Positions 1 to 64,000 of a stretch of 64,000 bases of DNA are shown here, one piece after another. The position numbers were made by a program, and so were the translations under genes. The notes beneath the pieces are model-generated. The model worked only from the letters and a program-made list of their open reading frames with translations, had not been told where the DNA came from and did not search any database. The stretch's first letter is position 1; each line of letters begins with the position of its first letter. This DNA is from Beggiatoa alba B18LD. GTDB lineage: Bacteria; Pseudomonadota; Gammaproteobacteria; Beggiatoales; Beggiatoaceae. The DNA lies in the NCBI RefSeq assembly GCF_000245015.1, contig NZ_JH600070.1, forward strand, positions 3,823,062 through 3,887,061, read 5' to 3'.

Positions 1-505
1 CGAGTTGTGCCTGAGCGTGATTTATATCAGTAGAACAATGCTCATAATCGAGATAGATGTCACCCGTAACGGTTAGATAGCGCGGGCTGGTGTAGTCGTA
101 TATCTCGATACGTTTTTCTGTTGTGCCTTTACCGCATCGTTTAGCCTTGCCAAAGCACCAAATGTGCAAGCCTTCACCAGAGGGCGACTTTTCGATATAG
201 GTCGTTTTAAACAGGTCTAGGATGTCTTTAGCCCATGGTTCTAATTCGCCATCAGGTTGTATCACGTGGTCTAAATCGATGCAGACAAGGTTATCTCCTT
301 CTCGGAGGACGAAGCCGATACCGTCAAAGCCTTGTGCGTTTTGAACGGTTTCATAAGGGCTTAAGGTGTTAGCGTTGTTTGTCTTGGCGGGTTGTCCAGT
401 GGGCATAAACGGTGCTTTACCTAATTTGCCGTTCGGACGTTCTACATAACGCCAATTTACCCATTGGGCGCGTTCTTTCAGGTACTTTGGTATATAATTG
501 TTCAT
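1..505 (-). CDS. Prim-Pol type (archaeo-eukaryotic primase superfamily) primase N-terminal domain protein, phage/plasmid type; 3' end runs off the window
   Basis: Minus-strand ORF with ATG at 503-505, reading MNNYIPKYLKERAQWVNWRY...VCIDLDH...SGEGLHIW. The DxD and sGxGxH motifs and the WVxW N-terminus are typical of Prim-Pol domains. The ORF track omits it because it is truncated by the window edge. Confidence 0.55.
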   Translation of the reverse strand, partial: MNNYIPKYLKERAQWVNWRYVERPNGKLGKAPFMPTGQPAKTNNANTLSPYETVQNAQGFDGIGFVLREGDNLVCIDLDHVIQPDGELEPWAKDILDLFKTTYIEKSPSGEGLHIWCFGKAKRCGKGTTEKRIEIYDYTSPRYLTVTGDIYLDYEHCSTDINHAQAQL

Positions 506-530
506 GACACTTTCCTAGTGTTATAGGTAA

Positions 531-568
531 TAAAAAACCGCGTCTTGTGGCTAAACTTAACGCGGTTT
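531..568 (-). terminator. Rho-independent terminator downstream of the 627-857 gene
   Basis: Inverted repeat aaccgcg...cgcggtt (535-543 and 561-568) followed on the minus strand by a T-run (A-run 532-537 on plus). Confidence 0.5.
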
Positions 569-626
569 CATTTGCTCTAAAATCTTGCCCTAAGTGATGT
601 TGATGTCATTGCTTAGGGTTTTTCTT

Positions 627-857
627 TTAGAACGCTGTTTCATCATCTACAAGGTTAAGTTTTAAGCCTGTAAAGACGGAGTCGTCTTTATGTTTGTTGA
701 CCAGTGGCTCGATTTCGTCTAACACTTGTTGTCCTTTAGGAGTCGGATATAAACAACTTTTCTGAACAAAGAGGAATCCACGTTCACAAAGTTCTGTTTC
801 GTCTAGGTTGAGTATTTGGGTTAAGCGGTAGGCTCTACTTGGTATCGGTTCTTTCAT
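627..857 (-). CDS. Hypothetical phage early protein
   Basis: 76-aa ORF in an operon with the upstream minus-strand genes (start/stop overlap at 854-857). No recognisable motif. Confidence 0.35.
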   Translation of the reverse strand: MKEPIPSRAYRLTQILNLDETELCERGFLFVQKSCLYPTPKGQQVLDEIEPLVNKHKDDSVFTGLKLNLVDDETAF

Positions 858-1240
858 GATTGTCTCTCTTGAGTTGGGTTAATGGGTTGTTCACTTAATA
901 GCGCATCAATTTGTGTTCTTGCTAGGGTTACCATTTGTTCATGGGGAAGTATTAAAGCCTGTAATTCTTCATCATCATCAACGTCAGACTTTCTTAAATA
1001 GCCTACTTTTTCCATGTTATCCCCTAATGTTTCTAACAACCGCCCAAAAATGGCTATTTCTAAATAGGGGTTATCACTGCATGTTTTTACTTCTATTAAT
1101 ATTTTTAGCCGTTCAACTCCTACCCTAGTCTCCGTTCTATAATGTTCACCTCGAAGAAGCCCCGCTTGATACTGTAACTCTGCGTACTCATCTATAACGG
1201 CTTTCAACTTTTCCCTTGTGAGTGTTTTCGCTTTAATCAT
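854..1240 (-). CDS. Hypothetical phage early protein
   Basis: 128-aa ORF, tightly packed (overlaps neighbours by 4 nt), acidic. Confidence 0.4.
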   Translation of the reverse strand: MIKAKTLTREKLKAVIDEYAELQYQAGLLRGEHYRTETRVGVERLKILIEVKTCSDNPYLEIAIFGRLLETLGDNMEKVGYLRKSDVDDDEELQALILPHEQMVTLARTQIDALLSEQPINPTQERQS

Positions 1241-1243
1241 GGT

Positions 1244-1603
1244 TCAACCCTCATTTGGTATTAATCGCCCTTCACTGTCTTCTACTAATAGCCCCATGTC
1301 GAGTAAGTCTTGTATCGAGTTATCGGTTAGTATTAAGTCCATCAGTAACACTTTTTCAGGTTCAGTTAATGTGGTGTCAGGGTCACTTGTACGAGTGTGT
1401 TTTGTTGTGGGGTCACTCGTACAAGTGAGGTCGAACACACTCGTATGAGTGGGGTCTAGTTGTTTGAGTGTTTCACGTCCTTTATGGGTAGCGATTAAAA
1501 ATCCTATGCCAACTTGTTTTAAAAGTCCTTGTTCTTTCAAGGCTTCAGGGGTTGTTTGTAGGTGTCTGCACAGCTCCGTTGCTGTATTTGATAGCGTCAT
1601 CAT
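1244..1603 (-). CDS. Hypothetical phage early protein
   Basis: 119-aa ORF whose stop overlaps the start of the next ORF at 1600-1603. Confidence 0.4.
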   Translation of the reverse strand: MMTLSNTATELCRHLQTTPEALKEQGLLKQVGIGFLIATHKGRETLKQLDPTHTSVFDLTCTSDPTTKHTRTSDPDTTLTEPEKVLLMDLILTDNSIQDLLDMGLLVEDSEGRLIPNEG

Positions 1604-1836
1604 TGCATTCTCTCCATCATTTCGTAGTCATCAAGAACCCTTGTTCTTGTGTTGTCTTGCCAAATTTCAGAAGGGTACAAATTAAAGTATTTAGCCAGTG
1701 CTAAACGAACCGCTCGCGCCCCTTTTCCGTTTAAACTTTGGTAAAGAATTTCGCGCGATGTTTGAAAGTATTGCGCTGCTTCTTCCATCGTGCCGAACTC
1801 CCCCCGTAGTTCTTCTATCATCGTTACTTTGTTCAT
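1600..1836 (-). CDS. Cro-like small HTH DNA-binding protein, first gene of the leftward early operon
   Basis: 78 aa, helix-turn-helix-like segment EEAAQYFQTSREILYQSL. Divergent from a cI-like repressor across an operator-rich intergenic region. Confidence 0.45.
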   Translation of the reverse strand: MNKVTMIEELRGEFGTMEEAAQYFQTSREILYQSLNGKGARAVRLALAKYFNLYPSEIWQDNTRTRVLDDYEMMERMQ

Positions 1837-2115
1837 AGGGGATTTCCTACGTATAATTGAGTGTGAGTGTAATTGCTTACGCTTACATTCAGTTGTTTTT
1901 AAAAAACCATTGTTTTATTTATTAAAATATCTGTAAGTGTAATTGCTTACGCTTACATTCCACTAAATCAGGTAATTACCTAATTTAGCTCTATAATTTA
2001 ATGTAAGTGTAATTGCTTACGCTTACATTCCACTAAATCAGGTAATTACCTAATTTAGCTCTATAATTTAATGTAAGTGTAAGTGCTTACGCTTACAGTT
2101 ATAGAATAGGTATAT
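1837..2115. promoter_or_regulatory. Divergent cro/cI-type switch region with four copies of an operator-like motif, two copies of a near-palindrome ctaaatcaggtaattacctaatttag, and two TATAAT boxes
   Basis: The motif (g/t)gtaagtgtaattgcttacgcttaca(t/g)t occurs at 1863-1890, 1933-1960, 2003-2030 and 2073-2100. A 70-bp perfect tandem repeat spans 1933-2002 and 2003-2072. TATAAT boxes sit at 1993-1998 and 2054-2059. Confidence 0.55.
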
Positions 2116-2526
2116 TTGAGTAATATGTCAAGCACAAATGAGAATATAAATATTGGTAAAAGACTTCTTTATTTAAGAGAGTCTAAGGGATTGAATCAGG
2201 AAGAAATTTCTGACTCTGTCGGTATATCTTTGCGTGCATATCAAAACTATGAAAGGGGAGAAAGAACGATAAGCAAGGAACTCATACATGCTTTATTAAG
2301 CACGTATGGGGTTGACCCTGTATGGCTTCTAACTGGTGACGGGAACATGTATAGAAATGAAAAACCAGCCCCACGAACCCAAGCCATAGTCGAAATGATA
2401 GAAAGCCTCGACGATAGTCAGAAGCAAAAAATTTATGCTGTTATTGAGGACGCGAAACAGTTCACCGAAATGAAAAAACAAATTAAACAGCTTAACCAGC
2501 TATTAGGCACAATGAAAACTGCTTAG
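2116..2526 (+). CDS. XRE-family (cI-like) transcriptional repressor
   Basis: 136 aa with an N-terminal HTH (GKRLLYLRESKGLNQEEISDSVGISLRAYQNYERGER), divergent from the cro-like gene. Confidence 0.6.
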   Translation: MSNMSSTNENINIGKRLLYLRESKGLNQEEISDSVGISLRAYQNYERGERTISKELIHALLSTYGVDPVWLLTGDGNMYRNEKPAPRTQAIVEMIESLDDSQKQKIYAVIEDAKQFTEMKKQIKQLNQLLGTMKTA

Positions 2527-2542
2527 ATAAGGAAGTAAGAAA

Positions 2543-2752
2543 ATGCGTTTAGTAATCACAATGTATCCTGATGATGAAGATGGTGGTTGGGTAGTCGAAT
2601 GTCCTGCTATTCCTGGTTGTATTAGTGAAGGCGATACTAAAGAGGAGGCTTTAGAGAACATTCAAGAAGCGATAGTACTTTGTTTAGATGTTCGTAGGGC
2701 AAAAGGGATGCCTTTAATAGTGGAAACCTATGAAATTGAGGTAGCCGCGTAA
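2543..2752 (+). CDS. hicB: HicB-family antitoxin (short form)
   Basis: 69 aa, YPDDEDGGWVVECPAIPGCISEGDTKEEALENIQEAIVL matches the HicB/UPF0150 N-domain. Its stop overlaps the start of hicA. Confidence 0.6.
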   Translation: MRLVITMYPDDEDGGWVVECPAIPGCISEGDTKEEALENIQEAIVLCLDVRRAKGMPLIVETYEIEVAA

Positions 2753-2970
2753 TGCCTAAACTTCCATCAATGACAGGTTTAGATATTGTGCGGATTTTTA
2801 AAAAATTTGGGTGGCAAGTAGATAGGCAAGCGGGTAGTCATATCATTATGACGAAAGAAGGGAGTTTAGTTACTTTATCCATTCCTAATCATGACCCTGT
2901 AAAAAAGGGGACTTTAAGAGCTTTAATCCGTGTTGCTGGTTTAACTGTTGAGGAGTTTATTAAGGCTTAA
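2752..2970 (+). CDS. hicA: HicA-family mRNA interferase toxin
   Basis: 72 aa with the GSH motif and a KKGTL segment (IFKKFGWQVDRQAGSHIIMTK...KKGTLRALIRVAGL), typical of HicA/YcfA. Confidence 0.65.
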   Translation: MPKLPSMTGLDIVRIFKKFGWQVDRQAGSHIIMTKEGSLVTLSIPNHDPVKKGTLRALIRVAGLTVEEFIKA

Positions 2971-3273
2971 ATTTAATCAAGTGGATTAAGTGCGAAACGA
3001 CTCACCAAATCGCAGAAGGCTATATCAAGACAGCAAGATTTTTCTACCCCCTACCCTGATTCGTTCTGAAAGGTCAGTAACACAAGCGCGACCCGTATCA
3101 AGAAAAATCATGCTGTCATGATATAGCTTGACCGTGTGCGTAAGGCTGAAAGTAAAAAGACAAGATAAAAGAACACTCACTTTACAAAGACGGAAGATAA
3201 AATACTAAACCCCAAAAACCCATTTATAAAAATGTAAGGTCTTGAAAAACATTAAGATAATTACATTTTTTCC

Positions 3274-3302
3274 TTGTATTGCACCCTCTAAAGTGTTAAA
3301 AT
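3274..3302 (+). promoter_or_regulatory. Candidate sigma70 promoter for the 3348-3779 gene
   Basis: TTGTAT, a 17-bp spacer, then TAAAAT about 45 bp upstream of the ATG. Confidence 0.3.
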
Positions 3303-3347
3303 ATAAGCGTTATCAAAGAGTAATAACACTTTTTAGAGGTTCATATC

Positions 3348-3779
3348 ATGCACGCTACCGCCAAGAAAAACGTTAGAATCCCTGTTGACCGTATCGACGA
3401 AGTTTTAGAGTACCTAAGCATAGTTGCACCTGAACAAGGCGAGGAAGCGTTAAATATACTTGCTAAACATGTCGGAAAGGAACGCCAAAAGAAACCTGTT
3501 CAATTGACCTTAATCAAAAATGAGGAAATCACCCCTACCGAACCGACGGGACAATTGAATGTTGTGGAATCTCCGCAGGTGGAAACGTTAAAAACGGAAT
3601 TAGCGGAAAACCGCGAGGAACTGGAGACCGTTCAGGAAAAACTCGAGCAGGTCAGAACGTTGATAACGTCATTTAAGGAAAAGGCTCACCCGACCTCGCC
3701 CCGCTGGCAACACGCCCGTGTTTTATTGGCTGAACTTGAAAAGCTAGTGAACCTACCAGCCTGCGAAAAGACTCAATAA
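3348..3779 (+). CDS. Hypothetical protein with C-terminal coiled coil
   Basis: 143-aa ORF. The start context is aggttcatatcATG (RBS-like agagg 12 nt upstream). Confidence 0.4.
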   Translation: MHATAKKNVRIPVDRIDEVLEYLSIVAPEQGEEALNILAKHVGKERQKKPVQLTLIKNEEITPTEPTGQLNVVESPQVETLKTELAENREELETVQEKLEQVRTLITSFKEKAHPTSPRWQHARVLLAELEKLVNLPACEKTQ

Positions 3780-3980
3780 GAAAATTAGGGTGGAAAGGAT
3801 AAAACTACTCCATAGAAGAAGCCTCATTGCGAAAATGTCTTTTTCCATATGAGAAATATAAATATGCTCAAGACTAAATTCATATTTTTCAAAAAATTCC
3901 ATTAAATGGACATCTGTACGTATTTTATGCCGAATTTTTAAAAAGTCCTCATGAAACTTTGCCAACTCTTCAGGAGTCAT
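3753..3980 (-). CDS. Hypothetical small membrane protein
   Basis: 75 aa with a hydrophobic C-terminus, downstream of zot on the same strand. Confidence 0.3.
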   Translation of the reverse strand: MTPEELAKFHEDFLKIRHKIRTDVHLMEFFEKYEFSLEHIYISHMEKDIFAMRLLLWSSFILSTLIFLLSLFAGW

Positions 3981-4032
3981 ATAGCCATCTAATTCTTCAG
4001 CCTCAGTTTTTTTGAGTGTGTATTCATTTCTT

Positions 4033-4227
4033 TTACTCCTCTAAAACTGAACCTATCAGTTTATCGACTGCCTTAATTAAATCTAAGCCTTTTTGAGTAG
4101 GAACGGTAAAAAGTAGGCTTGACTCAAAATCGACTTTTACTAATCCCTGTTCGATGAGCCTTTCTAAATTTGTGTGTTCTTCTGCTCCCATAATTTGCGC
4201 AATACGAGAAACTTTTTTATTAATCAT
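4033..4227 (-). CDS. Hypothetical small protein
   Basis: 64-aa ORF immediately downstream of the Zot-like gene. Confidence 0.3.
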   Translation of the reverse strand: MINKKVSRIAQIMGAEEHTNLERLIEQGLVKVDFESSLLFTVPTQKGLDLIKAVDKLIGSVLEE

Positions 4228-4235
4228 ATTGATGC

Positions 4236-5279
4236 CTATAACTTCGGTAAGGGTGGATTAATTAAAGGGGTAGGTTTGTTTGTGTGTTGGAGAACGCACG
4301 CGCTTATCGTGAGGATTCGCCCATTTAACCGAACAGAGCGAGCATCTAGGGGTTGAACTCGATGACCTTTTGCGAGTAAATCAACGAGGCGGCGAGATAT
4401 ACAAGTGGCTGACTCAGCGAAAATATAATTGTAATTACTGCCAAACCTAGACCCGCCCACGAGAATATATTCTTCTGATAGTGTTAATTTTTTCTCTATA
4501 CCCTCCGTTTTAGCCTGTTGTAGTTGTTCTTTAGCGGTTTTATCAACGACAACGTCACCACTTCCCAAGTAGCCAAAAGCGGAAGAAACCAGCCAAATAA
4601 TGAAGAAAATAAGGAAGATAAAAAGAAAGAGTTTGAAGGGCATTCTGGGCTTTACGGTATCCACGACGGTGGATTTATAGAGTTTAAATGCCTGTTTATC
4701 GAATTTAACCCGCTTACCGTATTCTTTATTGACGGGTTTTAGTTTGTCGTCAGAGGCGTAAACGCTGTAACGTTCAAGCCTTGAATAGGGTAAACCGAAA
4801 GGACGAACCAGCCGAAAATACGCCCCGCAGTGTTTTCTAATGTGGGTATCTAAAAGTTGGGCTGATTGGGTAATAAAATAAAAGTCATGTCCATCGTGTC
4901 GATGAGTCTGTAAATACTTTAAAAATTCAGAGGGGGGCTTGCGATAGTTACGTTCAGAGGGGAAAAAATGTTGAGCCTCATCCACCAAAAGAACCGCGCC
5001 AGCGGGTAGCCAGTCTCGAATATTGCCGTAGGAACTCTCTGAATAAACGACGGGAAAAGCCTGATTTTGATAAGCCACGACATCGCCAAGCCCATCAAAG
5101 CGGTGAATTTTTTCGTCTAATTCTAAAATATCAGGGTAAACTTCAAAAAATTCAGGGGTTAAATCGAAGTTTAAAAGATAAATAGGGCGTTTAGATTTGG
5201 CTAAGTCTTTGATAAGTGTACCAACAATATAATTGGTTTTTCCTGAACCCGCTAGACCCGCGATGATATGGACTGTCAT
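4236..5279 (-). CDS. zot: Zot-like filamentous-phage assembly ATPase (pI)
   Basis: 347 aa with an N-terminal P-loop (GLAGSGKT), a LLVDEAQHFF segment, HDGHDFYFITQ, and a central TM segment (FKLFLFIFLIFFIIWLV). The architecture matches M13 gene I / Zot family members. Confidence 0.75.
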   Translation of the reverse strand: MTVHIIAGLAGSGKTNYIVGTLIKDLAKSKRPIYLLNFDLTPEFFEVYPDILELDEKIHRFDGLGDVVAYQNQAFPVVYSESSYGNIRDWLPAGAVLLVDEAQHFFPSERNYRKPPSEFLKYLQTHRHDGHDFYFITQSAQLLDTHIRKHCGAYFRLVRPFGLPYSRLERYSVYASDDKLKPVNKEYGKRVKFDKQAFKLYKSTVVDTVKPRMPFKLFLFIFLIFFIIWLVSSAFGYLGSGDVVVDKTAKEQLQQAKTEGIEKKLTLSEEYILVGGSRFGSNYNYIFAESATCISRRLVDLLAKGHRVQPLDARSVRLNGRILTISACVLQHTNKPTPLINPPLPKL

Positions 5280-5605
5280 GGTGTTGGACTCGTTGGATTT
5301 TTAACGATAGACCATTTATAAGCGGATTTAACCACGTAGGCACTAGAGATTAAGGCTAAGTTAGTCATAACGCCTAAGTAGTCGAGCATTGCCGCCATAG
5401 AAATCAGTAAGCCCGCGTTATCGAGTTGATTTAAAGCGAGGTTAATTTTATCCATGACCATATCACTTAGGGCGTTAAATCCCTTGTAGGTTGCGATAGA
5501 TAGACCGAAGACGGTGAAGAATCGCATGATGAAGAAGTTGAATAAGCCTTCCCAAAGTTTCACGGTAAAGAGCTTATTAAATAGGGCGGCTAGTAACTCA
5601 CTCAT
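5276..5605 (-). CDS. Minor coat protein pVI-like (DUF2523-like)
   Basis: 109-aa hydrophobic protein immediately upstream of zot, overlapping it by 4 nt. Position and size match inovirus gene VI. Confidence 0.5.
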   Translation of the reverse strand: MSELLAALFNKLFTVKLWEGLFNFFIMRFFTVFGLSIATYKGFNALSDMVMDKINLALNQLDNAGLLISMAAMLDYLGVMTNLALISSAYVVKSAYKWSIVKNPTSPTP

Positions 5606-7617
5606 GATTTAAAGATAATTCCCTGAACGGTTAATATTGTGGAAATGTACAATAAAATTTTTAGGATTAATAACGTTGTACAAGCGTAAGAGAAATCGAT
5701 AACGACTTCACCGCCATACATAGGTATCTCGACTTTTTCACGGAGTGGGCAAGAGCCAGCGGAGAAGTTAGGGAGTTGAATTAAAGTAGAAACATCAATA
5801 ACGGTCGAGATTTTATCTTGTTCAAGTTTGTACTTTTCTATCTCGGTTTCTGGCTTAAAATCAGAGACTTTTAACGAGTCTTTGTAGGTTTTTTCTAGTC
5901 GTTCAATGGCTTCTTTAGTCGCACCGCTTGAACTTTCAAAGAGTTCTTTTAAGGTATCCGCGCGGAGTGCTGCTACAAGAGCGGCTGTTTGAGCGGCGAG
6001 ACCTGCTTCAATCGCGACGGTTTGGGCGAGTAACCCTGATTCTATTGCTAAAGTTTGTCCTGCCATAGCGGCTTTATCAGCTAACGCGGCGGCCCCAATA
6101 GCCCCGACTATTGCGGTTGTTGATAGTGTAATCGCTAGGCTATGGTCGACTTCATCGTTAAGCGTCTCTAAAAGCGTTTTAATGTCACCTAAAAGCGCGT
6201 GTGTCACCGTATCGCGGACGTTACAGGGGGGAGTGCCATCGATACCACACGGGAAGTTGTTAGAAACGCCCCCAGAGGAACAAGAGGATGTCGGGGAGGT
6301 AACGGGGTTTAAGTTGTAACGACAAAGTGTCGTGCCTGTTGAAACGCCTGATTTAACGTATTGGCAACCGTTCTGACAAATCGATGTATCTATAACGGTA
6401 TTGGGGTCTAATTCGCTACCCGTTGGAGTAACTGGACACGGTAAATCGAGCGTTGGTTTAGCGGTTTCATAGTCACACTCTTTCGGTTCTGTTGTTGCGC
6501 TGGCTTTAGAAAGGGGGTTAGTACAATATTGGTCAGCTTCACACCTGTCTAAAATCGGAATATTAGAGCCTGTAGGTTTAAAAAAACGGTTTAAGACGAC
6601 TTTATCTTGTTCATCTTCTTTAATAACGAAGCCGTTGGTTAATTCATCAGGAGCGACGACGTAGGAGCCGCCGTTGCACCCATTGCCCAAGTAGTTACAG
6701 ATAACCGCATCAGCGTCCTTTCCTTCACAATTTCCATCAAGCGCACCGCACCGCATGATACGGAATTCTTTATAAGTCATTTCCCAGTCATCAGGACAGA
6801 ATTTAACTGAACCCGATATTTTAGAATCTGATTGAGTGCAATCAGCCCCCGTACCATCATCATTATTATCATCAGGGTTATCAGGGTCATCATCATCATT
6901 ATTGTTGTTATCGTCGTCGTTATTACCCTCATCATAATCAGGCTCACAGGGGTAGCTATCACACACCATAGAGCACATGGCATCTTTGTATTTACAATCA
7001 CAGTTAGTGTACCAAGGAGCATTATCAATAACCTGATAATCAGGGGTACAAGAGCAATACGGCGCACCATTAGGATTTACAGAACTGTGAACCCCAATAA
7101 ACCCATTATTACAATCACGTTTATCAACACAACCCTCCTCGAAAAGCTGTTCATTGTAGGGAAGACTTTCACAGTAACGGGATGGAAAAGCGGTGGAAGC
7201 ATCACAGGTTTTTAATTTGTAACGACAAGCGGAATCAAAAACGGTCGGAGGGGGGACAGGCTCACAATAGGCTTCTGCATAAATGCCTTGATAGGTAAAT
7301 TGAGTATTTGCCTGCCAATTTAAAAAGGTTTGTCCAATATCAGATAGTGGAAAATTAGAAGGTTTAGGGGAACTAGAAAATTTTGTTGTCGTAGAGGCTT
7401 CTAAATAGTTAGGATTAATATGATTCTCTTGTAAACATGAGTATAAATAAGAGCCTAGCGTAAAATCTTTATTGGTGAAAATATGCTCACAGGTGTGATA
7501 AACACGAAATTCTTCTACTTTGGATTGACAAGCCGAAAAATTAGATTGCAAATCAGCACGAGCCAAACTAGCCCAAAAGAGGAAAAAAAGGAAGATTAGC
7601 AAGCGCATGATTTGCAA
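5602..7617 (-). CDS. pIII-like adsorption/minor coat protein
   Basis: 671 aa with a signal peptide (MQIMRLLIFLFFLFWASLARA), Cys-rich N-terminal domains, a D/N-rich low-complexity linker, and a C-terminal hydrophobic anchor. It lies between pVIII and pVI as in inoviruses. Confidence 0.55.
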   Translation of the reverse strand: MQIMRLLIFLFFLFWASLARADLQSNFSACQSKVEEFRVYHTCEHIFTNKDFTLGSYLYSCLQENHINPNYLEASTTTKFSSSPKPSNFPLSDIGQTFLNWQANTQFTYQGIYAEAYCEPVPPPTVFDSACRYKLKTCDASTAFPSRYCESLPYNEQLFEEGCVDKRDCNNGFIGVHSSVNPNGAPYCSCTPDYQVIDNAPWYTNCDCKYKDAMCSMVCDSYPCEPDYDEGNNDDDNNNNDDDDPDNPDDNNDDGTGADCTQSDSKISGSVKFCPDDWEMTYKEFRIMRCGALDGNCEGKDADAVICNYLGNGCNGGSYVVAPDELTNGFVIKEDEQDKVVLNRFFKPTGSNIPILDRCEADQYCTNPLSKASATTEPKECDYETAKPTLDLPCPVTPTGSELDPNTVIDTSICQNGCQYVKSGVSTGTTLCRYNLNPVTSPTSSCSSGGVSNNFPCGIDGTPPCNVRDTVTHALLGDIKTLLETLNDEVDHSLAITLSTTAIVGAIGAAALADKAAMAGQTLAIESGLLAQTVAIEAGLAAQTAALVAALRADTLKELFESSSGATKEAIERLEKTYKDSLKVSDFKPETEIEKYKLEQDKISTVIDVSTLIQLPNFSAGSCPLREKVEIPMYGGEVVIDFSYACTTLLILKILLYISTILTVQGIIFKS

Positions 7618-7628
7618 TGGTTAGTTAG

Positions 7629-7847
7629 TTACAGAGCACCACGAACATATTTAAATACGGCAATCACTGCCAATAAGGAAATAGCTGCAGTAGCAATCGA
7701 TACGATAGCAGGAGCACCTGCTTTTAATTGGTCAACAATATCGGTAACAGTGATATTCGCAACTAAGGCAGCGGCTTGTGCATCAGTAACCATAAATAGA
7801 ATGGGTAAGACAGTTAATAAAAATAAAAGTACACGTCTAACTTTCAT
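7629..7847 (-). CDS. Major coat protein pVIII
   Basis: 72 aa with a signal peptide ending AQA, an Ala-rich amphipathic helix, a hydrophobic core and a basic C-terminus KYVRGAL. This is the classic inovirus major coat layout. Confidence 0.65.
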   Translation of the reverse strand: MKVRRVLLFLLTVLPILFMVTDAQAAALVANITVTDIVDQLKAGAPAIVSIATAAISLLAVIAVFKYVRGAL

Positions 7848-7936
7848 AATAGTTTCCCTATTACTAAGAAAATGAAAACAATGGCAAACAATAAATATGA
7901 AGCCTCAATAATTTGATTAGCTTGTGCAATATCCAT
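7847..7936 (-). CDS. Small hydrophobic pVII/pIX-like minor coat protein (not in the ORF track)
   Basis: 29-codon ORF MDIAQANQIIEASYLLFAIVFIFLVIGKLL. Its ATG overlaps the stop of the upstream ORF (TAATG) and its TGA overlaps the pVIII ATG (ATGA). Confidence 0.35.
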
Positions 7937-8313
7937 TATTTACCCCGAACAAATGGCAACCCTAAAAGGAGAGCGGCCCCACAACTAAGCATTACCCCTA
8001 AATAAATAAAGGGATAAATGTGTTGTTCAAATGTTGCAGACTCAACGAAAACAGGCTCGACTAAGTCACCAAAGACAGAGGCATAAGCCACAAAGCCATA
8101 GGGTGCAGAGAGGGCATAAATACAGTTTTGTGTGTCTCTGTGTTCAGTGGCATAGAGGGAACAATAAGAAACGTCAAAAGTATTAAAGCGTTGAGTGCAA
8201 ATAGTAAAAAGTGCATTAGTCACTTGTTCATTAGTTAAACCACCCCGTACCAATGAACAGGCGGAAGCTGGTAGGGAAAACAAGAATAAAACAAGGATAA
8301 TGAAGGGTTTCAT
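7936..8313 (-). CDS. Hypothetical secreted/membrane phage protein
   Basis: 125 aa with a signal peptide, several Cys, and a hydrophobic C-terminus. It sits between the ssb-like and coat genes. Confidence 0.35.
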   Translation of the reverse strand: MKPFIILVLFLFSLPASACSLVRGGLTNEQVTNALFTICTQRFNTFDVSYCSLYATEHRDTQNCIYALSAPYGFVAYASVFGDLVEPVFVESATFEQHIYPFIYLGVMLSCGAALLLGLPFVRGK

Positions 8314-8717
8314 TAGGCAACTTTAGCGGGAATAGCGGGAGGAATAACCCCAGTAAATTTTTTATCGTCTTTGGGTACAACTTCATATTCTCGCTTAGGT
8401 TCTTCAGCTAAAGTGCGAAAATCAGAAGCGGAAAGTTGACGGATAAATTGCACAGACTCTAAAACGGAAACGGGAATAGCTTTTCCATTCTTGTCTTTTT
8501 TGGAGGAGTTGAAAAAGTCACAATTGGCTAAGAAGGGGACTTTATCAGCGTATTGAGAGACTAAGTTATATTCGCAATCACCCTCCATTGCTCCTTGAGC
8601 AAGTGCACGGTCAGAACCAACTTGAAAAAATTGTGCTTTAGACCATGTACGAACTTTGTCTTGTCCCGGTTCCTTGTCAAATTGCCCACCTTGAATTTTA
8701 AAAACGATTACTAACAT
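8313..8717 (-). CDS. Putative ssDNA-binding protein (gene V-like), called by position only
   Basis: 134-aa ORF directly downstream of the Rep gene and upstream of the coat genes. No motif is recognised. Confidence 0.3.
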   Translation of the reverse strand: MLVIVFKIQGGQFDKEPGQDKVRTWSKAQFFQVGSDRALAQGAMEGDCEYNLVSQYADKVPFLANCDFFNSSKKDKNGKAIPVSVLESVQFIRQLSASDFRTLAEEPKREYEVVPKDDKKFTGVIPPAIPAKVA

Positions 8718-8720
8718 GTC

Positions 8721-9857
8721 TTAACCCTCTAGTCTTGGTAAAAAGTAACCCGACGGAATAACCGCAGGTTTTATCGATAATTCATGACGACGTGCATAGT
8801 CCATTGATTGCGGGGTGTAGGGTGAAGCAACATCAACCCCGACAGTACGAAGAATTTCAGAGCGATGACGGTAAAAAGTGCGATTACTGGGCAATTTAGC
8901 CCCATGTGTCCAACGCAGATAAGTCAACCATGCAGGACGACTTAATTGATTAACAGAACTTAAGCTAGTGTCACGAATAACAACAGATGCAGATTCGGTA
9001 AAAACCTTATCTAATTCTTTAGGATACTCCATAATTGCACCCAAATAGCGAAGACCAGATTGCGTTAAATAGCGTTGTCTTAAACGTAGTTCATAACGTA
9101 ATACACCGTTATCCGTTAGATAGTTTAATAAATTCAAGTAATAAGGTTCTTTGCGTTTTAGTTCATTAACTTTGCGTTTAGCAAATTCAATTGCCTTGTT
9201 ATAAACCACGCCAGAACGGTATTTACTGGTTAAACCATAATTAACGGTTTCTATGGTGTCTGATGAGCCATTAATTTGAGTTCTCATTCTTGTAGGCTTT
9301 AACGAAGCCAGATAATGCAGATATTCTTCAGCAAGTTCAGGACTACCCAGCGCAAAATTTTGTGTTAAATCAATTCTTGATAAGGTTGCACCCGTCCACA
9401 CGCGCAATAAATGCAATTCCTTAGAACGTCGGTATCTCACTTGTCTAAAATAATCTTCACCCGCAGTAAACGGCGGTAATTCAAAGTCATTGACCAGCAA
9501 GTCATTTAATTTTTTAATGGTGTCAACGAAAGAATAATTAAAAACGTTATCGTGACGACCAAAGACCCCGACATTGCCAGAGACAGAAACCGTACAACCA
9601 TCAGAACGAATCATTAAGCGAGTATCATAACTACCTTCATGAACCTGATGTTTTTCAGTGTAATACTCAATATTGCCATCAGAATCTAAATAAACCACCA
9701 TACCCGAATTAATGACTTTTACAGAATTAAGCCCATGACGTTGGGAGATAGTGACCCAGTCGCAAAAGGGCTGAAACTGAATAGGCGTTAATTTAAGGGA
9801 TTCTTGTGTTTGCATCATCATGAATATACTTGTAACAAATGTGGATAACGGATTCAA
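8721..9857 (-). CDS. Rolling-circle replication initiation protein (pII / Rep_trans-like)
   Basis: 378 aa, first gene of the inovirus module. Its size and position match gene II, and its Tyr/Lys-rich segments resemble Rep_trans proteins. Confidence 0.5.
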   Translation of the reverse strand: MNPLSTFVTSIFMMMQTQESLKLTPIQFQPFCDWVTISQRHGLNSVKVINSGMVVYLDSDGNIEYYTEKHQVHEGSYDTRLMIRSDGCTVSVSGNVGVFGRHDNVFNYSFVDTIKKLNDLLVNDFELPPFTAGEDYFRQVRYRRSKELHLLRVWTGATLSRIDLTQNFALGSPELAEEYLHYLASLKPTRMRTQINGSSDTIETVNYGLTSKYRSGVVYNKAIEFAKRKVNELKRKEPYYLNLLNYLTDNGVLRYELRLRQRYLTQSGLRYLGAIMEYPKELDKVFTESASVVIRDTSLSSVNQLSRPAWLTYLRWTHGAKLPSNRTFYRHRSEILRTVGVDVASPYTPQSMDYARRHELSIKPAVIPSGYFLPRLEG

Positions 9858-9916
9858 TTAACTACTAAAAATTTGCCATTTTTGACGCTAACTTTACGTA
9901 TTACTAACACGTAAGA

Positions 9917-9990
9917 GGGGGGGGAGGGGGTACAAATGAAAGGGGGGCGGGGGTGATGACAAGCATCAAACCCCGCCCCCCTGTTTTTTA
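9917..9990 (+). promoter_or_regulatory. G-tract cluster (G7, G5, G6, G5) plus a 12-bp GC hairpin with a T-run. Candidate ori, regulatory element or bidirectional terminator.
   Basis: The sequence is gaGGGGGGGaGGGGGtacaaatgaaaGGGGGGcGGGGG. The hairpin ggggggcggggg / ccccgcccccc is followed by tgtttttt (9982-9989). Confidence 0.3.
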
Positions 9991-9996
9991 AAAAAT

Positions 9997-10356
9997 TTAT
10001 TGTCCAGCCCTTTGTCTTTGAATACGATGTAAAACTTCTTGAGAAGTTGTTACTTTGGGCTTATTGGTAGGCGCTTCTAAAACTTTTTGATTGCGAACAA
10101 CTTCACCTTTAACAGGTTTTTCTATTTGTTGCTGTTCACGCTCTCGATATTCACGTTCGATTTTTTTCCGCATGAAGATAGGCAACAGGTAAAAGAACGC
10201 GCCAAAAGGCATTAAGAACACAATGCAAAGTAGCCAAATATAACGTTGTCTAACAACAGCATGAATAGTGGCATAAATCGTTAAACCTACCAATAATAAA
10301 CTAGGCAAAATAAGGATATAAAAGAAAATAGAGTTAAAAAAAAGGTAGCCAGTCAT
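9997..10356 (-). CDS. Small membrane protein (two TM segments, basic/coiled C-tail)
   Basis: 119-aa ORF with hydrophobic N-terminal two thirds. It could be PLDc_N-like (weak). Confidence 0.4.
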   Translation of the reverse strand: MTGYLFFNSIFFYILILPSLLLVGLTIYATIHAVVRQRYIWLLCIVFLMPFGAFFYLLPIFMRKKIEREYREREQQQIEKPVKGEVVRNQKVLEAPTNKPKVTTSQEVLHRIQRQRAGQ

Positions 10357-10520
10357 TTAATTAACGCCTTAATAAACATAACTGATGGAATAGCAACATA
10401 AAAAATTAGGAAATAGATAAACATTACAAGCAGTAAGTAATAACTTCGCTTTGGATAATTAGGCTCTTCAGTCGGTTCATAACTTGGGTCATAAGAACGT
10501 TTTTTATCGGTAGTAGCCAT
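10353..10520 (-). CDS. Small membrane protein (55 aa), translationally coupled to the 9997-10356 gene
   Basis: ORF MATTDKKRSYDPSYEPTEEPNYPKRSYYLLLVMFIYFLIFYVAIPSVMFIKALIK with an ATGA overlap onto the downstream gene. Too short for the ORF track. Confidence 0.3.
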   Translation of the reverse strand: MATTDKKRSYDPSYEPTEEPNYPKRSYYLLLVMFIYFLIFYVAIPSVMFIKALIK

Positions 10521-10649
10521 TTTTTAACCTCATGTAATTATAAGACTATTCAATAGTTACATGAGTTTAATGATTTTTCAAGTTGCTTATATTATTATTC
10601 AGTATCTTTAAGTGCTGATTTATAGGTGTAATACATTGATTATAAAGGA

Positions 10650-10693
10650 TTCCCAAGCTGATAGCGTGGGTTCGATTCCCATCACCCGCTCCA
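10650..10693 (+). other. tRNA 3'-end fragment (T-arm, acceptor 3' strand, discriminator and CCA), an att-like remnant
   Basis: gtgggttcgattcccatcacccgctcca is a perfect T-arm plus cacccgc-t-CCA. No complementary 5' acceptor strand (gcgggtg) lies within 80 nt upstream. Confidence 0.5.
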
Positions 10694-10786
10694 TAGTGTT
10701 TTCAAGGGCTTATGCTCAAAAGAAAACGGCTACGCTACCTTTTTGTCTGCGTTTTTTGCAAATTTTTCGCTCAGTGTTTTAATCGG

Positions 10787-11089
10787 TTATTCCTCTTCTT
10801 TTTCCCTTAAAAAAATTTCATAGTGAGTCTGTAATCGTTCTAATGCTAACGCCGTATGTTTTAGGTTTAGGTGTGCATAGCGTTTAACCATGCTTAACGT
10901 TTTATGTCCCAATATGGACGCTATCGTTAAATGGTTTTCTCCGTTCATTGCTAAGTAACTCGCCGCTGTATGTCTGAGGTCATGGAAACGGAAGTTTTCT
11001 ATATTTGCCCGTCTTACGGCTGTTCTGAACGCGCTAGAGATTAATATCGGTGTATTGGTTCTAATACTTTGGAATAGGTAGGCTTTATC
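10787..11089 (-). pseudogene. Truncated tyrosine recombinase (phage integrase), C-terminal catalytic ~100 codons only
   Basis: It translates to ...NIENFRFHDLRHTAASYLAMNG...LGHKTLSMVKRYAHL, carrying the HxLRH box and the KRYAH catalytic-Tyr box. The frame is closed by TAA immediately upstream and there is no start codon. Confidence 0.7.
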
Positions 11090-11655
11090 TAATGCTTGGG
11101 TTTAACGTTGTAAGTCCTTAGTTAAGAACTTTGAACGGACTCTTGAGAATGCTAACGCTAAACTGAAACTGTGTTTTATCAGACTCGTGATTAAACAACT
11201 CGCTTCTTTTTAAACATTTCAAATCGGTTCTATAAAACGATTTAATAACACATTGAGACAGCAAGTCAGTCGCTTAGTTCGCAAAACCTTATCCTTCTCT
11301 AAGAAATTGCAAAATCACGTAGGGGCTATCATTTTTTTCATTAATCATTACAACTCATCCTTACCTGTTTAGCACTACCAAAATTTATAGTGTTTTGTGA
11401 AAAAAATATAGTTGTGCGAAAATATGATAAAAATTAGTTTTTTAAGATGAATAAACGTTAACTTAGGTTGTAAGCGTTAGTAAAGTATTATAAAAACTTG
11501 GTGTTATAGATTTTAAAAAATATAATTTCATTGTTTTATACTTAAACATTAGACTTAATTATTTTAAAATTTAAAGTTTTTAATAAACGCATATTTTTTG
11601 ATTTTAAAAATTTTATTTGCGAGTTGTGATAATAAACAGAGACTGGAGACAAGTT

Positions 11656-12807
11656 ATGTATAGTCAATTAAACATAGTTGACTTGTTTTGTGGTTGTGGT
11701 GGATTTGGCTTAGGGGCTGAGTTAGCGGGATTTCATACAATCGCAGCTGTAGATATAGATTCAACATTGCAATCTGCTTATAAGTATAACTTTCCAAATA
11801 CTTATGTAATTAATGGTGATTTATCAAAAATGAGTCATAATTCATGGAGTTTTCTTAATAATCAAAATATTGATGTGGTAATTGGTGGCCCTCCTTGTCA
11901 AGGTTTTAGTAGAATGGGAATAGGTGATTTAAATGACCCTAGAAGAACATTAATTAATGATTTTTTTAGACATATAAATATTCTTCTGCCAAAGTTTTTT
12001 GTTATGGAAAATGTGGAAGGTTTATTAGATAAAAAACATTTTGAGGTGTTGAATCAGGCTATTGAAAGTTTAAATAAAAGATATAGGGTTTTACCCCCTT
12101 TTATAGTAAACGCCTCAGATTTTGGAGTACCTACTAAAAGAAAGCGGGTTTTTGTCATTGGTTATGATAAAAATACAGTAGAACCTATTGAAATAAACCT
12201 TTTTTCTGTACAAAATAAGCAGGTGACAGTACAGGTAACAGTAAAAGACGCGATTTCTGATTTACCCAGTCCCCTAAAAGAAAATAGTCATAAAACAGAG
12301 TTTGGTTGGAAAGCTTATAAAACATCGCAAAATTTATCTGACTATGCACAGCAAATGAGAAAAATGCCAGCTAAACATTTAGGTAATATTGAAGCACGGC
12401 AAAAGTTAGAACAGAATTTAACATCTGGACATTTTAATACACATCATATGAAAGTTGTTCAAGATCGTTATGTTGCTTTACAGCAAGGTGGGATAGATCA
12501 GATAAGCAAGTCAAAACGCCTAGAATGGAGTGGCTTATGTCCAACTTTACGGGCTGGTACTGGTTCAGATAGAGGTAGTTATCAAGCTGTTCGTCCAATT
12601 CATCCAGATGAACCTAGAGTTATTACTGTTCGAGAAGCAGCTAGATTACAGGGATTTCCCGACTGGTTTTGTTTTCATCCAACGAAATGGCATAGTTTCA
12701 GAATGATTGGTAATAGCGTTTCACCATTAGTCAGCTTTCATATTATGAGACTCATCAAAGCAAAGTTGACACAGGACTATATTAAATCAATTGAGGAAAT
12801 ATTTTGA
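11656..12807 (+). CDS. DNA (cytosine-5)-methyltransferase, Dcm family
   Basis: Motif I FCGCGGFGLG, motif IV GGPPCQGFS, motif VI ENVEG, motif X GNSVSP. A GGAG RBS lies 7 nt upstream of the ATG at 11656 (the ORF-track start at 11617 is probably too early). Very AT-rich. Confidence 0.85.
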   Translation: MYSQLNIVDLFCGCGGFGLGAELAGFHTIAAVDIDSTLQSAYKYNFPNTYVINGDLSKMSHNSWSFLNNQNIDVVIGGPPCQGFSRMGIGDLNDPRRTLINDFFRHINILLPKFFVMENVEGLLDKKHFEVLNQAIESLNKRYRVLPPFIVNASDFGVPTKRKRVFVIGYDKNTVEPIEINLFSVQNKQVTVQVTVKDAISDLPSPLKENSHKTEFGWKAYKTSQNLSDYAQQMRKMPAKHLGNIEARQKLEQNLTSGHFNTHHMKVVQDRYVALQQGGIDQISKSKRLEWSGLCPTLRAGTGSDRGSYQAVRPIHPDEPRVITVREAARLQGFPDWFCFHPTKWHSFRMIGNSVSPLVSFHIMRLIKAKLTQDYIKSIEEIF

Positions 12808-14594
12808 GTACAGAATTATTAGATACTATTTCAGTTCCTACTGGCATTGATAAAGAATTTATTGAGCGAATTTTAACAACAGATGTTGAATTGACTGATG
12901 CACTATTTGAGTTAATTGATAACTCAATTGATTCTGCTAGGAATGATATTGTTTCTACTACTGATTATCATAAAGATGAGTATGGCTTACCTAATGACTA
13001 TCACGAATATCAAATAGATTTAAAATTATCTAATAATGAGATTTCTATACTGGATAACTGTCAAGGTTTTTTTAGTGAGGAAAATTTATTAAATGATGGT
13101 GCATTTATAACGGGAAAACCATCTCGCCATAAGTATGGTATTGGCTCTTATGGCTTAGGTTTAAAACGTGCTTTACTCAAAGCTGGTTCAAAGTTTGAGC
13201 TAATTACAGATAACGGTAAATATGAATACAGAGCAGCGGCAGATAGTGCCTTATCAAACGAACAAAATTTGCAGTTTAAACGATATCCTACTACAGGAGA
13301 AAGAAAAACTTTATTTGTTATAAAAGATTTGAAATCAGAAACTAAATATCAGATAAAGGATATCTCATGGTGTGATAACCTAATAGAGCAAATATCAATT
13401 AGATATGCCATTTTTATAAAAAAAGGTCTCCAAATTAACCTGAAGATATGTACTAACAATATTGATACAGAAATAACTATAAAGCCACTAGTACCTAATC
13501 TAAGATCACCATCTACTAAAGATAGCAAAATACCGTATCGCTCTGAATCTTTGCCTTTCAAGCAGTTTAAAGCTTATTTTGATGTTGGTGTTCATGAGAA
13601 TTATAGATTTGCGGGTGAGTCTGATCATAATACGAGCTTGAATAAGAAATTAACTAAGTTTTTTGGTATCTATTATATTTGTAATGACCGCGTTATTGTT
13701 GATCGTAGTACATCACCAATATATGGTTTTTCTACATCAGTATTTCATTCTGAATATAATGGTTTCGTGTGTATCGTGCGTATGATTGCAGAAAACCCAT
13801 CAGATTTACCTTGGAATACAGATAAGACTGATGTTAAGCGAAATAGCCCTGATTTTCTCAAGTTAAAAAAGAAAGTAGAAGAGTTATCTAAAAATTATCG
13901 TGCAGATGCTAAAAAGGTCATTAATATTTGGAAAAATCTAAAAAAAGAAGAAAATATAACTGAGGATGAAAAAAGTACTAATTTCCATAAAGAAATTGGT
14001 TTACCCCTTAGTACCTCTCTTGAGTTTCAAGAAAATACACTACAGGAAGGAAACCCGTCTGTAACGGAAACTCAAAAAAAACCAACTAAGAAAAAACGTA
14101 ATATTCAGAGAAAACACACAAAAGACGAAGCAACATTATTGCCTAATAAATTTCCATCATCACCTAGTATGATATTAAACAACTTAATTATTGAAGGAAG
14201 AAGTTTAAAAATAAAGGAATTACCTCACACCTCCTGTATGTTATATAGAGGTTTATTTGAAACTGCCCTAAAGTATTTTATAAATAAGTCTAAAAATAAC
14301 CAAAAAGTACTAGATGCTCATAACTCTTCCATGCAAGAAGAGAAAAGAAGAAAACAAGACGTTGACGGTGAAATGATAAGAAAATGGCTACCAAATAATA
14401 AAGAGGTTTTCCCGCTTACACATAGAGGTGCTTTATATACAAGTATGAATAAGCTAATCAATCACTATCAAAAACTTAATGGGATAGTGCATGGAAATCA
14501 AGTTGTAACCGAAGTAGAAATAATAACAATTAGAAATGATACTCTTGAGTTACTTGAGTTTTTTGTGAGTTTTGAATTAAGTAAAGATGATTAG
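12804..14594 (+). CDS. GHKL-superfamily (MutL/MORC-like) ATPase with an uncharacterised Lys-rich C-terminal half
   Basis: Bergerat-fold motifs: N-box ELIDNSIDS, G1 LDNCQGF, G2 GIGSYGLGLK. An S5-like segment (YYICNDRVIV) follows. TTG start overlapping the MTase stop (TTGA). Confidence 0.6.
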   Translation: MSTELLDTISVPTGIDKEFIERILTTDVELTDALFELIDNSIDSARNDIVSTTDYHKDEYGLPNDYHEYQIDLKLSNNEISILDNCQGFFSEENLLNDGAFITGKPSRHKYGIGSYGLGLKRALLKAGSKFELITDNGKYEYRAAADSALSNEQNLQFKRYPTTGERKTLFVIKDLKSETKYQIKDISWCDNLIEQISIRYAIFIKKGLQINLKICTNNIDTEITIKPLVPNLRSPSTKDSKIPYRSESLPFKQFKAYFDVGVHENYRFAGESDHNTSLNKKLTKFFGIYYICNDRVIVDRSTSPIYGFSTSVFHSEYNGFVCIVRMIAENPSDLPWNTDKTDVKRNSPDFLKLKKKVEELSKNYRADAKKVINIWKNLKKEENITEDEKSTNFHKEIGLPLSTSLEFQENTLQEGNPSVTETQKKPTKKKRNIQRKHTKDEATLLPNKFPSSPSMILNNLIIEGRSLKIKELPHTSCMLYRGLFETALKYFINKSKNNQKVLDAHNSSMQEEKRRKQDVDGEMIRKWLPNNKEVFPLTHRGALYTSMNKLINHYQKLNGIVHGNQVVTEVEIITIRNDTLELLEFFVSFELSKDD

Positions 14595-14755
14595 GTGTTT
14601 TTTGTTGAGACTTACTTACTAAGTAGTAATTCACTAATTTTATTATCTCAATATTGTTTAAATCAAATATCTTTTATTCTTTACATAATCTGAATTTGAC
14701 AAATTTAATTTAAAAAATCTCACTGAACTTAGATAGGTTAGACGACATTAAAGAA

Positions 14756-14789
14756 CCTTCCAGCCATTTCAATCTGGAAGGTTTTTTTA
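14756..14789 (+). terminator. Bidirectional rho-independent terminator between convergent genes
   Basis: ccttccag-N11-ctggaagg followed by ttttttt. Confidence 0.5.
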
Positions 14790-14805
14790 TGGTTAAGATT
14801 AGGAG

Positions 14806-15696
14806 TTAAAACCCCGCTTTCCCCAATAATCCCTTAATTTCAGGGTAGGCATAGACAGGGCCATTTTTGCACACGAATGTCCCGCCGATTTGGCAGTGTC
14901 CGCAGTGTCCGACAGCACATTGCATGTTGCGCTCCATGCTTAAGTAAATCGATTTTTCTAACATGCCTTTTTCTATCAAGTGCACGGTTGCGGATTGCAT
15001 CATGCCTTCAGGGCCGCACATCATGGCGATGGTGCGCTCGGAGCGGATTTCGACTTCTTCAATCACTTTAATTCTGGGGCTGACTTGCCAGTGCCAATTA
15101 ACTGACCCCGCTGTTGAGGCAACTAGAACTGTTGTATCAGGGAGGGTTTGCCATTGGCGGTAGTGGTCTTCCCAGATGAATTCGTCAACGTGTTTGACTT
15201 TTTGCACAATCGTCAGTTTGCCGAAGCGTTGGCGACGACGGAGCATGTAGTTAATCACGGAGACAACAGGGGCACAGCCTAACCCGCCTGAGATAATGAC
15301 AACGTCTTGCCCTTCTGCTTCTCGTAATGGCCAGCCTCGCCCAAAAGGGCCACGGATGCCGATGCGTTGCCCTGCTTTGAGTTGGGAAAAGCCTTTAGTG
15401 ACCCGTCCAACGCGGTTAATCGTATGTACGAGCAGGTCTTCATGTTCAGGGTCGGAGACGATGGAGATAGCAACCTCGCCCACGCCGTATAAGTAGAGCA
15501 TGTTGAATTGCCCAGGGTGGTAGGTGTAGTTTGCATGGGCTATCGGGTCGGTTAGGCGTAGGTGTAGGGTAAAAATCGTTTTTGATTCTTGGATAAATTT
15601 AACGATTTCCGCTTCTTGAGGAAAATATTGGTTGTCTAAGATGGTGTTGGCAAAGCTTTGTTGGGGCATGGTGGTTTCCTCCGTTTTTAGGCGCAA
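14806..15696 (-). CDS. [NiFe] hydrogenase gamma subunit (FAD/NAD(P)-binding oxidoreductase, HydG/AsrB-like)
   Basis: 296 aa with a ferredoxin-reductase-type fold and a C-terminal Cys cluster [17 protein letters not shown]. Last gene of the hydrogenase operon. Confidence 0.65.
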
Positions 15697-16805
15697 ATTG
15701 CGCTAACTTCTGCCGTGAAATCAATTCCAACGGGACACCATGTAATACAGCGTCCACAGCCAACACAGCCACTGCGTCCATATTGTTCGTGCCAACTGCC
15801 GAGTTTATGGGTCATCCATTGGCGGTAGCGGAAGGTCGTACTGTCGCGTAAAACGAAGCTGTGCATGTAGCTGTGTCCTGCGGTAAAACAGGAGTCCCAT
15901 TGTCGATAGTGTTCGCTGTGTGTGCCTGTGATGTCGGCTTGTTCGCCTTCACTGTGACAGAAGCAGGTAGGACAGACGGAGGTGCAGCTGGTACAGGATA
16001 AACAGCGTTTTGCGACTTCTTCCCAGTGGGGATGGTCTAAACGGCTGAAGAGGGTCGCTTGCAAATCGCGGGAAGGTAGTCGACGGGTTTGCATAGCTAT
16101 TGCGGTTTGGGTTTGTTGTTGGGCTTGTTGTTGTTGGGCTTCACTGACAGGCGTTTGTGGGAGTTCTGCAAGTAAAGCGCGTCCTTTTTCGCTTTTAAAG
16201 CGGAGAATAAAGCCGTCATCTAGTTCTGTTAGGGCGATGTCGTAGCCTGAGGTGACATTGACCCCATCGCCTGTGGAGTGACAGAAACAGGTATCAGCAC
16301 TGCGGGCGCAGTCAACACCAATGAGGAGCAGACTGCGTCGGCGTTTGCTGTAGTAGTTATCGGCATATTCTTTGTAACAGAAATGTTGGTCTTGCAGTTG
16401 TAAAGCGGCTAAATCGCAACCGCGTACCCCAATCACGGCAGTGGGTTTGGGGTTGGGTAAGGTTTCAACAAAGTTGAGTTTGCCTGTCGCGTCACGGCTG
16501 ACTGTCCAGAGGGTTTCGCGTGGGGCAAAAGTCAGCGGTTTGAGGGCTTGCGCTCCTGTTGCCCATGCAAAGTAACGGGGATTATCGTTGTGTTCTAGGC
16601 AGTAACGTCCTGCGCTTTGAATGTCTTGATAGCCACGTGGTAAAGCGTTGACTGCCTCAGTTGCATCAGCGGGAGCGGTATCAAAAACAATGGTATGGTC
16701 GCGTACTTGGGGGATAACGCATTGATAGCCCGCTTGTTGTAGGACTTTAAACAATAAATGCAGTTGGGTATGGGGTAAATAGATAAGTAAGTCTTGATTA
16801 CGCAT
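15687..16805 (-). CDS. [NiFe] hydrogenase beta subunit (Fe-S protein, HydB/AsrA-like)
   Basis: 372 aa with multiple Cys clusters: [16 protein letters not shown] and [12 protein letters not shown]. Confidence 0.65.
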
Positions 16806-17325
16806 GGGCGGAGTTCTCCTGAGAAGCTTGTATCTGATTCATGTCTATTGCTTGTAAATCAGTGTGTAGTGCTTCGATTAACAGTTCCATCGCTTGAGCA
16901 ACAGGGGGACTTAATGGGGCGTGTAGGGCGGTGGGCTGGCAGGTATTAATGTCGATGTCAATGCCGTAGAAACGTAGGTAGCGCGGTTGCCAACCAAGTT
17001 GTTTAGCAAGTTGCACAGTGTTTGCGACATCAAAGCCATGACTAGATAAATGGTTAGGTAGCTGACAAATGGCATCAACGCCTTGCCACTCTCTGCATGT
17101 ACCGATAGATAAGGCTTCGGAATGCAACGCATCAACGATAATAACGTGTTCCCTATCACGCAAAATTGGCAATAGTTCCCGACTGGGCGCGCTACATTGC
17201 ACATAATCGGCAAGGCTTGGCGCGATTTGTTCTAGGCGTTCAACCACAAACCAGCCCAGTTGGTCATCGCCAAACGGTGAACCAACCCCCACGACACAGA
17301 CCCTTGCTGTGTGTTCAGCTTGCAT
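16798..17325 (-). CDS. Hydrogenase maturation endopeptidase (HoxW/HycI family)
   Basis: 175 aa, VVGVGSPFGDDQLGW motif, directly downstream of the large subunit. Confidence 0.7.
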   Translation of the reverse strand: MQAEHTARVCVVGVGSPFGDDQLGWFVVERLEQIAPSLADYVQCSAPSRELLPILRDREHVIIVDALHSEALSIGTCREWQGVDAICQLPNHLSSHGFDVANTVQLAKQLGWQPRYLRFYGIDIDINTCQPTALHAPLSPPVAQAMELLIEALHTDLQAIDMNQIQASQENSAHA

Positions 17326-18661
17326 GGCGTGTTATATTCAATTTAAGAAAATGTGTTGCACAGGAAATGCACGGGTCATAATTACGCACAATCATTTCAG
17401 CCCGTAAACGCAATGCTTCATCGCTATGCTGTAAGCCCATTTCCTCCAATGAATCGCGCAAATCCTCTTCAATACGCATTTGATTCTGACTGGTTGGCGG
17501 AACAATCTTGCAAGAAATCACTTCCCCCCGTTCATTTAATTCCCAACGTTGCCACAACATCCCACGTGGGGCTTCTGTACAACCATAGCCCACCCCAGCG
17601 CGGGGCGTAATATCAACATAAGGACGTTCAGGCACTTGATAATTTTCTAAAATCCGTAAGGCTTCCAACAAAGCAAAATGCACCTCAACCGCCCGCGCGA
17701 CAATGCTATGGAAAACGTTTTGACTCGGAAAACGAACCGCTGTTTGCTCCACATTAAAACGCACCGCAGCGGGCAACTGTGCATAATTCAAATTCACCCG
17801 CGCCAAAGGGCCCACTAAATAAGACTGCTCATTGCCTTGAGCATTACGTAAAGTAGAATGCAATGCCGTCGAATGCGGGACATGTAACTCAGTGAAATAC
17901 TGCTCATAATCCGCAATTGCGATATCTAACCCATCACTAGACACTAACCGCCCTTCGTTAAACGGATACTCTTGCGCGTGACGATTACAAACCGTTGTAA
18001 ATGACTGATGATAATCAGGTAATGCCAACGATGCCGTCCAACGGACTAAGGCTTCTGCATCGGGCAAGGCTTCTAAAATCTTCTGTTTTAACGCCGACAT
18101 CTGCGCAACAGTTGGCGCGTGATAAAAACCACCCACCCGCACCCCAACAGGATGCACCGACCGCCCGCCCAATAAACGAATAATATCATTACCAATATGT
18201 TGCAAGCGTAACCCACGTTTTAACGGCTCGCCATACTGCCCCGCCATCTCTAACGCACTTTTAAAGCCTAAAAAATCAGGCAAGGCTAACAAATGAATAT
18301 GCAAATTATGACTTTCTAACCACTCCCCACAATACAACAAACGGCGCATTTCCCGCGCCCAAGGCGAGATATTCACCTGAAAAATTGACTCAATCGCATG
18401 AACCGCACTCATCTGATACGCAACGGGACAAATCCCACAAATTCGCGCCACAATATCAAGCACCTGCTCAAATGTTCGCCCCTCTAAAAACTTCTCAAAA
18501 TAACGCGGTGGCTCAAAAATCCGCAATTTTAAATCCGTAATTTTGCCATCCTTCACCACCAAATCGAGACCCCCCTCCCCCTCTACTCGAGTTAAAGCAG
18601 GCACGGTAATGGTTAAACTGCGCTGACTGGTCGAAACGGCTGAAAAAGTAGAATCACTCAT
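17315..18661 (-). CDS. [NiFe] hydrogenase large (alpha) subunit
   Basis: 448 aa with an N-terminal RICGICPVAY (RxCGxC) and a C-terminal DPCISCATH (DPCxxCxxH) nickel-site motif. Confidence 0.8.
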   Translation of the reverse strand: MSDSTFSAVSTSQRSLTITVPALTRVEGEGGLDLVVKDGKITDLKLRIFEPPRYFEKFLEGRTFEQVLDIVARICGICPVAYQMSAVHAIESIFQVNISPWAREMRRLLYCGEWLESHNLHIHLLALPDFLGFKSALEMAGQYGEPLKRGLRLQHIGNDIIRLLGGRSVHPVGVRVGGFYHAPTVAQMSALKQKILEALPDAEALVRWTASLALPDYHQSFTTVCNRHAQEYPFNEGRLVSSDGLDIAIADYEQYFTELHVPHSTALHSTLRNAQGNEQSYLVGPLARVNLNYAQLPAAVRFNVEQTAVRFPSQNVFHSIVARAVEVHFALLEALRILENYQVPERPYVDITPRAGVGYGCTEAPRGMLWQRWELNERGEVISCKIVPPTSQNQMRIEEDLRDSLEEMGLQHSDEALRLRAEMIVRNYDPCISCATHFLKLNITRHAS

Positions 18662-19467
18662 AAATTCTTAGCCTCCTGAGTGGCTCGCGCAAACGCGGGA
18701 GATTGATTATTAAACAACGCAAACCGCTGAGAAATTACCGATGGACTCACTCCAAGCAGCTGAAACTGCTGGATTAATGCCTGCGTATTCACATTCTCCG
18801 CAGGCCCATAACATGCATAACAATCCCGTGACTGATGCGGACACAACACCCCGCACCCCGTGCGCGTTACCGCCCCCATACAAGGCAATTGCTGTGTCAC
18901 CATCACACACGCCTTACCCGACCGCTTACACTCCGCGCATAACTTATCTTGGTCACGCGGAGGCTCTACCCCAAACAACAACGCTCGAATCGCACTTAAC
19001 AACTGAAAACTATTAATCGGACAACCCTGTAACTCAAAATCCACTCGCACATGCTGGGCTAAAGACGTAGCCGTTGCCAACGACTCAATCGCCTCAGGAT
19101 GCTGATAAACGGCACGAGTCCATGCAGGCACATCCTGCCCATTCCGCAACGCCTGAATCCCACCAGCAATTGCACACGCACCGATAGCGATTAAATAGCG
19201 ACTATTCTGACGCACAGCTTTAATCCGCTCTGCCTCCTCAGGTGTAGAAATACTCCCTTCTACAAAGGCAATATCGACTGCTCGTTCAGGCTGATTCGCC
19301 CCAGCCTCCACAAAATGCACAATATCGACCAACTCAGTGAGTTTAATCAACGTTTCTCCCAAATTTAAAAACGCCAACTGACAACCATCACAGGAACTAA
19401 ACTTATGCACTGCAACCGTTGGTCGCTCATACTGAGACTGCAACCTCGTCATGACACTCATTGTCAC
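18658..19467 (-). CDS. [NiFe] hydrogenase small (delta) subunit
   Basis: 269 aa. SSCDGCQ in the N-terminal part plus further Cys ligands. First gene of the operon. Confidence 0.7.
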   Translation of the reverse strand: MTMSVMTRLQSQYERPTVAVHKFSSCDGCQLAFLNLGETLIKLTELVDIVHFVEAGANQPERAVDIAFVEGSISTPEEAERIKAVRQNSRYLIAIGACAIAGGIQALRNGQDVPAWTRAVYQHPEAIESLATATSLAQHVRVDFELQGCPINSFQLLSAIRALLFGVEPPRDQDKLCAECKRSGKACVMVTQQLPCMGAVTRTGCGVLCPHQSRDCYACYGPAENVNTQALIQQFQLLGVSPSVISQRFALFNNQSPAFARATQEAKNL

Positions 19468-19642
19468 GCCTCCTTTTAGATGATTTACACTAAAATACAG
19501 ACTTATTATGTACAGGATTCACGCAGAGAACTTTAGGAAAGGTTAAGTTTTTTCTTGTATTTCATCAGTTCACTTAGAAAAAATTATTATCTCACCTGCT
19601 AAAATAATAATACGTTTAAATAAGGCTTTTAATTAAAAGAAA

Positions 19643-20608
19643 ATGGACTTAAAAAATTATTTACAAAAATTTACCCATCTTGGCATTGATAAAAGTAAAC
19701 GGAAAACCATGGGCGGAGATGCCCCCCATAAACCACTGTTATTGCTCTCTATTATAGAACTGATAAACAAAGGACAAATTCAACAAAATCAGATAACACT
19801 CAGTCCTGAACTTATCGCCACCTTTAAAGAAAATTGGTTACTATTAGTGACAACAAAACATACCTGTCAATTGATATACCCTTTTTTTTACTTAAAAAAT
19901 GATGGTTTTTGGCAATTAATTCCGAAACCAGATTGCACACAAGAATTACAAACCGTTGTTCGTTTTAGTTTTAATAGCTTAAATGCAATAGTGGCGTATG
20001 CTGAGTTAGAGTCTGATTTATTTCAGCTTTTACTTAATCCAAATAGTCGCTATGAGTTACAGCATTGTTTATTAACACAATACTTTCCTGAAACCATGGC
20101 GTTATATCTGAACAAAGCACAGAATAAAAATAATTATTTAGAACAATTAGAAACAAAGATGATTCAAGAATCAGCCACTGAATATCGAATTGCGTCTGAA
20201 GCCTTAAAAGACGAAGAAGAGATTTTTTTACGTAGCCAGACTTTTAAAAAGCTGATTCCGCGTTTATACAACGATACTTGTTGTATCTCTGGCTGGCGGT
20301 TGGACAACCTATGGAATTTACAGATGATAGATGCTTGTCATATTATCCCTTTCAGTATTTCACATGATGATACGGTCAGTAATGGGATTGCTTTATGTCC
20401 GAACCTGCATCGAGCATTTGATAGAGGATTATTGACGATAGACAATGATTTTAAAGTAAAGATTTCGCCTTATTTGGCTGAAAACACCAATACAAATTAT
20501 GGTATTAAACAATTTGCCAATCAGGCGATTTTATTGCCAAGTGATGCTTTATTTTATCCCCGATTAGATAATTTAAAGTGGCATCAAGAAAATGTGTTTA
20601 GAGCATAA
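19643..20608 (+). CDS. HNH endonuclease, COG3440-like putative restriction enzyme
   Basis: 321 aa with an N-terminal APHKPLLLLSIIE-type domain and a C-terminal HNH motif CCISGW...ACHIIPFS...NGIALCPNLHRAFD. A strongly AT-rich single-gene insert. Confidence 0.65.
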   Translation: MDLKNYLQKFTHLGIDKSKRKTMGGDAPHKPLLLLSIIELINKGQIQQNQITLSPELIATFKENWLLLVTTKHTCQLIYPFFYLKNDGFWQLIPKPDCTQELQTVVRFSFNSLNAIVAYAELESDLFQLLLNPNSRYELQHCLLTQYFPETMALYLNKAQNKNNYLEQLETKMIQESATEYRIASEALKDEEEIFLRSQTFKKLIPRLYNDTCCISGWRLDNLWNLQMIDACHIIPFSISHDDTVSNGIALCPNLHRAFDRGLLTIDNDFKVKISPYLAENTNTNYGIKQFANQAILLPSDALFYPRLDNLKWHQENVFRA

Positions 20609-20630
20609 CTCACGAAATCAACAGTCGTTA

Positions 20631-22799
20631 TTATTCCACCCACTGCAACACTACCCCCGCCAGTGGTGGCAATGTTAATTCAATACTATACGTTTCGCCC
20701 ATCCATGCGATAGCTTCTGCGGTTAATTCGCCATTTCCTACATTACTACCTTGATAATATTCGGAATCAGAGTTGAAAATTTCTTGATACGTTCCCGCTT
20801 GCGCAACGCCAATGCGGTAATGATGGCGCGGGATAGGGGTGAAATTTAAGACGATGATTAATTGTGATTCGCCTGCACAGCGTTTATAGGCTATCACTGA
20901 TTGTGCGCTGTCGTGGCAGTCTATCCATGCAAAGCCTTGGCGGTCAAAATCTAATTGATGGAGTGCTGGAGATTGGCAATATAAGTGATTTAAATCTTTG
21001 ACTAAGGTTTGTATGCCTTGATGATAGGGGATGTTTAATAATTCCCAATCTAATGCCCGCGATTCGCTCCATTCACGCCCTTGTGCAAATTCACAGCCCA
21101 TGAATAATAATTTCTTGCCTGAATATGTCCATAAATAGGTATATAGCAAGCGTAAATTCGCAAATTTTTGCCACGTATCGCCCGCCATTTTGTCCAATAG
21201 TGAGCGTTTTCCATGGACAACTTCATCATGGGAAAAAGGTAACACAAAGTTTTCACTAAAGGCGTAAAGCATTCCAAAGGTTAGCAATTGATGGTGATAA
21301 CTTCGATAAATTGGGTCTTGGCTGAAATAATTAAGCGTGTCGTGCATCCAGCCCATATTCCACTTCATGCTAAAGCCTAAACCGCCAACCCATGTCGGAC
21401 GGGTCACTTGCGCCCAACTGGTGGATTCTTCAGCAATCATTAGAGTGCCGATACATTCCGCATGGGTAATGCTGTTTAATTCACGTAAGAATTCAATGGC
21501 TTCAATATGTTCATTACCGCCGTAAGCATTGGGCAACCATTCACCTGCTTTGCGGGAGTAGTCTAAATATAACATTGAGGCAACAGCATCGACACGTAAG
21601 CCATCAATATGAAATTCTTTCAGCCAATACAGGGCATTGGAGATTAAAAAACTGCGCACTTCATGGCGGGCATAATTAAAAACGTATGTCCCCCATTCTT
21701 TATGCTCGCCTTTGCGTGGGTCGGCGTATTCGTATAGGGCTGTGCCGTCGAATTGGGCGAGTCCGTGCGCATCTTTGGGAAAATGTCCCGCGACCCAATC
21801 TAATAACACGCCGATTTGATGTTGATGGCAGTAATCGACGAAGTAGCGGAAGTCGTCAGGTGAACCAAATCGGCTGGTTGGGGCATAAAATCCCGTGACT
21901 TGATAACCCCATGAAGGGTCATAAGGATGTTCGGCAATGGGGAGTAATTCGATATGTGTAAAGCCTAATTCACGCACATAAGCGACTAAACGCGGGGCTA
22001 ATTCACGATAAGATAAAAATTCGCCTGTTTCTGTGCGTTGCCATGAGCCTAAATGTACTTCGTAGATACTCATAGGACGCTTTAGCCATTGATTTTGTGC
22101 GCGTTCTGCGAGCCATTGTGCATCTTGCCATTGGTGTTGCGTTGGCGGAACAACATAGCAAGCGGTGCGGGGACGTTGTTCTAAACCTTGCGCGTAAGGG
22201 TCAGCTTTTAATGTAATTTGCCCTGTTCCACGCTGACGAATTTCAAATTTATATAAACTTTCAACGGGTAAATCAGGGATAAATAACTCCCACACGCCAC
22301 TATTGCCCCGTACCCGCATCGGGTGCACGCGCCCATCCCATTGATTAAAATCACCAACAACACTCACCCGTTCTGCATGAGGCGACCAAACCGCAAATAA
22401 AACGCCTGTAACACCGTCGATAATGCGCGGATGCGCCCCTAAAAACGTATAAGCATGGCGATGTTTCCCTTCATTAAACAAATGCAAATCAAATTCGCTT
22501 AATTGTGGTGGAAAACAATAAGGGTCATATTGCTCATGCCATTGTCCCAACGTATCGCACCAACGAATTTTATAGATACTTGATACTGCATGAGGATTGC
22601 CCACCCATTCAAAAAAATCGGTATTTTCTAAACGGGTTAATGCCAATTGCGCGGGTAAAATCTGCACCACTTGCGCCTGTGGTAACAACACGCGGATAGA
22701 ACACTTTTTACCCTGCACATGCCGTCCTAAGACTGCAAACGGGTCATGATGTGACGCAGATAAAATCCGCTGAATATCCGTTGTGATTCCTGTCGTCAT
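20631..22799 (-). CDS. glgB: 1,4-alpha-glucan branching enzyme
   Basis: GH13 motifs ([25 protein letters not shown]). The likely start is M at 22799 (MTTGITT), downstream of the rsmA stop. The ORF-track start at 22856 overlaps rsmA. Confidence 0.85.
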
Positions 22800-22836
22800 G
22801 GCAATGAATCCATCCCTTTGGCAAATTTTATAACGA

Positions 22837-23637
22837 TTATATAGAAGCCTGCACAATATTCGCTAAACGCACAAAATCCGCAACGCTTAACGTTTCCGCT
22901 CGTATTTGCGGGTCTATCTCTGCCTGCTGAATTTGCGCATCAGATAACAGACTTTTTAAATTATTCCGTAAGGTCTTCCGTCGTTGTGCAAACGCGCTCG
23001 TAATCACTCGCTGAAATATCGCCTCATCATTCGCAGGATAAGGCAATGTCTGATAAGGGATTAACTGCACAATACTCGATTCAACTTTCGGCGCAGGCGT
23101 AAACGACCCCGCACCAACATTAAATAACTTTTCTACATGACAACGATACTGCAAAGCCACCGACAACCGCCCATAATCCGCGCTATCAGGTTCAGCCGTC
23201 ATACGGTCAACCACCTCTTTTTGCAACATAAACAACATATCACTAACAACAGGCGCGAAACTTAACAAATGAAATAACAACGGCGTAGAAATGTTATACG
23301 GCAAATTACCAATAATCCGCAAAGATTGACCTGCCTGCGCCAATTCGCCAAAATCAAAGCGCAACGCATCCGCCTGATACAAACGCAACTCACCCAATTT
23401 AGCACAAGCCTGTTGCAATAAACTGGCTAAATCTCTATCTATCTCAACAACGGTCAACTGCCCCAAGATTTCCAACAAGGGTAAAGTCAACGCCCCCCGC
23501 CCCGCGCCAATTTCGACAACTGACTGACCAGCACGCGGCGCAAAAGACTGGATAATTCGTTGAATTACATAAGTATCATGTAAAAAATTCTGTCCGAACC
23601 GTTTACGCGGTTGCGGGAACATATTGGACTGGCTCAT
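22837..23637 (-). CDS. rsmA: 16S rRNA (adenine1518/1519-N6)-dimethyltransferase
   Basis: [21 protein letters not shown] and [11 protein letters not shown] motifs. Start chosen at MSQSN (23637). Confidence 0.85.
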
Positions 23638-23694
23638 AACAATCACTTTAATTGCACACACGCATTATTTTTAATCAAAATTGAGAAACACATT

Positions 23695-24525
23695 ATGACA
23701 CAAACCACCCTCCCACCGACTGCCCCACTCGTCATGGGTATCTTAAATGTTACGCCCGACTCCTTCTCTGATGGCGGTAAATACACAATCAAAGACAACG
23801 CCCTACGCCAAGCCGAACAACTCATTAAAGAAGGTGCGCAAATTTTAGATATTGGTGGCGAATCTACCCGCCCCAACGCCCAACCCGTCGAAGAACAAGA
23901 AGAACTTGCCCGCGTCATGCCGATTATCGAAGCCGTTTTAGCAGAATTTCCTATTCTCGTTTCCGTCGATACCTATAAAGCCAATGTGATGCGTGCCGCG
24001 ATACAAGCAGGCGTGCAGATTATCAACGACATCGCCGCCCTTACTGAAACAGACAGTTTACAAGCTGTTGCCGAATCACCCAACGTGACTGTTTGCCTGA
24101 TGCACAAACAAGGCACACCACAAACCATGCAAATTAATCCTACCTACGAAGACGTAAGTCGTGAAGTCTGCGACTACCTTCAAGCCCGCGCTCAAGCCTG
24201 TTTAGACGCAGGCATTGCCAAAGAACGCATCTGGCTCGACCCTGGATTTGGGTTTGGTAAAACCCCTGAACACAACTTACAACTGATGAACCGATTAGAA
24301 CAACTCACCGCCTTAAACTACCCTGTACTTATTGGCGTATCGCGTAAATCGTTACTCGGCGCGGTGTTGCATAAACCCGTCACAGAACGACTTTATGGCA
24401 GTTTAGCCCTTGCCGTATTAGCGTTAAGCAAAGGCGCGAAAATCATCCGCACTCACGACGTAGCAGCAACGGTGGACATCGTTAAAACAACTTACGCAGT
24501 CTTACAAGAAAAGACAGGAGATTAA
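23695..24525 (+). CDS. folP: Dihydropteroate synthase
   Basis: VMGILNVTPDSFSDGG and DIGGESTRP motifs. Start chosen at MTQTT (23695). Confidence 0.85.
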   Translation: MTQTTLPPTAPLVMGILNVTPDSFSDGGKYTIKDNALRQAEQLIKEGAQILDIGGESTRPNAQPVEEQEELARVMPIIEAVLAEFPILVSVDTYKANVMRAAIQAGVQIINDIAALTETDSLQAVAESPNVTVCLMHKQGTPQTMQINPTYEDVSREVCDYLQARAQACLDAGIAKERIWLDPGFGFGKTPEHNLQLMNRLEQLTALNYPVLIGVSRKSLLGAVLHKPVTERLYGSLALAVLALSKGAKIIRTHDVAATVDIVKTTYAVLQEKTGD

Positions 24526-24528
24526 AAA

Positions 24529-24729
24529 ATGGCAACCCGAAAAACAGCAAATACAAACAGCTATAAAACAAACTATGACAAACTAAAAACCATCGCCGAC
24601 ACCATGCGCGAAACTGAAAACATAGACATAGACCAACTGATACCCCTCGTAGAAGAAGCCAGCAAAGCCTATAAAGTCTGTCAAGAACGGATTGAAGCGG
24701 TAGAAAAGGTATTGAAGGGGGTGGAGTAA
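24529..24729 (+). CDS. xseB: Exodeoxyribonuclease VII small subunit
   Basis: 66 aa with the XseB-like pattern NYDKLKTIADTMRETENIDIDQLIPLVEEASKAYKVCQERIEAVEKVL. A terminator hairpin follows at 24738-24775. Confidence 0.55.
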   Translation: MATRKTANTNSYKTNYDKLKTIADTMRETENIDIDQLIPLVEEASKAYKVCQERIEAVEKVLKGVE

Positions 24730-24832
24730 AGAAGAAACCCCCACCTAAAAATAGGATGGGGTTTCGTTTTTCATCGATAAAAACAATAGGGTTAACCTGA
24801 GTTAGGCAAGATTCTTTTAAAAAGATAACAGC

Positions 24833-24959
24833 TTATCTGAATCAGAATTCACAGGATTTTCAGGATTAGCAGGATTAAAAAGCGTGATCCACCTGACTTT
24901 TTGGTTTGAGGGTTTTAAATCCTGCTAATCCTGTGAATCCTGAAAATCCTGATTCAGAC
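24833..24959. repeat. MITE-like element copy 1
   Basis: TIRs tctgaatcagaattcacaggattttcaggattagcaggatt and aatcctgctaatcctgtgaatcctgaaaatcctgattcaga are built from NCAG(G/A)ATT units. The core is aaaaagcgtgatccac. Confidence 0.6.
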
Positions 24960-24971
24960 AATGTTTTAATC

Positions 24972-25112
24972 TTGTCTAATGAATCACGATGAAAAACAAG
25001 AGAGTAGTCTCTGCCAGTCCTTCAACCCTTTTCGCGTGTTCCGACAGACCTGCTAGGTTTTCAAAACCTAGCAGGTCTCTGTTTTATTTTATAAAACTCG
25101 CCGAACTCAGGT
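24972..25112. repeat. ~140-bp G repeat containing the 33-bp perfect hairpin palindrome (25046-25078) and ending in the 22-bp A module (25088-25109)
   Basis: Near-identical to 62784-62925. The palindrome is agacctgctaggtttt-c-aaaacctagcaggtct. Confidence 0.6.
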
Positions 25113-25194
25113 TAGTTTAGTATTTACTAAAAAAATAAAAATTAGTAGTCTAGTTGTATAGGTACGAATGTATTAGGTCGAAAAATACAATACA

Positions 25195-26583
25195 GTGGTT
25201 ACAATGAAAATTCCTGAAAGCCCGCCGCCGTTTGAAAAATTTTTTAATCAAAAAGATATGACGAAAATCATATCTATTATCACGAATGCAAAAGTAGGTC
25301 CTGAAGACATCAAAGGGCGTTATTTGCATTGGGAAAAACTCAAGCATCTGATACCCCCTGAGGGATTAACCAGCGAAGAATATTGGTTTGCCACTAAAAT
25401 CGCTAGGCAACATATCTCTAAAAAATTATCTTTTACAGATAAACACGGCAAGCCATTTTCATTTTGTGTGCCAGATAGTTTATATAAGGAGTTACATTGG
25501 TTAGATAAAAATGCAGCGGGCAGCATTATCATGAATCAGCCCATTACTAATCCACATACACGAGATACTTACTTAATAAGTTCTCTGATGGAGGAATCGA
25601 TTAGTTCAAGCCAGCTTGAAGGTGCATCAACCACTAGAAACGTTGCAAAGGAAATGTTGCGACAAGGGAGAGAACCTAAAGATCATAGTGAGAAAATGAT
25701 TTTTAATAATTATCAAGCGATGAGAGTTATTCGGGACTACAAAGAGGAAGATTTAACGCCCTCTTTAATTCTTCATCTGCATGAGGTACTGACAAAAGGG
25801 ACATTAGATAATCCAGAAAAAGCAGGCAAATTCAGAGATGAATCGGATGACATTCATGTGGTAGATGCCAGTAAAGTTGAAATACTGCATACACCACCCC
25901 GCGCCAACGAATTAGCAATGCGAATTCAGAAGCTTTGTGATTTTGCAAATAAGATACATGAAGACCCATTTATTCATCCAGTGATTCAGGCGATTATCCT
26001 ACATTTTATGATTGGTTATGATCATCCCTTTGTTGATGGAAATGGTAGAACTGCTAGAGCCTTATTTTATTGGGCAATGGCAAAACATGGTTATTGGTTA
26101 ATGGAGTTTGTATCGATTTCTAGCATTATTAAACAAGCACCTATTCAATATGGGAATGCCTATTTGCACACAGAAACAGATAATAATGATATGACTTACT
26201 TTCTAGTTCATCAGACTGGTGTGATTAGAAAAGGGATAAGTGCGTTACATGATTATTTGTCTAAGAAATCCTTAGAAATTGAAGAAGTAGAAAAATGGTT
26301 AGAAAATTCAGAGGCAAAAGGACAATTAAATCACAGACAATTGTCTTTATTAAAACATGCGTTAAAAAATCCAACCTTTATCTATCGTATCCAAGAACAT
26401 CAGGCATCCCATGCTATTAGTTACCAAACAGCAAGGACGGACTTATTAAAAATGTCAGATGATTTAAATTTACTGAGAAAAAGAAAATATGGTAACTCTT
26501 TCGTTTTTGTTGTTCCGCCAGATTTAAAAGATAAGTTGATTAATGGTAAAAGAAAGGGTAGTACTAAAGAAGCTGGGTTTTAG
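25195..26583 (+). CDS. fic: Fic-family protein (AMPylation-type Fic motif) with a C-terminal winged-helix-like domain
   Basis: Motif HPFVDGNGRTAR. 462 aa, strongly AT-rich, bracketed by inverted 22-bp A modules. Confidence 0.8.
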   Translation: MVTMKIPESPPPFEKFFNQKDMTKIISIITNAKVGPEDIKGRYLHWEKLKHLIPPEGLTSEEYWFATKIARQHISKKLSFTDKHGKPFSFCVPDSLYKELHWLDKNAAGSIIMNQPITNPHTRDTYLISSLMEESISSSQLEGASTTRNVAKEMLRQGREPKDHSEKMIFNNYQAMRVIRDYKEEDLTPSLILHLHEVLTKGTLDNPEKAGKFRDESDDIHVVDASKVEILHTPPRANELAMRIQKLCDFANKIHEDPFIHPVIQAIILHFMIGYDHPFVDGNGRTARALFYWAMAKHGYWLMEFVSISSIIKQAPIQYGNAYLHTETDNNDMTYFLVHQTGVIRKGISALHDYLSKKSLEIEEVEKWLENSEAKGQLNHRQLSLLKHALKNPTFIYRIQEHQASHAISYQTARTDLLKMSDDLNLLRKRKYGNSFVFVVPPDLKDKLINGKRKGSTKEAGF

Positions 26584-26590
26584 TCGTTAC

Positions 26591-26743
26591 TCTAACCTGA
26601 GTTCGGCGAGTTTCTATTAAAAAGACGACAGCTTGTCTGAATCAGAATTAACAGAATTTAAAACCCTTAAACCAAGAAATTAATGCGAATCACGCTTTTT
26701 AATCCTGCTAATTCTGAAAATTCTGTGAATTCTGATTCAGACA
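26591..26743. repeat. A module (inverted, 26591-26612), then the agacaa-cagc-ttgtct hairpin, then MITE-like copy 2 (26634-26743, opposite orientation)
   Basis: ctaacctgagttcggcgagttt is the reverse complement of 25088-25109. The MITE TIRs are gtctgaatcagaattaacagaatt and aattctgtgaattctgattcagac. Confidence 0.6.
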
Positions 26744-26809
26744 AAAAAAGACCTACTAGGTTTTCACTTAAATTTAAACCACTTTATGATACGTTTACTA
26801 TAGTTAAAC

Positions 26810-29800
26810 CTATTTCTTGCCTCCCTCATATAGCTCCCAATAACGCCCTGCAATCGCTTGCCAATCAAATTGCTCGACAAATGTTCTGCCTGCGTTGCCT
26901 AATCGATAACGAGCGGTTGTATCCGTGATTAATTGAATAATTGCCTCAACAAACGCATTCATATCATCTTCAATCATAATGCTTTGTCCATTAATCACGG
27001 GAATTCCTTCCGCGCCTTTAGCGGTCGCAATCACAGGCAAACTACTGGCAAAATACTCCAAGATTTTCATCCGTGTACCGCCGCCATCTTGTAACGGCAC
27101 AATCGCAATATCAGCAGCTTTTAAATATGGGGCGACTTCATCGACAACACCTGTAAAATGCAAATCAGGGTGATTTTTTTGCGCAGGCGGATATTTGCCG
27201 ACTGCTAAACATTTTGGATAGTAACCCCGTTGATTTAATGCGGGTAATATCACGTTATCGATTAATTCTACTGCTTGACGATTGGGCGGATAGAGATAAA
27301 TACCATGAAAAACAAGGACAATATCATCTTGACTGATGCCATATTGTTGGCGAATTTGTTCAGGAGATGGGCTAGGATGATTAAAAGCGTTTAAATCCAC
27401 GCCATGCGGGATTAACGTTAATTGTTGATTAGGAACGCCAACTTGTTCCAATTTTTCTAAATCTGCTTGTGAAACGACGATAACATTATCCGCAGTGCGA
27501 CATAAACGAATTTCTGTCTCACGCATAAAGGTTTCCGTTGCACTAGAAACATTGTAAGTCCTTGCAATTCTTGCAAATTCTACATTGTGTTCTACAATGC
27601 TGGTTTGTCCGCGAAAAAGGAAATGCGCCCAGCGACAAGCGTCTAAATAAGCGGGGAATTCTGCTTGATAAACATCAATTTTTTTCTGTAAAGCGACGTA
27701 TAAAACCCGTAAACGGAAATTTTTATCTAACAGGGGGAAAAATAAAAAAGCGTCGTCTAACGGGATGCCGTATTGTGCCTTTAAGGTCTGGCGTAGGGTT
27801 TCTTCAGGTTGTGCCCACAGGCGACGCAGTAAACGCGGGTAAAGCTCTTCGCGCATTGCACCATTTTGGAAAATATAAAATTTTTCGCGGTCTGCGGTGA
27901 TTAAATAAACTTCGTCATAGAGTGAGGAAAGGGCGCGGGCGGTGTGGTAAATCTTCGCTGCCGCGCCGTGGTCAACGGGGAAAACGTCGTGACGGGTGAC
28001 AATCGCAAGGTGTTTTTGATGCCGATTTTTCAGGCGATTCGCTAAGGGCATAAAAAAGCGGTTCACCACTGCGCGATATAGCAGTTTAACGCCTTGATTA
28101 AGATGTTTAAATCGTGTTTTTAAGCGACGTTGTTCGGCGATATCTTGCCAAAGGGTGACTTGTTGCGCAGTTTCAGCTTGTTGCTGATGTAATTGTGCAA
28201 TCTCCTGTTTTAACCGTTCGCATTCTGCCCAGCTTTGCAGTTTGGCTTCAGTGATTTGTGTCGCTAAGACTTGTTCAGCGGTTAATTGCGCTTTTACGCT
28301 TTCAAGTTGCTGTTGTAACTGTTGCGCGTCTTGTTCATGGCTAAAGCGTTTTGCTAATGCCATAAAGAAGTGGCTACGTTTGTCGAGTTTGTGCGGGTTA
28401 CGACAGAAGTCGACCAGCGGTTGCGTGGTTTTTTCCCAGTTAAATTGTTCTAAAATCAAGCGTTGTGCATTCGCGCTTTTTTGTGCAAGGTTTTCTTGTC
28501 CTGTAATAATGCGACTCACAACGCTTGCAAGGGCTTGGTCATCATCGGAAGGAATTACCCAACCTGCATCATATTCACGAATTAAGTCAGCAACTTCTAA
28601 AAAGTCGTTGCAAATTACAGGCAAGCCACAGCGTAAATAGTCGATGACGCGGAAGGAAAAACTTAGTTCGCGTTCACAGTTTTTTGTGCCTAATTCAATG
28701 CCGATATCTGCTTGTAAATAAAATTGTTCCATTTCGTTATAGGGCATTAAATCGGATTTGTGCAGAATATGCTGATAACGGTCTTCTTCAGGCAGTTTTA
28801 GGCTAATTGCTTCACCGCCCGCTAGTGGATATTTGCCAACAACTAAATGCAGTTTCCCGCGTGCGTGTGTGTCTAAAGTGCGCATAATGACGAGCATCCA
28901 CGCGGATGGGTCGCGCCATGGCCAAATCACGCCCCCATAGACAAAAGCGGGCTGATGGTCGGGGGCAGGGGTTGGACGTTGTGGCAGTTGTGGATTGGCA
29001 GAAATAGGAATTAAATCTAGGGGATTGGATTTGCAACTGATACCGCTCATTAATAACCAGCTGATATGAAACCCTTTTTGCCGTTTGGTGCAGCATAGAA
29101 AGTGGTCGGCACGGCTGAGGGTGTAAATATAATCAATCAGTTCTAATTCGACGTTGTGTTGTTCTTGAAATTCAGCCTCAAGCAATCGGGGAGCGAGTAG
29201 GTCTAAAACGATAGGAATTGGGAAGTTTTCAGGCAATTGGCGCATGATTTCCCAATAACCGACAATTAACACAGCGGGCTGATGTTGCGCAATCAGGGCT
29301 TGTAAGTGTTGGTAGTCTTGGTAAGGGGCGAGCGTGACTAGCGATTGTTCAGGAATCGTGCGCACGGTGTTGGCTTGTGTGGCGTAAATAACCTCAAAAC
29401 CCTGATGTTTTAAGCCCATTGCTAATCCCCACGCTCGAATTCCGTTACCTGTAACGGATTCGCCTGTAACAGGGAACATGCCATGCGTAATTAAGAAGAT
29501 TTTGCGGTTTTTTTGTTCAGAACTTTCTGAATTTATTATTAAATCTGTTTGTTGAGTTGAGTTTGACACGGTATTTTTTGTTTTTTGTAATAAAACTTCT
29601 AAAGTGGAACAGGTAAAGTCGATTTGTTGCCCGTCTGGGAGTTCGTTGGCGAGCGTTTCTGCTAATTCGGCATCGATAGAGATTGCGCCGACATTGCGAC
29701 ATAAGCGTAGTGTTAAGCCTGATTCGTGGAAAAAGCGTAAATAATCGGCGTAGGTGTAGCGATTAATATGCGGATTTTCATAGACTTGATAAGTCAGTGC

Positions 29801-30799
29801 TTGTGCGAATTTTTCGCCCCATTGTTTGGCGAGTTTGGCGAAAAATGTTGCTTTATCAAGCCGTAAATGGTCATAAGGGCGTAATAGATGGGCGTATGAA
29901 TCTGGTTCAGTGAAGCGCATCCAGTGCCCATTGTACTCAAACCAGAGATGATGCCCAATTGCTGACGACCATAAAGGGCCAAAATAGCCGTATATCATGC
30001 CATTAGGTTTTAATAAGCGTGACATTTCGCGCATTGCGATTTGAAAATCATGAATATGTTCAAACGCAGCAATGTTGAAAATGAGGTCGAAACTTTCATC
30101 TTCAAACGGTAAAGCACGAATATCACCATGACATAAAACAATTTTATCGGTTATTCGTTGTTTAGCGGTTTTATCTTGCCAATACCAGTTATTAATCCCG
30201 ACCCCGCGTTGCATTCCCGCTAATTCTAATTCATATAAGACATTTGCATTGTCTGCGCCAATTTCTAGGATATTTTTACCGCGTATATCAACCGCTTGTT
30301 TTAAAGCAGTTAAAGCGTCTTTTTGATAATCCGCTAATTTCCCATCTAAAAATGGCGTTCCTATAGGGTTAAATAATTGATTTAATGAAATTGTTTCAAG
30401 CGATGAATTGATAGCTGTCGTATTGGCTGGTCTATTGAATAAGCTGAAGAAAAATTGATTTTTCGCCGTTAATAAATGGCTGATAACGGGCTGTGAAAAT
30501 GAGGCAGGTAGCCAGTTTGCAAGGGCTTGATTTTCTGTAATAACAACGTCAATCGCTGTATTTTTTAATAAATTTTGTAATGCCTGTGCATCAGGACAGA
30601 CGACGCATTGACAAGCCGTTATTGCTATCGTCGCGTTGTGGGCGTATGCGGCGGTGCTTGCCCAAATGACATTGAAGCCGTGCTGACTGATTTGTTGGGC
30701 TAATTGCCATGCATAAACCGTTTCAGTGAGGGGCGTTTCTGCGGTTGGAGTGGCATAATCGGTGAGAATTAAAACAGTATAAGTTTGTTGAGTGGTCAT
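26810..30799 (-). CDS. Multidomain glycosyltransferase/methyltransferase: class I SAM-MTase domain, GT4-like domain, coiled coil, C-terminal GT4 (Glycos_transf_1) domain
   Basis: 1329 aa. The SAM-MTase region is ILEIGADNANV...FDLIFNIAAFEHIHD...LKPNGMI. The C-terminal GT4 signature is GGTRMKILEYFASSLPVIAT. Confidence 0.65.
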   Translation of the reverse strand: MTTQQTYTVLILTDYATPTAETPLTETVYAWQLAQQISQHGFNVIWASTAAYAHNATIAITACQCVVCPDAQALQNLLKNTAIDVVITENQALANWLPASFSQPVISHLLTAKNQFFFSLFNRPANTTAINSSLETISLNQLFNPIGTPFLDGKLADYQKDALTALKQAVDIRGKNILEIGADNANVLYELELAGMQRGVGINNWYWQDKTAKQRITDKIVLCHGDIRALPFEDESFDLIFNIAAFEHIHDFQIAMREMSRLLKPNGMIYGYFGPLWSSAIGHHLWFEYNGHWMRFTEPDSYAHLLRPYDHLRLDKATFFAKLAKQWGEKFAQALTYQVYENPHINRYTYADYLRFFHESGLTLRLCRNVGAISIDAELAETLANELPDGQQIDFTCSTLEVLLQKTKNTVSNSTQQTDLIINSESSEQKNRKIFLITHGMFPVTGESVTGNGIRAWGLAMGLKHQGFEVIYATQANTVRTIPEQSLVTLAPYQDYQHLQALIAQHQPAVLIVGYWEIMRQLPENFPIPIVLDLLAPRLLEAEFQEQHNVELELIDYIYTLSRADHFLCCTKRQKGFHISWLLMSGISCKSNPLDLIPISANPQLPQRPTPAPDHQPAFVYGGVIWPWRDPSAWMLVIMRTLDTHARGKLHLVVGKYPLAGGEAISLKLPEEDRYQHILHKSDLMPYNEMEQFYLQADIGIELGTKNCERELSFSFRVIDYLRCGLPVICNDFLEVADLIREYDAGWVIPSDDDQALASVVSRIITGQENLAQKSANAQRLILEQFNWEKTTQPLVDFCRNPHKLDKRSHFFMALAKRFSHEQDAQQLQQQLESVKAQLTAEQVLATQITEAKLQSWAECERLKQEIAQLHQQQAETAQQVTLWQDIAEQRRLKTRFKHLNQGVKLLYRAVVNRFFMPLANRLKNRHQKHLAIVTRHDVFPVDHGAAAKIYHTARALSSLYDEVYLITADREKFYIFQNGAMREELYPRLLRRLWAQPEETLRQTLKAQYGIPLDDAFLFFPLLDKNFRLRVLYVALQKKIDVYQAEFPAYLDACRWAHFLFRGQTSIVEHNVEFARIARTYNVSSATETFMRETEIRLCRTADNVIVVSQADLEKLEQVGVPNQQLTLIPHGVDLNAFNHPSPSPEQIRQQYGISQDDIVLVFHGIYLYPPNRQAVELIDNVILPALNQRGYYPKCLAVGKYPPAQKNHPDLHFTGVVDEVAPYLKAADIAIVPLQDGGGTRMKILEYFASSLPVIATAKGAEGIPVINGQSIMIEDDMNAFVEAIIQLITDTTARYRLGNAGRTFVEQFDWQAIAGRYWELYEGGKK

Positions 30800-30866
30800 T
30801 GATGCATTAAATGGTTGTGCATTTCCCGCTTGTGTGATGGAGAAACAAGCGGGAAACAGTGCGATT

Positions 30867-33134
30867 TTATGATATTTGTTTGTCTTCTAGCCCCATTTTT
30901 TTAACCGCTTGTAACAATTGTGTTAATTTCCCTTGTTGTTCTGGGGTACTGTGGGCAAGCAATTTTGTGAGAAAAGCCGCAAGGCTTAAGTTTTGTACGT
31001 CTTGGCTAGAAAAAGCAGGATTGGTTAAAATGGCTTTTAAATCTAGGGTTAAATCGCCTTTTGCGTCTTCTGCTAAGTAATTTTTAAACAGTTGTTGGGT
31101 GGTTTGGCTGTTATCGACAAAGCCATCAATCGCTTTTGCCATTGAGGTTGCGCTGAGAATTTGTTCAAAAAAGCGACTATCACCGCCGATAATATCAATT
31201 TTCGCGGTTTTTAAGGCTTCTGCTAACACAGCTGCTTGCATTTCTGCGGTGACTTTTTGCGCATCCATCCGCAATTTTTCAACGTCGAGTTGTTGCGCCA
31301 TGCGTAAGCGGAATTCTTCGTGTACTTTGCCTGTTTCGCTGAGTGCATCTAACGATTTGAATTTCTCGGCTAATCCTGCCGCTTCAGCTAGGAAACGTTC
31401 TTGTAAGGCTTTAGCCTCAGCAATTCCTTGCTTCTCAACTGCTTGGGCATTGGCTTCTTTAATTTTAACATCTATCATGCCTTGTTTTTCTAACGCGCTT
31501 GCCATCGCTTCTTTTACCCGAGCTTGAGCAAGTCCTTTTTGTTCTTCGCCTGTTGCTTCAGCTTGGAGTTTTTCCAGTAAGGCTTTTGCTTGAGCAATGC
31601 CATCTTTTTCGGTTAAGGCAATTTCTGCCTCTTTGACCCGCGCTTGGGCTAGCCCTTTTTGCTCTTCGCCCGTTGCTTCGGCTTGGAGTTTTTCTAGTAA
31701 GGCTCTTGCTTGGGCAACGCCTTCACGTTCAATGGCGAGGGCATTGGCTTCTTTGACTTTGACATTGGCAAGCCCTGAAGCAGCTTGTTCGGCTTGAACC
31801 CCTTCGGCAAGACGGATTTTGGCAAGGGCTAATTTATCTGCTGTATCGCGTTCTGCATCAGCAAGGGTGATTTTTTCTAGGGCTTTGAATTTTGACGCTT
31901 CGTGTGAGGCTTCTGCCGCTTTGATGTCGGTGACTAATACTTCTTGGGCGATGGCTTCGGCTTGAATAATTTTGGTTTGTTTTTGGCGATTGGCTTCAGC
32001 GAGAACACGTAATTCTTTGGTGCGTTCTTCTTCTTCGGCAACGGTTTTTTCGACTGCAACTCGTTCACGGACAACGTGGGCAATGTCGCGTCGTTGTTCT
32101 TCTAGGGCTTTCTCTTTTTCAATCCGTTGTAATTCAATTTCACGCTCACGATTAACAATTTCTTGTTCTTGCGCGAGTTTTACCCGTTCAGATTCAATAC
32201 CAACCACACGTAAGCGATTTTGTCCTGCTACTTCGATTTCACGTTGTTTGTTTTCTTCTTGGATGGCGAGTTGTTCTTCAGTGTGTTTGCGAGCAGTTTC
32301 TGAGCGGAGGCGTTCTTGTTCGGCGACGGTCGTCATTTCTGCTTGCTCATGGTCGCGGACGTTTTGAATTTCGCGGGCTTGGCGGGCTTCTGCGTCGGCT
32401 TGTTGGCGTTCGAGTTCTAAAATGGCTTCTTTCGCTTCGACGTTTTGCTTGGTGATTTTCATCTTTTCCTGATTTTTGAATTCATTGGTCAGGACGTTTT
32501 GATTTGCGGTTAATTCGGTAATTTTGCGTATCCCTTGTGAATCAAGGATATTACTGGGGTCTAAATCGGTTAATGGGGTTTGTTCCAGATAGTCGATGGC
32601 GGCATCTTCTAGGACATAGCCGTTTAAGTGTGTGCCGATGAGTTCAATAATTTTGTCGCGGAAGGAGTCGCGTTCTTTGTAAAGGTCTTCAAAGTCCAGT
32701 TGTTTACCCACAGTTTTGAGGGCTTCGGAGAATTTGGCTATAAAGAGTTCTTCTAAGGTTCTTTGGTCTGAGGCGCGGGCGCAACCGATGGATTGGGCAA
32801 CTCGTAAGACATCTTCAGGGGTTTTGTTGACACGTACAAAAAAGGTGACTTTGATGTCAGCGCGAATATTGTCTTTACAAATTAAGCCTTCTCGTCCTCG
32901 TCGGTCTATTTCTATGGTTTTGAGCGAAATATCCATAACTTCTGCTTTGTGAACAACAGGTAACACAATACGACCTGTAAAAGTTACAACGGGTTCAGAC
33001 TTCATGGTGTTGACGATAAGTGCTTTGCCTTGTTCTACTTTTTTGAAAAAGTGGAAGATGAGAAAGAGCACACCAAAGAGGATAAATGCGAGAATGAGAA
33101 TACTGGTTAGAACAAGTCCAAGGGAAAGAGTCAT
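30867..33134 (-). CDS. Flotillin-family (SPFH/band-7) protein with a long coiled-coil tail
   Basis: 755 aa with an N-terminal TM, an SPFH domain (IVNTMKSEPVVTFTGRIVLPVVHKAEVMDISLKTIEIDRRGREGLICKDNIRADIKVTFFVRV), then E/A/K/Q-rich heptads. An internal 120-bp tandem duplication spans 31521-31760. Confidence 0.75.
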   Translation of the reverse strand: MTLSLGLVLTSILILAFILFGVLFLIFHFFKKVEQGKALIVNTMKSEPVVTFTGRIVLPVVHKAEVMDISLKTIEIDRRGREGLICKDNIRADIKVTFFVRVNKTPEDVLRVAQSIGCARASDQRTLEELFIAKFSEALKTVGKQLDFEDLYKERDSFRDKIIELIGTHLNGYVLEDAAIDYLEQTPLTDLDPSNILDSQGIRKITELTANQNVLTNEFKNQEKMKITKQNVEAKEAILELERQQADAEARQAREIQNVRDHEQAEMTTVAEQERLRSETARKHTEEQLAIQEENKQREIEVAGQNRLRVVGIESERVKLAQEQEIVNREREIELQRIEKEKALEEQRRDIAHVVRERVAVEKTVAEEEERTKELRVLAEANRQKQTKIIQAEAIAQEVLVTDIKAAEASHEASKFKALEKITLADAERDTADKLALAKIRLAEGVQAEQAASGLANVKVKEANALAIEREGVAQARALLEKLQAEATGEEQKGLAQARVKEAEIALTEKDGIAQAKALLEKLQAEATGEEQKGLAQARVKEAMASALEKQGMIDVKIKEANAQAVEKQGIAEAKALQERFLAEAAGLAEKFKSLDALSETGKVHEEFRLRMAQQLDVEKLRMDAQKVTAEMQAAVLAEALKTAKIDIIGGDSRFFEQILSATSMAKAIDGFVDNSQTTQQLFKNYLAEDAKGDLTLDLKAILTNPAFSSQDVQNLSLAAFLTKLLAHSTPEQQGKLTQLLQAVKKMGLEDKQIS

Positions 33135-33364
33135 CTTAAATTCTCCATGTTTGGTGATGAGTTAACGGCGGGTTAATCCTAAGCATTTCATATTAGTTTC
33201 ATATTAAAACATCAAAATAGTAGGATAACTAGTTGCGATTGTTATTATTTAAGGCATGATATAAGGGTTTTTACTTAGGGCTTTGGCTAATTCTATGCAT
33301 AATTTTAAGGGTATTCAGTTTAGCGATGTTAATTAGTTTTGTTTTACCTATTTCTGATTTTATC

Positions 33365-34447
33365 ATGAAAATAATGAATAATTTAAAATGTAGAAATTTG
33401 AATTTATTTGTTTTCTTTTTATTTAGTTTTTATACCTTGTCGCTACGGGCAGAACCGATTGTATTAAAAATTCACACGTGGACAGGGTATGTAAAACCTT
33501 ATGAAAAAGAGTTTCAGGCGTATGCAAAAACACAATGTCATGAAGATATTCAGTTAGAGGTTACTTATGCGACAGGCTTAACTTCTTTTGTTGAGCAATT
33601 GACACAAAATACAGCGGATTTAATTAGCCCTGCAAATGATGTGATTGAGCACTTATGGCAAAAGCAATTAATTCGTCCTTTGGATTTAGAGAAAATTCCT
33701 AATTTTAGACAAGTTAATCCCATTATTTTACGACATGGTTTTTATCGGTTGGAGGGGCAGGTATATGCCGCACCGTTTACTTTTGGGCCTTATGCCTTAG
33801 CGTACAATAAAGACCGTATGCAAGCACCGACTTCTTATGTCATTTTATGGGATGAACGCTATCGTAAACGAGTTTCTATCAGTGGTGATTTTTATGCGGC
33901 AAATATTTATATGGTCGCCTTGTTTTTAAAAATTCCAGAAAGTCATTTATTCAATTTAAGCGATACAGAACTATCAAAAATTAAAAATAGATTATCTCTT
34001 TTACATACGACACAAATTTATCGATATTGGGAGAGTAATTTAGAACCAAATGATATGAATGAATTAGATGTTGGTATGGACTGGGGCGTTGGTGTGCATA
34101 TGATTAATGCACGGGGTGGTAATTGGGATTTAGTGATTCCTGAGGAAGGGGCAACGGCGTGGGTTGATAGTTGGGTAATGGCAAGTGGTATTGCTAATAA
34201 AAAAATTGATGCTGCCTATTGCTTTATTAATTTTATGTTGAGTGCAACAACACAGGCGCAGGTGATGCGACAAACGGGATATGGGGGGACGAACCTCTAT
34301 GTTTCTCGCTATATGAGTGTGAAAGAACAAATTATTTATCATGTGACCGACCCTGATTATCTGCGCAGGCTGATTTTGTGGCAGCCATTACCGACTGACA
34401 TATTAGAAAAATATGAAGCCATATGGAAACAGGCAACTCAAAACTGA
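33365..34447 (+). CDS. Periplasmic solute-binding protein, PotD/PotF (polyamine)-like family
   Basis: Signal peptide MKIMNNLKCRNLNLFVFFLFSFYTLSLRA. Length is right for a type II solute-binding fold. Start chosen at 33365. Confidence 0.5.
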   Translation: MKIMNNLKCRNLNLFVFFLFSFYTLSLRAEPIVLKIHTWTGYVKPYEKEFQAYAKTQCHEDIQLEVTYATGLTSFVEQLTQNTADLISPANDVIEHLWQKQLIRPLDLEKIPNFRQVNPIILRHGFYRLEGQVYAAPFTFGPYALAYNKDRMQAPTSYVILWDERYRKRVSISGDFYAANIYMVALFLKIPESHLFNLSDTELSKIKNRLSLLHTTQIYRYWESNLEPNDMNELDVGMDWGVGVHMINARGGNWDLVIPEEGATAWVDSWVMASGIANKKIDAAYCFINFMLSATTQAQVMRQTGYGGTNLYVSRYMSVKEQIIYHVTDPDYLRRLILWQPLPTDILEKYEAIWKQATQN

Positions 34448-35970
34448 TGTTTTCGCTAAATTATATGATAAATACAAAATTATCTTCATTACATCAACGC
34501 ATTTTTTGGTTGGTTACAGGTTCTGTTGCTGTTGTTGCTGTTTTATTAAGCGCATTTTTTTTCGTTACTGTTTATACCGCGTTGCATAATCATATTAGTG
34601 AAAACAGTCATTTAATTCTTAGCTACTTGTCGAATAATGTTGCATTGTCTTTAGAGCAAGAAAATTATTCGATGATTGTGAATCTTTTTGATGGGGTCTC
34701 GAAAACAGGGGATTTAGTCAATGTGTGGCTATTAGATCAGAGTAAATATGTCCTTATTTCTACTGATGAAACTGCAACAGGTTTATTGTTTCCACTTGAT
34801 ATTGCCAAACATGCTGGATTTGCAAGTTTAACTTTAGAAAATCAATATACCATTGCTATTTTGTCGAATGATGCTGTCGTTGATCAGGTCAGCCGACTGT
34901 TATTATTAGGAATAGTTATTGCCTTAGCGGTATTATTTACATTATTGCCTTATTGGATTCATCGTTTAACGCATAGCTTAACCAATCCTATTCATCAAGC
35001 CAGTCGGGCGGCGGTACAAATGGCTTATGGTAATTTTGATATTCATCTGACTTCTTCTCAAATTCGTGAAATAGATACGTTAGTTGATTCTTTAGCCAAT
35101 ATGTCAGCGCAGTTAAAGGACTTAACGAATCATTTAGAGCAAAAAGTTGATGAGCGTACAATACAATTAGCACAAGCAAATCAAGAAATTTCTTTGTTAA
35201 ATAGTCGCTTGAAAACAGAAAATATACGCATGAGTGCTGAATTAGATGTGACTCGGCGTTTACAAATGATGTTATTGCCTTCTGAGGATGAATTAAAACG
35301 TATTTCAGATTTGGATATTGCGGGATTTATGGAACCTGCTTCTGAAGTCGGTGGCGATTATTACGACGTATTGTGTCATAACGGACGGATTAAAATTGGA
35401 ATTGGCGATGTTACAGGGCACGGCTTAGAAAGCAGTGTTTTGATGCTGATGGTACAAACAGCGGTTTATACCTTATTGACGAATGAAGAGCGTAATCCGA
35501 TTCGCTTTTTAAATGCTTTAAACCGCACAATTTATCATAATGTCCAGCGGATGAATTCAGATAAAAACTTAACGTTAGCCTTGTTAGATTATGAAGATGG
35601 TTATTTATGGTTGAGTGGTCAACATGAAGAAATTCTCATTGTGCGAGAAGATGGCAATATTGAGTTGATTGATACAATGGATTTAGGGTTTCCTATTGGT
35701 TTAGAACAAGAAATTAGTCATTATATTGATCAAGCCCATTTGAAATTAGAGACGGGTGATGTTGTTGTGTTATACACTGATGGAATTACAGAAGCAGAAA
35801 ATACTGCACATGAACATTATGGTTTAAATCGATTAATTAATGCAGTAAAACGCTCGCATCAACTCGATGCACATGCTATCCGTCAAGCGGTGATTCATGA
35901 TTTACATCGCTATATCGGACAACAAAAAGTCTATGACGATATTACCTTATTAGTCTTAAAACAACGTTAG
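34447..35970 (+). CDS. Membrane sensor PP2C-family Ser/Thr phosphatase (HAMP plus SpoIIE/RsbU-like domain)
   Basis: N-terminal TM and HAMP-like linker, then ASEVGGDYYDV...GIGDVTGHGLESSVLMLMVQ...LYTDGITEAEN. The ATG overlaps the upstream stop (TGATG). Confidence 0.65.
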   Translation: MFSLNYMINTKLSSLHQRIFWLVTGSVAVVAVLLSAFFFVTVYTALHNHISENSHLILSYLSNNVALSLEQENYSMIVNLFDGVSKTGDLVNVWLLDQSKYVLISTDETATGLLFPLDIAKHAGFASLTLENQYTIAILSNDAVVDQVSRLLLLGIVIALAVLFTLLPYWIHRLTHSLTNPIHQASRAAVQMAYGNFDIHLTSSQIREIDTLVDSLANMSAQLKDLTNHLEQKVDERTIQLAQANQEISLLNSRLKTENIRMSAELDVTRRLQMMLLPSEDELKRISDLDIAGFMEPASEVGGDYYDVLCHNGRIKIGIGDVTGHGLESSVLMLMVQTAVYTLLTNEERNPIRFLNALNRTIYHNVQRMNSDKNLTLALLDYEDGYLWLSGQHEEILIVREDGNIELIDTMDLGFPIGLEQEISHYIDQAHLKLETGDVVVLYTDGITEAENTAHEHYGLNRLINAVKRSHQLDAHAIRQAVIHDLHRYIGQQKVYDDITLLVLKQR

Positions 35971-35984
35971 CGTGATAATTAACT

Positions 35985-36452
35985 ATGCCTTATTTTTGTT
36001 GTAATCAAGTGCAAGCCTTAGAAAAAACGTTTAAAGCGATTCAACTACAACGAATGCAGGGAATTCCTATTGTAAATCCTGCATTACAAGTTGAGGCAAT
36101 TAATTTTCAAGTGTGGGAAAAATATTGTGTTGGCATCCTTATAACACCTTGGTTTATGAATTTATTGGTATTACCAGATAGTACCGAACAATTACATTAT
36201 TCACCTAAAAGTGATGAAAAAATTACTTATCATTTTCCATCAGGAGAATATGAGTTTTTAGTCTGTTATGAAGAAAGTTTAGGGATTTATCATAGTTGCT
36301 CGCTTTTTTCCCCCATGTTTGATTTTACAACGCAAGAAATAGCAAAACAGACCGCTCAACAAGTCTTAATGTTGTTAATGCAACCTGTTGAGTTAATGGA
36401 AAAGAAAGGAATTTCACGGCGGGATTTATTACGTGGGAAAGCCAGAGAGTAA
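35985..36452 (+). CDS. HybE-family [NiFe]-hydrogenase assembly chaperone-like protein
   Basis: GILITPWFMNLLVLP...YHFPSGEYEF...GIYHSCSLFSPM closely parallels the E. coli HybE pattern GCVITPWMLSAVIFP...YGTMTF...YLSCSLMSPL. Confidence 0.55.
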   Translation: MPYFCCNQVQALEKTFKAIQLQRMQGIPIVNPALQVEAINFQVWEKYCVGILITPWFMNLLVLPDSTEQLHYSPKSDEKITYHFPSGEYEFLVCYEESLGIYHSCSLFSPMFDFTTQEIAKQTAQQVLMLLMQPVELMEKKGISRRDLLRGKARE

Positions 36453-36486
36453 TTTAATCACGTGTTTAATACGTTTTTAAAAGCTT

Positions 36487-36640
36487 ATATAGTAACCGTA
36501 CTATAAAACGATGCGAAGGACTGGCAGTCCTCACAGGACTGCCAGCCCTAAATTTAAATCACTTTGTGGTACGTTTACTATAATTCTGCTAATTCTGAAA
36601 ATTCTGGTTCAGACAAGCTGTTGTCTCTTTAAAAGAATCT
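36487..36640. repeat. Composite repeat cluster: an ~85-bp hairpin-centred element (14-bp TIRs tatagtaaccgtac / gtacgtttactata around the 36520-36544 hairpin), a solo MITE TIR (36572-36606) and a B hairpin
   Basis: Related copies lie at 62927-63050 and 26770-26800. Confidence 0.5.
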
Positions 36641-36657
36641 CGCAGAACTGGGGTTAT

Positions 36658-39600
36658 TTAACAGCGTTTAATAATTAATAACGTCATATCATCAAAAATT
36701 GGAGCTTGTCCCAAATGTTGCTGAACATCGGCGACAATCGCTTGCTTCACTGTTTCAACGCCACTTGTCCATGTTTGTTGTATGACATGGCATAAGCGCG
36801 GGACACCATATAACGTCTTATTCAACGCACGGGCTTCTGTAATCCCATCTGTATATAAAACAATCCCCTCTCCTACCGCTAAAGGGATTTCTAAATGCTG
36901 TAAATAGGCTTGAATATCTGTTTCTAAACCGATAGGAAAACCCAGCTCTAAGGTATTAATCCGTTTTACGACCCCATCGCCGCGAACATGCAATACTTCT
37001 TCATGTTGCCCACATAAACGCACAATACCCGCTTGATAATCTAAAAGTAATAATGTCAGGGTTTTATCAGACTGCATACGCTCAACATTGGCGTAAATAG
37101 CGCGATTAATAACCGTTAAAAAGCTTTCTAAATCATCAACCTGATTTTCTAATAAAGTGCGTACTGCCATTTGCACCATCAGCATCAAAACACCGCTTTC
37201 TAAACCGTGTCCCGTTACATCACCAATACCACAGACAACCCGCCCATCACGTTGTAAAACATCATAATAATCTCCACCAACTTCATCAGCAGGCAACATA
37301 AAACCGACAATTTCTAACGGTTGAATTTCACTTAATTCTATAGGCTTGGGTAACAGCATTTGTTGTAAACGCTGGGTTACTTCTAATTCTGCACCCATAC
37401 GTAAGTTTTCAGCATGTAATTGTTGATTTAACGTGGTAATTTCTGCATTAGCGCGTGCTAATTCTTCAGTCCGTTGTGCAACTAACGTTTCTAAATTATC
37501 GGCATGATGCCGAATAGCAACATGTGCGTGTTCTAGCTCATCGATAAATCGCGCATTTTCTAAAGAAATTGCAATTTGTGAACACAAAAGTTTTAAAACG
37601 GTTAAGCGTTCAGGGGTAAAAGTTCCCGTTGTTAAATTATTTTCTAAATAAAGCACGCCAATCAGGTTTTTTTGATAAACCAATGGCAGGCATAAAACCG
37701 ATTTTGGCTGTTTTTGTACGGTATAAGGGTCATTTGCAAACACATCATCTTGACAAGCATCTGCAAGTACAACAGGCATTTGGGTACGTGATACATAGCT
37801 AACGACAGCTGTCGATAGGCATAAACAGGGGTCTTGACAATGCGCGTGGTCTAGCGGGATATTTTGCAAAATTTGAATATTATCCATTGCGACATTGCCA
37901 TATGCACCGAGCACTAACTGTCCTTGTTTTTTCAAAATAAGCCAGCCCTCTTCCGCGCCTGCATTTTCAATCACAACACGCATTAAGCGTTCTAATAAAT
38001 GATGCAAGACAAATTCGCTAGAAATTGCTTGCGAGGCTTTGATAACGCTGGCTAAATCTAATTGACTTTTTGCACCGATGGTGATGAATGAATGCGCCCC
38101 GTAAGAGCTGGTCATTGTTGCTGTGACAGTTTGCCCGTCGTTGCTATTCAGCCGTCCTTCAGGTAGCAAACTGAGCAGTTGCGGATACATTTTTTCTAAA
38201 TCAGCTAATTTACATTTCGCGCCCCATAAGTAATAACCATATTGGGCTTTTTTCATGTATAACTGGGCAATGTCGCTTTTACCACGTGCTAACCAGAATT
38301 TTGCCGCTAATTCATTGGCGAGGGCTTCATTTTGGGTGTATTCGTATTGACTGGCGGAGGCAATGGCAAGGTCATAATGTTCCATCGCACTTAAAACATC
38401 CTGTTCTAAACGCGCCATTTCTGCCTTAATTAACAAATATTTATGTAAAAAATTTGCTTCGCAGTTTTCCGCCCAGTGTTGTAATTTGCGCTGATTTTGT
38501 TCTAATCGTTGCCAGTAGCGGGTTTTTTCTTCAGCACTAAAACTGGGATAACAGGCGATAATGCTGAGGGATGTGTAAAAATTATGTTCTGCAACAGGTG
38601 CTAACGTTACTAGCGCATAAATAACATCATCGGTTTCTAGGGCAAGTTCTAAGGCTTTATGATAATCCCCATATAAATAATAAAGTTGGCATTTACTGAC
38701 ATAGTAGCGACAGACAGGGGCAAGATTTTTATTTTTGTGGCATTGGGTTAAATAATCCGCTTCAGAAAGATTATCGAGGTGAAAACTTTCTTTATCGGTT
38801 GTTCGTCCTGTCAGATTCCAGATGATGAGTTGATAACCTAACATAGAATCAATGGCTAATTGATTTTTTGTTTTTTCTGCAAAATTGAGATATTTTGGCG
38901 AATACTCGCTTAATATAGTTTCTAGTGGTTTACCTTCATAAAATGCATGTGTCAGTAAATGAACAAGGGTATAGCTAGCAAATTGCAATTCTCCGCCATC
39001 AACGCCTGCTTTAAAAGCCTCTTCGCTAATTGCATCCGCTTCACGTAAATGTTTTACCCAAATCAAAGACATGTTTGCAAATAATTCCCATGCCTTACAT
39101 TTTTGTGCTAATCCGTTGTAACGGTCGGCTAATTTCATGCCCATTGTGCCGAAGGCGTAGGCAGTTTGATAATCACCCAATACTGCCCCAAGCACGATGC
39201 CATAACAGGAATAACCCATTGCAGCCTCTACAGAATTTCCGTATTGCAGGGATAAGTTCACCGATTTAGCAATGATGACGTATAACAGGGCGGGATTAGA
39301 AAAATAGGTTGCACCGATTAAATTATTCATTAAACGAATTTCAATCTGTTTTTCAGGCAAACGCATATCAGGCGCGTTGAGTAGGGCTGCAATGGGGCGT
39401 TGTCCTAAATTTTTGGTGACTTGTTGCATTTCTGTGAATAAGGCGGCGCGTAAGTCATCTGTGGGTAAATCAACACCGAGTAACCGTAACGCTTGTCGTC
39501 CTGCTTCGGTCGCAAGGACATATTGGGCTTGCATGGTGTATTGAATAATCAACGCATTATAAATATCTGCTTTTTCCAACACGGTACGAGCTTGCGCGAT

Positions 39601-42057
39601 TGTGTGTTGTACTAATCGCTCAGACTCAGAAAAATATCCATTTAAATAAGCCGCTTCAATCAATTCTCGGTGTAAGGTGTAGCTTAGGTCGTAGTAATAC
39701 GTCCACATGGCAGAGCCTGCAAGCGCGTTTAACGATTGGCGACAGTTGCTTAAGTATGTCCATGAGGCTTGATAAGCGGTTGCTAGTTTGGCTTTTTGTC
39801 CTGCTTCTAAGTTTAAACGGGCTAATTCAATGAGTTCATTAGCATCCGTCATTAAGGGTTGACCTAAATTTAAATGGTCAACAATTTCAAATAAGTTATC
39901 GCTTCTTTCTTGTGGGGTAAGATTTTGAATCAGTAAACGTCCAATACTTAAATGCACGCTTTGTTTTTGGTCGTTGTTAATTAAGGCGTAAGCCGCTTGC
40001 TGAACGCGGTCGTGTAAAAAACGATAATGTGCAATGAGTAAGACAGATTCATCTTGTGGGTCTATTTCTAGGGTAGAAACAGGTAGGATTAAGCCTTCTT
40101 GAATAGTGGGGAGTAGGGTATAAAACGTTTCTTTTAAACGATGTTGATAGATGGTTGCGAGGGTTTGCAGTGAAAATTGGTTGCCAACACAGGCAGCGAG
40201 TTGTAGCACTTGTTGCGTAGCAGGTGGTAATTTACGCAATTTAGCAATCATTAAATCGACGACGTTGTCAGTAATGCCGTAAGCGTGGATTTTTTGCACA
40301 TCCCACCGCCAACAGGCTTGTTCAAAATCAAAGGTAAATAGCCGTTCTTGATGTAATGTTTTTAAAAACTGAGTGCTAAAAAAAGGATTTCCTTGAGTTT
40401 TTTGAACGATTAATTCGGCTAAGGGTTTAACCGCTTCAATATCGCTGTGTAAGGTGTCAACTAATAAATGGGTTACATGTACCAGTTGCAAGGCAGATAA
40501 GGTGATTTGACTGATATTGACTTGTTCACGGCGTAATGTGTCTAAAGTCAACATTAAGGGGTGACTCATATCGACTTCGTTATCACGATATGCACCGATT
40601 AATAATAAATGGCGGGTTTCTTCATCCGTTAAAATTAGTTCTAATAATTTCAAGGTTGCTGAGTCTGCCCATTGTAAATCGTCCAGAAATAAAACTAAGG
40701 GATGTTCGGCTTGAGCAAAAACGCGGAGAAATTGGCGAAAGACATGATTAAATCGATTTTGTGCGGCAGTTGGCGGTAAAACTTCAACGGGGGGTTGTTT
40801 ACCAATAATTAGCTCTACTTCAGGTAGGACTTCAATCACAACTTGTCCATTACAACCTAATGCGTTTAGTAATCGCTCGCGCCATAAACGCACGCGCTCC
40901 GTGCTTTCCGTTAATAATTGACGCACTAAATTAGCAAAGGCTTTTACAACCGCACTATAGGGAATATTGCGTTGAAATTGGTCGAATTTTCCTGCACAGA
41001 AATAGCCACGTTGTTGGGTAATGGGTTTGTAAATCTCTTGTACTAGCATAGACTTACCAATTCCCGAATAACCTGCAACCAGCATGAATTCTGTTTGTCC
41101 TGCATTGACCCGTTCAAAACTGGTTAATAAAACGTCTAATTCTTGTTCACGCCCATATAATTTCTGTGGAATGTGAAACCTATCCCAACGGTCTTTATTT
41201 CCAAATTCAAATGGTTGAATATTCCCGTGCTCTTGATATTGTACTAAACAGCCAATTAAATCGGCTTTTAAACCAAACGCACTTTGATAACGAGATTCTG
41301 CTGTTTTTGCAAGTAATTTCATTATCATGTGTGAAATTGTATGGGGGACTGTTGGATTTAGTACATGGACGGCTGTTGGACGTTTTGCGATATGACAATG
41401 TACTAATTCTAGTGCGTCACTGGATTCAAACGGTGGATGTCCTACCAGCATTTCATAAAAAACAATGCCTAAGGAGTATAAGTCTGTTCGATAATCGACA
41501 GAGCGGTTCATCCGTCCTGTTTGTTCAGGCGACATATACAGCAATGTCCCCTCAAGTAAATCAGGGTTGCATAACGTTGGATTTTCTGTGTGAAGTTTTG
41601 AGGAAATACTAAAATCAGTCAGTTTTATCTGTTTTTTTTCTAAATTAATAATGATATTCGCGGGTTTAATATCTTTATGAATAATATGATGAACGTGTAA
41701 TTCACCGACTGCATGGGCAAGTTGAATGGCTAATTCAAGAAAGAGGGGGACATCTATCGTTTTCTGTTTATCTAATAAGGTGCGCAATGATTCACCGTGA
41801 TCATCTTCAAAAATCAATACCCACGAGTTATTGCACTTGTGTAAGCCGTAAGGTTTTACAATTCCTTGTAAATTCAAGCCTTGTGTCACTTGATATTCAT
41901 GGTGAAATTGCGCAATACGACGCGGTTCAAGATATTGATTTTGCAAACCTTTAATAATAACGGCTTGGTGATCTTTTTTACGATACCCGCGATAAACAAC
42001 GGTTTTTATACCATCATAGATTTTTTCTGTGATGGCATAATCGGTTAATTCAATCAT
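36658..42057 (-). CDS. Giant multidomain signalling protein: Hanks-type Ser/Thr kinase, AAA/NTPase (AAA_16-like), TPR-like repeats, GAF, coiled coil, C-terminal PP2C phosphatase
   Basis: 1799 aa. Kinase HKDIKPANIII...GTLLYMSPEQ. P-loop VAGYSGIGKSMLV. C-terminal ADEVGGDYYDV...GIGDVTGHGLESGVLMLMVQ...LYTDGITEA. Confidence 0.75.
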   Translation of the reverse strand: MIELTDYAITEKIYDGIKTVVYRGYRKKDHQAVIIKGLQNQYLEPRRIAQFHHEYQVTQGLNLQGIVKPYGLHKCNNSWVLIFEDDHGESLRTLLDKQKTIDVPLFLELAIQLAHAVGELHVHHIIHKDIKPANIIINLEKKQIKLTDFSISSKLHTENPTLCNPDLLEGTLLYMSPEQTGRMNRSVDYRTDLYSLGIVFYEMLVGHPPFESSDALELVHCHIAKRPTAVHVLNPTVPHTISHMIMKLLAKTAESRYQSAFGLKADLIGCLVQYQEHGNIQPFEFGNKDRWDRFHIPQKLYGREQELDVLLTSFERVNAGQTEFMLVAGYSGIGKSMLVQEIYKPITQQRGYFCAGKFDQFQRNIPYSAVVKAFANLVRQLLTESTERVRLWRERLLNALGCNGQVVIEVLPEVELIIGKQPPVEVLPPTAAQNRFNHVFRQFLRVFAQAEHPLVLFLDDLQWADSATLKLLELILTDEETRHLLLIGAYRDNEVDMSHPLMLTLDTLRREQVNISQITLSALQLVHVTHLLVDTLHSDIEAVKPLAELIVQKTQGNPFFSTQFLKTLHQERLFTFDFEQACWRWDVQKIHAYGITDNVVDLMIAKLRKLPPATQQVLQLAACVGNQFSLQTLATIYQHRLKETFYTLLPTIQEGLILPVSTLEIDPQDESVLLIAHYRFLHDRVQQAAYALINNDQKQSVHLSIGRLLIQNLTPQERSDNLFEIVDHLNLGQPLMTDANELIELARLNLEAGQKAKLATAYQASWTYLSNCRQSLNALAGSAMWTYYYDLSYTLHRELIEAAYLNGYFSESERLVQHTIAQARTVLEKADIYNALIIQYTMQAQYVLATEAGRQALRLLGVDLPTDDLRAALFTEMQQVTKNLGQRPIAALLNAPDMRLPEKQIEIRLMNNLIGATYFSNPALLYVIIAKSVNLSLQYGNSVEAAMGYSCYGIVLGAVLGDYQTAYAFGTMGMKLADRYNGLAQKCKAWELFANMSLIWVKHLREADAISEEAFKAGVDGGELQFASYTLVHLLTHAFYEGKPLETILSEYSPKYLNFAEKTKNQLAIDSMLGYQLIIWNLTGRTTDKESFHLDNLSEADYLTQCHKNKNLAPVCRYYVSKCQLYYLYGDYHKALELALETDDVIYALVTLAPVAEHNFYTSLSIIACYPSFSAEEKTRYWQRLEQNQRKLQHWAENCEANFLHKYLLIKAEMARLEQDVLSAMEHYDLAIASASQYEYTQNEALANELAAKFWLARGKSDIAQLYMKKAQYGYYLWGAKCKLADLEKMYPQLLSLLPEGRLNSNDGQTVTATMTSSYGAHSFITIGAKSQLDLASVIKASQAISSEFVLHHLLERLMRVVIENAGAEEGWLILKKQGQLVLGAYGNVAMDNIQILQNIPLDHAHCQDPCLCLSTAVVSYVSRTQMPVVLADACQDDVFANDPYTVQKQPKSVLCLPLVYQKNLIGVLYLENNLTTGTFTPERLTVLKLLCSQIAISLENARFIDELEHAHVAIRHHADNLETLVAQRTEELARANAEITTLNQQLHAENLRMGAELEVTQRLQQMLLPKPIELSEIQPLEIVGFMLPADEVGGDYYDVLQRDGRVVCGIGDVTGHGLESGVLMLMVQMAVRTLLENQVDDLESFLTVINRAIYANVERMQSDKTLTLLLLDYQAGIVRLCGQHEEVLHVRGDGVVKRINTLELGFPIGLETDIQAYLQHLEIPLAVGEGIVLYTDGITEARALNKTLYGVPRLCHVIQQTWTSGVETVKQAIVADVQQHLGQAPIFDDMTLLIIKRC

Positions 42058-42220
42058 GACTTACTCTCCATCCCCCAATCTACTGCTTTGTTTCTGTCTT
42101 TTATAAAGTGAGTATAAAGCAAAACCAGCATTGTGTAGCATCACACGGATTTATCTCAGTAGGGGCTTGGATACGCACTGGTTAATAAAAACGCTAATAT
42201 GCAGCGCGACATTCGGTCTA

Positions 42221-43105
42221 TTAAGCATGTACAACGGTTTTACAAGCAGGGTATTGACTGCACATAAAAAAGGTTTTTCCTGCATGTTGCCCTGTTTTTG
42301 GGGAAACCCGTTTCATCGGTTCGCCACACTGAGGACAGGTTTTTGTGGCGGGTGTGGCAGTTGTTGGCTGGCTGGTTGTGAATAAATTTAACTGTAAGTT
42401 GTCCATTAATTGTTGTTTTAAACTGGTTAAATCATAGGTCTCGCTCACGATAACGTGCATCATCGGAATTTTTGCTGTTTCTAATGCAATATCAACAAAT
42501 TTATCATGCAGTTGTGTACTTAACGGTTTATTAGCATCAAATGGCTCTTCGATAGCAACAACACCACAGACCGCAAAACTTTGTTGATGACAGATAACAA
42601 AATCTAACCGTTTTTGGCGTAAGCGTTCTAAAGCGGTGCGTCTTGTTTTTATATCACCGACATCGGCTAATGTTTCTAATACTTCGGCAAGATGTACTTT
42701 AGCTAATAAGATATAGGGTTGATTTTGTAAAATTTGATGCAGGGCTAGAAACAAGGTGCTTTCTGTCGTGGATAATAAACTGGCTTTCGCTTGATAGGGG
42801 TAGCTGTTTTCGTTGAGATGTCCTGTGTGCAATTGTTGGGCAATGGGATATTCAGAGGTAATTACGGCAGGGTGTTCAAATGTTTGCTTTTTATCACTTT
42901 CACCATAAATAGCAACATCGGGTAAATCCGTTGTGTATAAATTGCGATACCACCATGAACTTTTTTTGTTTTTATAAGCACCTTGTTTGGGTTGTTCAAT
43001 CACTCCAAACCGCGCTTGTTGGCGTTGATGGTAGGCGTAGGCTAAAACGAGTATTAATAAAAAACTTAAAATAATTAATGCAATCAAGCTAATATCTATA
43101 TTCAT
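42221..43105 (-). CDS. DUF2726-like (restriction-endonuclease-like fold) protein with an N-terminal TM and a C-terminal topoisomerase-type C4 zinc ribbon
   Basis: 294 aa. Central block LSTTESTLFLALHQIL...YILLAKVHLAEVL...LDFVICH. C-terminus CPQCGEPMKRV...GKTFFMCSQYPACK. Confidence 0.45.
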   Translation of the reverse strand: MNIDISLIALIILSFLLILVLAYAYHQRQQARFGVIEQPKQGAYKNKKSSWWYRNLYTTDLPDVAIYGESDKKQTFEHPAVITSEYPIAQQLHTGHLNENSYPYQAKASLLSTTESTLFLALHQILQNQPYILLAKVHLAEVLETLADVGDIKTRRTALERLRQKRLDFVICHQQSFAVCGVVAIEEPFDANKPLSTQLHDKFVDIALETAKIPMMHVIVSETYDLTSLKQQLMDNLQLNLFTTSQPTTATPATKTCPQCGEPMKRVSPKTGQHAGKTFFMCSQYPACKTVVHA

Positions 43106-43253
43106 TATTTTTAAACTAATTGGGTTATCGGCAAATGGTTAATAATTTAAAAAACTCATATGATACAATACTATAAGTTAATTTCAATAAAAAAGGCGAG
43201 TAAATTCATGGGGTTTCCGTGAATGACTCGCCGTTTTAGCAAACAGGCTTTCT

Positions 43254-44327
43254 TTATTCTTTGGATGCCTCGCTGTAAGCATCATCAGATACTGTTGTCC
43301 ATGCGTCATTATCTGCTTGGAATGCAGTGAAAGAATCATAAACCTTTTTAAATAAAGGGTCTTTTGCTGATTCTTCGGTTAAGACTTCTTTCGTTAAACG
43401 CCGTAATTCTTTCAACACTTCAGGCGGAAATGGTAAAACATTTACTTTATATTTTTCTTTTAATTCCCGTAAGGCTTTGTTATTAGAGGCTTCAAATTCG
43501 GCATACATGGTAACATTTAAGGAGCTTGCCGCGCTTTCCACAATTTTTTGCAAATCAGGTGGTAAAGAATCCCATGCTTTTTTATTGACAATCACCTCAA
43601 GTACCGTACCAGGTTCATGCCAACCTGGATAATAATAATATTGTGCCGCTCGATATAAGCCTAAACGTTCATCATGGAAAGGCCCTACCCATTCTGTTGC
43701 ATCAATGGTTTTCCGCTCTAATGCGGTATAGATTTCACCACCTGCTAATAACACAGGTGTTCCGCCTGCTTTGGCAATCACTTTGCCACCTAAACCAGGA
43801 ATGCGCATTTTAAGACCTTGTAAGTCTTGCACACTTTCAATTTTTTTGTTAAACCAGCCTCCCATTTGTACGCCTGTATTCCCCCCTGGAAAAGGGACAA
43901 CGTTAAACGGTGCATAAGCTTCTTGCCACAGCTTTAAACCATCGCCGTTATAAAACCATGCATTCATGCCTTTAGCAGTCATGCCAAACGGCACTGCCGA
44001 CATAAATTGTGCAGCAGGCACTTTGCCCGCCCAATAGTAAGCCGCGCCATGTCCTAACTCGATAGTCCCTTGAGAGACGGCATCAAAAGTTTGTAAAGGC
44101 GGTACTAATTCCCCCCCTGCAAAAACTTGGATTTTAATCCGCCCATTACTCATGGTTTCCACATCTTTGGCAAAACGCACAACGCCCGTTTGAAAAATTG
44201 GGAAATTGGGCGGCCATGTCGTAACCATCTTCCAGTTAAACGTATCAGCGGCATAACTGGGCAAACTGGTGACTGCCACAGCTAATGCCCCAATCACAGG
44301 ACTTAGCCAACGTGCAAGTTTAGACAT
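43254..44327 (-). CDS. TRAP transporter solute-binding subunit (DctP family)
   Basis: 357 aa with a signal peptide and DctP-like conserved blocks (GHGAAYYWAGK, RIPGLGGKV). Confidence 0.7.
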   Translation of the reverse strand: MSKLARWLSPVIGALAVAVTSLPSYAADTFNWKMVTTWPPNFPIFQTGVVRFAKDVETMSNGRIKIQVFAGGELVPPLQTFDAVSQGTIELGHGAAYYWAGKVPAAQFMSAVPFGMTAKGMNAWFYNGDGLKLWQEAYAPFNVVPFPGGNTGVQMGGWFNKKIESVQDLQGLKMRIPGLGGKVIAKAGGTPVLLAGGEIYTALERKTIDATEWVGPFHDERLGLYRAAQYYYYPGWHEPGTVLEVIVNKKAWDSLPPDLQKIVESAASSLNVTMYAEFEASNNKALRELKEKYKVNVLPFPPEVLKELRRLTKEVLTEESAKDPLFKKVYDSFTAFQADNDAWTTVSDDAYSEASKE

Positions 44328-44496
44328 AAAAACTCCTTTAGAGGATTTAGCATTTACTGTTATTTATTTTCTCAAGTGCTCACTTGAGGCGCGTCTATTA
44401 TTGTCCTAATTTTTAAGAATTAAAACCCTATAAACAAGCTAAAATCATGCAACATCTTTAATCAGTTATTAAAAAGACAAGATATTTTTCAGCTTA

Positions 44497-44598
44497 ATAC
44501 TTGAGTATTTTACTATGATATATATTATGTAAACCAGTTGAGGGAAAAACAAAATACACAGGACACGTGATTATTTCTTGAGTAATTTAATTGGGAAT
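44497..44598 (+). promoter_or_regulatory. Two candidate IscR type-1 binding sites and the iscR promoter
   Basis: atacTTGAgtaTTTTACTatgatat (44497-44521) and tttcTTGAgtAATTTAatTGGGAAT (44574-44598) resemble the E. coli iscR site ATAGTTGACCAATTTACTCGGGAAT. TTGATT-N16-TAATAC follows. Confidence 0.4.
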
Positions 44599-44673
44599 TT
44601 ACTTGATTGTTTTAGTAGGTGATGTAATACTTGCACTTGCCATTATTCACACACTATTACAAGGTCATTAAAA

Positions 44674-45162
44674 ATGAGACTCACCACAAAAGGACGGTAT
44701 GCCGTCACTGCCATGTTGGACTTAGCTATTCACCGCGATCAAAAATCTGTCACACTGGCAGATATTTCGCAACGACAAGGCATTTCTTTATCTTACTTAG
44801 AGCAATTATTCTCTAAACTGCGCAAGCATAACTTAGTGGACAGTGCTCGCGGGCCCGGTGGCGGTTATCGCTTAAGCCGTAGTGCTGACGAAATTACTGT
44901 TGCTCAAGTGATTTCAGCCGTCGACGAATCCGTTGATGCGACCAAATGCCAAGGCATGAAAAATTGCCACGATGCACACGCCTGTTTAACCCATGAATTA
45001 TGGGAAGATTTAAGCGACCAAATTCGTGAATTCTTAAGCAATATCTCACTTGCCCAAGTGGTTGAAAAACGCATGAAAGAATTCACCCGTGAAGCAAATC
45101 TCCGTCCTGTTGAATATGCCACACAACACCGCATGGAAAGCCATGTTGCACATCACCGCTAA
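44674..45162 (+). CDS. iscR: Fe-S cluster assembly transcriptional regulator
   Basis: Rrf2-family HTH with the Cys triad [13 protein letters not shown]. Confidence 0.85.
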
Positions 45163-45184
45163 CCCCCTATGAGATGATGCAGTT

Positions 45185-46321
45185 ATGGGTATTTATCTGG
45201 ATTACAATGCAACAACGCCTTTAGACCCGCGCGTCTTAGAAGCCATGTTGCCCTATTTGCAACAACTACATGGTAACGCCTCCAGCGTACACCACTATGG
45301 TCGTCGTGTTCGCGCCGCCATAGACCATGCCCGCGAACAAGTTGCAAACCTCGTAAATGCCCACCCCTCCCAAATCATCTTTACCAGTGGGGGCACTGAA
45401 GCCAATAACCTCGCATTAAAAGGGACTGCCTGCCATGTCGATATTGGACGAATCTTGATTAGTCGTATCGAACATGCCTCTTTATACACCCCTGCGTTAA
45501 GTTTAGAACGACAAGGCTGGACAGTTGATTATTTGCCCGTTGACGACTTAGGACGGGTGAAACAAGACTACTTAAATATCCCGCCTGATACTCGCCTCAT
45601 TTCCGTCATGACGGCGAATAATGAAACAGGGGTTATACAACCCATTCAGCCAATTGCAAACTACTGCCAAACGCACCGCATCGTTTTCCACACTGATGCT
45701 AGCCAAGCTGTTGGCAAAATACCGATTGATTTCGCGGCAATGGGTGTAAATCTCATGACCCTATCGGGGCATAAATTCTATGCCCCGTTGGGTTGTGGCG
45801 TGCTGATTACCGACAAAACAACCCTACTTGAACCCCTATTACACGGCGGTGGACAAGAAAAAGGGCTAAGAGGTGGCACTGAAAACATTCCCGCCATTGT
45901 TGGACTGGGCAAAGCCGCCGAGCTAGTTTGCGATGAATTAGAACAACGCCAACGCCATACACGCCAACTACGCGACCAATTAGAAACCTTATTACACACC
46001 CTACCCAGTGTGAAAATTCTGGCAGAACATGCTGAACGCTTACCGAATACCTTAATGATAACCGTCGCAGGATTTACAGGCGAAACCCTACTTATGGGCT
46101 TAGACCGCTTAGGCTTTGCCGTCTCCAGTGGCTCTGCCTGTCACAGCGAAAAGACCGAACCCAGCCACGTTTTACTCGCAATGGGGATAGACCCAATTAA
46201 TGCAAAAAGTGCAATCAGAATCAGCTTAGGGATACACAACACCCTTGAAGATATTCAACAATTTTATCAAGCACTTAAAAAACAAATTGAACAAACTCAG
46301 CTACTAATGGCATTAGGTTAA
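45185..46321 (+). CDS. Cysteine desulfurase, NifS-like (shorter class I paralogue)
   Basis: 378 aa with the PLP Lys in SGHKFYAPLGCGVL and the active-site Cys in SSGSACHSEK. Confidence 0.8.
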   Translation: MGIYLDYNATTPLDPRVLEAMLPYLQQLHGNASSVHHYGRRVRAAIDHAREQVANLVNAHPSQIIFTSGGTEANNLALKGTACHVDIGRILISRIEHASLYTPALSLERQGWTVDYLPVDDLGRVKQDYLNIPPDTRLISVMTANNETGVIQPIQPIANYCQTHRIVFHTDASQAVGKIPIDFAAMGVNLMTLSGHKFYAPLGCGVLITDKTTLLEPLLHGGGQEKGLRGGTENIPAIVGLGKAAELVCDELEQRQRHTRQLRDQLETLLHTLPSVKILAEHAERLPNTLMITVAGFTGETLLMGLDRLGFAVSSGSACHSEKTEPSHVLLAMGIDPINAKSAIRISLGIHNTLEDIQQFYQALKKQIEQTQLLMALG

Positions 46322-46402
46322 TACAAAACATTTAAAAAAAGAAAGTTAAAAACACAATATTTTCAGAGATTAAAGACCAGATTAAAAATCTAAAGGTGAA
46401 TT

Positions 46403-47617
46403 ATGAATATTCCAATTTACATGGACTACTCCGCAACAACCCCCGTTGACCCCCGAGTTGCTGAGAAAATGATGCAATGCCTCACCATGCAAGGGTATTT
46501 TGGTAATCCAGCCTCCCGCTCACACAAATTTGGCTGGGATGCAGAAAAAATTGTTGAAGAAGCCCGTGAACACGTTGCAGCCCTCCTCAATGCCGACGCA
46601 AAAGAAATCGTTTGGACATCAGGCGCGACCGAATCTAACAACCTCGCCCTGAAAGGCGCGGCGCACTTCTACCAAAAAAAAGGCAAGCACATCATTACCT
46701 GTAAAACCGAACATAAAGCTGTCCTCGACACCTGTCGACATTTAGAACGCGAAGGCTTCGAAGTCACCTATTTAGACCCAGAACCCAATGGACTGGTTGA
46801 CCTGAAAAAATTAGCAGCAGCTATTCGCAAGGACACAATTATCATCAGCCTCATGCACGTCAACAACGAAATCGGCGTAATTTCAGACTTAGAAGCGATA
46901 GGCGAAATTACCCGCGCTCACGATGTCCTATTCCACGTTGATGCCGCACAAAGTGCTGGAAAAGTCCCCATAGACCTCGAAAAAATGCAAGTTGACCTCA
47001 TGTCACTATCCGCCCACAAAGTCTATGGACCCAAAGGCATGGGCGCGTTATACGTGCGTCGTAAACCCCGTGTACGCCTAGAACCACAAATACACGGCGG
47101 TGGACATGAACGTGGGATGCGCTCAGGCACACTGGCGACCCATCAAATTGTTGGCATGGGAGAAGCCTTCCGCATTGCCAAACTAGAAATGGCAGGGGAA
47201 AACAAACGCTTACAACATCTCCGCGAAAAACTATGGAATGGCATCAAAGATATGGAAGAAGTTTATATCAATGGTGACTTACAACACCGCATAGCAGGAA
47301 ACTTAAACATCAGTTTCAACTATGTAGAAGGTGAATCCCTAATTATGGCACTCAAAGATTTAGCCGTATCCTCTGGCTCTGCCTGTACCTCTGCGAGCTT
47401 AGAGCCTTCTTACGTTTTACGGGCTTTAGGACGCGATGACGAACTCGCCCACAGCTCCATCCGCTTTACCCTTGGACGTTTTACCACAGAAGAAGATATC
47501 GACTACGCAATTCCGCTAATTCGGGACAAAATCGCCAAATTGCGTGAATTATCCCCATTATGGGACATGTACAAAGCAGGTATAGACTTAAAAAGCGTCC
47601 AATGGGCGGCACACTAA
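46403..47617 (+). CDS. iscS: Cysteine desulfurase
   Basis: 404 aa with [18 protein letters not shown] and [21 protein letters not shown], full IscS length including the C-terminal tail. Confidence 0.85.
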
Positions 47618-47654
47618 CCGAATTTATCTTTAAGTTGCACAGAGGAGAAGACAC

Positions 47655-48047
47655 ATGTCCTACAGCGAAAAAGTTATCGACCACTATGAAAACCCCCGCA
47701 ATGTTGGCACGTTTGACCAGCAAGACCCACATGTTGGCACAGGATTAGTCGGCGCACCCGCCTGTGGCGACGTGATGCGCTTACAAATTAAAGTCAACGA
47801 ACAAGGGGTAATTGAAGACGCAAAATTCAAAACCTACGGCTGTGGCTCTGCCATCGCCTCCAGTTCACTACTGACAGAATGGGTTAAGGGTAAAACCTTA
47901 GAAGAAGCAGCATCGATTAAAAATACAGAAATTGCTGAAGAATTAGCCCTGCCTCCTGTAAAAATTCATTGCAGCGTATTGGCAGAATCTGCCATTAAAG
48001 CAGCCATTAAGGATTATCAGGAAAAGGCAAATGTTGGCGTAGAATAG
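47655..48047 (+). CDS. iscU: Fe-S cluster scaffold protein
   Basis: 130 aa with GAPACGDVMRLQ, YGCGSAIASSS, HCSVLAE and LPPVK. Confidence 0.9.
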   Translation: MSYSEKVIDHYENPRNVGTFDQQDPHVGTGLVGAPACGDVMRLQIKVNEQGVIEDAKFKTYGCGSAIASSSLLTEWVKGKTLEEAASIKNTEIAEELALPPVKIHCSVLAESAIKAAIKDYQEKANVGVE

Positions 48048-48079
48048 CTCTGTACTCGCTAATTCTGCTTAAAAATCAA

Positions 48080-48106
48080 AAGGGCGATATGATTTCGCCC
48101 TTTTTT
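48080..48106 (+). terminator. Rho-independent terminator after iscU
   Basis: agggcgatatgatttcgccct followed by ttttt. Confidence 0.55.
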
Positions 48107-48600
48107 AATTAACCTGAATTCGACGAGTTTTATAAAATAAAACAGAGACCTGCTAGGTTTTTAAAACCTAGCAGGTCTTTTTTTGTCTGAATCAGAATTC
48201 ACAGAATTAGCAGAATTAAAAACATAATTTTTTATTCTTTTAATTTTCTTGTCTTTTTAATTCTGAAAATTCTGATTCAGACAAGCTGTTGTCTTTTTAA
48301 AAGAAACTCGCCGAACTCAGGTTAATTAACCTGAATTCGACGAGTTTTATAAAATAAAACAGAGACCTGCTAGGTTTTAAAAACCTAGCAGGTCTGTCGG
48401 AACGTGCGAAAAGAATTCACCAGAGAAGATTAAAAGATTGTCTGAATCAGGATTTTCAGAATTAACAGAATTTAAAACCCTAAAACCAAAATTTAAGGTG
48501 AATCACGCTTTTTAATTCTGCTAATTCTGAAAATTCTGTGAATCCTGATTCAGACAAGCTGTTGTCTTTTTAAAAGAAACTCGCCGAATTCAGGTTAATT
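48104..48600. repeat. Dense composite repeat cluster
   Basis: A modules (48104-48125, the 48307-48344 palindrome, 48577-48600), D palindromes (48145-48177, 48363-48395), MITE-like copies (48184-48284, 48439-48556) and B hairpins. Confidence 0.65.
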
Positions 48601-49519
48601 ACAAATCACGTTTAAAAAAATCCGTGTCCATCATCTCTATAAATCGTTTTGCTCCTGGTGAGAGGAATTTGCCACGGCGCAGAATCACGCCATAACTTCG
48701 CTTGGGAAAATATTGCTCTAACGATAAAACTTCAACAGGGTCACTCGGTGTTAGGCAAATACTCGTCACAACAGAAATGCCCAAGCCTAACGCCACGTAT
48801 TTTTTAATCACTTCCCAGCCACCTGCTTCTAAGGTGACTTTATAGTCTAAATTATGCTGTTGAAAAACCATTTTCACCATACGCCATGTGCTTAAATGAC
48901 GCGGTGGGAGAATCAACCCATATTGGCTAATGTCTTCTAAACGAAAATCGGGTTTTTGCGCTAAAGGATGATTTTTCGGTGTAATCAGAACAGTGTCATA
49001 GTAGTAAATGGGAAAATACATGATATCGTCAGGAATATCTAAAAATGACCCAACGGCAAAATCGACTTCATTTGCCCGTAATAACGCCATCCCATCGCGT
49101 CCTGTGACATTATGCAAGCGCAAGCGGATACCAGGGTAAGCACTGGCAAAACGTTTCATGACATCGGGCAAAATATACAGAATGGTCGATTCGCCCGCTG
49201 TGATATTTAACTCGCCTGATTCTAAATTACCCCGTCGTACTGCAAACGATTCTGTTAAAGAATCAATCCCTTCTACTAAAGGCGTTGCTAATTCGTATAA
49301 AATTTTTCCTTCGGGGGTTAATTCAATCGAGGGACCACGCCGTTCGAATAAAGAAATATCTAATTCACGTTCTAGGGCTTTTATTTGTAGTGAAACAGAG
49401 GGCTGACTTAAAAATAAACGGTCAGCAGCTTTAGAAATGCTTCCCGTTTGTGCCGCATGGCAAAAAGCCCGCAGTTGTTTCAGTCGATTTTGTTTGTAGT
49501 AAAAACGCTCGTTAGACAT
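48599..49519 (-). CDS. LysR-family transcriptional regulator
   Basis: 306 aa with an N-terminal HTH (LRAFCHAAQTGSISKAADRLFLSQPSVSLQIKALE) and a LysR substrate-binding domain. Confidence 0.75.
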   Translation of the reverse strand: MSNERFYYKQNRLKQLRAFCHAAQTGSISKAADRLFLSQPSVSLQIKALERELDISLFERRGPSIELTPEGKILYELATPLVEGIDSLTESFAVRRGNLESGELNITAGESTILYILPDVMKRFASAYPGIRLRLHNVTGRDGMALLRANEVDFAVGSFLDIPDDIMYFPIYYYDTVLITPKNHPLAQKPDFRLEDISQYGLILPPRHLSTWRMVKMVFQQHNLDYKVTLEAGGWEVIKKYVALGLGISVVTSICLTPSDPVEVLSLEQYFPKRSYGVILRRGKFLSPGAKRFIEMMDTDFFKRDL

Positions 49520-49588
49520 AACACACCTAATATTATTGAAATTATTGCGCGTTATTAAAGAATCATGGTTAATTGAGTTATCAAAGAA

Positions 49589-50371
49589 TTACCATGTTTT
49601 AGGTTGAAATTGAATATCATTCAGAATGATAGCAGTATCATGCTTTTGGGTTATAACAAAAAAACCTTTTCTATACGCATATTTAGAGACATTATCAGGA
49701 ATAACCATGCCAGCGACCGCGCCAAAAATTTGACTGTCCTGATATTTAGGAAATAATGGTTTAAATTTTCCCATCCGCTCTATATGTTCGTCGACATCAT
49801 CTTGACTTAAATGGCTTTTAACCTCGATAAGTACGCAACAATCGCCATTAATCGCTAATAAATCAATTTGCATTGCTAAACCTAATTGAGGGTTATTCGC
49901 CTCCACATCACGACTAACCACATGTACATCAATGCCCCGCGCTTGTAATAAAGGCACTATATTAGGTTTAATAAATTCTTCAACAAACTCGCCTAAGCGA
50001 TTGCTTAATGCGCCAATTCTTTTATCTAACTCTCGCGAACGTTTTTCAGCTGCCTGTGCGTAACCGCCTAATAACTTCTCTGTTTTATGCAATCCGTCAT
50101 GTAAACTGACAATCGTTTCTTTAATTTTACGATCAGTTTCTTTTGAGCTTTCAGCCATTTCCGTTCGTATTTCTTGAAATCTACGGTCAGTCTCTTTTGA
50201 GCTTTCAGCCATTTCCGTTCGTATTTCTTGAAATCTACGGTCAGTCTCTCTTGACGCTTCTACCAGCTCTTTAATGCTCCGCTCTGTTTCTTCTGACCGA
50301 TAACGTAAAGCTTGAATCTGCTTTCCCGTTTCACGAAACATTTCCCAAATTTCTTCTGTATTAACTGCCAT
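49589..50371 (-). CDS. PD-(D/E)xK-like nuclease-fold protein with an N-terminal coiled coil (DUF3782-like)
   Basis: 260 aa. The C-terminus DLLAINGDCCVLIEVKS is a D...E-V-K motif. An internal perfect 54-bp tandem duplication (50141-50248) encodes ETDRRFQEIRTEMAESSK twice. Confidence 0.4.
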   Translation of the reverse strand: MAVNTEEIWEMFRETGKQIQALRYRSEETERSIKELVEASRETDRRFQEIRTEMAESSKETDRRFQEIRTEMAESSKETDRKIKETIVSLHDGLHKTEKLLGGYAQAAEKRSRELDKRIGALSNRLGEFVEEFIKPNIVPLLQARGIDVHVVSRDVEANNPQLGLAMQIDLLAINGDCCVLIEVKSHLSQDDVDEHIERMGKFKPLFPKYQDSQIFGAVAGMVIPDNVSKYAYRKGFFVITQKHDTAIILNDIQFQPKTW

Positions 50372-50570
50372 CGCTAAACCCTTGCTAATACTGTATTAAT
50401 GCCTCATTTTCCACAATAAGCAATATTTTTAACAATTCACTATTAACATAGACAATAGTATATATTAAAATATTTGGCTTACCAATTGTTGCAACGCAAC
50501 GTAAAAATCAGCTTTAATTATAGACCCATTACTCAAACGTAGCTAAACACGTCCAGAGGGATAGATTACG

Positions 50571-52178
50571 ATGTCAACACAACCTGTGTCACTGCATACG
50601 CCTGATTTGACAATCACTGCTCCAGTTAAACCAGAGTTTGCCTCTGTATTAACCGCTGAAGCAGTTGCGTTTGTAGCGGACTTAGTAAAACACTTTGGTG
50701 CACGACGTGAAGCACTTTTAGCAAGACGGGTTGAGCGGCAAAAACAATTAGAAGCAGGCATTATGCCTGATTTCCTGCCTGAAACTAAGCACATTCGTGA
50801 TGGTAATTGGCAAGTCGGTGCGACCCCCGCCGATTTACAAGACCGCCGTGTCGAGATTACTGGGCCTGTTGACCGCAAAATGGTCATCAATGCCTTGAAC
50901 TCAGGCGCGAAAGTATTCATGGCAGATTTTGAAGATGCACAAAGCCCTACTTGGGAAGGATTATTGGAAGGGCACATTAACCTACGTGATGCCTTAGACA
51001 AGACCATTTCCTACACCAGCCCAGAAGGCAAACAGTATCAATTAAACGACACTATAGCGACCCTATTAGTGCGTCCTCGTGGTTGGCATTTAGAAGAAAA
51101 ACATGTGTTATTTGAAGGTAAACCTATATCTGGTTCACTTTTTGATTTCGGGTTGTACTTCTTCCACAATGCAAAACGTGCTTTAAGCAAAGGCACAGGA
51201 CCTTACTTTTACTTACCCAAATTAGAAAGCCATTTAGAAGCCCGTTTATGGAACGACGTATTTAACTACGCACAAGATAAACTCGGCTTACCCCGTGGCA
51301 CTATCAAAGCCACTGTTTTAATTGAAACGATTTTAGCCTCTTTCGAAATGGACGAAATTCTATATGAATTACGTGACCATTGCGTTGGGTTAAATTGTGG
51401 TCGTTGGGACTACATTTTTAGTTTCATCAAAAAATTCTGCAAAAACCCAGAATTTGTCTTACCTGACCGTGGCGAAGTGACAATGACAAGCCACTTCTTA
51501 CGTTCCTACTCTCAACTATTGATTAAAACCTGTCACCGTCGCGGCGCACATGCGATGGGCGGGATGGCGGCGCAAATTCCGATTAAGAATGACCCAGCCG
51601 CTAACGATGCCGCACTAGCAAAAGTGCTGGCTGATAAAGAACGAGAAGCAGGCGATGGACATGATGGCACGTGGGTTGCACATCCTGCACTAGTTCCGAT
51701 TGCAATGGACGTATTCAACAAATACATGCCCAAAGCCAATCAAAAAGATAAACTGCGCGAAGAAGTCAATGTTACCGCAAAAGATTTATTGCAAGTTCCA
51801 ACAGGCAATATCACTGAAAAAGGATTGCGTAACAATGTCAGTGCGGCACTTCAATACATGGAAGCATGGTTAGGCGGAAATGGCTGTGTGCCTATTAACA
51901 ACCTCATGGAAGATGCAGCAACCGCTGAAATTGCCCGCGCCCAATTATGGCAGTGGGTACGTTATCCGAAAGGCGTTTTAAACGATGGTCGCAAAGTGAC
52001 CGCCGAATTAGTCAAACAAGTGATACAGGAGGAACTCGATATTATCCGTGCTCAGGTGGGTGAACAGCGCCAAAAGGCTGGTCACTACGCATTAGCTGCG
52101 GAATTACTCGCGAAGATTGTGACAGAAGAGACGTTTGCTGAATTTTTGACTTTAGTCGCTTACGAATATTTACCTTAA
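50571..52178 (+). CDS. aceB: Malate synthase A
   Basis: 535 aa with a malate synthase A-like layout, adjacent to aceA. Confidence 0.8.
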
Positions 52179-52194
52179 ACCGAGACTGGATAAT

Positions 52195-53475
52195 ATGACA
52201 TTTTTAGATGCAAAAGCACTTGAAAAAGACTGGGCTGAGAATCCTCGCTGGAAAGGCGTGACCCGTGGTTATTCCGCTGCTGAAGTAGTTCGTTTACGTG
52301 GCACTTTACCCATTGAGCACACCTTAGCCAAAGTAGGTGCTGAGAAACTGTGGAAATATTTAAACACAGAACCGTATGTTAATGCTTTAGGTGCTTTAAC
52401 TGGCAACCAAGCCATGCAACAAGCCAAAGCAGGCTTAAAAGCCATTTACTTAAGTGGCTGGCAAGTTGCAGGCGATGCCAACAGCGCAGGTCAAATGTAC
52501 CCTGACCAAAGCTTATACCCCGTTGACAGCGTGCCGACCGTTGTTCGCCGTATTAACAACGCATTCCAACGCGCTGACCAATTACACCATGCCGAAGGCA
52601 ACGACTCCATCGACTGGTACGTGCCTATCGTTGCTGATGCCGAAGCAGGTTTCGGCGGTGTGTTAAATGCTTTCGAATTAATGAAAGGCATGATTGAAGC
52701 GGGTGCGGCTGGTGTTCACTGGGAAGACCAATTAGCCTCTGCGAAAAAATGCGGTCACATGGGTGGAAAAGTCTTAGTTCCTACACAAGAAGCCGTGCAA
52801 AAATTAATCGCTGCCCGTTTAGCTGCTGACGTTTCTGGCGTACCTAGCGTGATTATTGCCCGTACCGACGCATTAGGAGCTGCTTTATTAACCAGCGACA
52901 TCGACCCACGTGATCAAGAATTTGTCACTGGCAACCGTACCGTTGAAGGCTTCTACCAAACCCGTCAAGGGATGGCTCAAGGGATTTCTCGCGGTTTAGC
53001 CTACGCCCCTTATGCTGACCTGATTTGGTTAGAAACAGGCAAACCTGACTTAAATGAAGCCCGCGTCTTCGCGGAAGCTATTAAGAAAGAATTCCCAGAT
53101 AAAATGCTGGCTTACAACTGCTCACCTTCCTTCAACTGGAAACGTCACCTTGACGACGCAACCATTGCCAAGTTCCAAAAAGAACTCGGTGCAATGGGTT
53201 ACAAATTCCAATTCATCACCTTGGCAGGCTTCCATACATTGAACTACTCTATGTTCGATTTAGCTGACAAGTATCGTGACACTGGCATGACTGCTTATGT
53301 AGAATTGCAAGAAAAAGAATTTGCTGCTGAATCTCGTGGTTACACGGCAACCAAGCATCAACGTGAAGTCGGTGCTGGTTTCTTTGATGACGTGACCCAA
53401 GTGATTACAGGCGGTGTGTCTTCTATCACTGCATTAAAAGGCTCTACCGAAGAAGAGCAATTTACCCACGCTTAA
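52195..53475 (+). CDS. aceA: Isocitrate lyase
   Basis: 426 aa with the ICL signature KKCGHMGGK. Confidence 0.9.
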
Positions 53476-53481
53476 TTTTTT

Positions 53482-53736
53482 AAGCTGGTCAATCTGATTC
53501 GCCTGTTCCAACAGACCTGCTAGGTTTTCAAAACCTAGCAGGTCTTTTTTTGTCTGAATCAGAATTAACAGAATTAGCAGAATTAAAAAGATTTATTCAT
53601 GTTAGTTTTTTGGTTTAAGGGGTTTAAATTCTGTTAATTCTGAAAATCCTGATTCAGACAATTTTTTCATCTTGTCTGGTCAATCTGATTCGCCTGTTCC
53701 GACAGACCTGTTAGGTTTTCAAAACCTAGCAGGTCT
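53482..53736. repeat. Repeat cluster: a ~55-bp segment plus D palindrome duplicated on both sides (53482-53545 and 53677-53736) of MITE-like copy 53551-53660
   Basis: ctggtcaatctgattcgcctgttcc(a/g)acagacctg(c/t)taggttttcaaaacctagcaggtct occurs twice. The D palindrome followed by a T-run probably terminates aceA. Confidence 0.6.
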
Positions 53737-53874
53737 CTGTTTTATTTTATAAAACTCGCAAAGCTGGGGTTATTTAGGTACAATTTTTTATTTCATTGGT
53801 TCTGCTTTTTAAACGTCATTGACAATTAATTATTTAATATCAATTGTATCGTTGTGCTGAGGGTTATTTGAATT

Positions 53875-54657
53875 ATGTCTTTAACTGATTTTCGTGTACT
53901 CGTCACCCGTCCTGCACATCAAGCAGAAGCCTTATGTGAGCAAATAGAAGCTCTTGGCGGTATAGCAATCCGTTTACCTGTTTTAGAAATTATTCCATTG
54001 GCAGACAGAAGTCCGCTATCTAGTTGTCGTCAACAATTGCCTCAATTAGACATGCTTATCTTTGTCAGTGCTAATGCTGTCGAATATGGATTGCCTGAAT
54101 TGCTTGATGAACAGAAAAAACTCCCTGTTCATCTCACGACGATTGCGATTGGTAAAAAAACGGCTGAGGCGTTGCAAGCGTGGGGAGTATCCGCACTTTG
54201 TGCGCCAGCACCCTATAACACAGAAGCATTATTAATCATGCCTTTGATGCAACAGGTGGAAGCCCGAAAAATCATTATTGTGCGAGGAGAAGGAGGGCGC
54301 GAGACGTTAGCCGAACAGTTGCGTTTGCGGGGGGCGCAAGTAGATTATTTAAATGTTTATCGTCGAGAATGCCCGCGTTTATTAACGTTACCGACTTCAC
54401 CGCCCGATATTATGATAGTGACCAGTAGCGAAGGCTTACAAAATTTATTGATTTTATTGGCGGAACAATCTTGGGTTAAAAGTACACCCTTATTAGTGAT
54501 GAGCGAGCGCACACGCAACGAAGCCATCAATTTAGGTTTTTCTGCGCCGATTTTAGTCACCAAAATTGCCAGTGATGAAGGCTTACTCAACATGCTAGTC
54601 TATTGGAAAACAAAAGGGCGTTTTACGCAAGGTAAGTCGCCAACAGAAGCACGTTAA
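53875..54657 (+). CDS. hemD: Uroporphyrinogen-III synthase
   Basis: 260 aa, HemD-like (VLVTRP N-terminus and a two-domain layout). No hemC is adjacent. Confidence 0.6.
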   Translation: MSLTDFRVLVTRPAHQAEALCEQIEALGGIAIRLPVLEIIPLADRSPLSSCRQQLPQLDMLIFVSANAVEYGLPELLDEQKKLPVHLTTIAIGKKTAEALQAWGVSALCAPAPYNTEALLIMPLMQQVEARKIIIVRGEGGRETLAEQLRLRGAQVDYLNVYRRECPRLLTLPTSPPDIMIVTSSEGLQNLLILLAEQSWVKSTPLLVMSERTRNEAINLGFSAPILVTKIASDEGLLNMLVYWKTKGRFTQGKSPTEAR

Positions 54658-54665
54658 TTATCTTT

Positions 54666-55121
54666 TTAAGCAAATCCCAGTTGTCGCCATGCCTCGTAAA
54701 TAACGACTGCAACGGAGTTTGATAAATTTAAACTTCGATTGCCTGCTCGCATGGGGATTCTAATCATCTGTTCTTGTGGAAAACGTTCAAGGACAGTTCG
54801 CGGTAATCCAGAAGTTTCCGAACCGAATAAAAATGCATCTCCCGCCTGATAGTGGCAGTCGGTGTAATATTGTTCGCCACAAGTTTCACAGATAAATAAA
54901 CGGGTTGGATTTATCGTGATTAGAAAATCATCTAATGTTTTATATTCCTTTACATTGACCCACTCATGATAATCTAACCCTGCGCGACGCATACGTTTGT
55001 CGTCGAGACTAAAGCCTAATGGGTGAATTAGGTGGAGTTGTACTTGTGTATTGGCACACAGACGAATGACATTCCCTGTATTGGGGGGGATTTCTGGTTG
55101 ATGAAGCACACAATGAAACAT
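54666..55121 (-). CDS. trmL: tRNA (cytidine/uridine-2'-O)-methyltransferase, SpoU/TrmL family
   Basis: 151 aa with SpoU motifs ([20 protein letters not shown]) and the YibK/TrmL size. Confidence 0.75.
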
Positions 55122-55232
55122 GGTTTAGTAACTTAAAAGCTGCTTTTTTAAAAATTTAGAGCTATTTTAGCCTTAATTGATAGACATTGGTTAATGTAAG
55201 AAAGAACATAATATCTTATCGGACTAATTTAC

Positions 55233-55670
55233 ATGAAATTAAGGTATAAAGACGGATTGAATTTGTGCAATTGCACCTTTATAGGTGGCGGAATTGATGA
55301 TGGTATGAATTTGGAAAATAAGCATGTAGAAAATGTAATTTTTGAAAGATGCATTATCATGGATGTAAATTTTAAATATGCAACTTTTGTGAATGTTGAA
55401 TTTTATGACGTTGTGTTTTTTTTAACCGATTTTTCTTTTACAAAATGGGTAAACGCTCAATTTTATGGCGTTGATTTAAAAGCATCGCAGTTTTTTCAAG
55501 CAACGTTAAAGGATGTTTCTTTTTTACCAGATAATGTTCTGCATAAAACTGACATAAGTGCTATCGATTTTTCCACCGCTATCTTTGACAATGTTATGTT
55601 AGATAACGTGATTTTTGACGAGTTGACACGTTTACCCAGTGGCTATACTGTCAATAAAACAAGTCTTTAA
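55233..55670 (+). CDS. Pentapeptide-repeat protein
   Basis: 145 aa, AT-rich, with repeated pentapeptides (e.g. ERCIIMDVNFKYATFVNVEFYDVVF). Confidence 0.45.
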   Translation: MKLRYKDGLNLCNCTFIGGGIDDGMNLENKHVENVIFERCIIMDVNFKYATFVNVEFYDVVFFLTDFSFTKWVNAQFYGVDLKASQFFQATLKDVSFLPDNVLHKTDISAIDFSTAIFDNVMLDNVIFDELTRLPSGYTVNKTSL

Positions 55671-55800
55671 ACATTATAACACCTTAAAAATTTTCATCAT
55701 TTTATTGGCTCAATCACCATTGAACATCCACATCACATATTGAAAACAGTGTGAACATGGCATAATAACCCCCTTAAATTTTAAGGGGTAACTTCTTTAG

Positions 55801-56838
55801 ATGACGCAGATTACTTTAACTCAACCTGATGATTGGCATTTGCATGTCCGTGATGGCGTGGCAATGGCTTCTGTGATTCAAGCAACTGCGCGTTGTTTTG
55901 GACGCGCCATTATTATGCCGAATTTAAAACCGCCTGTTATTTCTTTAGCACAAGCGGAGACTTATAGAAGTCGTATTTTGCAAGCCTTGCCTGAAGGTTC
56001 TACTTTTCAGCCGTTGATGACCTTATATTTAACGGATAATACAAGCGTTGAAGAAATCAAACGGTTAAAGGAGTCTGAAAGCGTTGTTGCCATTAAGTAT
56101 TATCCTGCGGGTGCAACGACTAATTCTGAATCAGGTGTGACGGATTTGCATAAAGTTTGGCATTTGTTAGAAGCGATGCAAACGTATGATGTGCCTTTGT
56201 TAATTCATGGGGAAGTAACGGCAAATACGGTCGATATTTTTGACCGTGAAAAGGTTTTTATTGAGTATATTCTTGACTCTATTATTCTTGCCTTTCCTAA
56301 TTTGCGGATTGTCTTAGAACATATTACAACGGCGGAAGCTGTGGATTATGTCAGTGCACAGTCGTCTAAGATTGGGGCGACCATTACCGCGCATCATTTA
56401 TTGATGAATCGCAATGATTTATTTACAGGCGGGGTGCGTCCGCATCATTATTGTTTGCCTGTGTTAAAACGTGAACAGCATCGTCAAGCCTTGCTACGTG
56501 CAGCAACCAGTGGTAATCCTAAATTCTTTTTAGGCACGGATAGCGCGCCTCATGCCCGTCATACGAAAGAAGCAAGTTGTGGTTGTGCGGGTATGTTTAC
56601 CGCGCCTGCCGCTTTAGAGTTGTACGCGGAAGCGTTTGAGCAGGTTAATGCTTTGGATAAGTTAGAGGGGTTTGCGAGTTTTTACGGCGCGGATTTTTAT
56701 GGCGTAGCACGTAATACGCGGACAGTGACGTTGAAAAAACAGTGTTGGCAAATGCCGACATCGCTTGCATTTGGTGATGATACGGTTGTTCCTTTGCGGG
56801 CAGGTGATGATATTCAATGGCAGTTGGTAACAGGTTGA
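55801..56838 (+). CDS. pyrC: Dihydroorotase (class II, homodimeric type)
   Basis: 345 aa. [10 protein letters not shown] metal-binding N-terminus and the E. coli PyrC-like length. Confidence 0.85.
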
Positions 56839-56845
56839 TTTAATA

Positions 56846-57472
56846 GTGTATAATCCATTAATTGCAAAAAGATTTCGTGGTTTTTTACCCGTTGTTGTTG
56901 ATGTGGAAACAGCGGGATTTGACCCTAAACGGGATGCCTTACTTGAGATTGCCGCCGTCATTTTAGATGTAGATGAAAAGGGATTTTGGCAACGGGGCGA
57001 AACACATGCTTGTCATGTTGAGCCGTTTGCGGGGGCAAATTTGGACGCAGCCGCGTTGGCGTTTACAGGGATAGACCCTTATCACCCTTTTCGTTTAGCT
57101 TTGCCTGAGCATGATGCGTTACATAAGATTTTTAAGCCTATTCGTGAGGCGGTAAAGTCGCAGAAGTGTTCGCGGGCGGTATTAGTGGGTCATAATCCTG
57201 CGTTTGATTTAAGTTTTTTAAATGCCGCTACTGAGCGGACGAATACAAAACGCAATCCTTTCCATCCGTTTAGTGCTTTTGATACAGCAACATTAGGCGG
57301 TTTGGCTTTTGGTCAGACGGTATTAGCACGGGCGGTGCAGGTAGCGGGTTTTGAGTGGGATAATGATCAGGCGCATTCGGCGATTTATGACGCTGAGCGA
57401 ACAGCGGATTTATTTTGTGCTATTGTCAATCTGTGGGATGTAAAAATTGGGGTACGGTCTCGGCTGGAATAG
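56846..57472 (+). CDS. rnt: Ribonuclease T
   Basis: 208 aa with [18 protein letters not shown] and DEDDh exonuclease motifs, adjacent to pyrC. Confidence 0.85.
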
Positions 57473-57517
57473 ACAAGGCGTGTGATGATGTCACTATCGC
57501 CTTGTTCAGTGAGTTTT

Positions 57518-57931
57518 TTATATTTTTGATGCACCGGGTTTTTTGGTGTTGTATTCCTCATGAGAGAGTACAACAACAGGGGTTAAGCCTTCTTTTTCGT
57601 CCTTAAATAAGATGCGGTAATCATTATCAATAGGCACGGAAACGATGTGCCTATCGTAATTCATCCGTTTACCGTTAAAGACTTGATACGCTTGCCCTTC
57701 TTTAATGGCAGCGAGAATAGAACGGGCTTTAATAACTAAACTTTTATGTGGCAGTTTTCGTAAGTCAACAGCATCTGCTTTAAATTGTTGTTCCCACACC
57801 TGTTTTTCACGTTTATTAGTGTCTTGATGATGTTGTTCTACTGAAGATTGTTGACATTTATGACAATACTGCCCTAACCCTTTATGTCCACATGGAAATG
57901 TCTTTTTTGCCATATTAATCATGTACTCCAT
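57518..57931 (-). CDS. Hypothetical protein with an N-terminal Cys/His zinc-ribbon-like motif and a RelE/ParE-like C-terminal segment (weak)
   Basis: CGHKGLGQYCHKCQ near the N-terminus. The C-terminal DYRILFKDEKEGLTPVVVLSHEEY resembles RelE/ParE toxins. Confidence 0.3.
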   Translation of the reverse strand: MEYMINMAKKTFPCGHKGLGQYCHKCQQSSVEQHHQDTNKREKQVWEQQFKADAVDLRKLPHKSLVIKARSILAAIKEGQAYQVFNGKRMNYDRHIVSVPIDNDYRILFKDEKEGLTPVVVLSHEEYNTKKPGASKI

Positions 57932-58085
57932 TGTTTTAAACTAACGACTTTCCTGATGATATATGGGGATACTGTGTGATTTCAGCAACTCAATGTCTTG
58001 TCTCTTTATGCGATTTATGCATTGTTTAATATGGCACTGAATTCGCACACGCTAGGCTAATAACTCTCTAATAAATACCTACGCT

Positions 58086-58853
58086 ATGATGAAAATTCTC
58101 ATTGTTGATGATGAACCCCTTGCGCGGGCGCGATTACGGGCATTGCTTGAAGAAATTGGCATTGGTGAAGTGGTGGGGGAGGCTGGAAATGGGCGGGAAG
58201 CGGTTAATATCGTGAGCTTATGCCACCCTGATATTGTCTTGTTAGACATTCGTATGCCGGGTATGGATGGGATGGAAGCCGCTCGCCAAATGCGTCATAT
58301 ATCCCCATCACCTGCGCTGATTTTTACAACGGCTTACGGCGACCACGCGCTAGATGCGTTTGACCAGCAAGCAGTTGATTATTTGATGAAACCAATACGA
58401 CGTGATCGGTTGGAAGGTGCGCTAATGCGTGCTAAAACTTTGTTGAATATCAGTGATGATGAGCTTTCTGAAACGAACAGTTTTAGCCCCATAAAGACAA
58501 AAGCACGCAGTCATATCAGTGTTAAAGTACGCGATGAACTGCGTATGATTCCTGTGAATGAAATACAATATTGTTATGCTGATCAAAAGTATGTCGTTTT
58601 GCATTGGACACAGGGTGAAGCACTGATAGGGGAAACCTTAAAAGAATTAGAACAAGAATTCAGTGGACAATTTTTAAGAATTCATCGCAGTACTTTAGTT
58701 GCTATTGTACAAATTGCGGGATTGGTGAAAGATCATGAAGGGCGACATCTCATCAAATTACGCACGGCTAATAAAACCTTAGAAGTCAGTCGCCGACATT
58801 TACCGACTGTTCGCAAAGTCTTAAAAGATATGCGTTTACCTTGTGCAATCTAA
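58086..58853 (+). CDS. LytTR-family response regulator (AlgR/LytR-like)
   Basis: A REC domain (ILIVDDEPLAR...LLDIRMPGMDG) plus a C-terminal LytTR DNA-binding domain. Confidence 0.75.
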   Translation: MMKILIVDDEPLARARLRALLEEIGIGEVVGEAGNGREAVNIVSLCHPDIVLLDIRMPGMDGMEAARQMRHISPSPALIFTTAYGDHALDAFDQQAVDYLMKPIRRDRLEGALMRAKTLLNISDDELSETNSFSPIKTKARSHISVKVRDELRMIPVNEIQYCYADQKYVVLHWTQGEALIGETLKELEQEFSGQFLRIHRSTLVAIVQIAGLVKDHEGRHLIKLRTANKTLEVSRRHLPTVRKVLKDMRLPCAI

Positions 58854-58910
58854 TGAACGAAACGATTATAAGGATGGACTACGCATGATTATCAAATTAT
58901 CAAGGGAGTT

Positions 58911-60101
58911 TTGCATAGTATGATTTTAAAACGCGCCATGACGCTTTCATTACTAACGGCGTTATTTAACACCCCGAATAGTTACGCCGCTGATGCCCTC
59001 GCACTAGAAAAATTTAAAGCGGCATTAAATACCTGTGAACGTAGCCTACAAATGCCTGCCCCAAAAAGTAAAGGCTCATTGAGTATTTTGCAAAGCCTTG
59101 TCAGTCGCTATGAACGCGACCGCGATTTCGCGCTAAAAATTGATGCGACATTAAAAGATTCTACAACTGACCGTTACACAGGCAAATACTTTGTCGACCA
59201 AACCTTAGCCCAAGCTTATAACACTTGTGAAGAACAACTGAGCACAAAAGTGTCTGATGCAGAGGCATTAATTGCTAAACAGGCAGAAGAAGTTAAACAG
59301 AAAGCCCAGCAACAAGAAGCTGTTTTAAATGAACTGATGAAGAAACTCAACACGGCAAAACAAGAAGTCGGGAAAGCCGTTGATGAAGCATGTTCTCAAT
59401 ATAGCAATGACCCCAGCAATCAATCATTAGTCAGCATCTATACCACAGCAAAACAAAACGCGCTGACGAATTATCCCAATATTATCAAATATACACATGA
59501 GTCAACTTTTACTGACCCCGATACCAAAGAAGCCGCTAAAACAACACGCACAGTACAAGCATGGTTTGCCTATTGCGATGAATTATTTCAACTTCCCGCA
59601 ACCGCAATACCCAGTGCACCGCCTGTAAAAGTAGAACCTGCAAAACCCGCTGAAAAGCCTGTTGAAAAACCTGCCGAGCCGCCAGCCATTCCGCCCGCGC
59701 CACCTGCCCCCCATGATGAAGGGCCACTCCCGCCACCGCCTCAACCTAATAGCGCAATTCCCCCCGCACCGACACCAGCACCGCATCCCGCCCCTGCTGA
59801 ATCAGTACGCCCTGATATTCCTGCCGAATCGCCAGCAGATACCCCACCTGAAGAAACAGGGGAAGTCAGCGACGATGAAGAATATAACGCGCTCGTTAAA
59901 GCCTTAACAGGTGATAAGCAAAAAGTGCTCAAGACAGAAAAACGTCTGCCTGATTTCTTTGATAACGAGGATGGCGATATTGGCGTTGCAACAATTTGGC
60001 AATTCGAAGCTGAAGACGGTAGTCAATGCGTCACTTATAAATTTAATGGCGATAAGATGCTTGATTCTAAAAAGAACAAGGGTGAATGTCCCTCTTTTTA
60101 A
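58911..60101 (+). CDS. Secreted Pro-rich hypothetical protein
   Basis: Signal peptide MHSMILKRAMTLSLLTALFNTPNSYAA. The central tract is PPAIPPAPPAPHDEGPLPPPPQPNSAIPPAPTPAPHPAP. Confidence 0.4.
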   Translation: MHSMILKRAMTLSLLTALFNTPNSYAADALALEKFKAALNTCERSLQMPAPKSKGSLSILQSLVSRYERDRDFALKIDATLKDSTTDRYTGKYFVDQTLAQAYNTCEEQLSTKVSDAEALIAKQAEEVKQKAQQQEAVLNELMKKLNTAKQEVGKAVDEACSQYSNDPSNQSLVSIYTTAKQNALTNYPNIIKYTHESTFTDPDTKEAAKTTRTVQAWFAYCDELFQLPATAIPSAPPVKVEPAKPAEKPVEKPAEPPAIPPAPPAPHDEGPLPPPPQPNSAIPPAPTPAPHPAPAESVRPDIPAESPADTPPEETGEVSDDEEYNALVKALTGDKQKVLKTEKRLPDFFDNEDGDIGVATIWQFEAEDGSQCVTYKFNGDKMLDSKKNKGECPSF

Positions 60102-60182
60102 TTAACCTATCGCTATAAGGGTCTGGTAATCTACCCGCTTTCTACCAGACCCTTTTTTTTACCCGCCAACTACCCCAATCCC

Positions 60183-61646
60183 ATGCGTTATCAAGACCTC
60201 CGCGACTTTATTCGTCAGCTCGAAAAACAAGGCGAATTAAAACACATTCGTTTAGATATAGACCCCTACTTAGAAATGACGGAAATCTGCGACCGTACCC
60301 TACGCGCCGCAGGGCCTGCCCTGATTTTTGATAACCCTAAAGGTTATAAAATCCCAGTGCTTGCCAACTTATTCGGTACACCGAAACGGGTCGCGCTCGG
60401 CATGGGACAAGACGATATTCATAGCCTACGCGAAGTGGGTAAACTCCTTGCCTTTCTCAAAGAACCCGACCCACCCAAAGGCGTGCGTGACTTGTTTGAT
60501 AAACTCCCCGTTTTTAAACAAGTGCTTAACATGCCCCCTAAAATCATTACAAAACCACCCTGCCAAGAAAATGTAATTGAAGGCGATGACGTTGATTTAA
60601 GCCAGCTCCCTATTCAAACCTGCTGGCCACTAGATGCGGCTCCCCTGATTACTTGGGGCTTAGTTATCACCAAAGGTCCGCATAAAGCACGGCAAAATTT
60701 AGGCATTTACCGCCAACAAGTGATTGGACGCAATAAAGTCATCATGCGCTGGCTCTCTCATCGAGGCGGTGCATTAGACTATTTAGAATGGAAAAATGCT
60801 CATCCAACAGACCCTTTTCCCCTTGCCGTTGCTCTAGGTGCAGACCCTGCAACAACCTTAGGCGCGGTTACGCCCGTTCCTGATAGTCTTTCTGAATACG
60901 CTTTTGCAGGACTTTTACGCGGAAAACGTACCCTTGTTGCAACCTGCCTAAGTCATGGCTTACAAGTCCCTGCTTACGCTGAATTTATCCTAGAAGGTTT
61001 TATTTATCCCAACGAAACTGCACCCGAAGGGCCTTTCGGCGACCATACAGGCTATTACAACGAAGTTGATACGTTTCCCGTATTCACTATTGAACGCATC
61101 ACCCACCGCCACAACCCTATTTACCACAGCACCTATACAGGACGACCACCCGACGAGCCTGCAATTTTAGGCGTTGCATTAAATGAAGTTTTCGTCCCTA
61201 TTTTACAAAAGCAATTCCCTGAAATTGTTGATTTCTATCTACCCCCTGAAGGCTGTTCTTATCGAATGGCAATTATTAGCATCAAAAAACAATACGCAGG
61301 ACATGCCAAGCGCATCATGTTTGGCATTTGGTCATTTTTACGACAATTCATGTACACCAAATTTCTCATTATCACCGATGACGACATCAATATACGCAAT
61401 TGGCAAGATGTGATTTGGGCAATGACCACCCGTATGGACCCTGTACGCGATACAACCCTTGTGGAAAATACCCCAATAGATTATTTAGATTTCGCCTCGC
61501 CTGTTTCTGGCTTGGGCGGAAAGATTGGATTTGATGCGACAAATAAATGGCAAGGTGAAACCCAACGCGAATGGGGTCGCCCCATTACAATGGATAAAGC
61601 GGTTAAACAACGGATTGATGAAATTTGGGGAAAACTGGGGATTTAA
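60183..61646 (+). CDS. ubiD: 3-octaprenyl-4-hydroxybenzoate decarboxylase (UbiD family)
   Basis: 487 aa. The N-terminus [22 protein letters not shown] matches the UbiD start pattern. Confidence 0.85.
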
Positions 61647-61713
61647 AGAAAAATTTTTCTTTAATTTTCTTTTGAATCAGTTACCAACTAAATATTTTTA
61701 CTAAAAATTTACT

Positions 61714-62622
61714 ATGCGTATTCTCAATTTTTCCATCTCACCCTATGTATTGCCTGTTCTTTCTACCCTCTTCTGGGGAAGCAATATGGTAATTGGGCGA
61801 GCGGTAATGGCAGAAATGCCACCGATGGCATTAGCATTCTGGCGCGGTATTGTCGGCTTATTGATTTTACTGCCTTTTGCATGGCGTTATATGTCTGCAC
61901 AACAGGCGTTAATTCGTCAACACTGGCTGATATTGCTCGTATTAGGTGCATTAAGTGTCGGCGGATTTAATAGCTTTCTATATGTTGGCTTACAAACGAC
62001 TACGGCAACCAATGCCGCTATTTTACAATCTAACATGCCGATACTTATTATTATTCTTGGCTACTTCTGGTTTCGTCAGCGCGTTACCCATTTTCAATTT
62101 ATGGGCATTTTAATTTCAACACTGGGGGTTTTAGTCATTATCTGCCAAGGCAGTTGGCAAGTATTGACTCATTTCCAGTTTAATCAAGGGGATGTTTGGG
62201 TATTAGGTGCGGTACTGATTTGGGCGGTTTATTCCCTATTACTACAATGGAAGCCCATGGATTTACACTGGTTGGGCTTTATGGGCGTAATTGTAATTTT
62301 AGGGGTTTTAGTGATGCTACCGTTTTATATTTGGGAATTCATGTATTCACCGCGAACATGGTCGCCAAATCTCCCCACTATCAGCAGTATTATTTATGTA
62401 GGGATTTTTCCCTTAATAGTGGCTTATATTTGCTGGAATCAGGCAATTTTTGAAATCGGCGCACAAAAAGCGGGGCAATTTATTCATTTAATTCCCGTGT
62501 TTGGGACTGTGTTATCACTCATCTTTTTAGGCGAACAACTGCATTATTATCATCTGATTGGTATTATTTTTGTGGTTATAGGCATTTATCTGGCGTTGTT
62601 TTGGCATAAGTCGGTTGCTTAA
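61714..62622 (+). CDS. EamA/DMT-family transporter
   Basis: 302 aa with about 10 TM segments, duplicated EamA halves. Confidence 0.65.
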   Translation: MRILNFSISPYVLPVLSTLFWGSNMVIGRAVMAEMPPMALAFWRGIVGLLILLPFAWRYMSAQQALIRQHWLILLVLGALSVGGFNSFLYVGLQTTTATNAAILQSNMPILIIILGYFWFRQRVTHFQFMGILISTLGVLVIICQGSWQVLTHFQFNQGDVWVLGAVLIWAVYSLLLQWKPMDLHWLGFMGVIVILGVLVMLPFYIWEFMYSPRTWSPNLPTISSIIYVGIFPLIVAYICWNQAIFEIGAQKAGQFIHLIPVFGTVLSLIFLGEQLHYYHLIGIIFVVIGIYLALFWHKSVA

Positions 62623-62625
62623 ATT

Positions 62626-63055
62626 AACCTGAGTTCGACGATTTTCTTTTAAAAAGACAACAGCTTGTCTGAATCAGAATTCACAGAATTAACAGAATTA
62701 AAAAGCGTGATTCACATTAATTTCTTGGTTTTAACTTGAGTTCGACGAGTTTCTTTTAAAAAAGACAACAGCTTGTCTGAATCTTATCTGGTGAATCCCG
62801 ATGAAAAACAAGAGAATAATCTCTGCCAGTCCTTCAACCCTTTTCGCGTGTTCCGACAGACCTGCTAGGTTTTAAAAACCTAGCAGGTCTCTGTTTTATT
62901 TTATAAAACTCGCCGAACTTAGGTTAAATTATAGTAAACGCACTATAAAACGGTACGAAGGACTGGCAGTCCTGTGAGGACTGCTAGTCCTAAAAAGTAG
63001 GGTGAATGACGCTTTTAAATTCTGCTAATCCTGATTCAGACAATTTAGCACGACC
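62626..63055. repeat. Composite repeat cluster
   Basis: A-like modules (62626, 62740, 62903), a truncated MITE (62666-62716), the second G repeat copy (62784-62925) with its D palindrome (62858-62890), the hairpin-centred element (62927-63000) and a solo MITE TIR (63020-63050). Confidence 0.6.
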
Positions 63056-63068
63056 AATCTATCAAACC

Positions 63069-63551
63069 TCACGCTTTCATCATTTTCTGCTTCACAAATG
63101 CCCTTAACCATGCACGACATAAGTCTAATAAGGCTGGAGCATCTACTTCTACGTGGGCTTGATAAGGAGAGGAGGCTAATACTCTACCTATCCCATCCGT
63201 AAATGGTTTATTTGTTAAAAACTGGTCTAAAAACTGTAGCCATGCGTCCCCTGTTAATCCTGCGACTTGTTGACGAGGATAGTAACTTAAACAGACACGT
63301 CGTAATAAGCGCGATAGAGCTATGACCAATTGCTGCGTGTCTTGAGTCTGTTGATATTGCGTTGCAACAGATTCTAAGGCTTGTAAGACAAAGCGTTGCA
63401 AATATTGTGAGCGATAATATTGCCACCACCAAAAACCAGCGATAATGGCTACAATGATGAATCCAAATAATACCCACCATCCCAACGCAGGGGGAAACCA
63501 GCTAATAGGTTCAGGCAAATGAATATCATGTAAGGCTAATTCTGTACTCAT
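63069..63551 (-). CDS. DUF4381-family membrane protein
   Basis: 160 aa. The N-terminus LHDIHLPEPISWFPPALGWWVLFG is typical of DUF4381. Confidence 0.5.
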   Translation of the reverse strand: MSTELALHDIHLPEPISWFPPALGWWVLFGFIIVAIIAGFWWWQYYRSQYLQRFVLQALESVATQYQQTQDTQQLVIALSRLLRRVCLSYYPRQQVAGLTGDAWLQFLDQFLTNKPFTDGIGRVLASSPYQAHVEVDAPALLDLCRAWLRAFVKQKMMKA

Positions 63552-63631
63552 AACAAAATAATACCCAATTTATCTAAAAAGGTTTCTATCTTAACAATCA
63601 CTTTTTTTATATCCAAAACATGGCTACATGG

Positions 63632-63901
63632 CTAACTGCGATAGCTTAACCGTAAAAATTGTTGTGGTGCGGGCAAGGCTAGACGGGCTACTAAAATACG
63701 CGCAGGGGGTTGCCAGTAATACCATTGAGAATGCCTAGACCATTGTTGGCAATGTGGGCAAGCTGTATCAAACCAGATTAAACCACAGGCGGGACATTGT
63801 CCCAATGTATCAAACGTATGCCAAACATGCCCACACGAGCACATCCAGCGGTCTTTGCTCATGGGTTCATAATGACATTTAGGACATGCAACTTTTAACA
63901 T
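63632..63901 (-). CDS. Hypothetical zinc-ribbon protein
   Basis: 89 aa with CPKCH...CSCGH...CPACG...CPHC. Confidence 0.35.
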   Translation of the reverse strand: MLKVACPKCHYEPMSKDRWMCSCGHVWHTFDTLGQCPACGLIWFDTACPHCQQWSRHSQWYYWQPPARILVARLALPAPQQFLRLSYRS

Positions 63902-64000
63902 GTGACACCTCTCTATTAAGCATTAAGAGACATGGTTATTAGTGACTACAATAGTTGCAAAGTGCTAATAATCAAATCAGCCTCTGTCATGCTTAAAGTG

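Follow-up and report, generated by a model that had tools for sequence, protein, structure and literature searches.

Described systems related to the locus

The association of GHKL ATPases with DNA methylases is already in the literature (PMC2292703, PMC3710099, PMC2441816), and GHKL/MORC-type ATPases encoded beside methylases were predicted in 2008 to be components of restriction. ParaMORC ATPases (GHKL plus S5) fused to HEPN domains of the Ymh family were described in restriction-modification (R-M) neighborhoods (Iyer et al. 2008, PMC2292703; Anantharaman et al. 2013, PMC3710099). A guard function like that of PrrC and RloC was proposed for these fusions (PMC3710099), and such ATPases were noted to be recruited occasionally to repair (PMC2292703). 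The paraMORC-HEPN class is a computational prediction, no member with a tested function being found in the searched literature. Orlowski and Bujnicki (2008, PMC2441816) placed R.HgiDII (GHKL N terminus, unassigned C terminus) and R.NmeAIP (GHKL plus Hypoth_Ymh) among the confirmed or putative Type II restriction enzymes, and M.HgiDII is an m5C methylase with the target GTCGAC (PMC5867850). Experimental validation exists for PD-lambda-5, a two-gene anti-phage system from an E. coli prophage that was read as a compacted RM+Abi and in which the partner of subunit A was labeled "methyltransferase" (Vassallo et al. 2022, PMC9519451).

The locus analyzed here lies in a window of 64,000 nucleotides from Beggiatoa alba B18LD (NZ_JH600070.1:3823062-3887061). 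Like the paraMORC-Ymh class, it combines a GHKL+S5 module, a predicted C-terminal HEPN fold, an adjacent cytosine methylase (sometimes with Vsr) and a patchy, mobile distribution; it differs in that its HEPN domain is of another family, which lacks the Arg of the Rx4-6H motif and resembles DUF4145 and the C terminus of PD-Lambda-5_A. The pair fits the paraMORC-HEPN/R-M class predicted between 2008 and 2013, as well as the GHKL-type putative restriction enzymes of REBASE. For the family that joins a GHKL-HEPN protein to a methylase, no experimental test was found in the searched literature. The R.HgiDII type resembles the window protein in its N-terminal GHKL domain and adjacent m5C methylase gene, a likeness drawn from description and not from sequence, whereas R.NmeAIP differs in its Hypoth_Ymh C terminus, which is absent from the window protein but present in orthologues of its ATPase module. 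PD-lambda-5 shares the combination of a methyltransferase with a second protein and carriage on mobile elements.

PrrC and RloC resemble the window protein in the order of an NTPase followed by a HEPN-type RNase domain, in their linkage to DNA modification and in what would be a latent suicidal effector (PMC3710099), but they have an ABC-type ATPase, linkage to a complete Type I R-M system, a canonical Arg/His motif and a phage-peptide trigger. Shedu type I-D (paraMORC3, VcSduA) is likewise a single chain, in which a GHKL ATPase at the N terminus is followed by a clamp-like middle part and, at the C terminus, by an effector of a nuclease superfamily (PMC12137116), and its anti-phage activity needs both ATPase and nuclease residues (PMC12137116). 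That effector is, however, a PD-(D/E)xK DUF4263 DNase and not a HEPN domain, there is no partner methylase, and no PADLOC Shedu model matched the window ATPase protein. Among eukaryotic proteins, MORC and SMCHD1, which act in silencing, share the GHKL-S5 module but are distant (10-17% identity), differ in domain context and biology and have no operonic methylase. Sacsin, a protein of Hsp90-like repeats, has a GHKL-S5 module and a C-terminal HEPN domain as in the window protein (PMC3710099), also with no operonic methylase.

The gene pair and its surroundings

The earlier note had described a C5 methyltransferase with a full set of motifs followed, through a 4-nt TTGA start/stop overlap, by a 596-aa protein, and ORF calling gave both genes as described, the second spanning 12804-14594 on the plus strand (Table 1). 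An alternative TTG start for the methylase lies at 11617. The junction between the two genes reads ...GAGGAAATATTTTGA, in which the TTG of the ATPase gene (12804) overlaps the methylase stop codon TGA (12805-12807), with the Shine-Dalgarno-like element 7 nt 5' of the TTG. The same 4-nt overlap recurs in an 82%-identical relative (L073).

Table 1. Features of the methylase-ATPase locus (positions in the window)
Feature	Position	Strand	Evidence
tRNA-like 3'-end fragment, best match tmRNA 3' end	10644..10683	+	Rfam RF00023
C-terminal remnant of tyrosine recombinase (integrase)	10787..10948	-	Pfam Phage_integrase
AT-rich non-coding leader 5' of methylase, GC about 0.28	10949..11655	.	composition
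C5 cytosine DNA methyltransferase, Dcm type, 383 aa	11656..12807	+	PF00145, PADLOC, PDB 3g7u
Translational-coupling junction: GAGGAA Shine-Dalgarno-like element, TTG, overlapping TGA	12791..12807	+	sequence read directly
GHKL (Bergerat-fold) ATPase domain, aa 1-205	12804..13418	+	PF13589, AF2 model, Foldseek
S5-fold transducer, aa 206-345, with invariant PWNTxK341T lysine and NDR296	13419..13838	+	structure matches, conservation
Helical stalk, aa 349-398, and disordered Lys-rich linker, aa 399-440	13848..14123	+	AF2 secondary structure
C-terminal HEPN-fold domain, aa 441-596, and stop codon	14124..14594	+	predicted fold

The first gene was assigned from its sequence as a Dcm-type C5 DNA methyltransferase, profile matches and catalytic motifs both agreeing. 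It matched Pfam DNA_methylase (PF00145; 1.1e-68, 232.5 bits, cut-off 22), TIGR00675 dcm (1.9e-54, 185.5 bits, cut-off 100.65) and PADLOC MTase_II (3e-105), and it aligned over its full length with the solved prophage C5-MTase 3g7u (4.8e-96). The translation contains motifs I (DLFCGCGG), IV (GGPPCQGFS), VI (MENVEG), VIII (KRKRVFVIGY), IX (REAARLQGFP) and X (IGNSVSP). It matched 64 PADLOC families in all; the 25 listed are of the MTase_II, DruM and DrmMII types, PD-Lambda-5_B not being among them.

The suggestion that both genes are more AT-rich than the hydrogenase flank was borne out: the GC content is 0.28-0.33 over positions 11250-14750, the most AT-rich stretch of the window, compared with ~0.49 for the adjoining hydrogenase genes and ~0.41 for the whole window. 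In the leader, promoter-like sites were no commoner than in shuffled sequence, and a promoter was not located. Upstream, a tRNA fragment and an integrase remnant had been proposed. The integrase C terminus stood, with a Pfam Phage_integrase match of E=0.003 (aa 5-29 against profile 146-170 of 172) that is below the cut-off. The tRNA did not: ARAGORN found no tRNA and no complete gene, and the 40-nt fragment GGGTTCGATTCCCATCACCCGCTCCA scored best as a tmRNA 3' end (RF00023, E=0.01, 14.9 bits, under the Rfam gathering score). This fragment probably remains from the att site of an island that targets ssrA or a tRNA gene, since related islands of E. coli and Yersinia that carry the pair lie at ssrA or tRNA-Asn. 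The gene pair also adjoins an inovirus-like prophage. The low GC content, the att fragment and the integrase remnant together suggest horizontal mobility.

The pair of a methylase and a MORC-like ATPase is a unit conserved across phyla and found in cargo positions of mobile elements, and it is horizontally mobile, in line with the horizontal acquisition suggested earlier. A C5-MTase, 42-62% identical, was present within 3.3 kb in all 40 close-homologue loci from many phyla and lay immediately upstream on the same strand in 36; the linkage likewise holds in 7 viral contigs. Homologues are thus almost always linked to a methylase, which is more conserved across loci than its partner ATPase. No third gene common to all loci was found, and the bare two-gene unit itself recurs between pgm and tsaD in L073, so that an incomplete R-M system, one of the earlier readings, is unlikely. 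Vsr genes are neighbors of the pair in about 12 of 43 related loci; the window contains none. The pair is carried by a Tn7-like element in Vibrio, lies beside an integrase in an ssrA island in Yersinia, and occupies integrase-proximal positions in mobilizable islands of E. coli at ssrA and tRNA-Asn, with integrase fragments just 5' of it in two loci (L071 and L072); it was also found at the ends of prophage contigs. The ATPase gene is intact in the window and in nearly all relatives, which argues against a degraded MutL paralogue.

The ATPase protein and its C-terminal domain

The N-terminal part of the second gene product was assigned, from four Bergerat motifs and a conserved basic residue together with the structural model, to the paraMORC-type GHKL ATPases with an S5 transducer. 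The motifs named in the earlier note were located at aa 36-44 (ELIDNSIDS), 84-89 (DNCQGF) and 112-121 (GIGSYGLGLK), and the key residues are E36 and N40 of the N-box, D84-x-x-x-G88 (G1) and G112-G119 (G2). The protein matched Pfam HATPase_c_3 (PF13589) at 8e-10 and 39.3 bits (cut-off 25), and the AF2 model has a pLDDT of 81. The top Foldseek matches of the module were SMCHD1, GyrB 43K and Hsp90 (E 1e-12, about 390-430 columns), of which SMCHD1 was the best. These matches run on through the transducer of GyrB and SMCHD1, in support of the S5-like segment suggested previously. The key ATP-binding residues do not vary in alignment A1, and in the distant alignment (A3) D39, N40, D43, D84, G88, G114 and G119 are still without substitution; K341, R296 and P336 likewise show none among 23 distant relatives. 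The GHKL catalytic Glu is replaced by Asp in most homologues, whereas the window protein has Glu36. A MutL mismatch-repair protein was considered and rejected, as the C terminus is of the HEPN type and the MutL C-terminal dimerization/endonuclease domain is lacking; no MutL family of Pfam or NCBIfam matched the protein, and MutL was absent among the 50 Foldseek matches listed.

The last ~260 aa had been regarded as Lys-rich and as having no recognizable domain. The Lys-rich character holds for aa ~399-440 only, a linker with pLDDT below 50 at aa 404-440; the stalk and linker region is variable in length and unconserved in alignment A1. Residues 441-594, on the other hand, were modeled with confidence as a HEPN fold, an up-down bundle of four helices in which an insert separates helix 2 from helix 3. 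This fold, not a housekeeping domain, places a member of a nuclease superfamily inside the ATPase gene, so that the earlier statement that no nuclease adjoins the methylase stands for HNH, PD-(D/E)xK, PLD and Vsr but not for HEPN.

[quoted passage not shown] Conservation was near absolute for R482 (134/134), E486 (133/134), H563 (130/130 aligned), N559 (127/130) and R577 (127/130). In the model, Ex3K (helix 2) and NxxxH (where helix 3 ends) occupy the positions of the HEPN catalytic elements (PMC3710099), and the upstream acidic Ex3[KR] element is present, position 490 being K or R in 85 of 134 proteins. The canonical Rx4-6H motif is not, the Arg position (558) being Leu, Met or Ile in every member. 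With H563 retained and Arg replaced, the family joins the HEPN families that kept the His and lost the Arg, such as c2405 and Parep1 (PMC3710099). Characterized HEPN members are RNases, and both PrrC and RNase L need the canonical Arg for activity (PMC3710099). The domain was classed as non-canonical, with a putative nuclease activity.

Profile searches placed this domain apart from the named families. The C terminus of the window protein had no Pfam match, including DUF4145 (PF13643), for which the best relative reached 22.5 bits against a cut-off of 23.1, the matches of relatives covering mainly profile 3-60 of 88, mainly one helix. A Pfam Ymh match was also absent, and hhalign of the domain against Ymh gave a probability of 0.2%. 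Relatives nevertheless keep an orthologous ATPase while exchanging the C terminus. Some carry a Ymh HEPN domain with the canonical RNPKAH motif; these are 37-42% identical over aa 1-370 and adjoin the same methylase family (L014, P0192-P0214). Three other helical C-terminal tails occur on the orthologous ATPase, each retaining Rxx[LF]E and NxxxH.

The domain family itself was found almost only in the GHKL architecture and in PD-Lambda-5_A, of which the C-terminal ~150 aa are homologous to the domain of the window protein (PADLOC PDLC04013, 3e-07). The match is limited to aa 397-575 of the window protein and profile 277-423 of 440, so that homology is not full-length, and over its first ~270 aa PD-Lambda-5_A bears no relation to GHKL and gave no significant Pfam match and no PDB sequence match. 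The reciprocal profile search with the C-terminal domain retrieved PD-Lambda-5_A proteins (e.g., P0178), which conserve R482 and E486, as well as N/D559 and H563 in the cases where these align.

Proposed function of the pair

Judged from sequence, the mobile pair is most likely an anti-phage system of a restriction-like kind, and it occurs in many bacteria, E. coli among them. This was deduced from the GHKL+S5/HEPN architecture, the conservation of the predicted site, the methylase linkage, the effector-style domain swapping, the domain shared with PD-Lambda-5_A and the mobility. Of the three earlier readings, methylation-coupled, ATP-dependent defense with a C-terminal effector fits best. To the specific form, a self-contained, horizontally mobile, two-gene restriction-like defense module, we give about an even chance of being right. 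The methylase would mark host DNA at its own target sites, and the ATPase would act as a dimerizing DNA clamp, as do other GHKL+S5 engines, engaging unmarked DNA on its own or through the methylase, which would serve as specificity subunit. Dimerization of the N-terminal parts, driven by ATP, would then unite two HEPN domains into an active nuclease site (H563, N559, E486, R482 and R577). By precedent its substrate would most likely be RNA, leading to growth arrest or abortive infection, although DNA cleavage is possible. The same marking logic may make the pair addictive for its host and so favor its persistence on mobile elements. The trigger by unmethylated DNA, the interaction of the two proteins and expression in B. 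alba are proposals only. Against this explanation also stand the loss of the Arg, the C terminus unmatched in Pfam, the sub-cut-off DUF4145 score, the null comparison with the Ymh profile, the confinement of the PD-Lambda-5_A likeness to the C terminus and the Asp for Glu in most homologues.

A true Type II-like R-M system, with the GHKL protein as a site-specific DNA endonuclease (the REBASE "GHKL-type REase") and its C-terminal domain a DNase rather than an RNase, was judged unlikely. R-M operons typically have this arrangement, with the methylase gene first and translational coupling to the second, orthologues with a Ymh C terminus exist, R.HgiDII and R.NmeAIP are so listed (PMC2441816), and the moderately conserved target-recognition (variable) region of the methylase across the family is compatible with a common target site. 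Yet no PD-(D/E)xK, HNH, PLD or GIY-YIG fold is present, the sole non-ATPase domain being HEPN, with RNases as its characterized members (PMC3710099). No PADLOC REase model matched, and none of the roughly 340 relatives retrieved bears a restriction-enzyme name. GTCGAC, the HgiDII site, is not avoided in the window (7 occurrences, with 6.2 expected), a count that does not inform the target of the methylase.

It is quite unlikely that the pair is a guard of the PrrC/RloC kind, a latent RNase kept silent by the methylase, or else by an R-M system that is not linked to it, and switched on by a phage anti-restriction factor rather than by unmethylated DNA. The analogous NTPase-HEPN architecture, the RM+Abi reading of PD-lambda-5 and the guard function already proposed for paraMORC-Ymh fusions near R-M genes (PMC3710099) would suit it. 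However, neither the window nor most of the loci have a restriction enzyme beside the pair, and the ATPase is of the GHKL and not the ABC type. The almost invariable partnership with a single methylase family, whose conservation exceeds that of the ATPase, is better explained by self-marking.

Nuclease-free silencing, in which incoming DNA that is unmethylated would be compacted or blocked by a MORC-like clamp, with the Arg-less HEPN-like domain as a dimerization or nucleic-acid-binding module only, was considered very unlikely. Some HEPN domains without the Arg are indeed binding or dimerization modules only (sacsin, Roquin and MtlR), the Arg is lost in all members, and SMCHD1, the best structural match of the ATPase, is a chromatin-silencing GHKL protein; but the near-absolute conservation of the five site residues looks like that of an active site and exceeds the needs of a scaffold, and relatives carry a full RNxxxH Ymh HEPN domain at the same position. 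A repair accessory, in which a MutL-like ATPase aids very-short-patch repair of T:G mismatches at the 5-methylcytosines of the partner methylase, is highly improbable and leaves the earlier repair-like reading weak: MutL stimulates Vsr, Vsr adjoins some of the pairs and such ATPases are occasionally recruited to repair, but Vsr is missing from the window and from about three quarters of related loci and accompanies many Dcm-type methylases whatever the partner, the MutL C-terminal domain is lacking, the top structures are SMCHD1, GyrB and Hsp90 rather than MutL, and the swappable HEPN-type C termini, the mobile-element cargo position and the PD-lambda-5 link point to conflict and not to housekeeping.

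Returning to the restriction-like defense module, a bolder form of it is offered tentatively and is doubtful as a whole: a new class of restriction in which a MORC-like, ATP-driven dimerizing clamp reads DNA methylation and activates an Arg-less HEPN domain that cuts RNA, the ATPase-methylase chassis accepting interchangeable HEPN-type effectors. Immunity would then be licensed by a DNA mark and executed on RNA. The locus is a minimal two-gene version, with candidate active-site residues R482, E486, N559, H563 and R577 and ATPase residues E36, N40 and K341, and since E. coli, Yersinia, Vibrio, Acinetobacter and phage contigs all have related pairs, the system can be tested in standard hosts. 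PADLOC (version 2.0.0, 2023) detects the methylase by generic MTase models and the ATPase weakly, through its C-terminal domain; as only the methylase is recognized, such loci could be scored as solitary methylases. The link to subunit A of PD-lambda-5 ties an orphan validated defense protein to a wider domain family. If true, the proposal would explain for the first time how the relatives that eukaryotic MORC and SMCHD1 have in prokaryotes work. The coupling of MORC/SMCHD1 to DNA methylation would then predate eukaryotes, which would inform the ancestry of methylation-linked silencing.

The two genes and the ATPase module

Both open reading frames described in the earlier note, one for a C5 methyltransferase and one for a 596-aa protein, were confirmed. 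The first is unambiguously a C5 methylase: it matched PF00145 at 1.1e-68 (Pfam), TIGR00675 at 1.9e-54 (NCBIfam) and the PADLOC MTase_II model at 3e-105, the solved prophage C5 methyltransferase 3g7u matched it over its full length (4.8e-96), and the classical C5-methyltransferase motifs were all legible in its translation. The second gene, whose product is 100% identical to BegalDRAFT_3198 of Beggiatoa alba B18LD, was read as starting with a TTG codon that shares bases with the TGA stop of the methylase gene (TTGA), with a ribosome-binding-like element, GAGGAA, upstream. Promoter and terminator scans gave site numbers not above those of shuffled sequence.

The Bergerat motifs previously quoted for the 596-aa protein were found, with HATPase_c_3 matching at 8e-10 (Pfam). 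In an AlphaFold2 model made with 32 homologues (mean pLDDT 81), the first ~400 residues aligned with the GHKL-plus-transducer modules of SMCHD1, GyrB 43K and Hsp90 (E ~1e-12, Foldseek against the PDB), and domain limits were drawn from the secondary structure of this model. The ATP-site residues D39, N40, D43, D84, G88, G114 and G119 were invariant, also across 23 distant relatives, as were the transducer residues R296, P336 and K341 (PWNTxKT) across the same 23. The GHKL catalytic acid, four residues ahead of N40, is Glu36 (12909-12911) in the window protein and its closest relative; this position is Asp in about 90% of homologues, which is unusual for GHKL ATPases. The linker of the homologue from Acinetobacter sp. 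ANC 5054 (locus L018, ~7100-7350) was found to carry at least 7 tandem GADTESGTDA decapeptides, from which it was deduced that this region varies freely. The reading as a degraded MutL paralogue was ruled out because the gene is intact, conserved and without MutL domains.

Features of the window and examples from related loci (L numbers); aa, residues of the 596-aa protein
Feature	Position	Strand	Basis or remark
Inovirus-like (filamentous) prophage	4236-10520	-	upstream of the pair; ends near the tmRNA-like fragment
Zot	4236-5279	-	inovirus-like prophage gene
DUF2523	5276-5605	-	inovirus-like prophage gene
671-aa ORF	5602-7617	-	inovirus-like prophage; no Pfam match
G2P/CRI replication protein	8721-9857	-	inovirus-like prophage gene
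tRNA-like acceptor/T-arm fragment, 40 nt	10644-10683		best as tmRNA 3' end; E 0.01, under the family's gathering score
Integrase C-terminal remnant	10787-10948	-	Pfam search
C5 methyltransferase	11656-12807	+	ORF and profile matches
GHKL-HEPN ATPase, 596 aa	12804-14594	+	ORF, Pfam, AlphaFold2 model
GHKL fold	aa 1-205		secondary structure
S5 transducer	aa 206-345		secondary structure
Helical stalk	aa 349-398		secondary structure
Disordered Lys-rich linker	aa 404-440		pLDDT <50
Helical C-terminal domain	aa 441-594		secondary structure
FAD/NAD oxidoreductase	14806-15696	-	hydrogenase-type cluster
4Fe-4S protein	15687-16805	-	hydrogenase-type cluster
Putative maturation protease	16798-17325	-	motif reading
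Putative [NiFe] large subunit	17315-18661	-	motif reading
Putative [NiFe] small subunit	18658-19467	-	motif reading
Second GHKL module	L001 4362-6729		example
Second GHKL module	L070 280-3711		example, PfAC20
Second GHKL module	L089-L092		further examples
Vsr mismatch endonuclease	L008 7765-8247	-
Vsr mismatch endonuclease	L030 7672-8106
Vsr mismatch endonuclease	L081 9701-10087

A non-canonical HEPN domain and its exchange

The C-terminal half, in which no domain had been recognised, resolved into the linker and a non-canonical HEPN domain, and with this the architecture of the protein was established. Sequence searches of Pfam, NCBIfam and the PDB with this half gave no significant match, nor did the window's own C-terminal domain match Pfam. 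DUF4145, a HEPN family, matched weakly in 11 of 21 family members, mainly over helix 2, reaching at best 22.5 bits (cut-off, 23.1). In PADLOC, residues 397-575 matched the C terminus of PD-Lambda-5_A (3e-07), so that this part of the protein is homologous to a validated defence protein. The positions of the catalytic elements in the HEPN fold are given in a survey of that superfamily (PMC3710099); in the model, E486-x3-K490 lies in helix 2 and L558-N559-G-x-x-H563 ends helix 3. Conservation was counted over 134 proteins with the C-terminal domain, 130 of which aligned at N559, H563 and R577. R482 was conserved in 134/134, E486 in 133/134, H563 in 130/130, and N559 and R577 in 127/130 each. Since the canonical HEPN Arg position (558) was always Leu, Met or Ile while H563 was kept, the domain was classed as "His kept, Arg lost." The place of the missing residue could be taken by two other invariant arginines.

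When 1.84 billion representative proteins were searched exhaustively with a profile of this domain, only 101 matched. Most were 560- to 620-aa proteins with the architecture of the window protein, and a further set of 430 to 500 aa corresponded to the PD-Lambda-5_A family (e.g., the retrieved protein P0178, 4.7e-136 to its PADLOC model PDLC04013). The same domain found only two fragments in a profile search of a word-indexed protein database, one of which (P0094) is the detached C terminus of a split Pasteurella gene. This Pasteurella testudinis homologue consists of a 442-aa N-terminal ORF (P0074) and the 162-aa C-terminal HEPN ORF, and represents a frameshifted pseudogene or, alternatively, a natural split version.

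The HEPN-type C termini are exchangeable. At 13 loci the ATPase module (31 to 42% identity, aa 1-370) and the same methylase family were accompanied by different C termini: one was Pfam Hypoth_Ymh, a HEPN family, with the canonical RNPKAH motif, and the other 12 were of three unannotated helical types, each retaining an Rxx[LF]E helix and an NxxxH motif. The Ymh-tailed form was abundant in metagenomes. Comparison of the C-terminal alignment with the Ymh domains of paralogues (hhalign) gave a probability of 0.2%, and thus no link at the sequence level, though the fold is shared. By analogy, the pattern of exchange is that seen for effector domains of conflict systems.

Linkage to the methylase and mobile context

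About 90 full- or part-length homologues of the 596-aa protein were found; those with a species name came from Vibrio, Aeromonas, Serratia, Yersinia, Enterobacter and others and were annotated only as "ATP-binding protein." One genome per species was scanned, giving 64 loci, with methylase linkage determined by tblastn and close homologues defined by an E value of at most 1e-40. The partnership described in the earlier note was observed throughout, as a C5 methyltransferase lay within 3.3 kb at 40/40 close-homologue loci, which rules out chance adjacency. These enzymes were 42 to 62% identical to the window methylase, with moderate conservation of the variable region, and in 36 cases their genes directly preceded that of the ATPase in the same orientation. 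The ATPase gene is a near-obligate partner of a single methylase family and is translationally coupled to it. The ATPase was less conserved (26 to 42% identity), and the loci span Gamma-, Beta- and Alphaproteobacteria, delta-proteobacterial lineages, Bacteroidota, Verrucomicrobiota and Acidobacteriota. At the locus of the closest relative (L073, 82% identical) the pair stands by itself between pgm and tsaD, again with an overlap of 4 nt; because the two-gene unit occurs alone in such places, the reading as an incomplete restriction-modification (R-M) system was rejected as unlikely.

Clustering of flanking ORFs found no third gene that every locus shares. The recurring accessories were a second, shorter GHKL ATPase with a PF20553 protein (20/43 loci, with both sides and both orientations represented) and Vsr (~12/43); searches of the window found none of the three. 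In this second module the ATPase measures ~440 to 480 aa and the PF20553 "putative O-methyltransferase" protein ~320 aa. The module accompanies a C5 methyltransferase in Pf phage PfAC20 and in several viral contigs, where a separate GHKL-HEPN gene was not detected. It may act as a substitute or extra restriction partner that draws on one shared methylase.

The AT-richness claimed for the island was borne out (GC 0.28 to 0.33 over 11250-14750 versus ~0.49 in the downstream hydrogenase-type genes; window overall, ~0.41), and the truncated integrase is present as a C-terminal remnant. The supposed tRNA fragment exists as a tRNA-like piece but scored best as a tmRNA 3' end, and ARAGORN found neither a complete tRNA nor a complete tmRNA in the window. 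A search for direct repeats at the island ends found none. The tmRNA-like fragment and integrase remnant agree with an island of the ssrA/tRNA type. The hydrogenase-type cluster directly adjoins the island (14806-19467, minus strand), and a second AT-rich stretch (GC ~0.31) lies beyond it at 19.3 to 20.5 kb (about 19250-20500).

Elsewhere the pair travels as mobile-element cargo. It is carried by a Tn7-like element in Vibrio fluvialis. In a Yersinia island next to ssrA it leads the cargo, following the integrase, and E. coli islands located at tRNA-Asn or ssrA, which also bear MobQ and TraD genes, hold it in the same integrase-proximal place. Of 5426 complete E. coli genomes, 209 carry a methylase gene with ~66% DNA identity to that of the Yersinia locus (L004); at both of the two loci inspected in this species, the gene that follows encodes an ATPase homologue (36 to 37% identical, aa 1-371) ending in one of the alternative C termini. 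A short integrase pseudogene fragment lies just upstream of the methylase in these islands (L071 5192-5561; L072 5645-5778) and likewise in the window, there on the opposite strand, which suggests that a cargo site close to the integrase has undergone insertion or recombination more than once. In IMG/VR, 17 viral contigs encode an ATPase relative and 7 hold the pair, several near contig ends. No match was obtained by tblastn in plasmids, and the single match in phages was the shorter GHKL paralogue of PfAC20. As the related GHKL, PF20553 and C5-methyltransferase cassette ends this Pseudomonas phage, such cassettes may be inovirus cargo.

Relation to known systems and proposed action

MORC and paraMORC ATPases have been described as members of R-M operons that also encode cytosine methylases and Vsr (Iyer et al. 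2008, PMC2292703). The window protein fits this predicted paraMORC/GHKL R-M class and differs in carrying another HEPN family at its C terminus; it is a variant of a computationally predicted class, and the existence of the pair would not surprise a specialist. PD-lambda-5, a validated two-gene E. coli prophage system that includes a methyltransferase, confers broad protection (PMC9519451), and its PD-Lambda-5_A protein has its C-terminal domain in common with the window ATPase (profile search, PADLOC). No PADLOC model beyond this weak C-terminal match was found for the ATPase, and the methylase matched 64 MTase-type models. The literature searched yielded no experimental work on defence by GHKL/MORC ATPases with methylases.

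The central idea of a methylase-ATPase module is sound and the feature is real. We propose that the methylase would mark self DNA, that the GHKL and S5 engine would act as a dimerising clamp engaging unmarked DNA, and that ATP-dependent dimerisation would assemble the HEPN site. HEPN nucleases in general work as dimers. The outcome would be abortive RNA cleavage, or possibly DNA cleavage instead. We give this scheme as a whole an even chance of being correct.

One rival reading is an authentic Type II enzyme that cuts DNA, of the kind represented by the GHKL-N-terminal "REases" of REBASE (Orlowski and Bujnicki 2008, PMC2441816). Among these, R.NmeAIP joins a GHKL N terminus to a Ymh C terminus, and R.HgiDII, set beside the window protein by description, has a GHKL N terminus and an unassigned C terminus. 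A broad N-terminal profile search returned no relatives named as restriction enzymes (e.g., HgiDII or NmeAI), only "ATP-binding protein," "hypothetical" and "TIGR02391 family," and the HgiDII site GTCGAC showed no depletion within the window. Alternatively, the protein could be a PrrC-like guard; PrrC/RloC-like action was proposed for paraMORC-Ymh HEPN fusions in R-M neighbourhoods (Anantharaman et al. 2013, PMC3710099), and the HEPN family here is a different one with the canonical Arg lost. That loss might also suit nuclease-free silencing, against which stands H563, kept in every aligned protein. The weakest rival is a Vsr/MutL-like repair helper, given a Vsr gene at a minority of loci and the lack of MutL domains.

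The pair offers a small, widely distributed and experimentally accessible starting point for working out how GHKL/MORC-type ATPases restrict foreign nucleic acid.

What the first reader, a model, noticed from the sequence alone, without database searches (positions are those of the whole stretch)
25088..26612. fic gene sits exactly where a palindromic repeat is split: possible cassette-like insertion into a hairpin
The 22-bp A module aaactcgccgaactcaggttag (25088-25109) and its reverse complement ctaacctgagttcggcgagttt (26591-26612) bracket a 1.48-kb AT-rich segment carrying only a fic gene (HPFVDGNGRTAR). Elsewhere in the window (48307-48344) the same two arms are contiguous, forming ctcgccgaactcaggttaa|ttaacctgaattcgacgag. 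That is the configuration expected if the fic segment inserted at the hairpin tip, or if the repeat family mobilises flanked cargo. Fic proteins are frequent toxin or defence cargo.
Basis: seen in the sequence. Interest (0 to 1): 0.65.

Follow-up and report, generated by a model that had tools for sequence, protein, structure and literature searches.

The report
fic gene between two IS982-type MITEs
The "split palindrome" around this fic gene is the facing ends of two separate miniature transposons (MITEs) that carry the terminal repeats of an IS982-family insertion sequence, so this is an ordinary accessory defence-type gene in transposon-littered intergenic DNA and not a gene inserted into a hairpin.

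Summary
The repeat is real: AAACTCGCCGAACTCAGGTTAG at 25094-25115 and its exact reverse complement at 26592-26613. The arms bracket a 1,476-bp, 35% GC segment that holds only fic.

The arm is not half of a hairpin unit. It is the outward-facing terminal inverted repeat of an IS982-family transposon clade. Complete 1.05-1.07-kb elements with an IS982 transposase carry the same 21-nt ends in Desulfococcaceae genomes.

In this window (Beggiatoa alba B18LD) the arms bound 195-322-bp non-coding MITEs. The contiguous palindrome at 48304-48347 is the junction of two tandem MITEs that share a 6-bp target duplication (TAATTA). Similar junctions occur for this clade in metagenomes.

fic lies outside both flanking MITEs. 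The right MITE is truncated, and no RAYT or other transposase was found among the 20 window ORFs tested. The gene is SoFic-like and auto-inhibited. It is absent at this site in B. leptomitoformis, where synteny ends at xseB. A 90%-identical copy sits next to rpmE in an uncultured relative.

Capture of fic between the ends of a pre-existing MITE dimer is not excluded (about 0.15). This is a new member of a known kind, of low to moderate interest.

The parts
24793..25114 (.). Left MITE ('long' type): degenerate A' arm 24793-24813, long B/C hairpin about 24826-24968, module M, hairpin H 25046-25078, consensus A arm 25094-25114 (plus G at 25115).
   Evidence: Module map. Full-length alignment to the reverse complement of unit 48327-48597 and to 62732-62926. 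No TSD beyond TA: left flank ...TAGGGTTA, right flank TAGTTTAG.... H followed by a T-run scores as terminator-like.
25116..26591 (+). fic unit, 1,476 bp, GC 0.351. 25116-26556 is 90.4% identical in DNA to a copy in an uncultured relative (L001 1880-3323). 26557-26591 is a tail specific to B. alba.
   Evidence: blastn. The tail is unique in the window and is not similar to L001's tail or to the arm. Composition.
25204..26583 (+). fic CDS (459 aa from ATG; alternative GTG start at 25195). It is a class II (auto-inhibited) Fic/SoFic-like protein with HPFVDGNGRTAR at residue 274 and SSQLEG at residue 135.
   Evidence: Pfam Fic 68.6 bits. PADLOC SoFic 129 bits. NCBIfam SoFic equivalog scores only 48.6 against a cutoff of 550. 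Motifs. The family is widespread at 65-77% identity in Gammaproteobacteria.
25116..25131 (.). 16-bp palindrome TTTAGTA-tt-TACTAAA directly abutting the left arm. It looks like an operator-type site of the fic unit.
   Evidence: Conserved in L001 as TTTGGTATTTACTAAA. Half-site enrichment: 3 in 120 nt against 0.036 expected. A palindrome built from the same half-site lies upstream of a 66%-identical fic in Albibeggiatoa.
26579..26595 (.). Degenerate second copy of the palindrome (TTTAGTC-gt-TACTcTAA), overlapping the terminus of the right arm. Together with 25116-25128 it forms an 11/13 direct repeat just inside both arms.
   Evidence: (23 of 5,000 shuffles reach 11/13; 0 of 5,000 when both copies must abut the arms).
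26593..26766 (.). Right MITE ('short' type, same orientation as the left one): consensus A' arm 26593-26613 (plus C at 26592), B/C hairpin 26633-26744, left half of hairpin H 26749-26766. The distal half of H and the distal A arm are missing.
   Evidence: Direct repeats D1 and D2 with the left MITE at 84-87% identity. Module map. Alignment to the reverse complement of unit 48110-48324.
26767..26802 (.). Right half of an unrelated 95-bp MITE ('K'), fused to the truncated right MITE.
   Evidence: Matches the 3' half of the full K copy at 36488-36582.
48110..48597 (.). Tandem MITE dimer: unit 1 at 48110-48324 and unit 2 at 48327-48597, each flanked by TAATTA.
62625..62926 (.). Composite or nested MITE with a 7-bp TSD (TAAATTA) and an internal extra A' arm at 62732. 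It is followed by a partial K element starting at 62930.
53513..53772 (.). H and B/C modules without intact arms: H at 53513-53545 and 53704-53736, and a degenerate A arm at 53752-53772 (5 mismatches).
36488..36656 (.). Full K MITE (36488-36582), followed by the right half of a B hairpin and a degenerate A arm at 36636-36656 (4 mismatches).

Best explanation
**What it is.** The 'A module' is the roughly 21-bp terminal inverted repeat of a clade of IS982-family insertion sequences. The element proper runs ACCTGAGTTCGRCGAGTTT ... AAACTCGYCGAACTCAGGT and is flanked by TA-rich target duplications. In Beggiatoa alba these ends bound 195-322-bp non-coding MITEs built from hairpin modules (A'-H-[M]-B/C-A).

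**How the units move (inferred).** A DDE transposase of IS982 type supplied in trans would move them into TA(N)nTA targets and make 5-9-bp duplications. Each insertion regenerates the target, so new copies often land beside old ones. That gives end-to-end junctions such as 48304-48347, where TAATTA is shared.

**Where fic sits.** fic lies between two separate MITEs of different subtype in the same orientation. Their inner ends happen to face it, and fic lies outside both elements.

**What fic is.** It is a self-contained SoFic-like, class II auto-inhibited AMPylase gene with its own palindromic operator-like sites. It is an accessory gene at a synteny breakpoint.

**Shown:**
- the arms are IS982-type termini;
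- the units have MITE architecture and target duplications;
- the contiguous palindrome is a tandem junction;
- fic is outside the elements;
- fic is absent at this site in B. leptomitoformis and sits in a different context in a relative.

**Inferred:**
- mobilisation in trans;
- the two flanking MITEs arrived independently and/or that recombination between MITE copies produced the present xseB-fic adjacency.
For: - **Arm orientation:** in 81 arms from 59 sources, the 5' side falls into a few conserved families and the 3' side is unique.
- **Autonomous elements:** L054 2-1075 and L014 6129-7176 are complete elements bounded by the arms. L054's ORF is a 308-aa IS982 transposase (NF033520, 269 bits against a cutoff of 130; PF13612); L014's ORF is its 60.5%-identical relative by tblastn. 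L058 adds a third, 68%-identical transposase with one arm.
- **Family features:** size, AC ends, IR length and variable direct repeats match the published description: 845-1282 bp, IR 11-32 bp, DR 2-10 bp (PMC7335449).
- **Target duplications:** TSDs of 5-9 bp flank 10 of 23 arm pairs, including both units at 48110-48597 (TAATTA), and 62625-62926 (TAAATTA).
- **Tandem junctions in metagenomes:** L080 is IS+IS with TATTTA, L085 is MITE+IS with TAATTA, and L151 and L157 are MITE+MITE with TAATA.
- **Flanking MITEs:** they align over their whole length with other units. They are of different subtype, and the right one is truncated and fused to another MITE.
- **B. leptomitoformis:** homology ends at the xseB stop codon, with no fic and no arms.
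- **Relative L001:** fic is 90.4% identical in DNA but sits next to rpmE, with no arm upstream.
- **13-mer repeat:** it is two copies of a palindromic site whose half-site also sits upstream of a distant fic homolog. It is not in the TSD register.
- **Precedent:** IS982-derived MITEs are published (PMC9769881), as are MITE-rich Beggiatoaceae genomes (PMC4853749).
Against: - **No autonomous partner shown:** no IS982 transposase was found in the window, and none from Beggiatoa appears among the top 120 homologs. An autonomous partner in B. alba is therefore not shown.
- **No clean TSD:** the left MITE has none, so it is not a simple undisturbed insertion.
- **Coincidences left unexplained by independent insertion:**
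  - the same long+short order and orientation as the dimer at 48110-48597, about 1 in 8;
  - the extra complementary G/C next to the arms, about 1 in 4;
  - both copies of the fic-unit palindrome directly abutting the arms;
  - the left homology boundary with L001 falling on the first base after the arm.
Confidence: 0.65

Rival explanations
1. Capture between the ends of a pre-existing MITE dimer, a refined version of the reader's model. A tandem long+short MITE pair sat downstream of xseB with abutted ends (CAGGT-TAGCTA-ACCTG). A small fic-bearing DNA, possibly circular, was then integrated at that junction. This could have happened by transposase action on the abutted ends, as for IS30- or IS21-type (IS)2 junctions (my own knowledge), or by breakage at the palindrome centre.
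For: - The subunit order and orientation match the dimer at 48110-48597.
- Removing 25116-26591 leaves the spacer TAGCTA, which has the TA-NN-TA form and the length of TAATTA.
- Homology with L001 starts exactly at the arm.
- The repeated 13-mer abuts both arms.
- Abutted ends are common for this clade.
- The IS982 transposition pathway is unknown (PMC7335449).
Against: - No empty site was found.
- The 13-mer repeat is not in the register of the family's TSDs, is longer than the 2-10 bp known, and is better explained as an operator-like palindrome of the fic unit.
- The right boundary of homology lies 35 bp short of the arm.
- The B-hairpin loop of the right MITE is of a different type from unit 1 of the dimer.
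- No transposase was found, and there is no precedent for such capture by IS982 elements.
Confidence: 0.15
2. MITE-fic-MITE is, or was, a composite or translocatable unit. Two directly repeated MITEs would mobilise the gene between them. This could happen through the outer ends, as in a composite transposon. It could also happen by excision of a MITE+fic circle and its re-integration by homologous recombination into a resident MITE.
For: - The two MITEs are direct repeats at 84-87% identity.
- The left MITE lacks its own TSD, as expected for a recombinant copy.
- fic is in a different context in a relative, and a MITE-family hairpin (H) follows it there too.
Against: - The right MITE lacks its outer end and the left outer arm is degenerate, so the unit is not mobile now.
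- No TSD flanks the whole structure.
- L001 has no arm on either side of fic.
- The two MITEs are of different subtypes.
Confidence: 0.1
3. REP/REPIN-like hairpin family mobilised by a RAYT (IS200-like Y1 transposase), with fic inserted at the hairpin tip.
For: The arms form a near-perfect palindrome when contiguous. The modules are hairpin-rich and intergenic.
Against: - The arms are the ends of IS982 DDE transposons.
- The units have TSDs, which single-strand Y1 transposition does not make (the statement about Y1 transposition is my own knowledge of IS200/IS605).
- No Y1 transposase was found among 20 ORFs tested.
Confidence: 0.02

Closest known systems
IS982-family insertion sequences and their MITE derivatives (for example ISCca4 and MITECca01 in Cardinium, PMC9769881; family review PMC7335449)
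   Same: - The terminal inverted repeats are shared with complete IS982 elements.
- The ends are 5'-AC.
- Target duplications are variable, 5-9 bp here.
- The units are 195-322 bp, non-coding and multi-copy.
- They are intergenic.
   Different: - The internal sequence is a mosaic of hairpin modules (H, M, B/C) that also occur without arms. It is not an internal deletion of the IS.
- The full-length elements with these ends were found in Desulfococcaceae, a different phylum, and not in Beggiatoa.
- The published IR consensus AC(N)6T(N)5TT is only partly matched: AC and T9 fit, and the TT is displaced by 2 nt.
MITE-rich genomes of large sulfur bacteria (Ca. Thiomargarita nelsonii, PMC4853749)
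   Same: The same bacterial family (Beggiatoaceae). The MITEs are abundant, nested, hairpin-forming and TA-ended, and lie in intergenic DNA.
   Different: That paper found no parental IS family for its MITEs. Here a parental family (IS982) is identified from the ends. No sequence identity between the two sets of MITEs was tested.
Tandem IS dimers with abutted inverted repeats ((IS)2 junctions of IS30, IS21 and IS911-type elements; my own knowledge)
   Same: Two element ends face each other across a spacer of a few bp (48304-48347, and L080, L085, L151, L157).
   Different: Here the spacer equals the flanking TSD (TAATTA three times). This is what sequential insertion into the same target gives. 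No evidence was obtained that the junction is reactive.
SoFic single-gene defence system / class II Fic AMPylases
   Same: PADLOC SoFic model match over most of the profile. The HxFx(D/E)GNGRxxR active site is present, as is the N-terminal (S/T)xxxE(G/N) inhibitory motif. It is a stand-alone gene whose location varies between genomes.
   Different: The protein is about 90 aa longer than SoFic. It scores far below NCBIfam's SoFic equivalog cutoff (48.6 against 550). No functional data exist.

Membership tests
IS982-derived MITE | Terminal inverted repeats shared with an IS982-family insertion sequence | tested here: met
   The window arms differ by 0-3 nt from the ends of L054 (1,074 bp) and L014 (1,048 bp). 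L054's ORF is an IS982 transposase (NF033520, 269 bits against a cutoff of 130); L014's ORF is 60.5% identical to it by tblastn.
IS982-derived MITE | 5'-AC ends and IR length of 11-32 bp (PMC7335449) | tested here: met
   In the register that gives TSDs, the units start ACCTGAG... and end ...CTCAGGT. The IR is about 19 bp.
IS982-derived MITE | Target-site duplications of variable length (2-10 bp) | tested here: met
   TAATTA twice and TAAATTA in the window. TSDs of 5-9 bp flank 8 of 19 pairs in Desulfococcaceae loci. This is not met for the MITE left of fic, which shares only TA.
IS982-derived MITE | Small, non-coding, multi-copy | tested here: met
   The units are 195-322 bp. No IS982-like coding sequence was found in the window by tblastn. 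There are 12 arms in 64 kb.
IS982-derived MITE | A cognate autonomous IS982 element in the same genome | not testable with these tools
   - None is present in the window.
- No Beggiatoa-named protein appears in the top 120 homologs.
- The B. alba genome outside the window could not be read.
REP/REPIN with RAYT | Associated Y1 (IS200-like) RAYT transposase, and no target duplication | tested here: not met
   No Y1 transposase was found among 20 window ORFs. TSDs are present. The cognate enzyme is a DDE transposase.
Composite transposon | Two intact flanking elements with functional outer ends, and a TSD around the whole structure | tested here: not met
   The right MITE lacks its distal arm and is fused to K. 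The left outer arm has 3 mismatches. No flanking TSD can be formed.
Integron gene cassette | An attC recombination site with RYYYAAC and GTTRRRY cores at the cassette boundary, plus an IntI integrase | tested here: not met
   - Read directly from the sequence, the boundaries are G|TTTAGT and ACT|CTAAC, which do not fit the cores.
- The 35-nt tail has no significant fold (z = +1.0).
- No integrase was found among the ORFs scanned. Not all ORFs were scanned.
Fic / SoFic-type protein | Fic domain with the HxFx(D/E)GNGRxxR motif | tested here: met
   Pfam PF02661 scores 68.6 bits against a cutoff of 24. HPFVDGNGRTAR is at residue 274.
Fic / SoFic-type protein | Match to SoFic models | tested here: inconclusive
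   PADLOC SoFic scores 129 bits and covers profile positions 43-348 of 361. NCBIfam's SoFic equivalog scores 48.6 bits against a cutoff of 550. Solved SoFic chains match only the core.
Fic / SoFic-type protein | Anti-phage or toxin activity | not testable with these tools
The SSQLEG inhibitory motif at residue 135 predicts an auto-inhibited class II enzyme that needs no separate antitoxin. The class assignment rests on my own knowledge of the Fic classes.

The most novel reading that the evidence does not exclude
The abutted ends of a tandem IS982-type MITE dimer act as a gene-capture site. A small, possibly circular, fic-bearing DNA was integrated exactly at the palindromic junction (CAGGT-TAG|CTA-ACCTG) downstream of xseB. 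On this reading, MITE dimers in Beggiatoa can recruit defence genes without carrying them as cargo.
Probability: 0.12. Interest if true: 0.6.

Novelty: new member of a known kind. Interest (0 to 1): 0.27.

Why it matters
- **For this finding.** It turns an apparently exotic 'gene in a split hairpin' into a recognisable situation. A previously undescribed IS982-derived MITE family has colonised intergenic DNA of Beggiatoa alba, and one accessory SoFic-like gene lies between two copies.
- **For annotation.** The arms, the hairpin modules and the tandem junctions should not be read as REPs, terminators or cassette sites.
- **For Beggiatoaceae MITEs.** A parental IS family is identified here. An earlier study of Thiomargarita MITEs found no parental family.
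- **Across phyla.** The same 21-nt ends occur in Beggiatoa, in Desulfococcaceae and in one cyanobacterial contig. This is a small piece of evidence for transposon exchange among mat-forming bacteria.
- **If the minority reading is right.** Capture at dimer junctions would be a new route for gene acquisition.

Tried and rejected
- **Exact-protein look-ups.** Look-ups for fic (both start codons), XseB and B. alba FolP found nothing on record. The source genome is not readable outside the window.
- **Empty-site search.**
  - The only close genome, B. leptomitoformis, has a synteny break at xseB and no arms, so it neither shows nor excludes an empty site.
  - The FolP search found no closer relative: after 83% the next hit is 68%.
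- **Metagenome scan.** A scan with the B. alba-specific subterminal MITE sequence gave 0 hits.
- **Decayed arm downstream of fic in L001.** Rejected: 1,135 of 2,000 shuffles do as well.
- **Homology between the 3' tails of the two fic copies.** Rejected.
- **Homology between DNA left of the left MITE and L001's fic upstream region.** Not significant: 183 of 2,000 shuffles.
- **13-mer repeat extending into the arm (duplicated junction).** Rejected: 2,396 of 5,000 shuffles.
- **13-mer as the terminus of the K MITE.** Rejected.
- **13-mer as a TSD.** Rejected, because it is out of register with every verified TSD and is explained by a palindromic half-site motif.
- **Known RNA families.** None in the window.
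- **IS982 transposase in the window.** None.
- **RAYT or other transposases among 20 ORFs.** None.
Full report
**1. Observation**

The 22-nt sequence AAACTCGCCGAACTCAGGTTAG lies at 25094-25115. Its exact reverse complement lies at 26592-26613. Nine copies with up to 3 mismatches occur in the window, against none in 100 shuffles.

The enclosed 1,476 bp (25116-26591) has GC 0.351. The window average is 0.41 and long ORFs average 0.424 +/- 0.049, so the segment is AT-rich but not an extreme outlier. It holds a single real gene, fic (25204-26583). The gene scores 68.6 bits against Pfam Fic and has HPFVDGNGRTAR at residue 274.

**2. What the arms are**

Mapping short modules across the window shows that every arm is one end of a larger unit. 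A unit consists of:
- A' (TAACCTGARTTCGRCGAGTTT);
- hairpin H (AGACCTGCTAGGTTTT.AAAACCTAGCAGGTCT);
- an optional module M;
- a long hairpin B/C built of AATYCTG heptamers;
- A.

The units in the window are:

| Coordinates | Description |
|---|---|
| 24793-25114 | 322 bp, left of fic |
| 26593-26766 | truncated, right of fic |
| 48110-48324 | tandem unit 1 |
| 48327-48597 | tandem unit 2 |
| 62625-62926 | nested |
| 36636-36656 and 53752-53772 | degenerate arms |

A scan of 185,579 species genomes with the arm returned 54 loci. Almost all came from Desulfococcaceae or 'Deltaproteobacteria' assemblies, plus one cyanobacterial contig. In all 81 arms from these loci and the window, the DNA 5' of the arm falls into a few conserved families. 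The DNA beyond ...GGTTA is unique. The arm is therefore an outward-facing terminus.

Three loci tie the arm to a transposase:
- L054 2-1075 is a complete 1,074-bp element bounded by the arms. It encodes a 308-aa protein that matches NCBIfam's IS982 transposase model at 269 bits (cutoff 130) and Pfam DDE_Tnp_1_3.
- L014 6129-7176 is a second complete element.
- L058 has one arm plus a transposase.

The L014 and L058 transposases are 60.5% and 68% identical to the L054 protein, so the arm is conserved across a clade.

The family description in PMC7335449 fits: 845-1282 bp, IRs of 11-32 bp, 5'-AC ends and direct repeats of 2-10 bp. In the register ACCTG...CAGGT, 10 of 23 arm pairs have duplications of 5-9 bp.

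The window units are therefore MITEs with IS982-type ends. Published precedents are an IS982-derived MITE in Cardinium (PMC9769881) and MITE-rich Beggiatoaceae genomes (PMC4853749).

**3. The contiguous palindrome**

At 48110-48597 the arrangement is TAATTA-unit 1-TAATTA-unit 2-TAATTA. This is what two successive insertions into the same 6-bp target would produce.

A metagenome scan for abutted ends found the same kind of junction elsewhere:
- two IS982 copies in L080, spacer TATTTA;
- a MITE next to an IS in L085, spacer TAATTA;
- MITE pairs in L151 and L157, spacer TAATA.

The palindrome is a by-product of tandem insertion. It is not a hairpin unit that could be split.

**4. The fic locus**

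*Position of fic.* fic lies outside both flanking MITEs.

*The two MITEs.* They are in the same orientation and are 84-87% identical, but they are of different subtypes. The left one has module M. The right one lacks it, ends inside hairpin H, and is fused to half of an unrelated 95-bp MITE, K. The left MITE has no target duplication beyond TA.

*Transposases in the window.* There is no IS982 transposase. There is no RAYT or other transposase among 20 ORFs tested.

*Source organism.* The window is from Beggiatoa alba B18LD, because its FolP is 100% identical.

*B. leptomitoformis.* The order glgB-rsmA-folP-xseB is conserved. Homology stops exactly at the xseB stop codon (window 24729), and an ABC transporter follows. 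There is no fic and there are no arms.

*Closest fic copy.* It is 94% identical in protein and 90.4% in DNA over 1,445 aligned columns. It comes from an uncultured organism (Logan ERR7015337/8) and lies next to rpmE. It has no arm upstream, and an H-type hairpin lies downstream where the contig ends.

*Homology boundaries.* Homology spans window 25116-26556. It starts on the first base after the left arm and ends 35 bp before the right arm. fic is therefore a discrete accessory unit at a synteny breakpoint, with a MITE end marking one boundary.

**5. The gene**

- The protein matches PADLOC's single-gene defence model SoFic: 129 bits over most of the profile.
- It has the canonical active-site motif and an N-terminal SSQLEG inhibitory motif.
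- By my own knowledge of the Fic classes, this makes it a class II auto-inhibited enzyme that needs no antitoxin.
- It is not an NCBIfam SoFic equivalog: 48.6 bits against a cutoff of 550.
- Its family of about 453-aa proteins is widespread at 65-77% identity in Gammaproteobacteria.

**6. A feature that needed explaining**

An 11/13 direct repeat, TTTAGTATTTACT and TTTAGTCGTTACT, lies directly inside both arms. It is unlikely to be chance:
- 23 of 5,000 shuffles reach 11/13 anywhere in the flanks;
- 0 of 5,000 do so when both copies must abut the arms, which is a post-hoc test.

It is not a target duplication. It is out of register with every verified duplication and is longer than the family's range.

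The left copy is part of a 16-bp palindrome, TTTAGTA-tt-TACTAAA, which is conserved in L001. The right copy is a degenerate version of the same palindrome. The half-site occurs 3 times in 120 nt against 0.036 expected. A 66%-identical fic in Albibeggiatoa has a palindrome of the same half-site just before its start codon.

I read these as operator-like sites that belong to the fic unit. Why both abut MITE ends remains unexplained.

**7. Weighing the models**

*Independent MITE insertion, with or without later recombination between MITE copies.* This accounts for:
- the orientation of the arms;
- the truncation of the right MITE;
- the different subtypes;
- the missing duplication at the left MITE;
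- the synteny break.

It leaves several coincidences unexplained:
- the same long+short order as the dimer at 48110-48597, about 1 in 8;
- the complementary G/C next to the arms, about 1 in 4;
- the palindromes abutting the arms.

*Capture at a dimer junction.* Removing the fic unit leaves CAGGT-TAGCTA-ACCTG. That spacer has the form and length of TAATTA, so capture at a dimer junction is not excluded. There is no empty site, no transposase, no in-register duplication and no precedent. I give it about 0.15.

*Other models.* I give a composite or translocatable-unit history about 0.1. I give a REP/RAYT system about 0.02.

**8. Verdict**

The repeat family is mobile and fic is an accessory unit, but fic is not a gene inserted into a hairpin and no RAYT system is involved.
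- This is a new MITE family of a known kind (IS982-derived) flanking an ordinary SoFic-like gene.
- Interest is low to moderate.

Noticed in passing
window 36488-36582 (full copy); partial copies at 26767-26802 and 62930 to about 62995: A second, unrelated 95-bp MITE family ('K') with 14-bp terminal inverted repeats TATAGTAAMCGTAC and a central GGACTGGCAGTCC hairpin. It is found nested in or fused to the IS982-type MITEs.
   Followed up: partly
window 53513-53545, 53704-53736, 25046-25078, 48146-48178, 48363-48395, 62858-62890; L001 3350-3379: Hairpin H (AGACCTGCTAGGTTTT.AAAACCTAGCAGGTCT) also occurs without A arms and in the uncultured relative. With its T-run it scores as an intrinsic terminator. 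It may be an independent module that MITEs have picked up, or one that serves as a terminator between genes.
   Followed up: partly
L060-L176, about 95 loci, for example L088 9308-9331: In GC-rich soil-metagenome contigs there is a 24-nt perfect hairpin, CGAACTCAGGT-WW-ACCTGAGTTCG. It is made of the same terminal 11 nt as the A arm, joined end to end. It has conserved flanks on both sides, is followed by a second hairpin (GGCCGAAGTCGG...), and has no IS982 transposase nearby. It occurs once per locus and its nature is unknown.
   Followed up: partly
window 25116-25131, 25143-25149, 26562-26568, 26579-26595; L003 9963-9987: TTAGTA/TACTAA half-sites form palindromes at both ends of the fic unit and upstream of a distant fic homolog. 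They may be an operator for the C-terminal DNA-binding region of this Fic family.
   Followed up: partly
L005 7363-7383 (Phormidesmis priestleyi ULC007): A single copy of the A arm (1 mismatch to the consensus) in a cyanobacterial genome, with no IS982-like coding sequence in the 8-kb locus. This is either a solo end or a MITE, and it hints at spread of this element clade across phyla.
   Followed up: no
window 19643-20608: A low-GC (0.337) ORF with an HNH_2 endonuclease domain sits on the other side of glgB. B. leptomitoformis has AAA_15/AAA_21 ATPase genes at the equivalent place, so the conserved glgB-rsmA-folP-xseB block is flanked by variable, defence-like genes on both sides.
   Followed up: no
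window 26557: Relative to the L001 copy, B. alba has two extra G bases just before the ancestral TAG stop. This puts the stop out of frame and extends the Fic ORF by 9 codons (GSTKEAGF*), to within 8 bp of the right arm.
   Followed up: yes
window 57521-57931 (-): A 137-aa ORF with a ParE-like toxin domain and a DUF7682 zinc-binding domain. No partner gene was examined.
   Followed up: no
L012 5504-5698 versus L027 6786-6970: The same MITE insertion in two related Desulfococcaceae MAGs has a 9-bp duplication (TACCCCATA) in one and only TA in the other. The flank therefore differs by 7 bp between the genomes.
   Followed up: no
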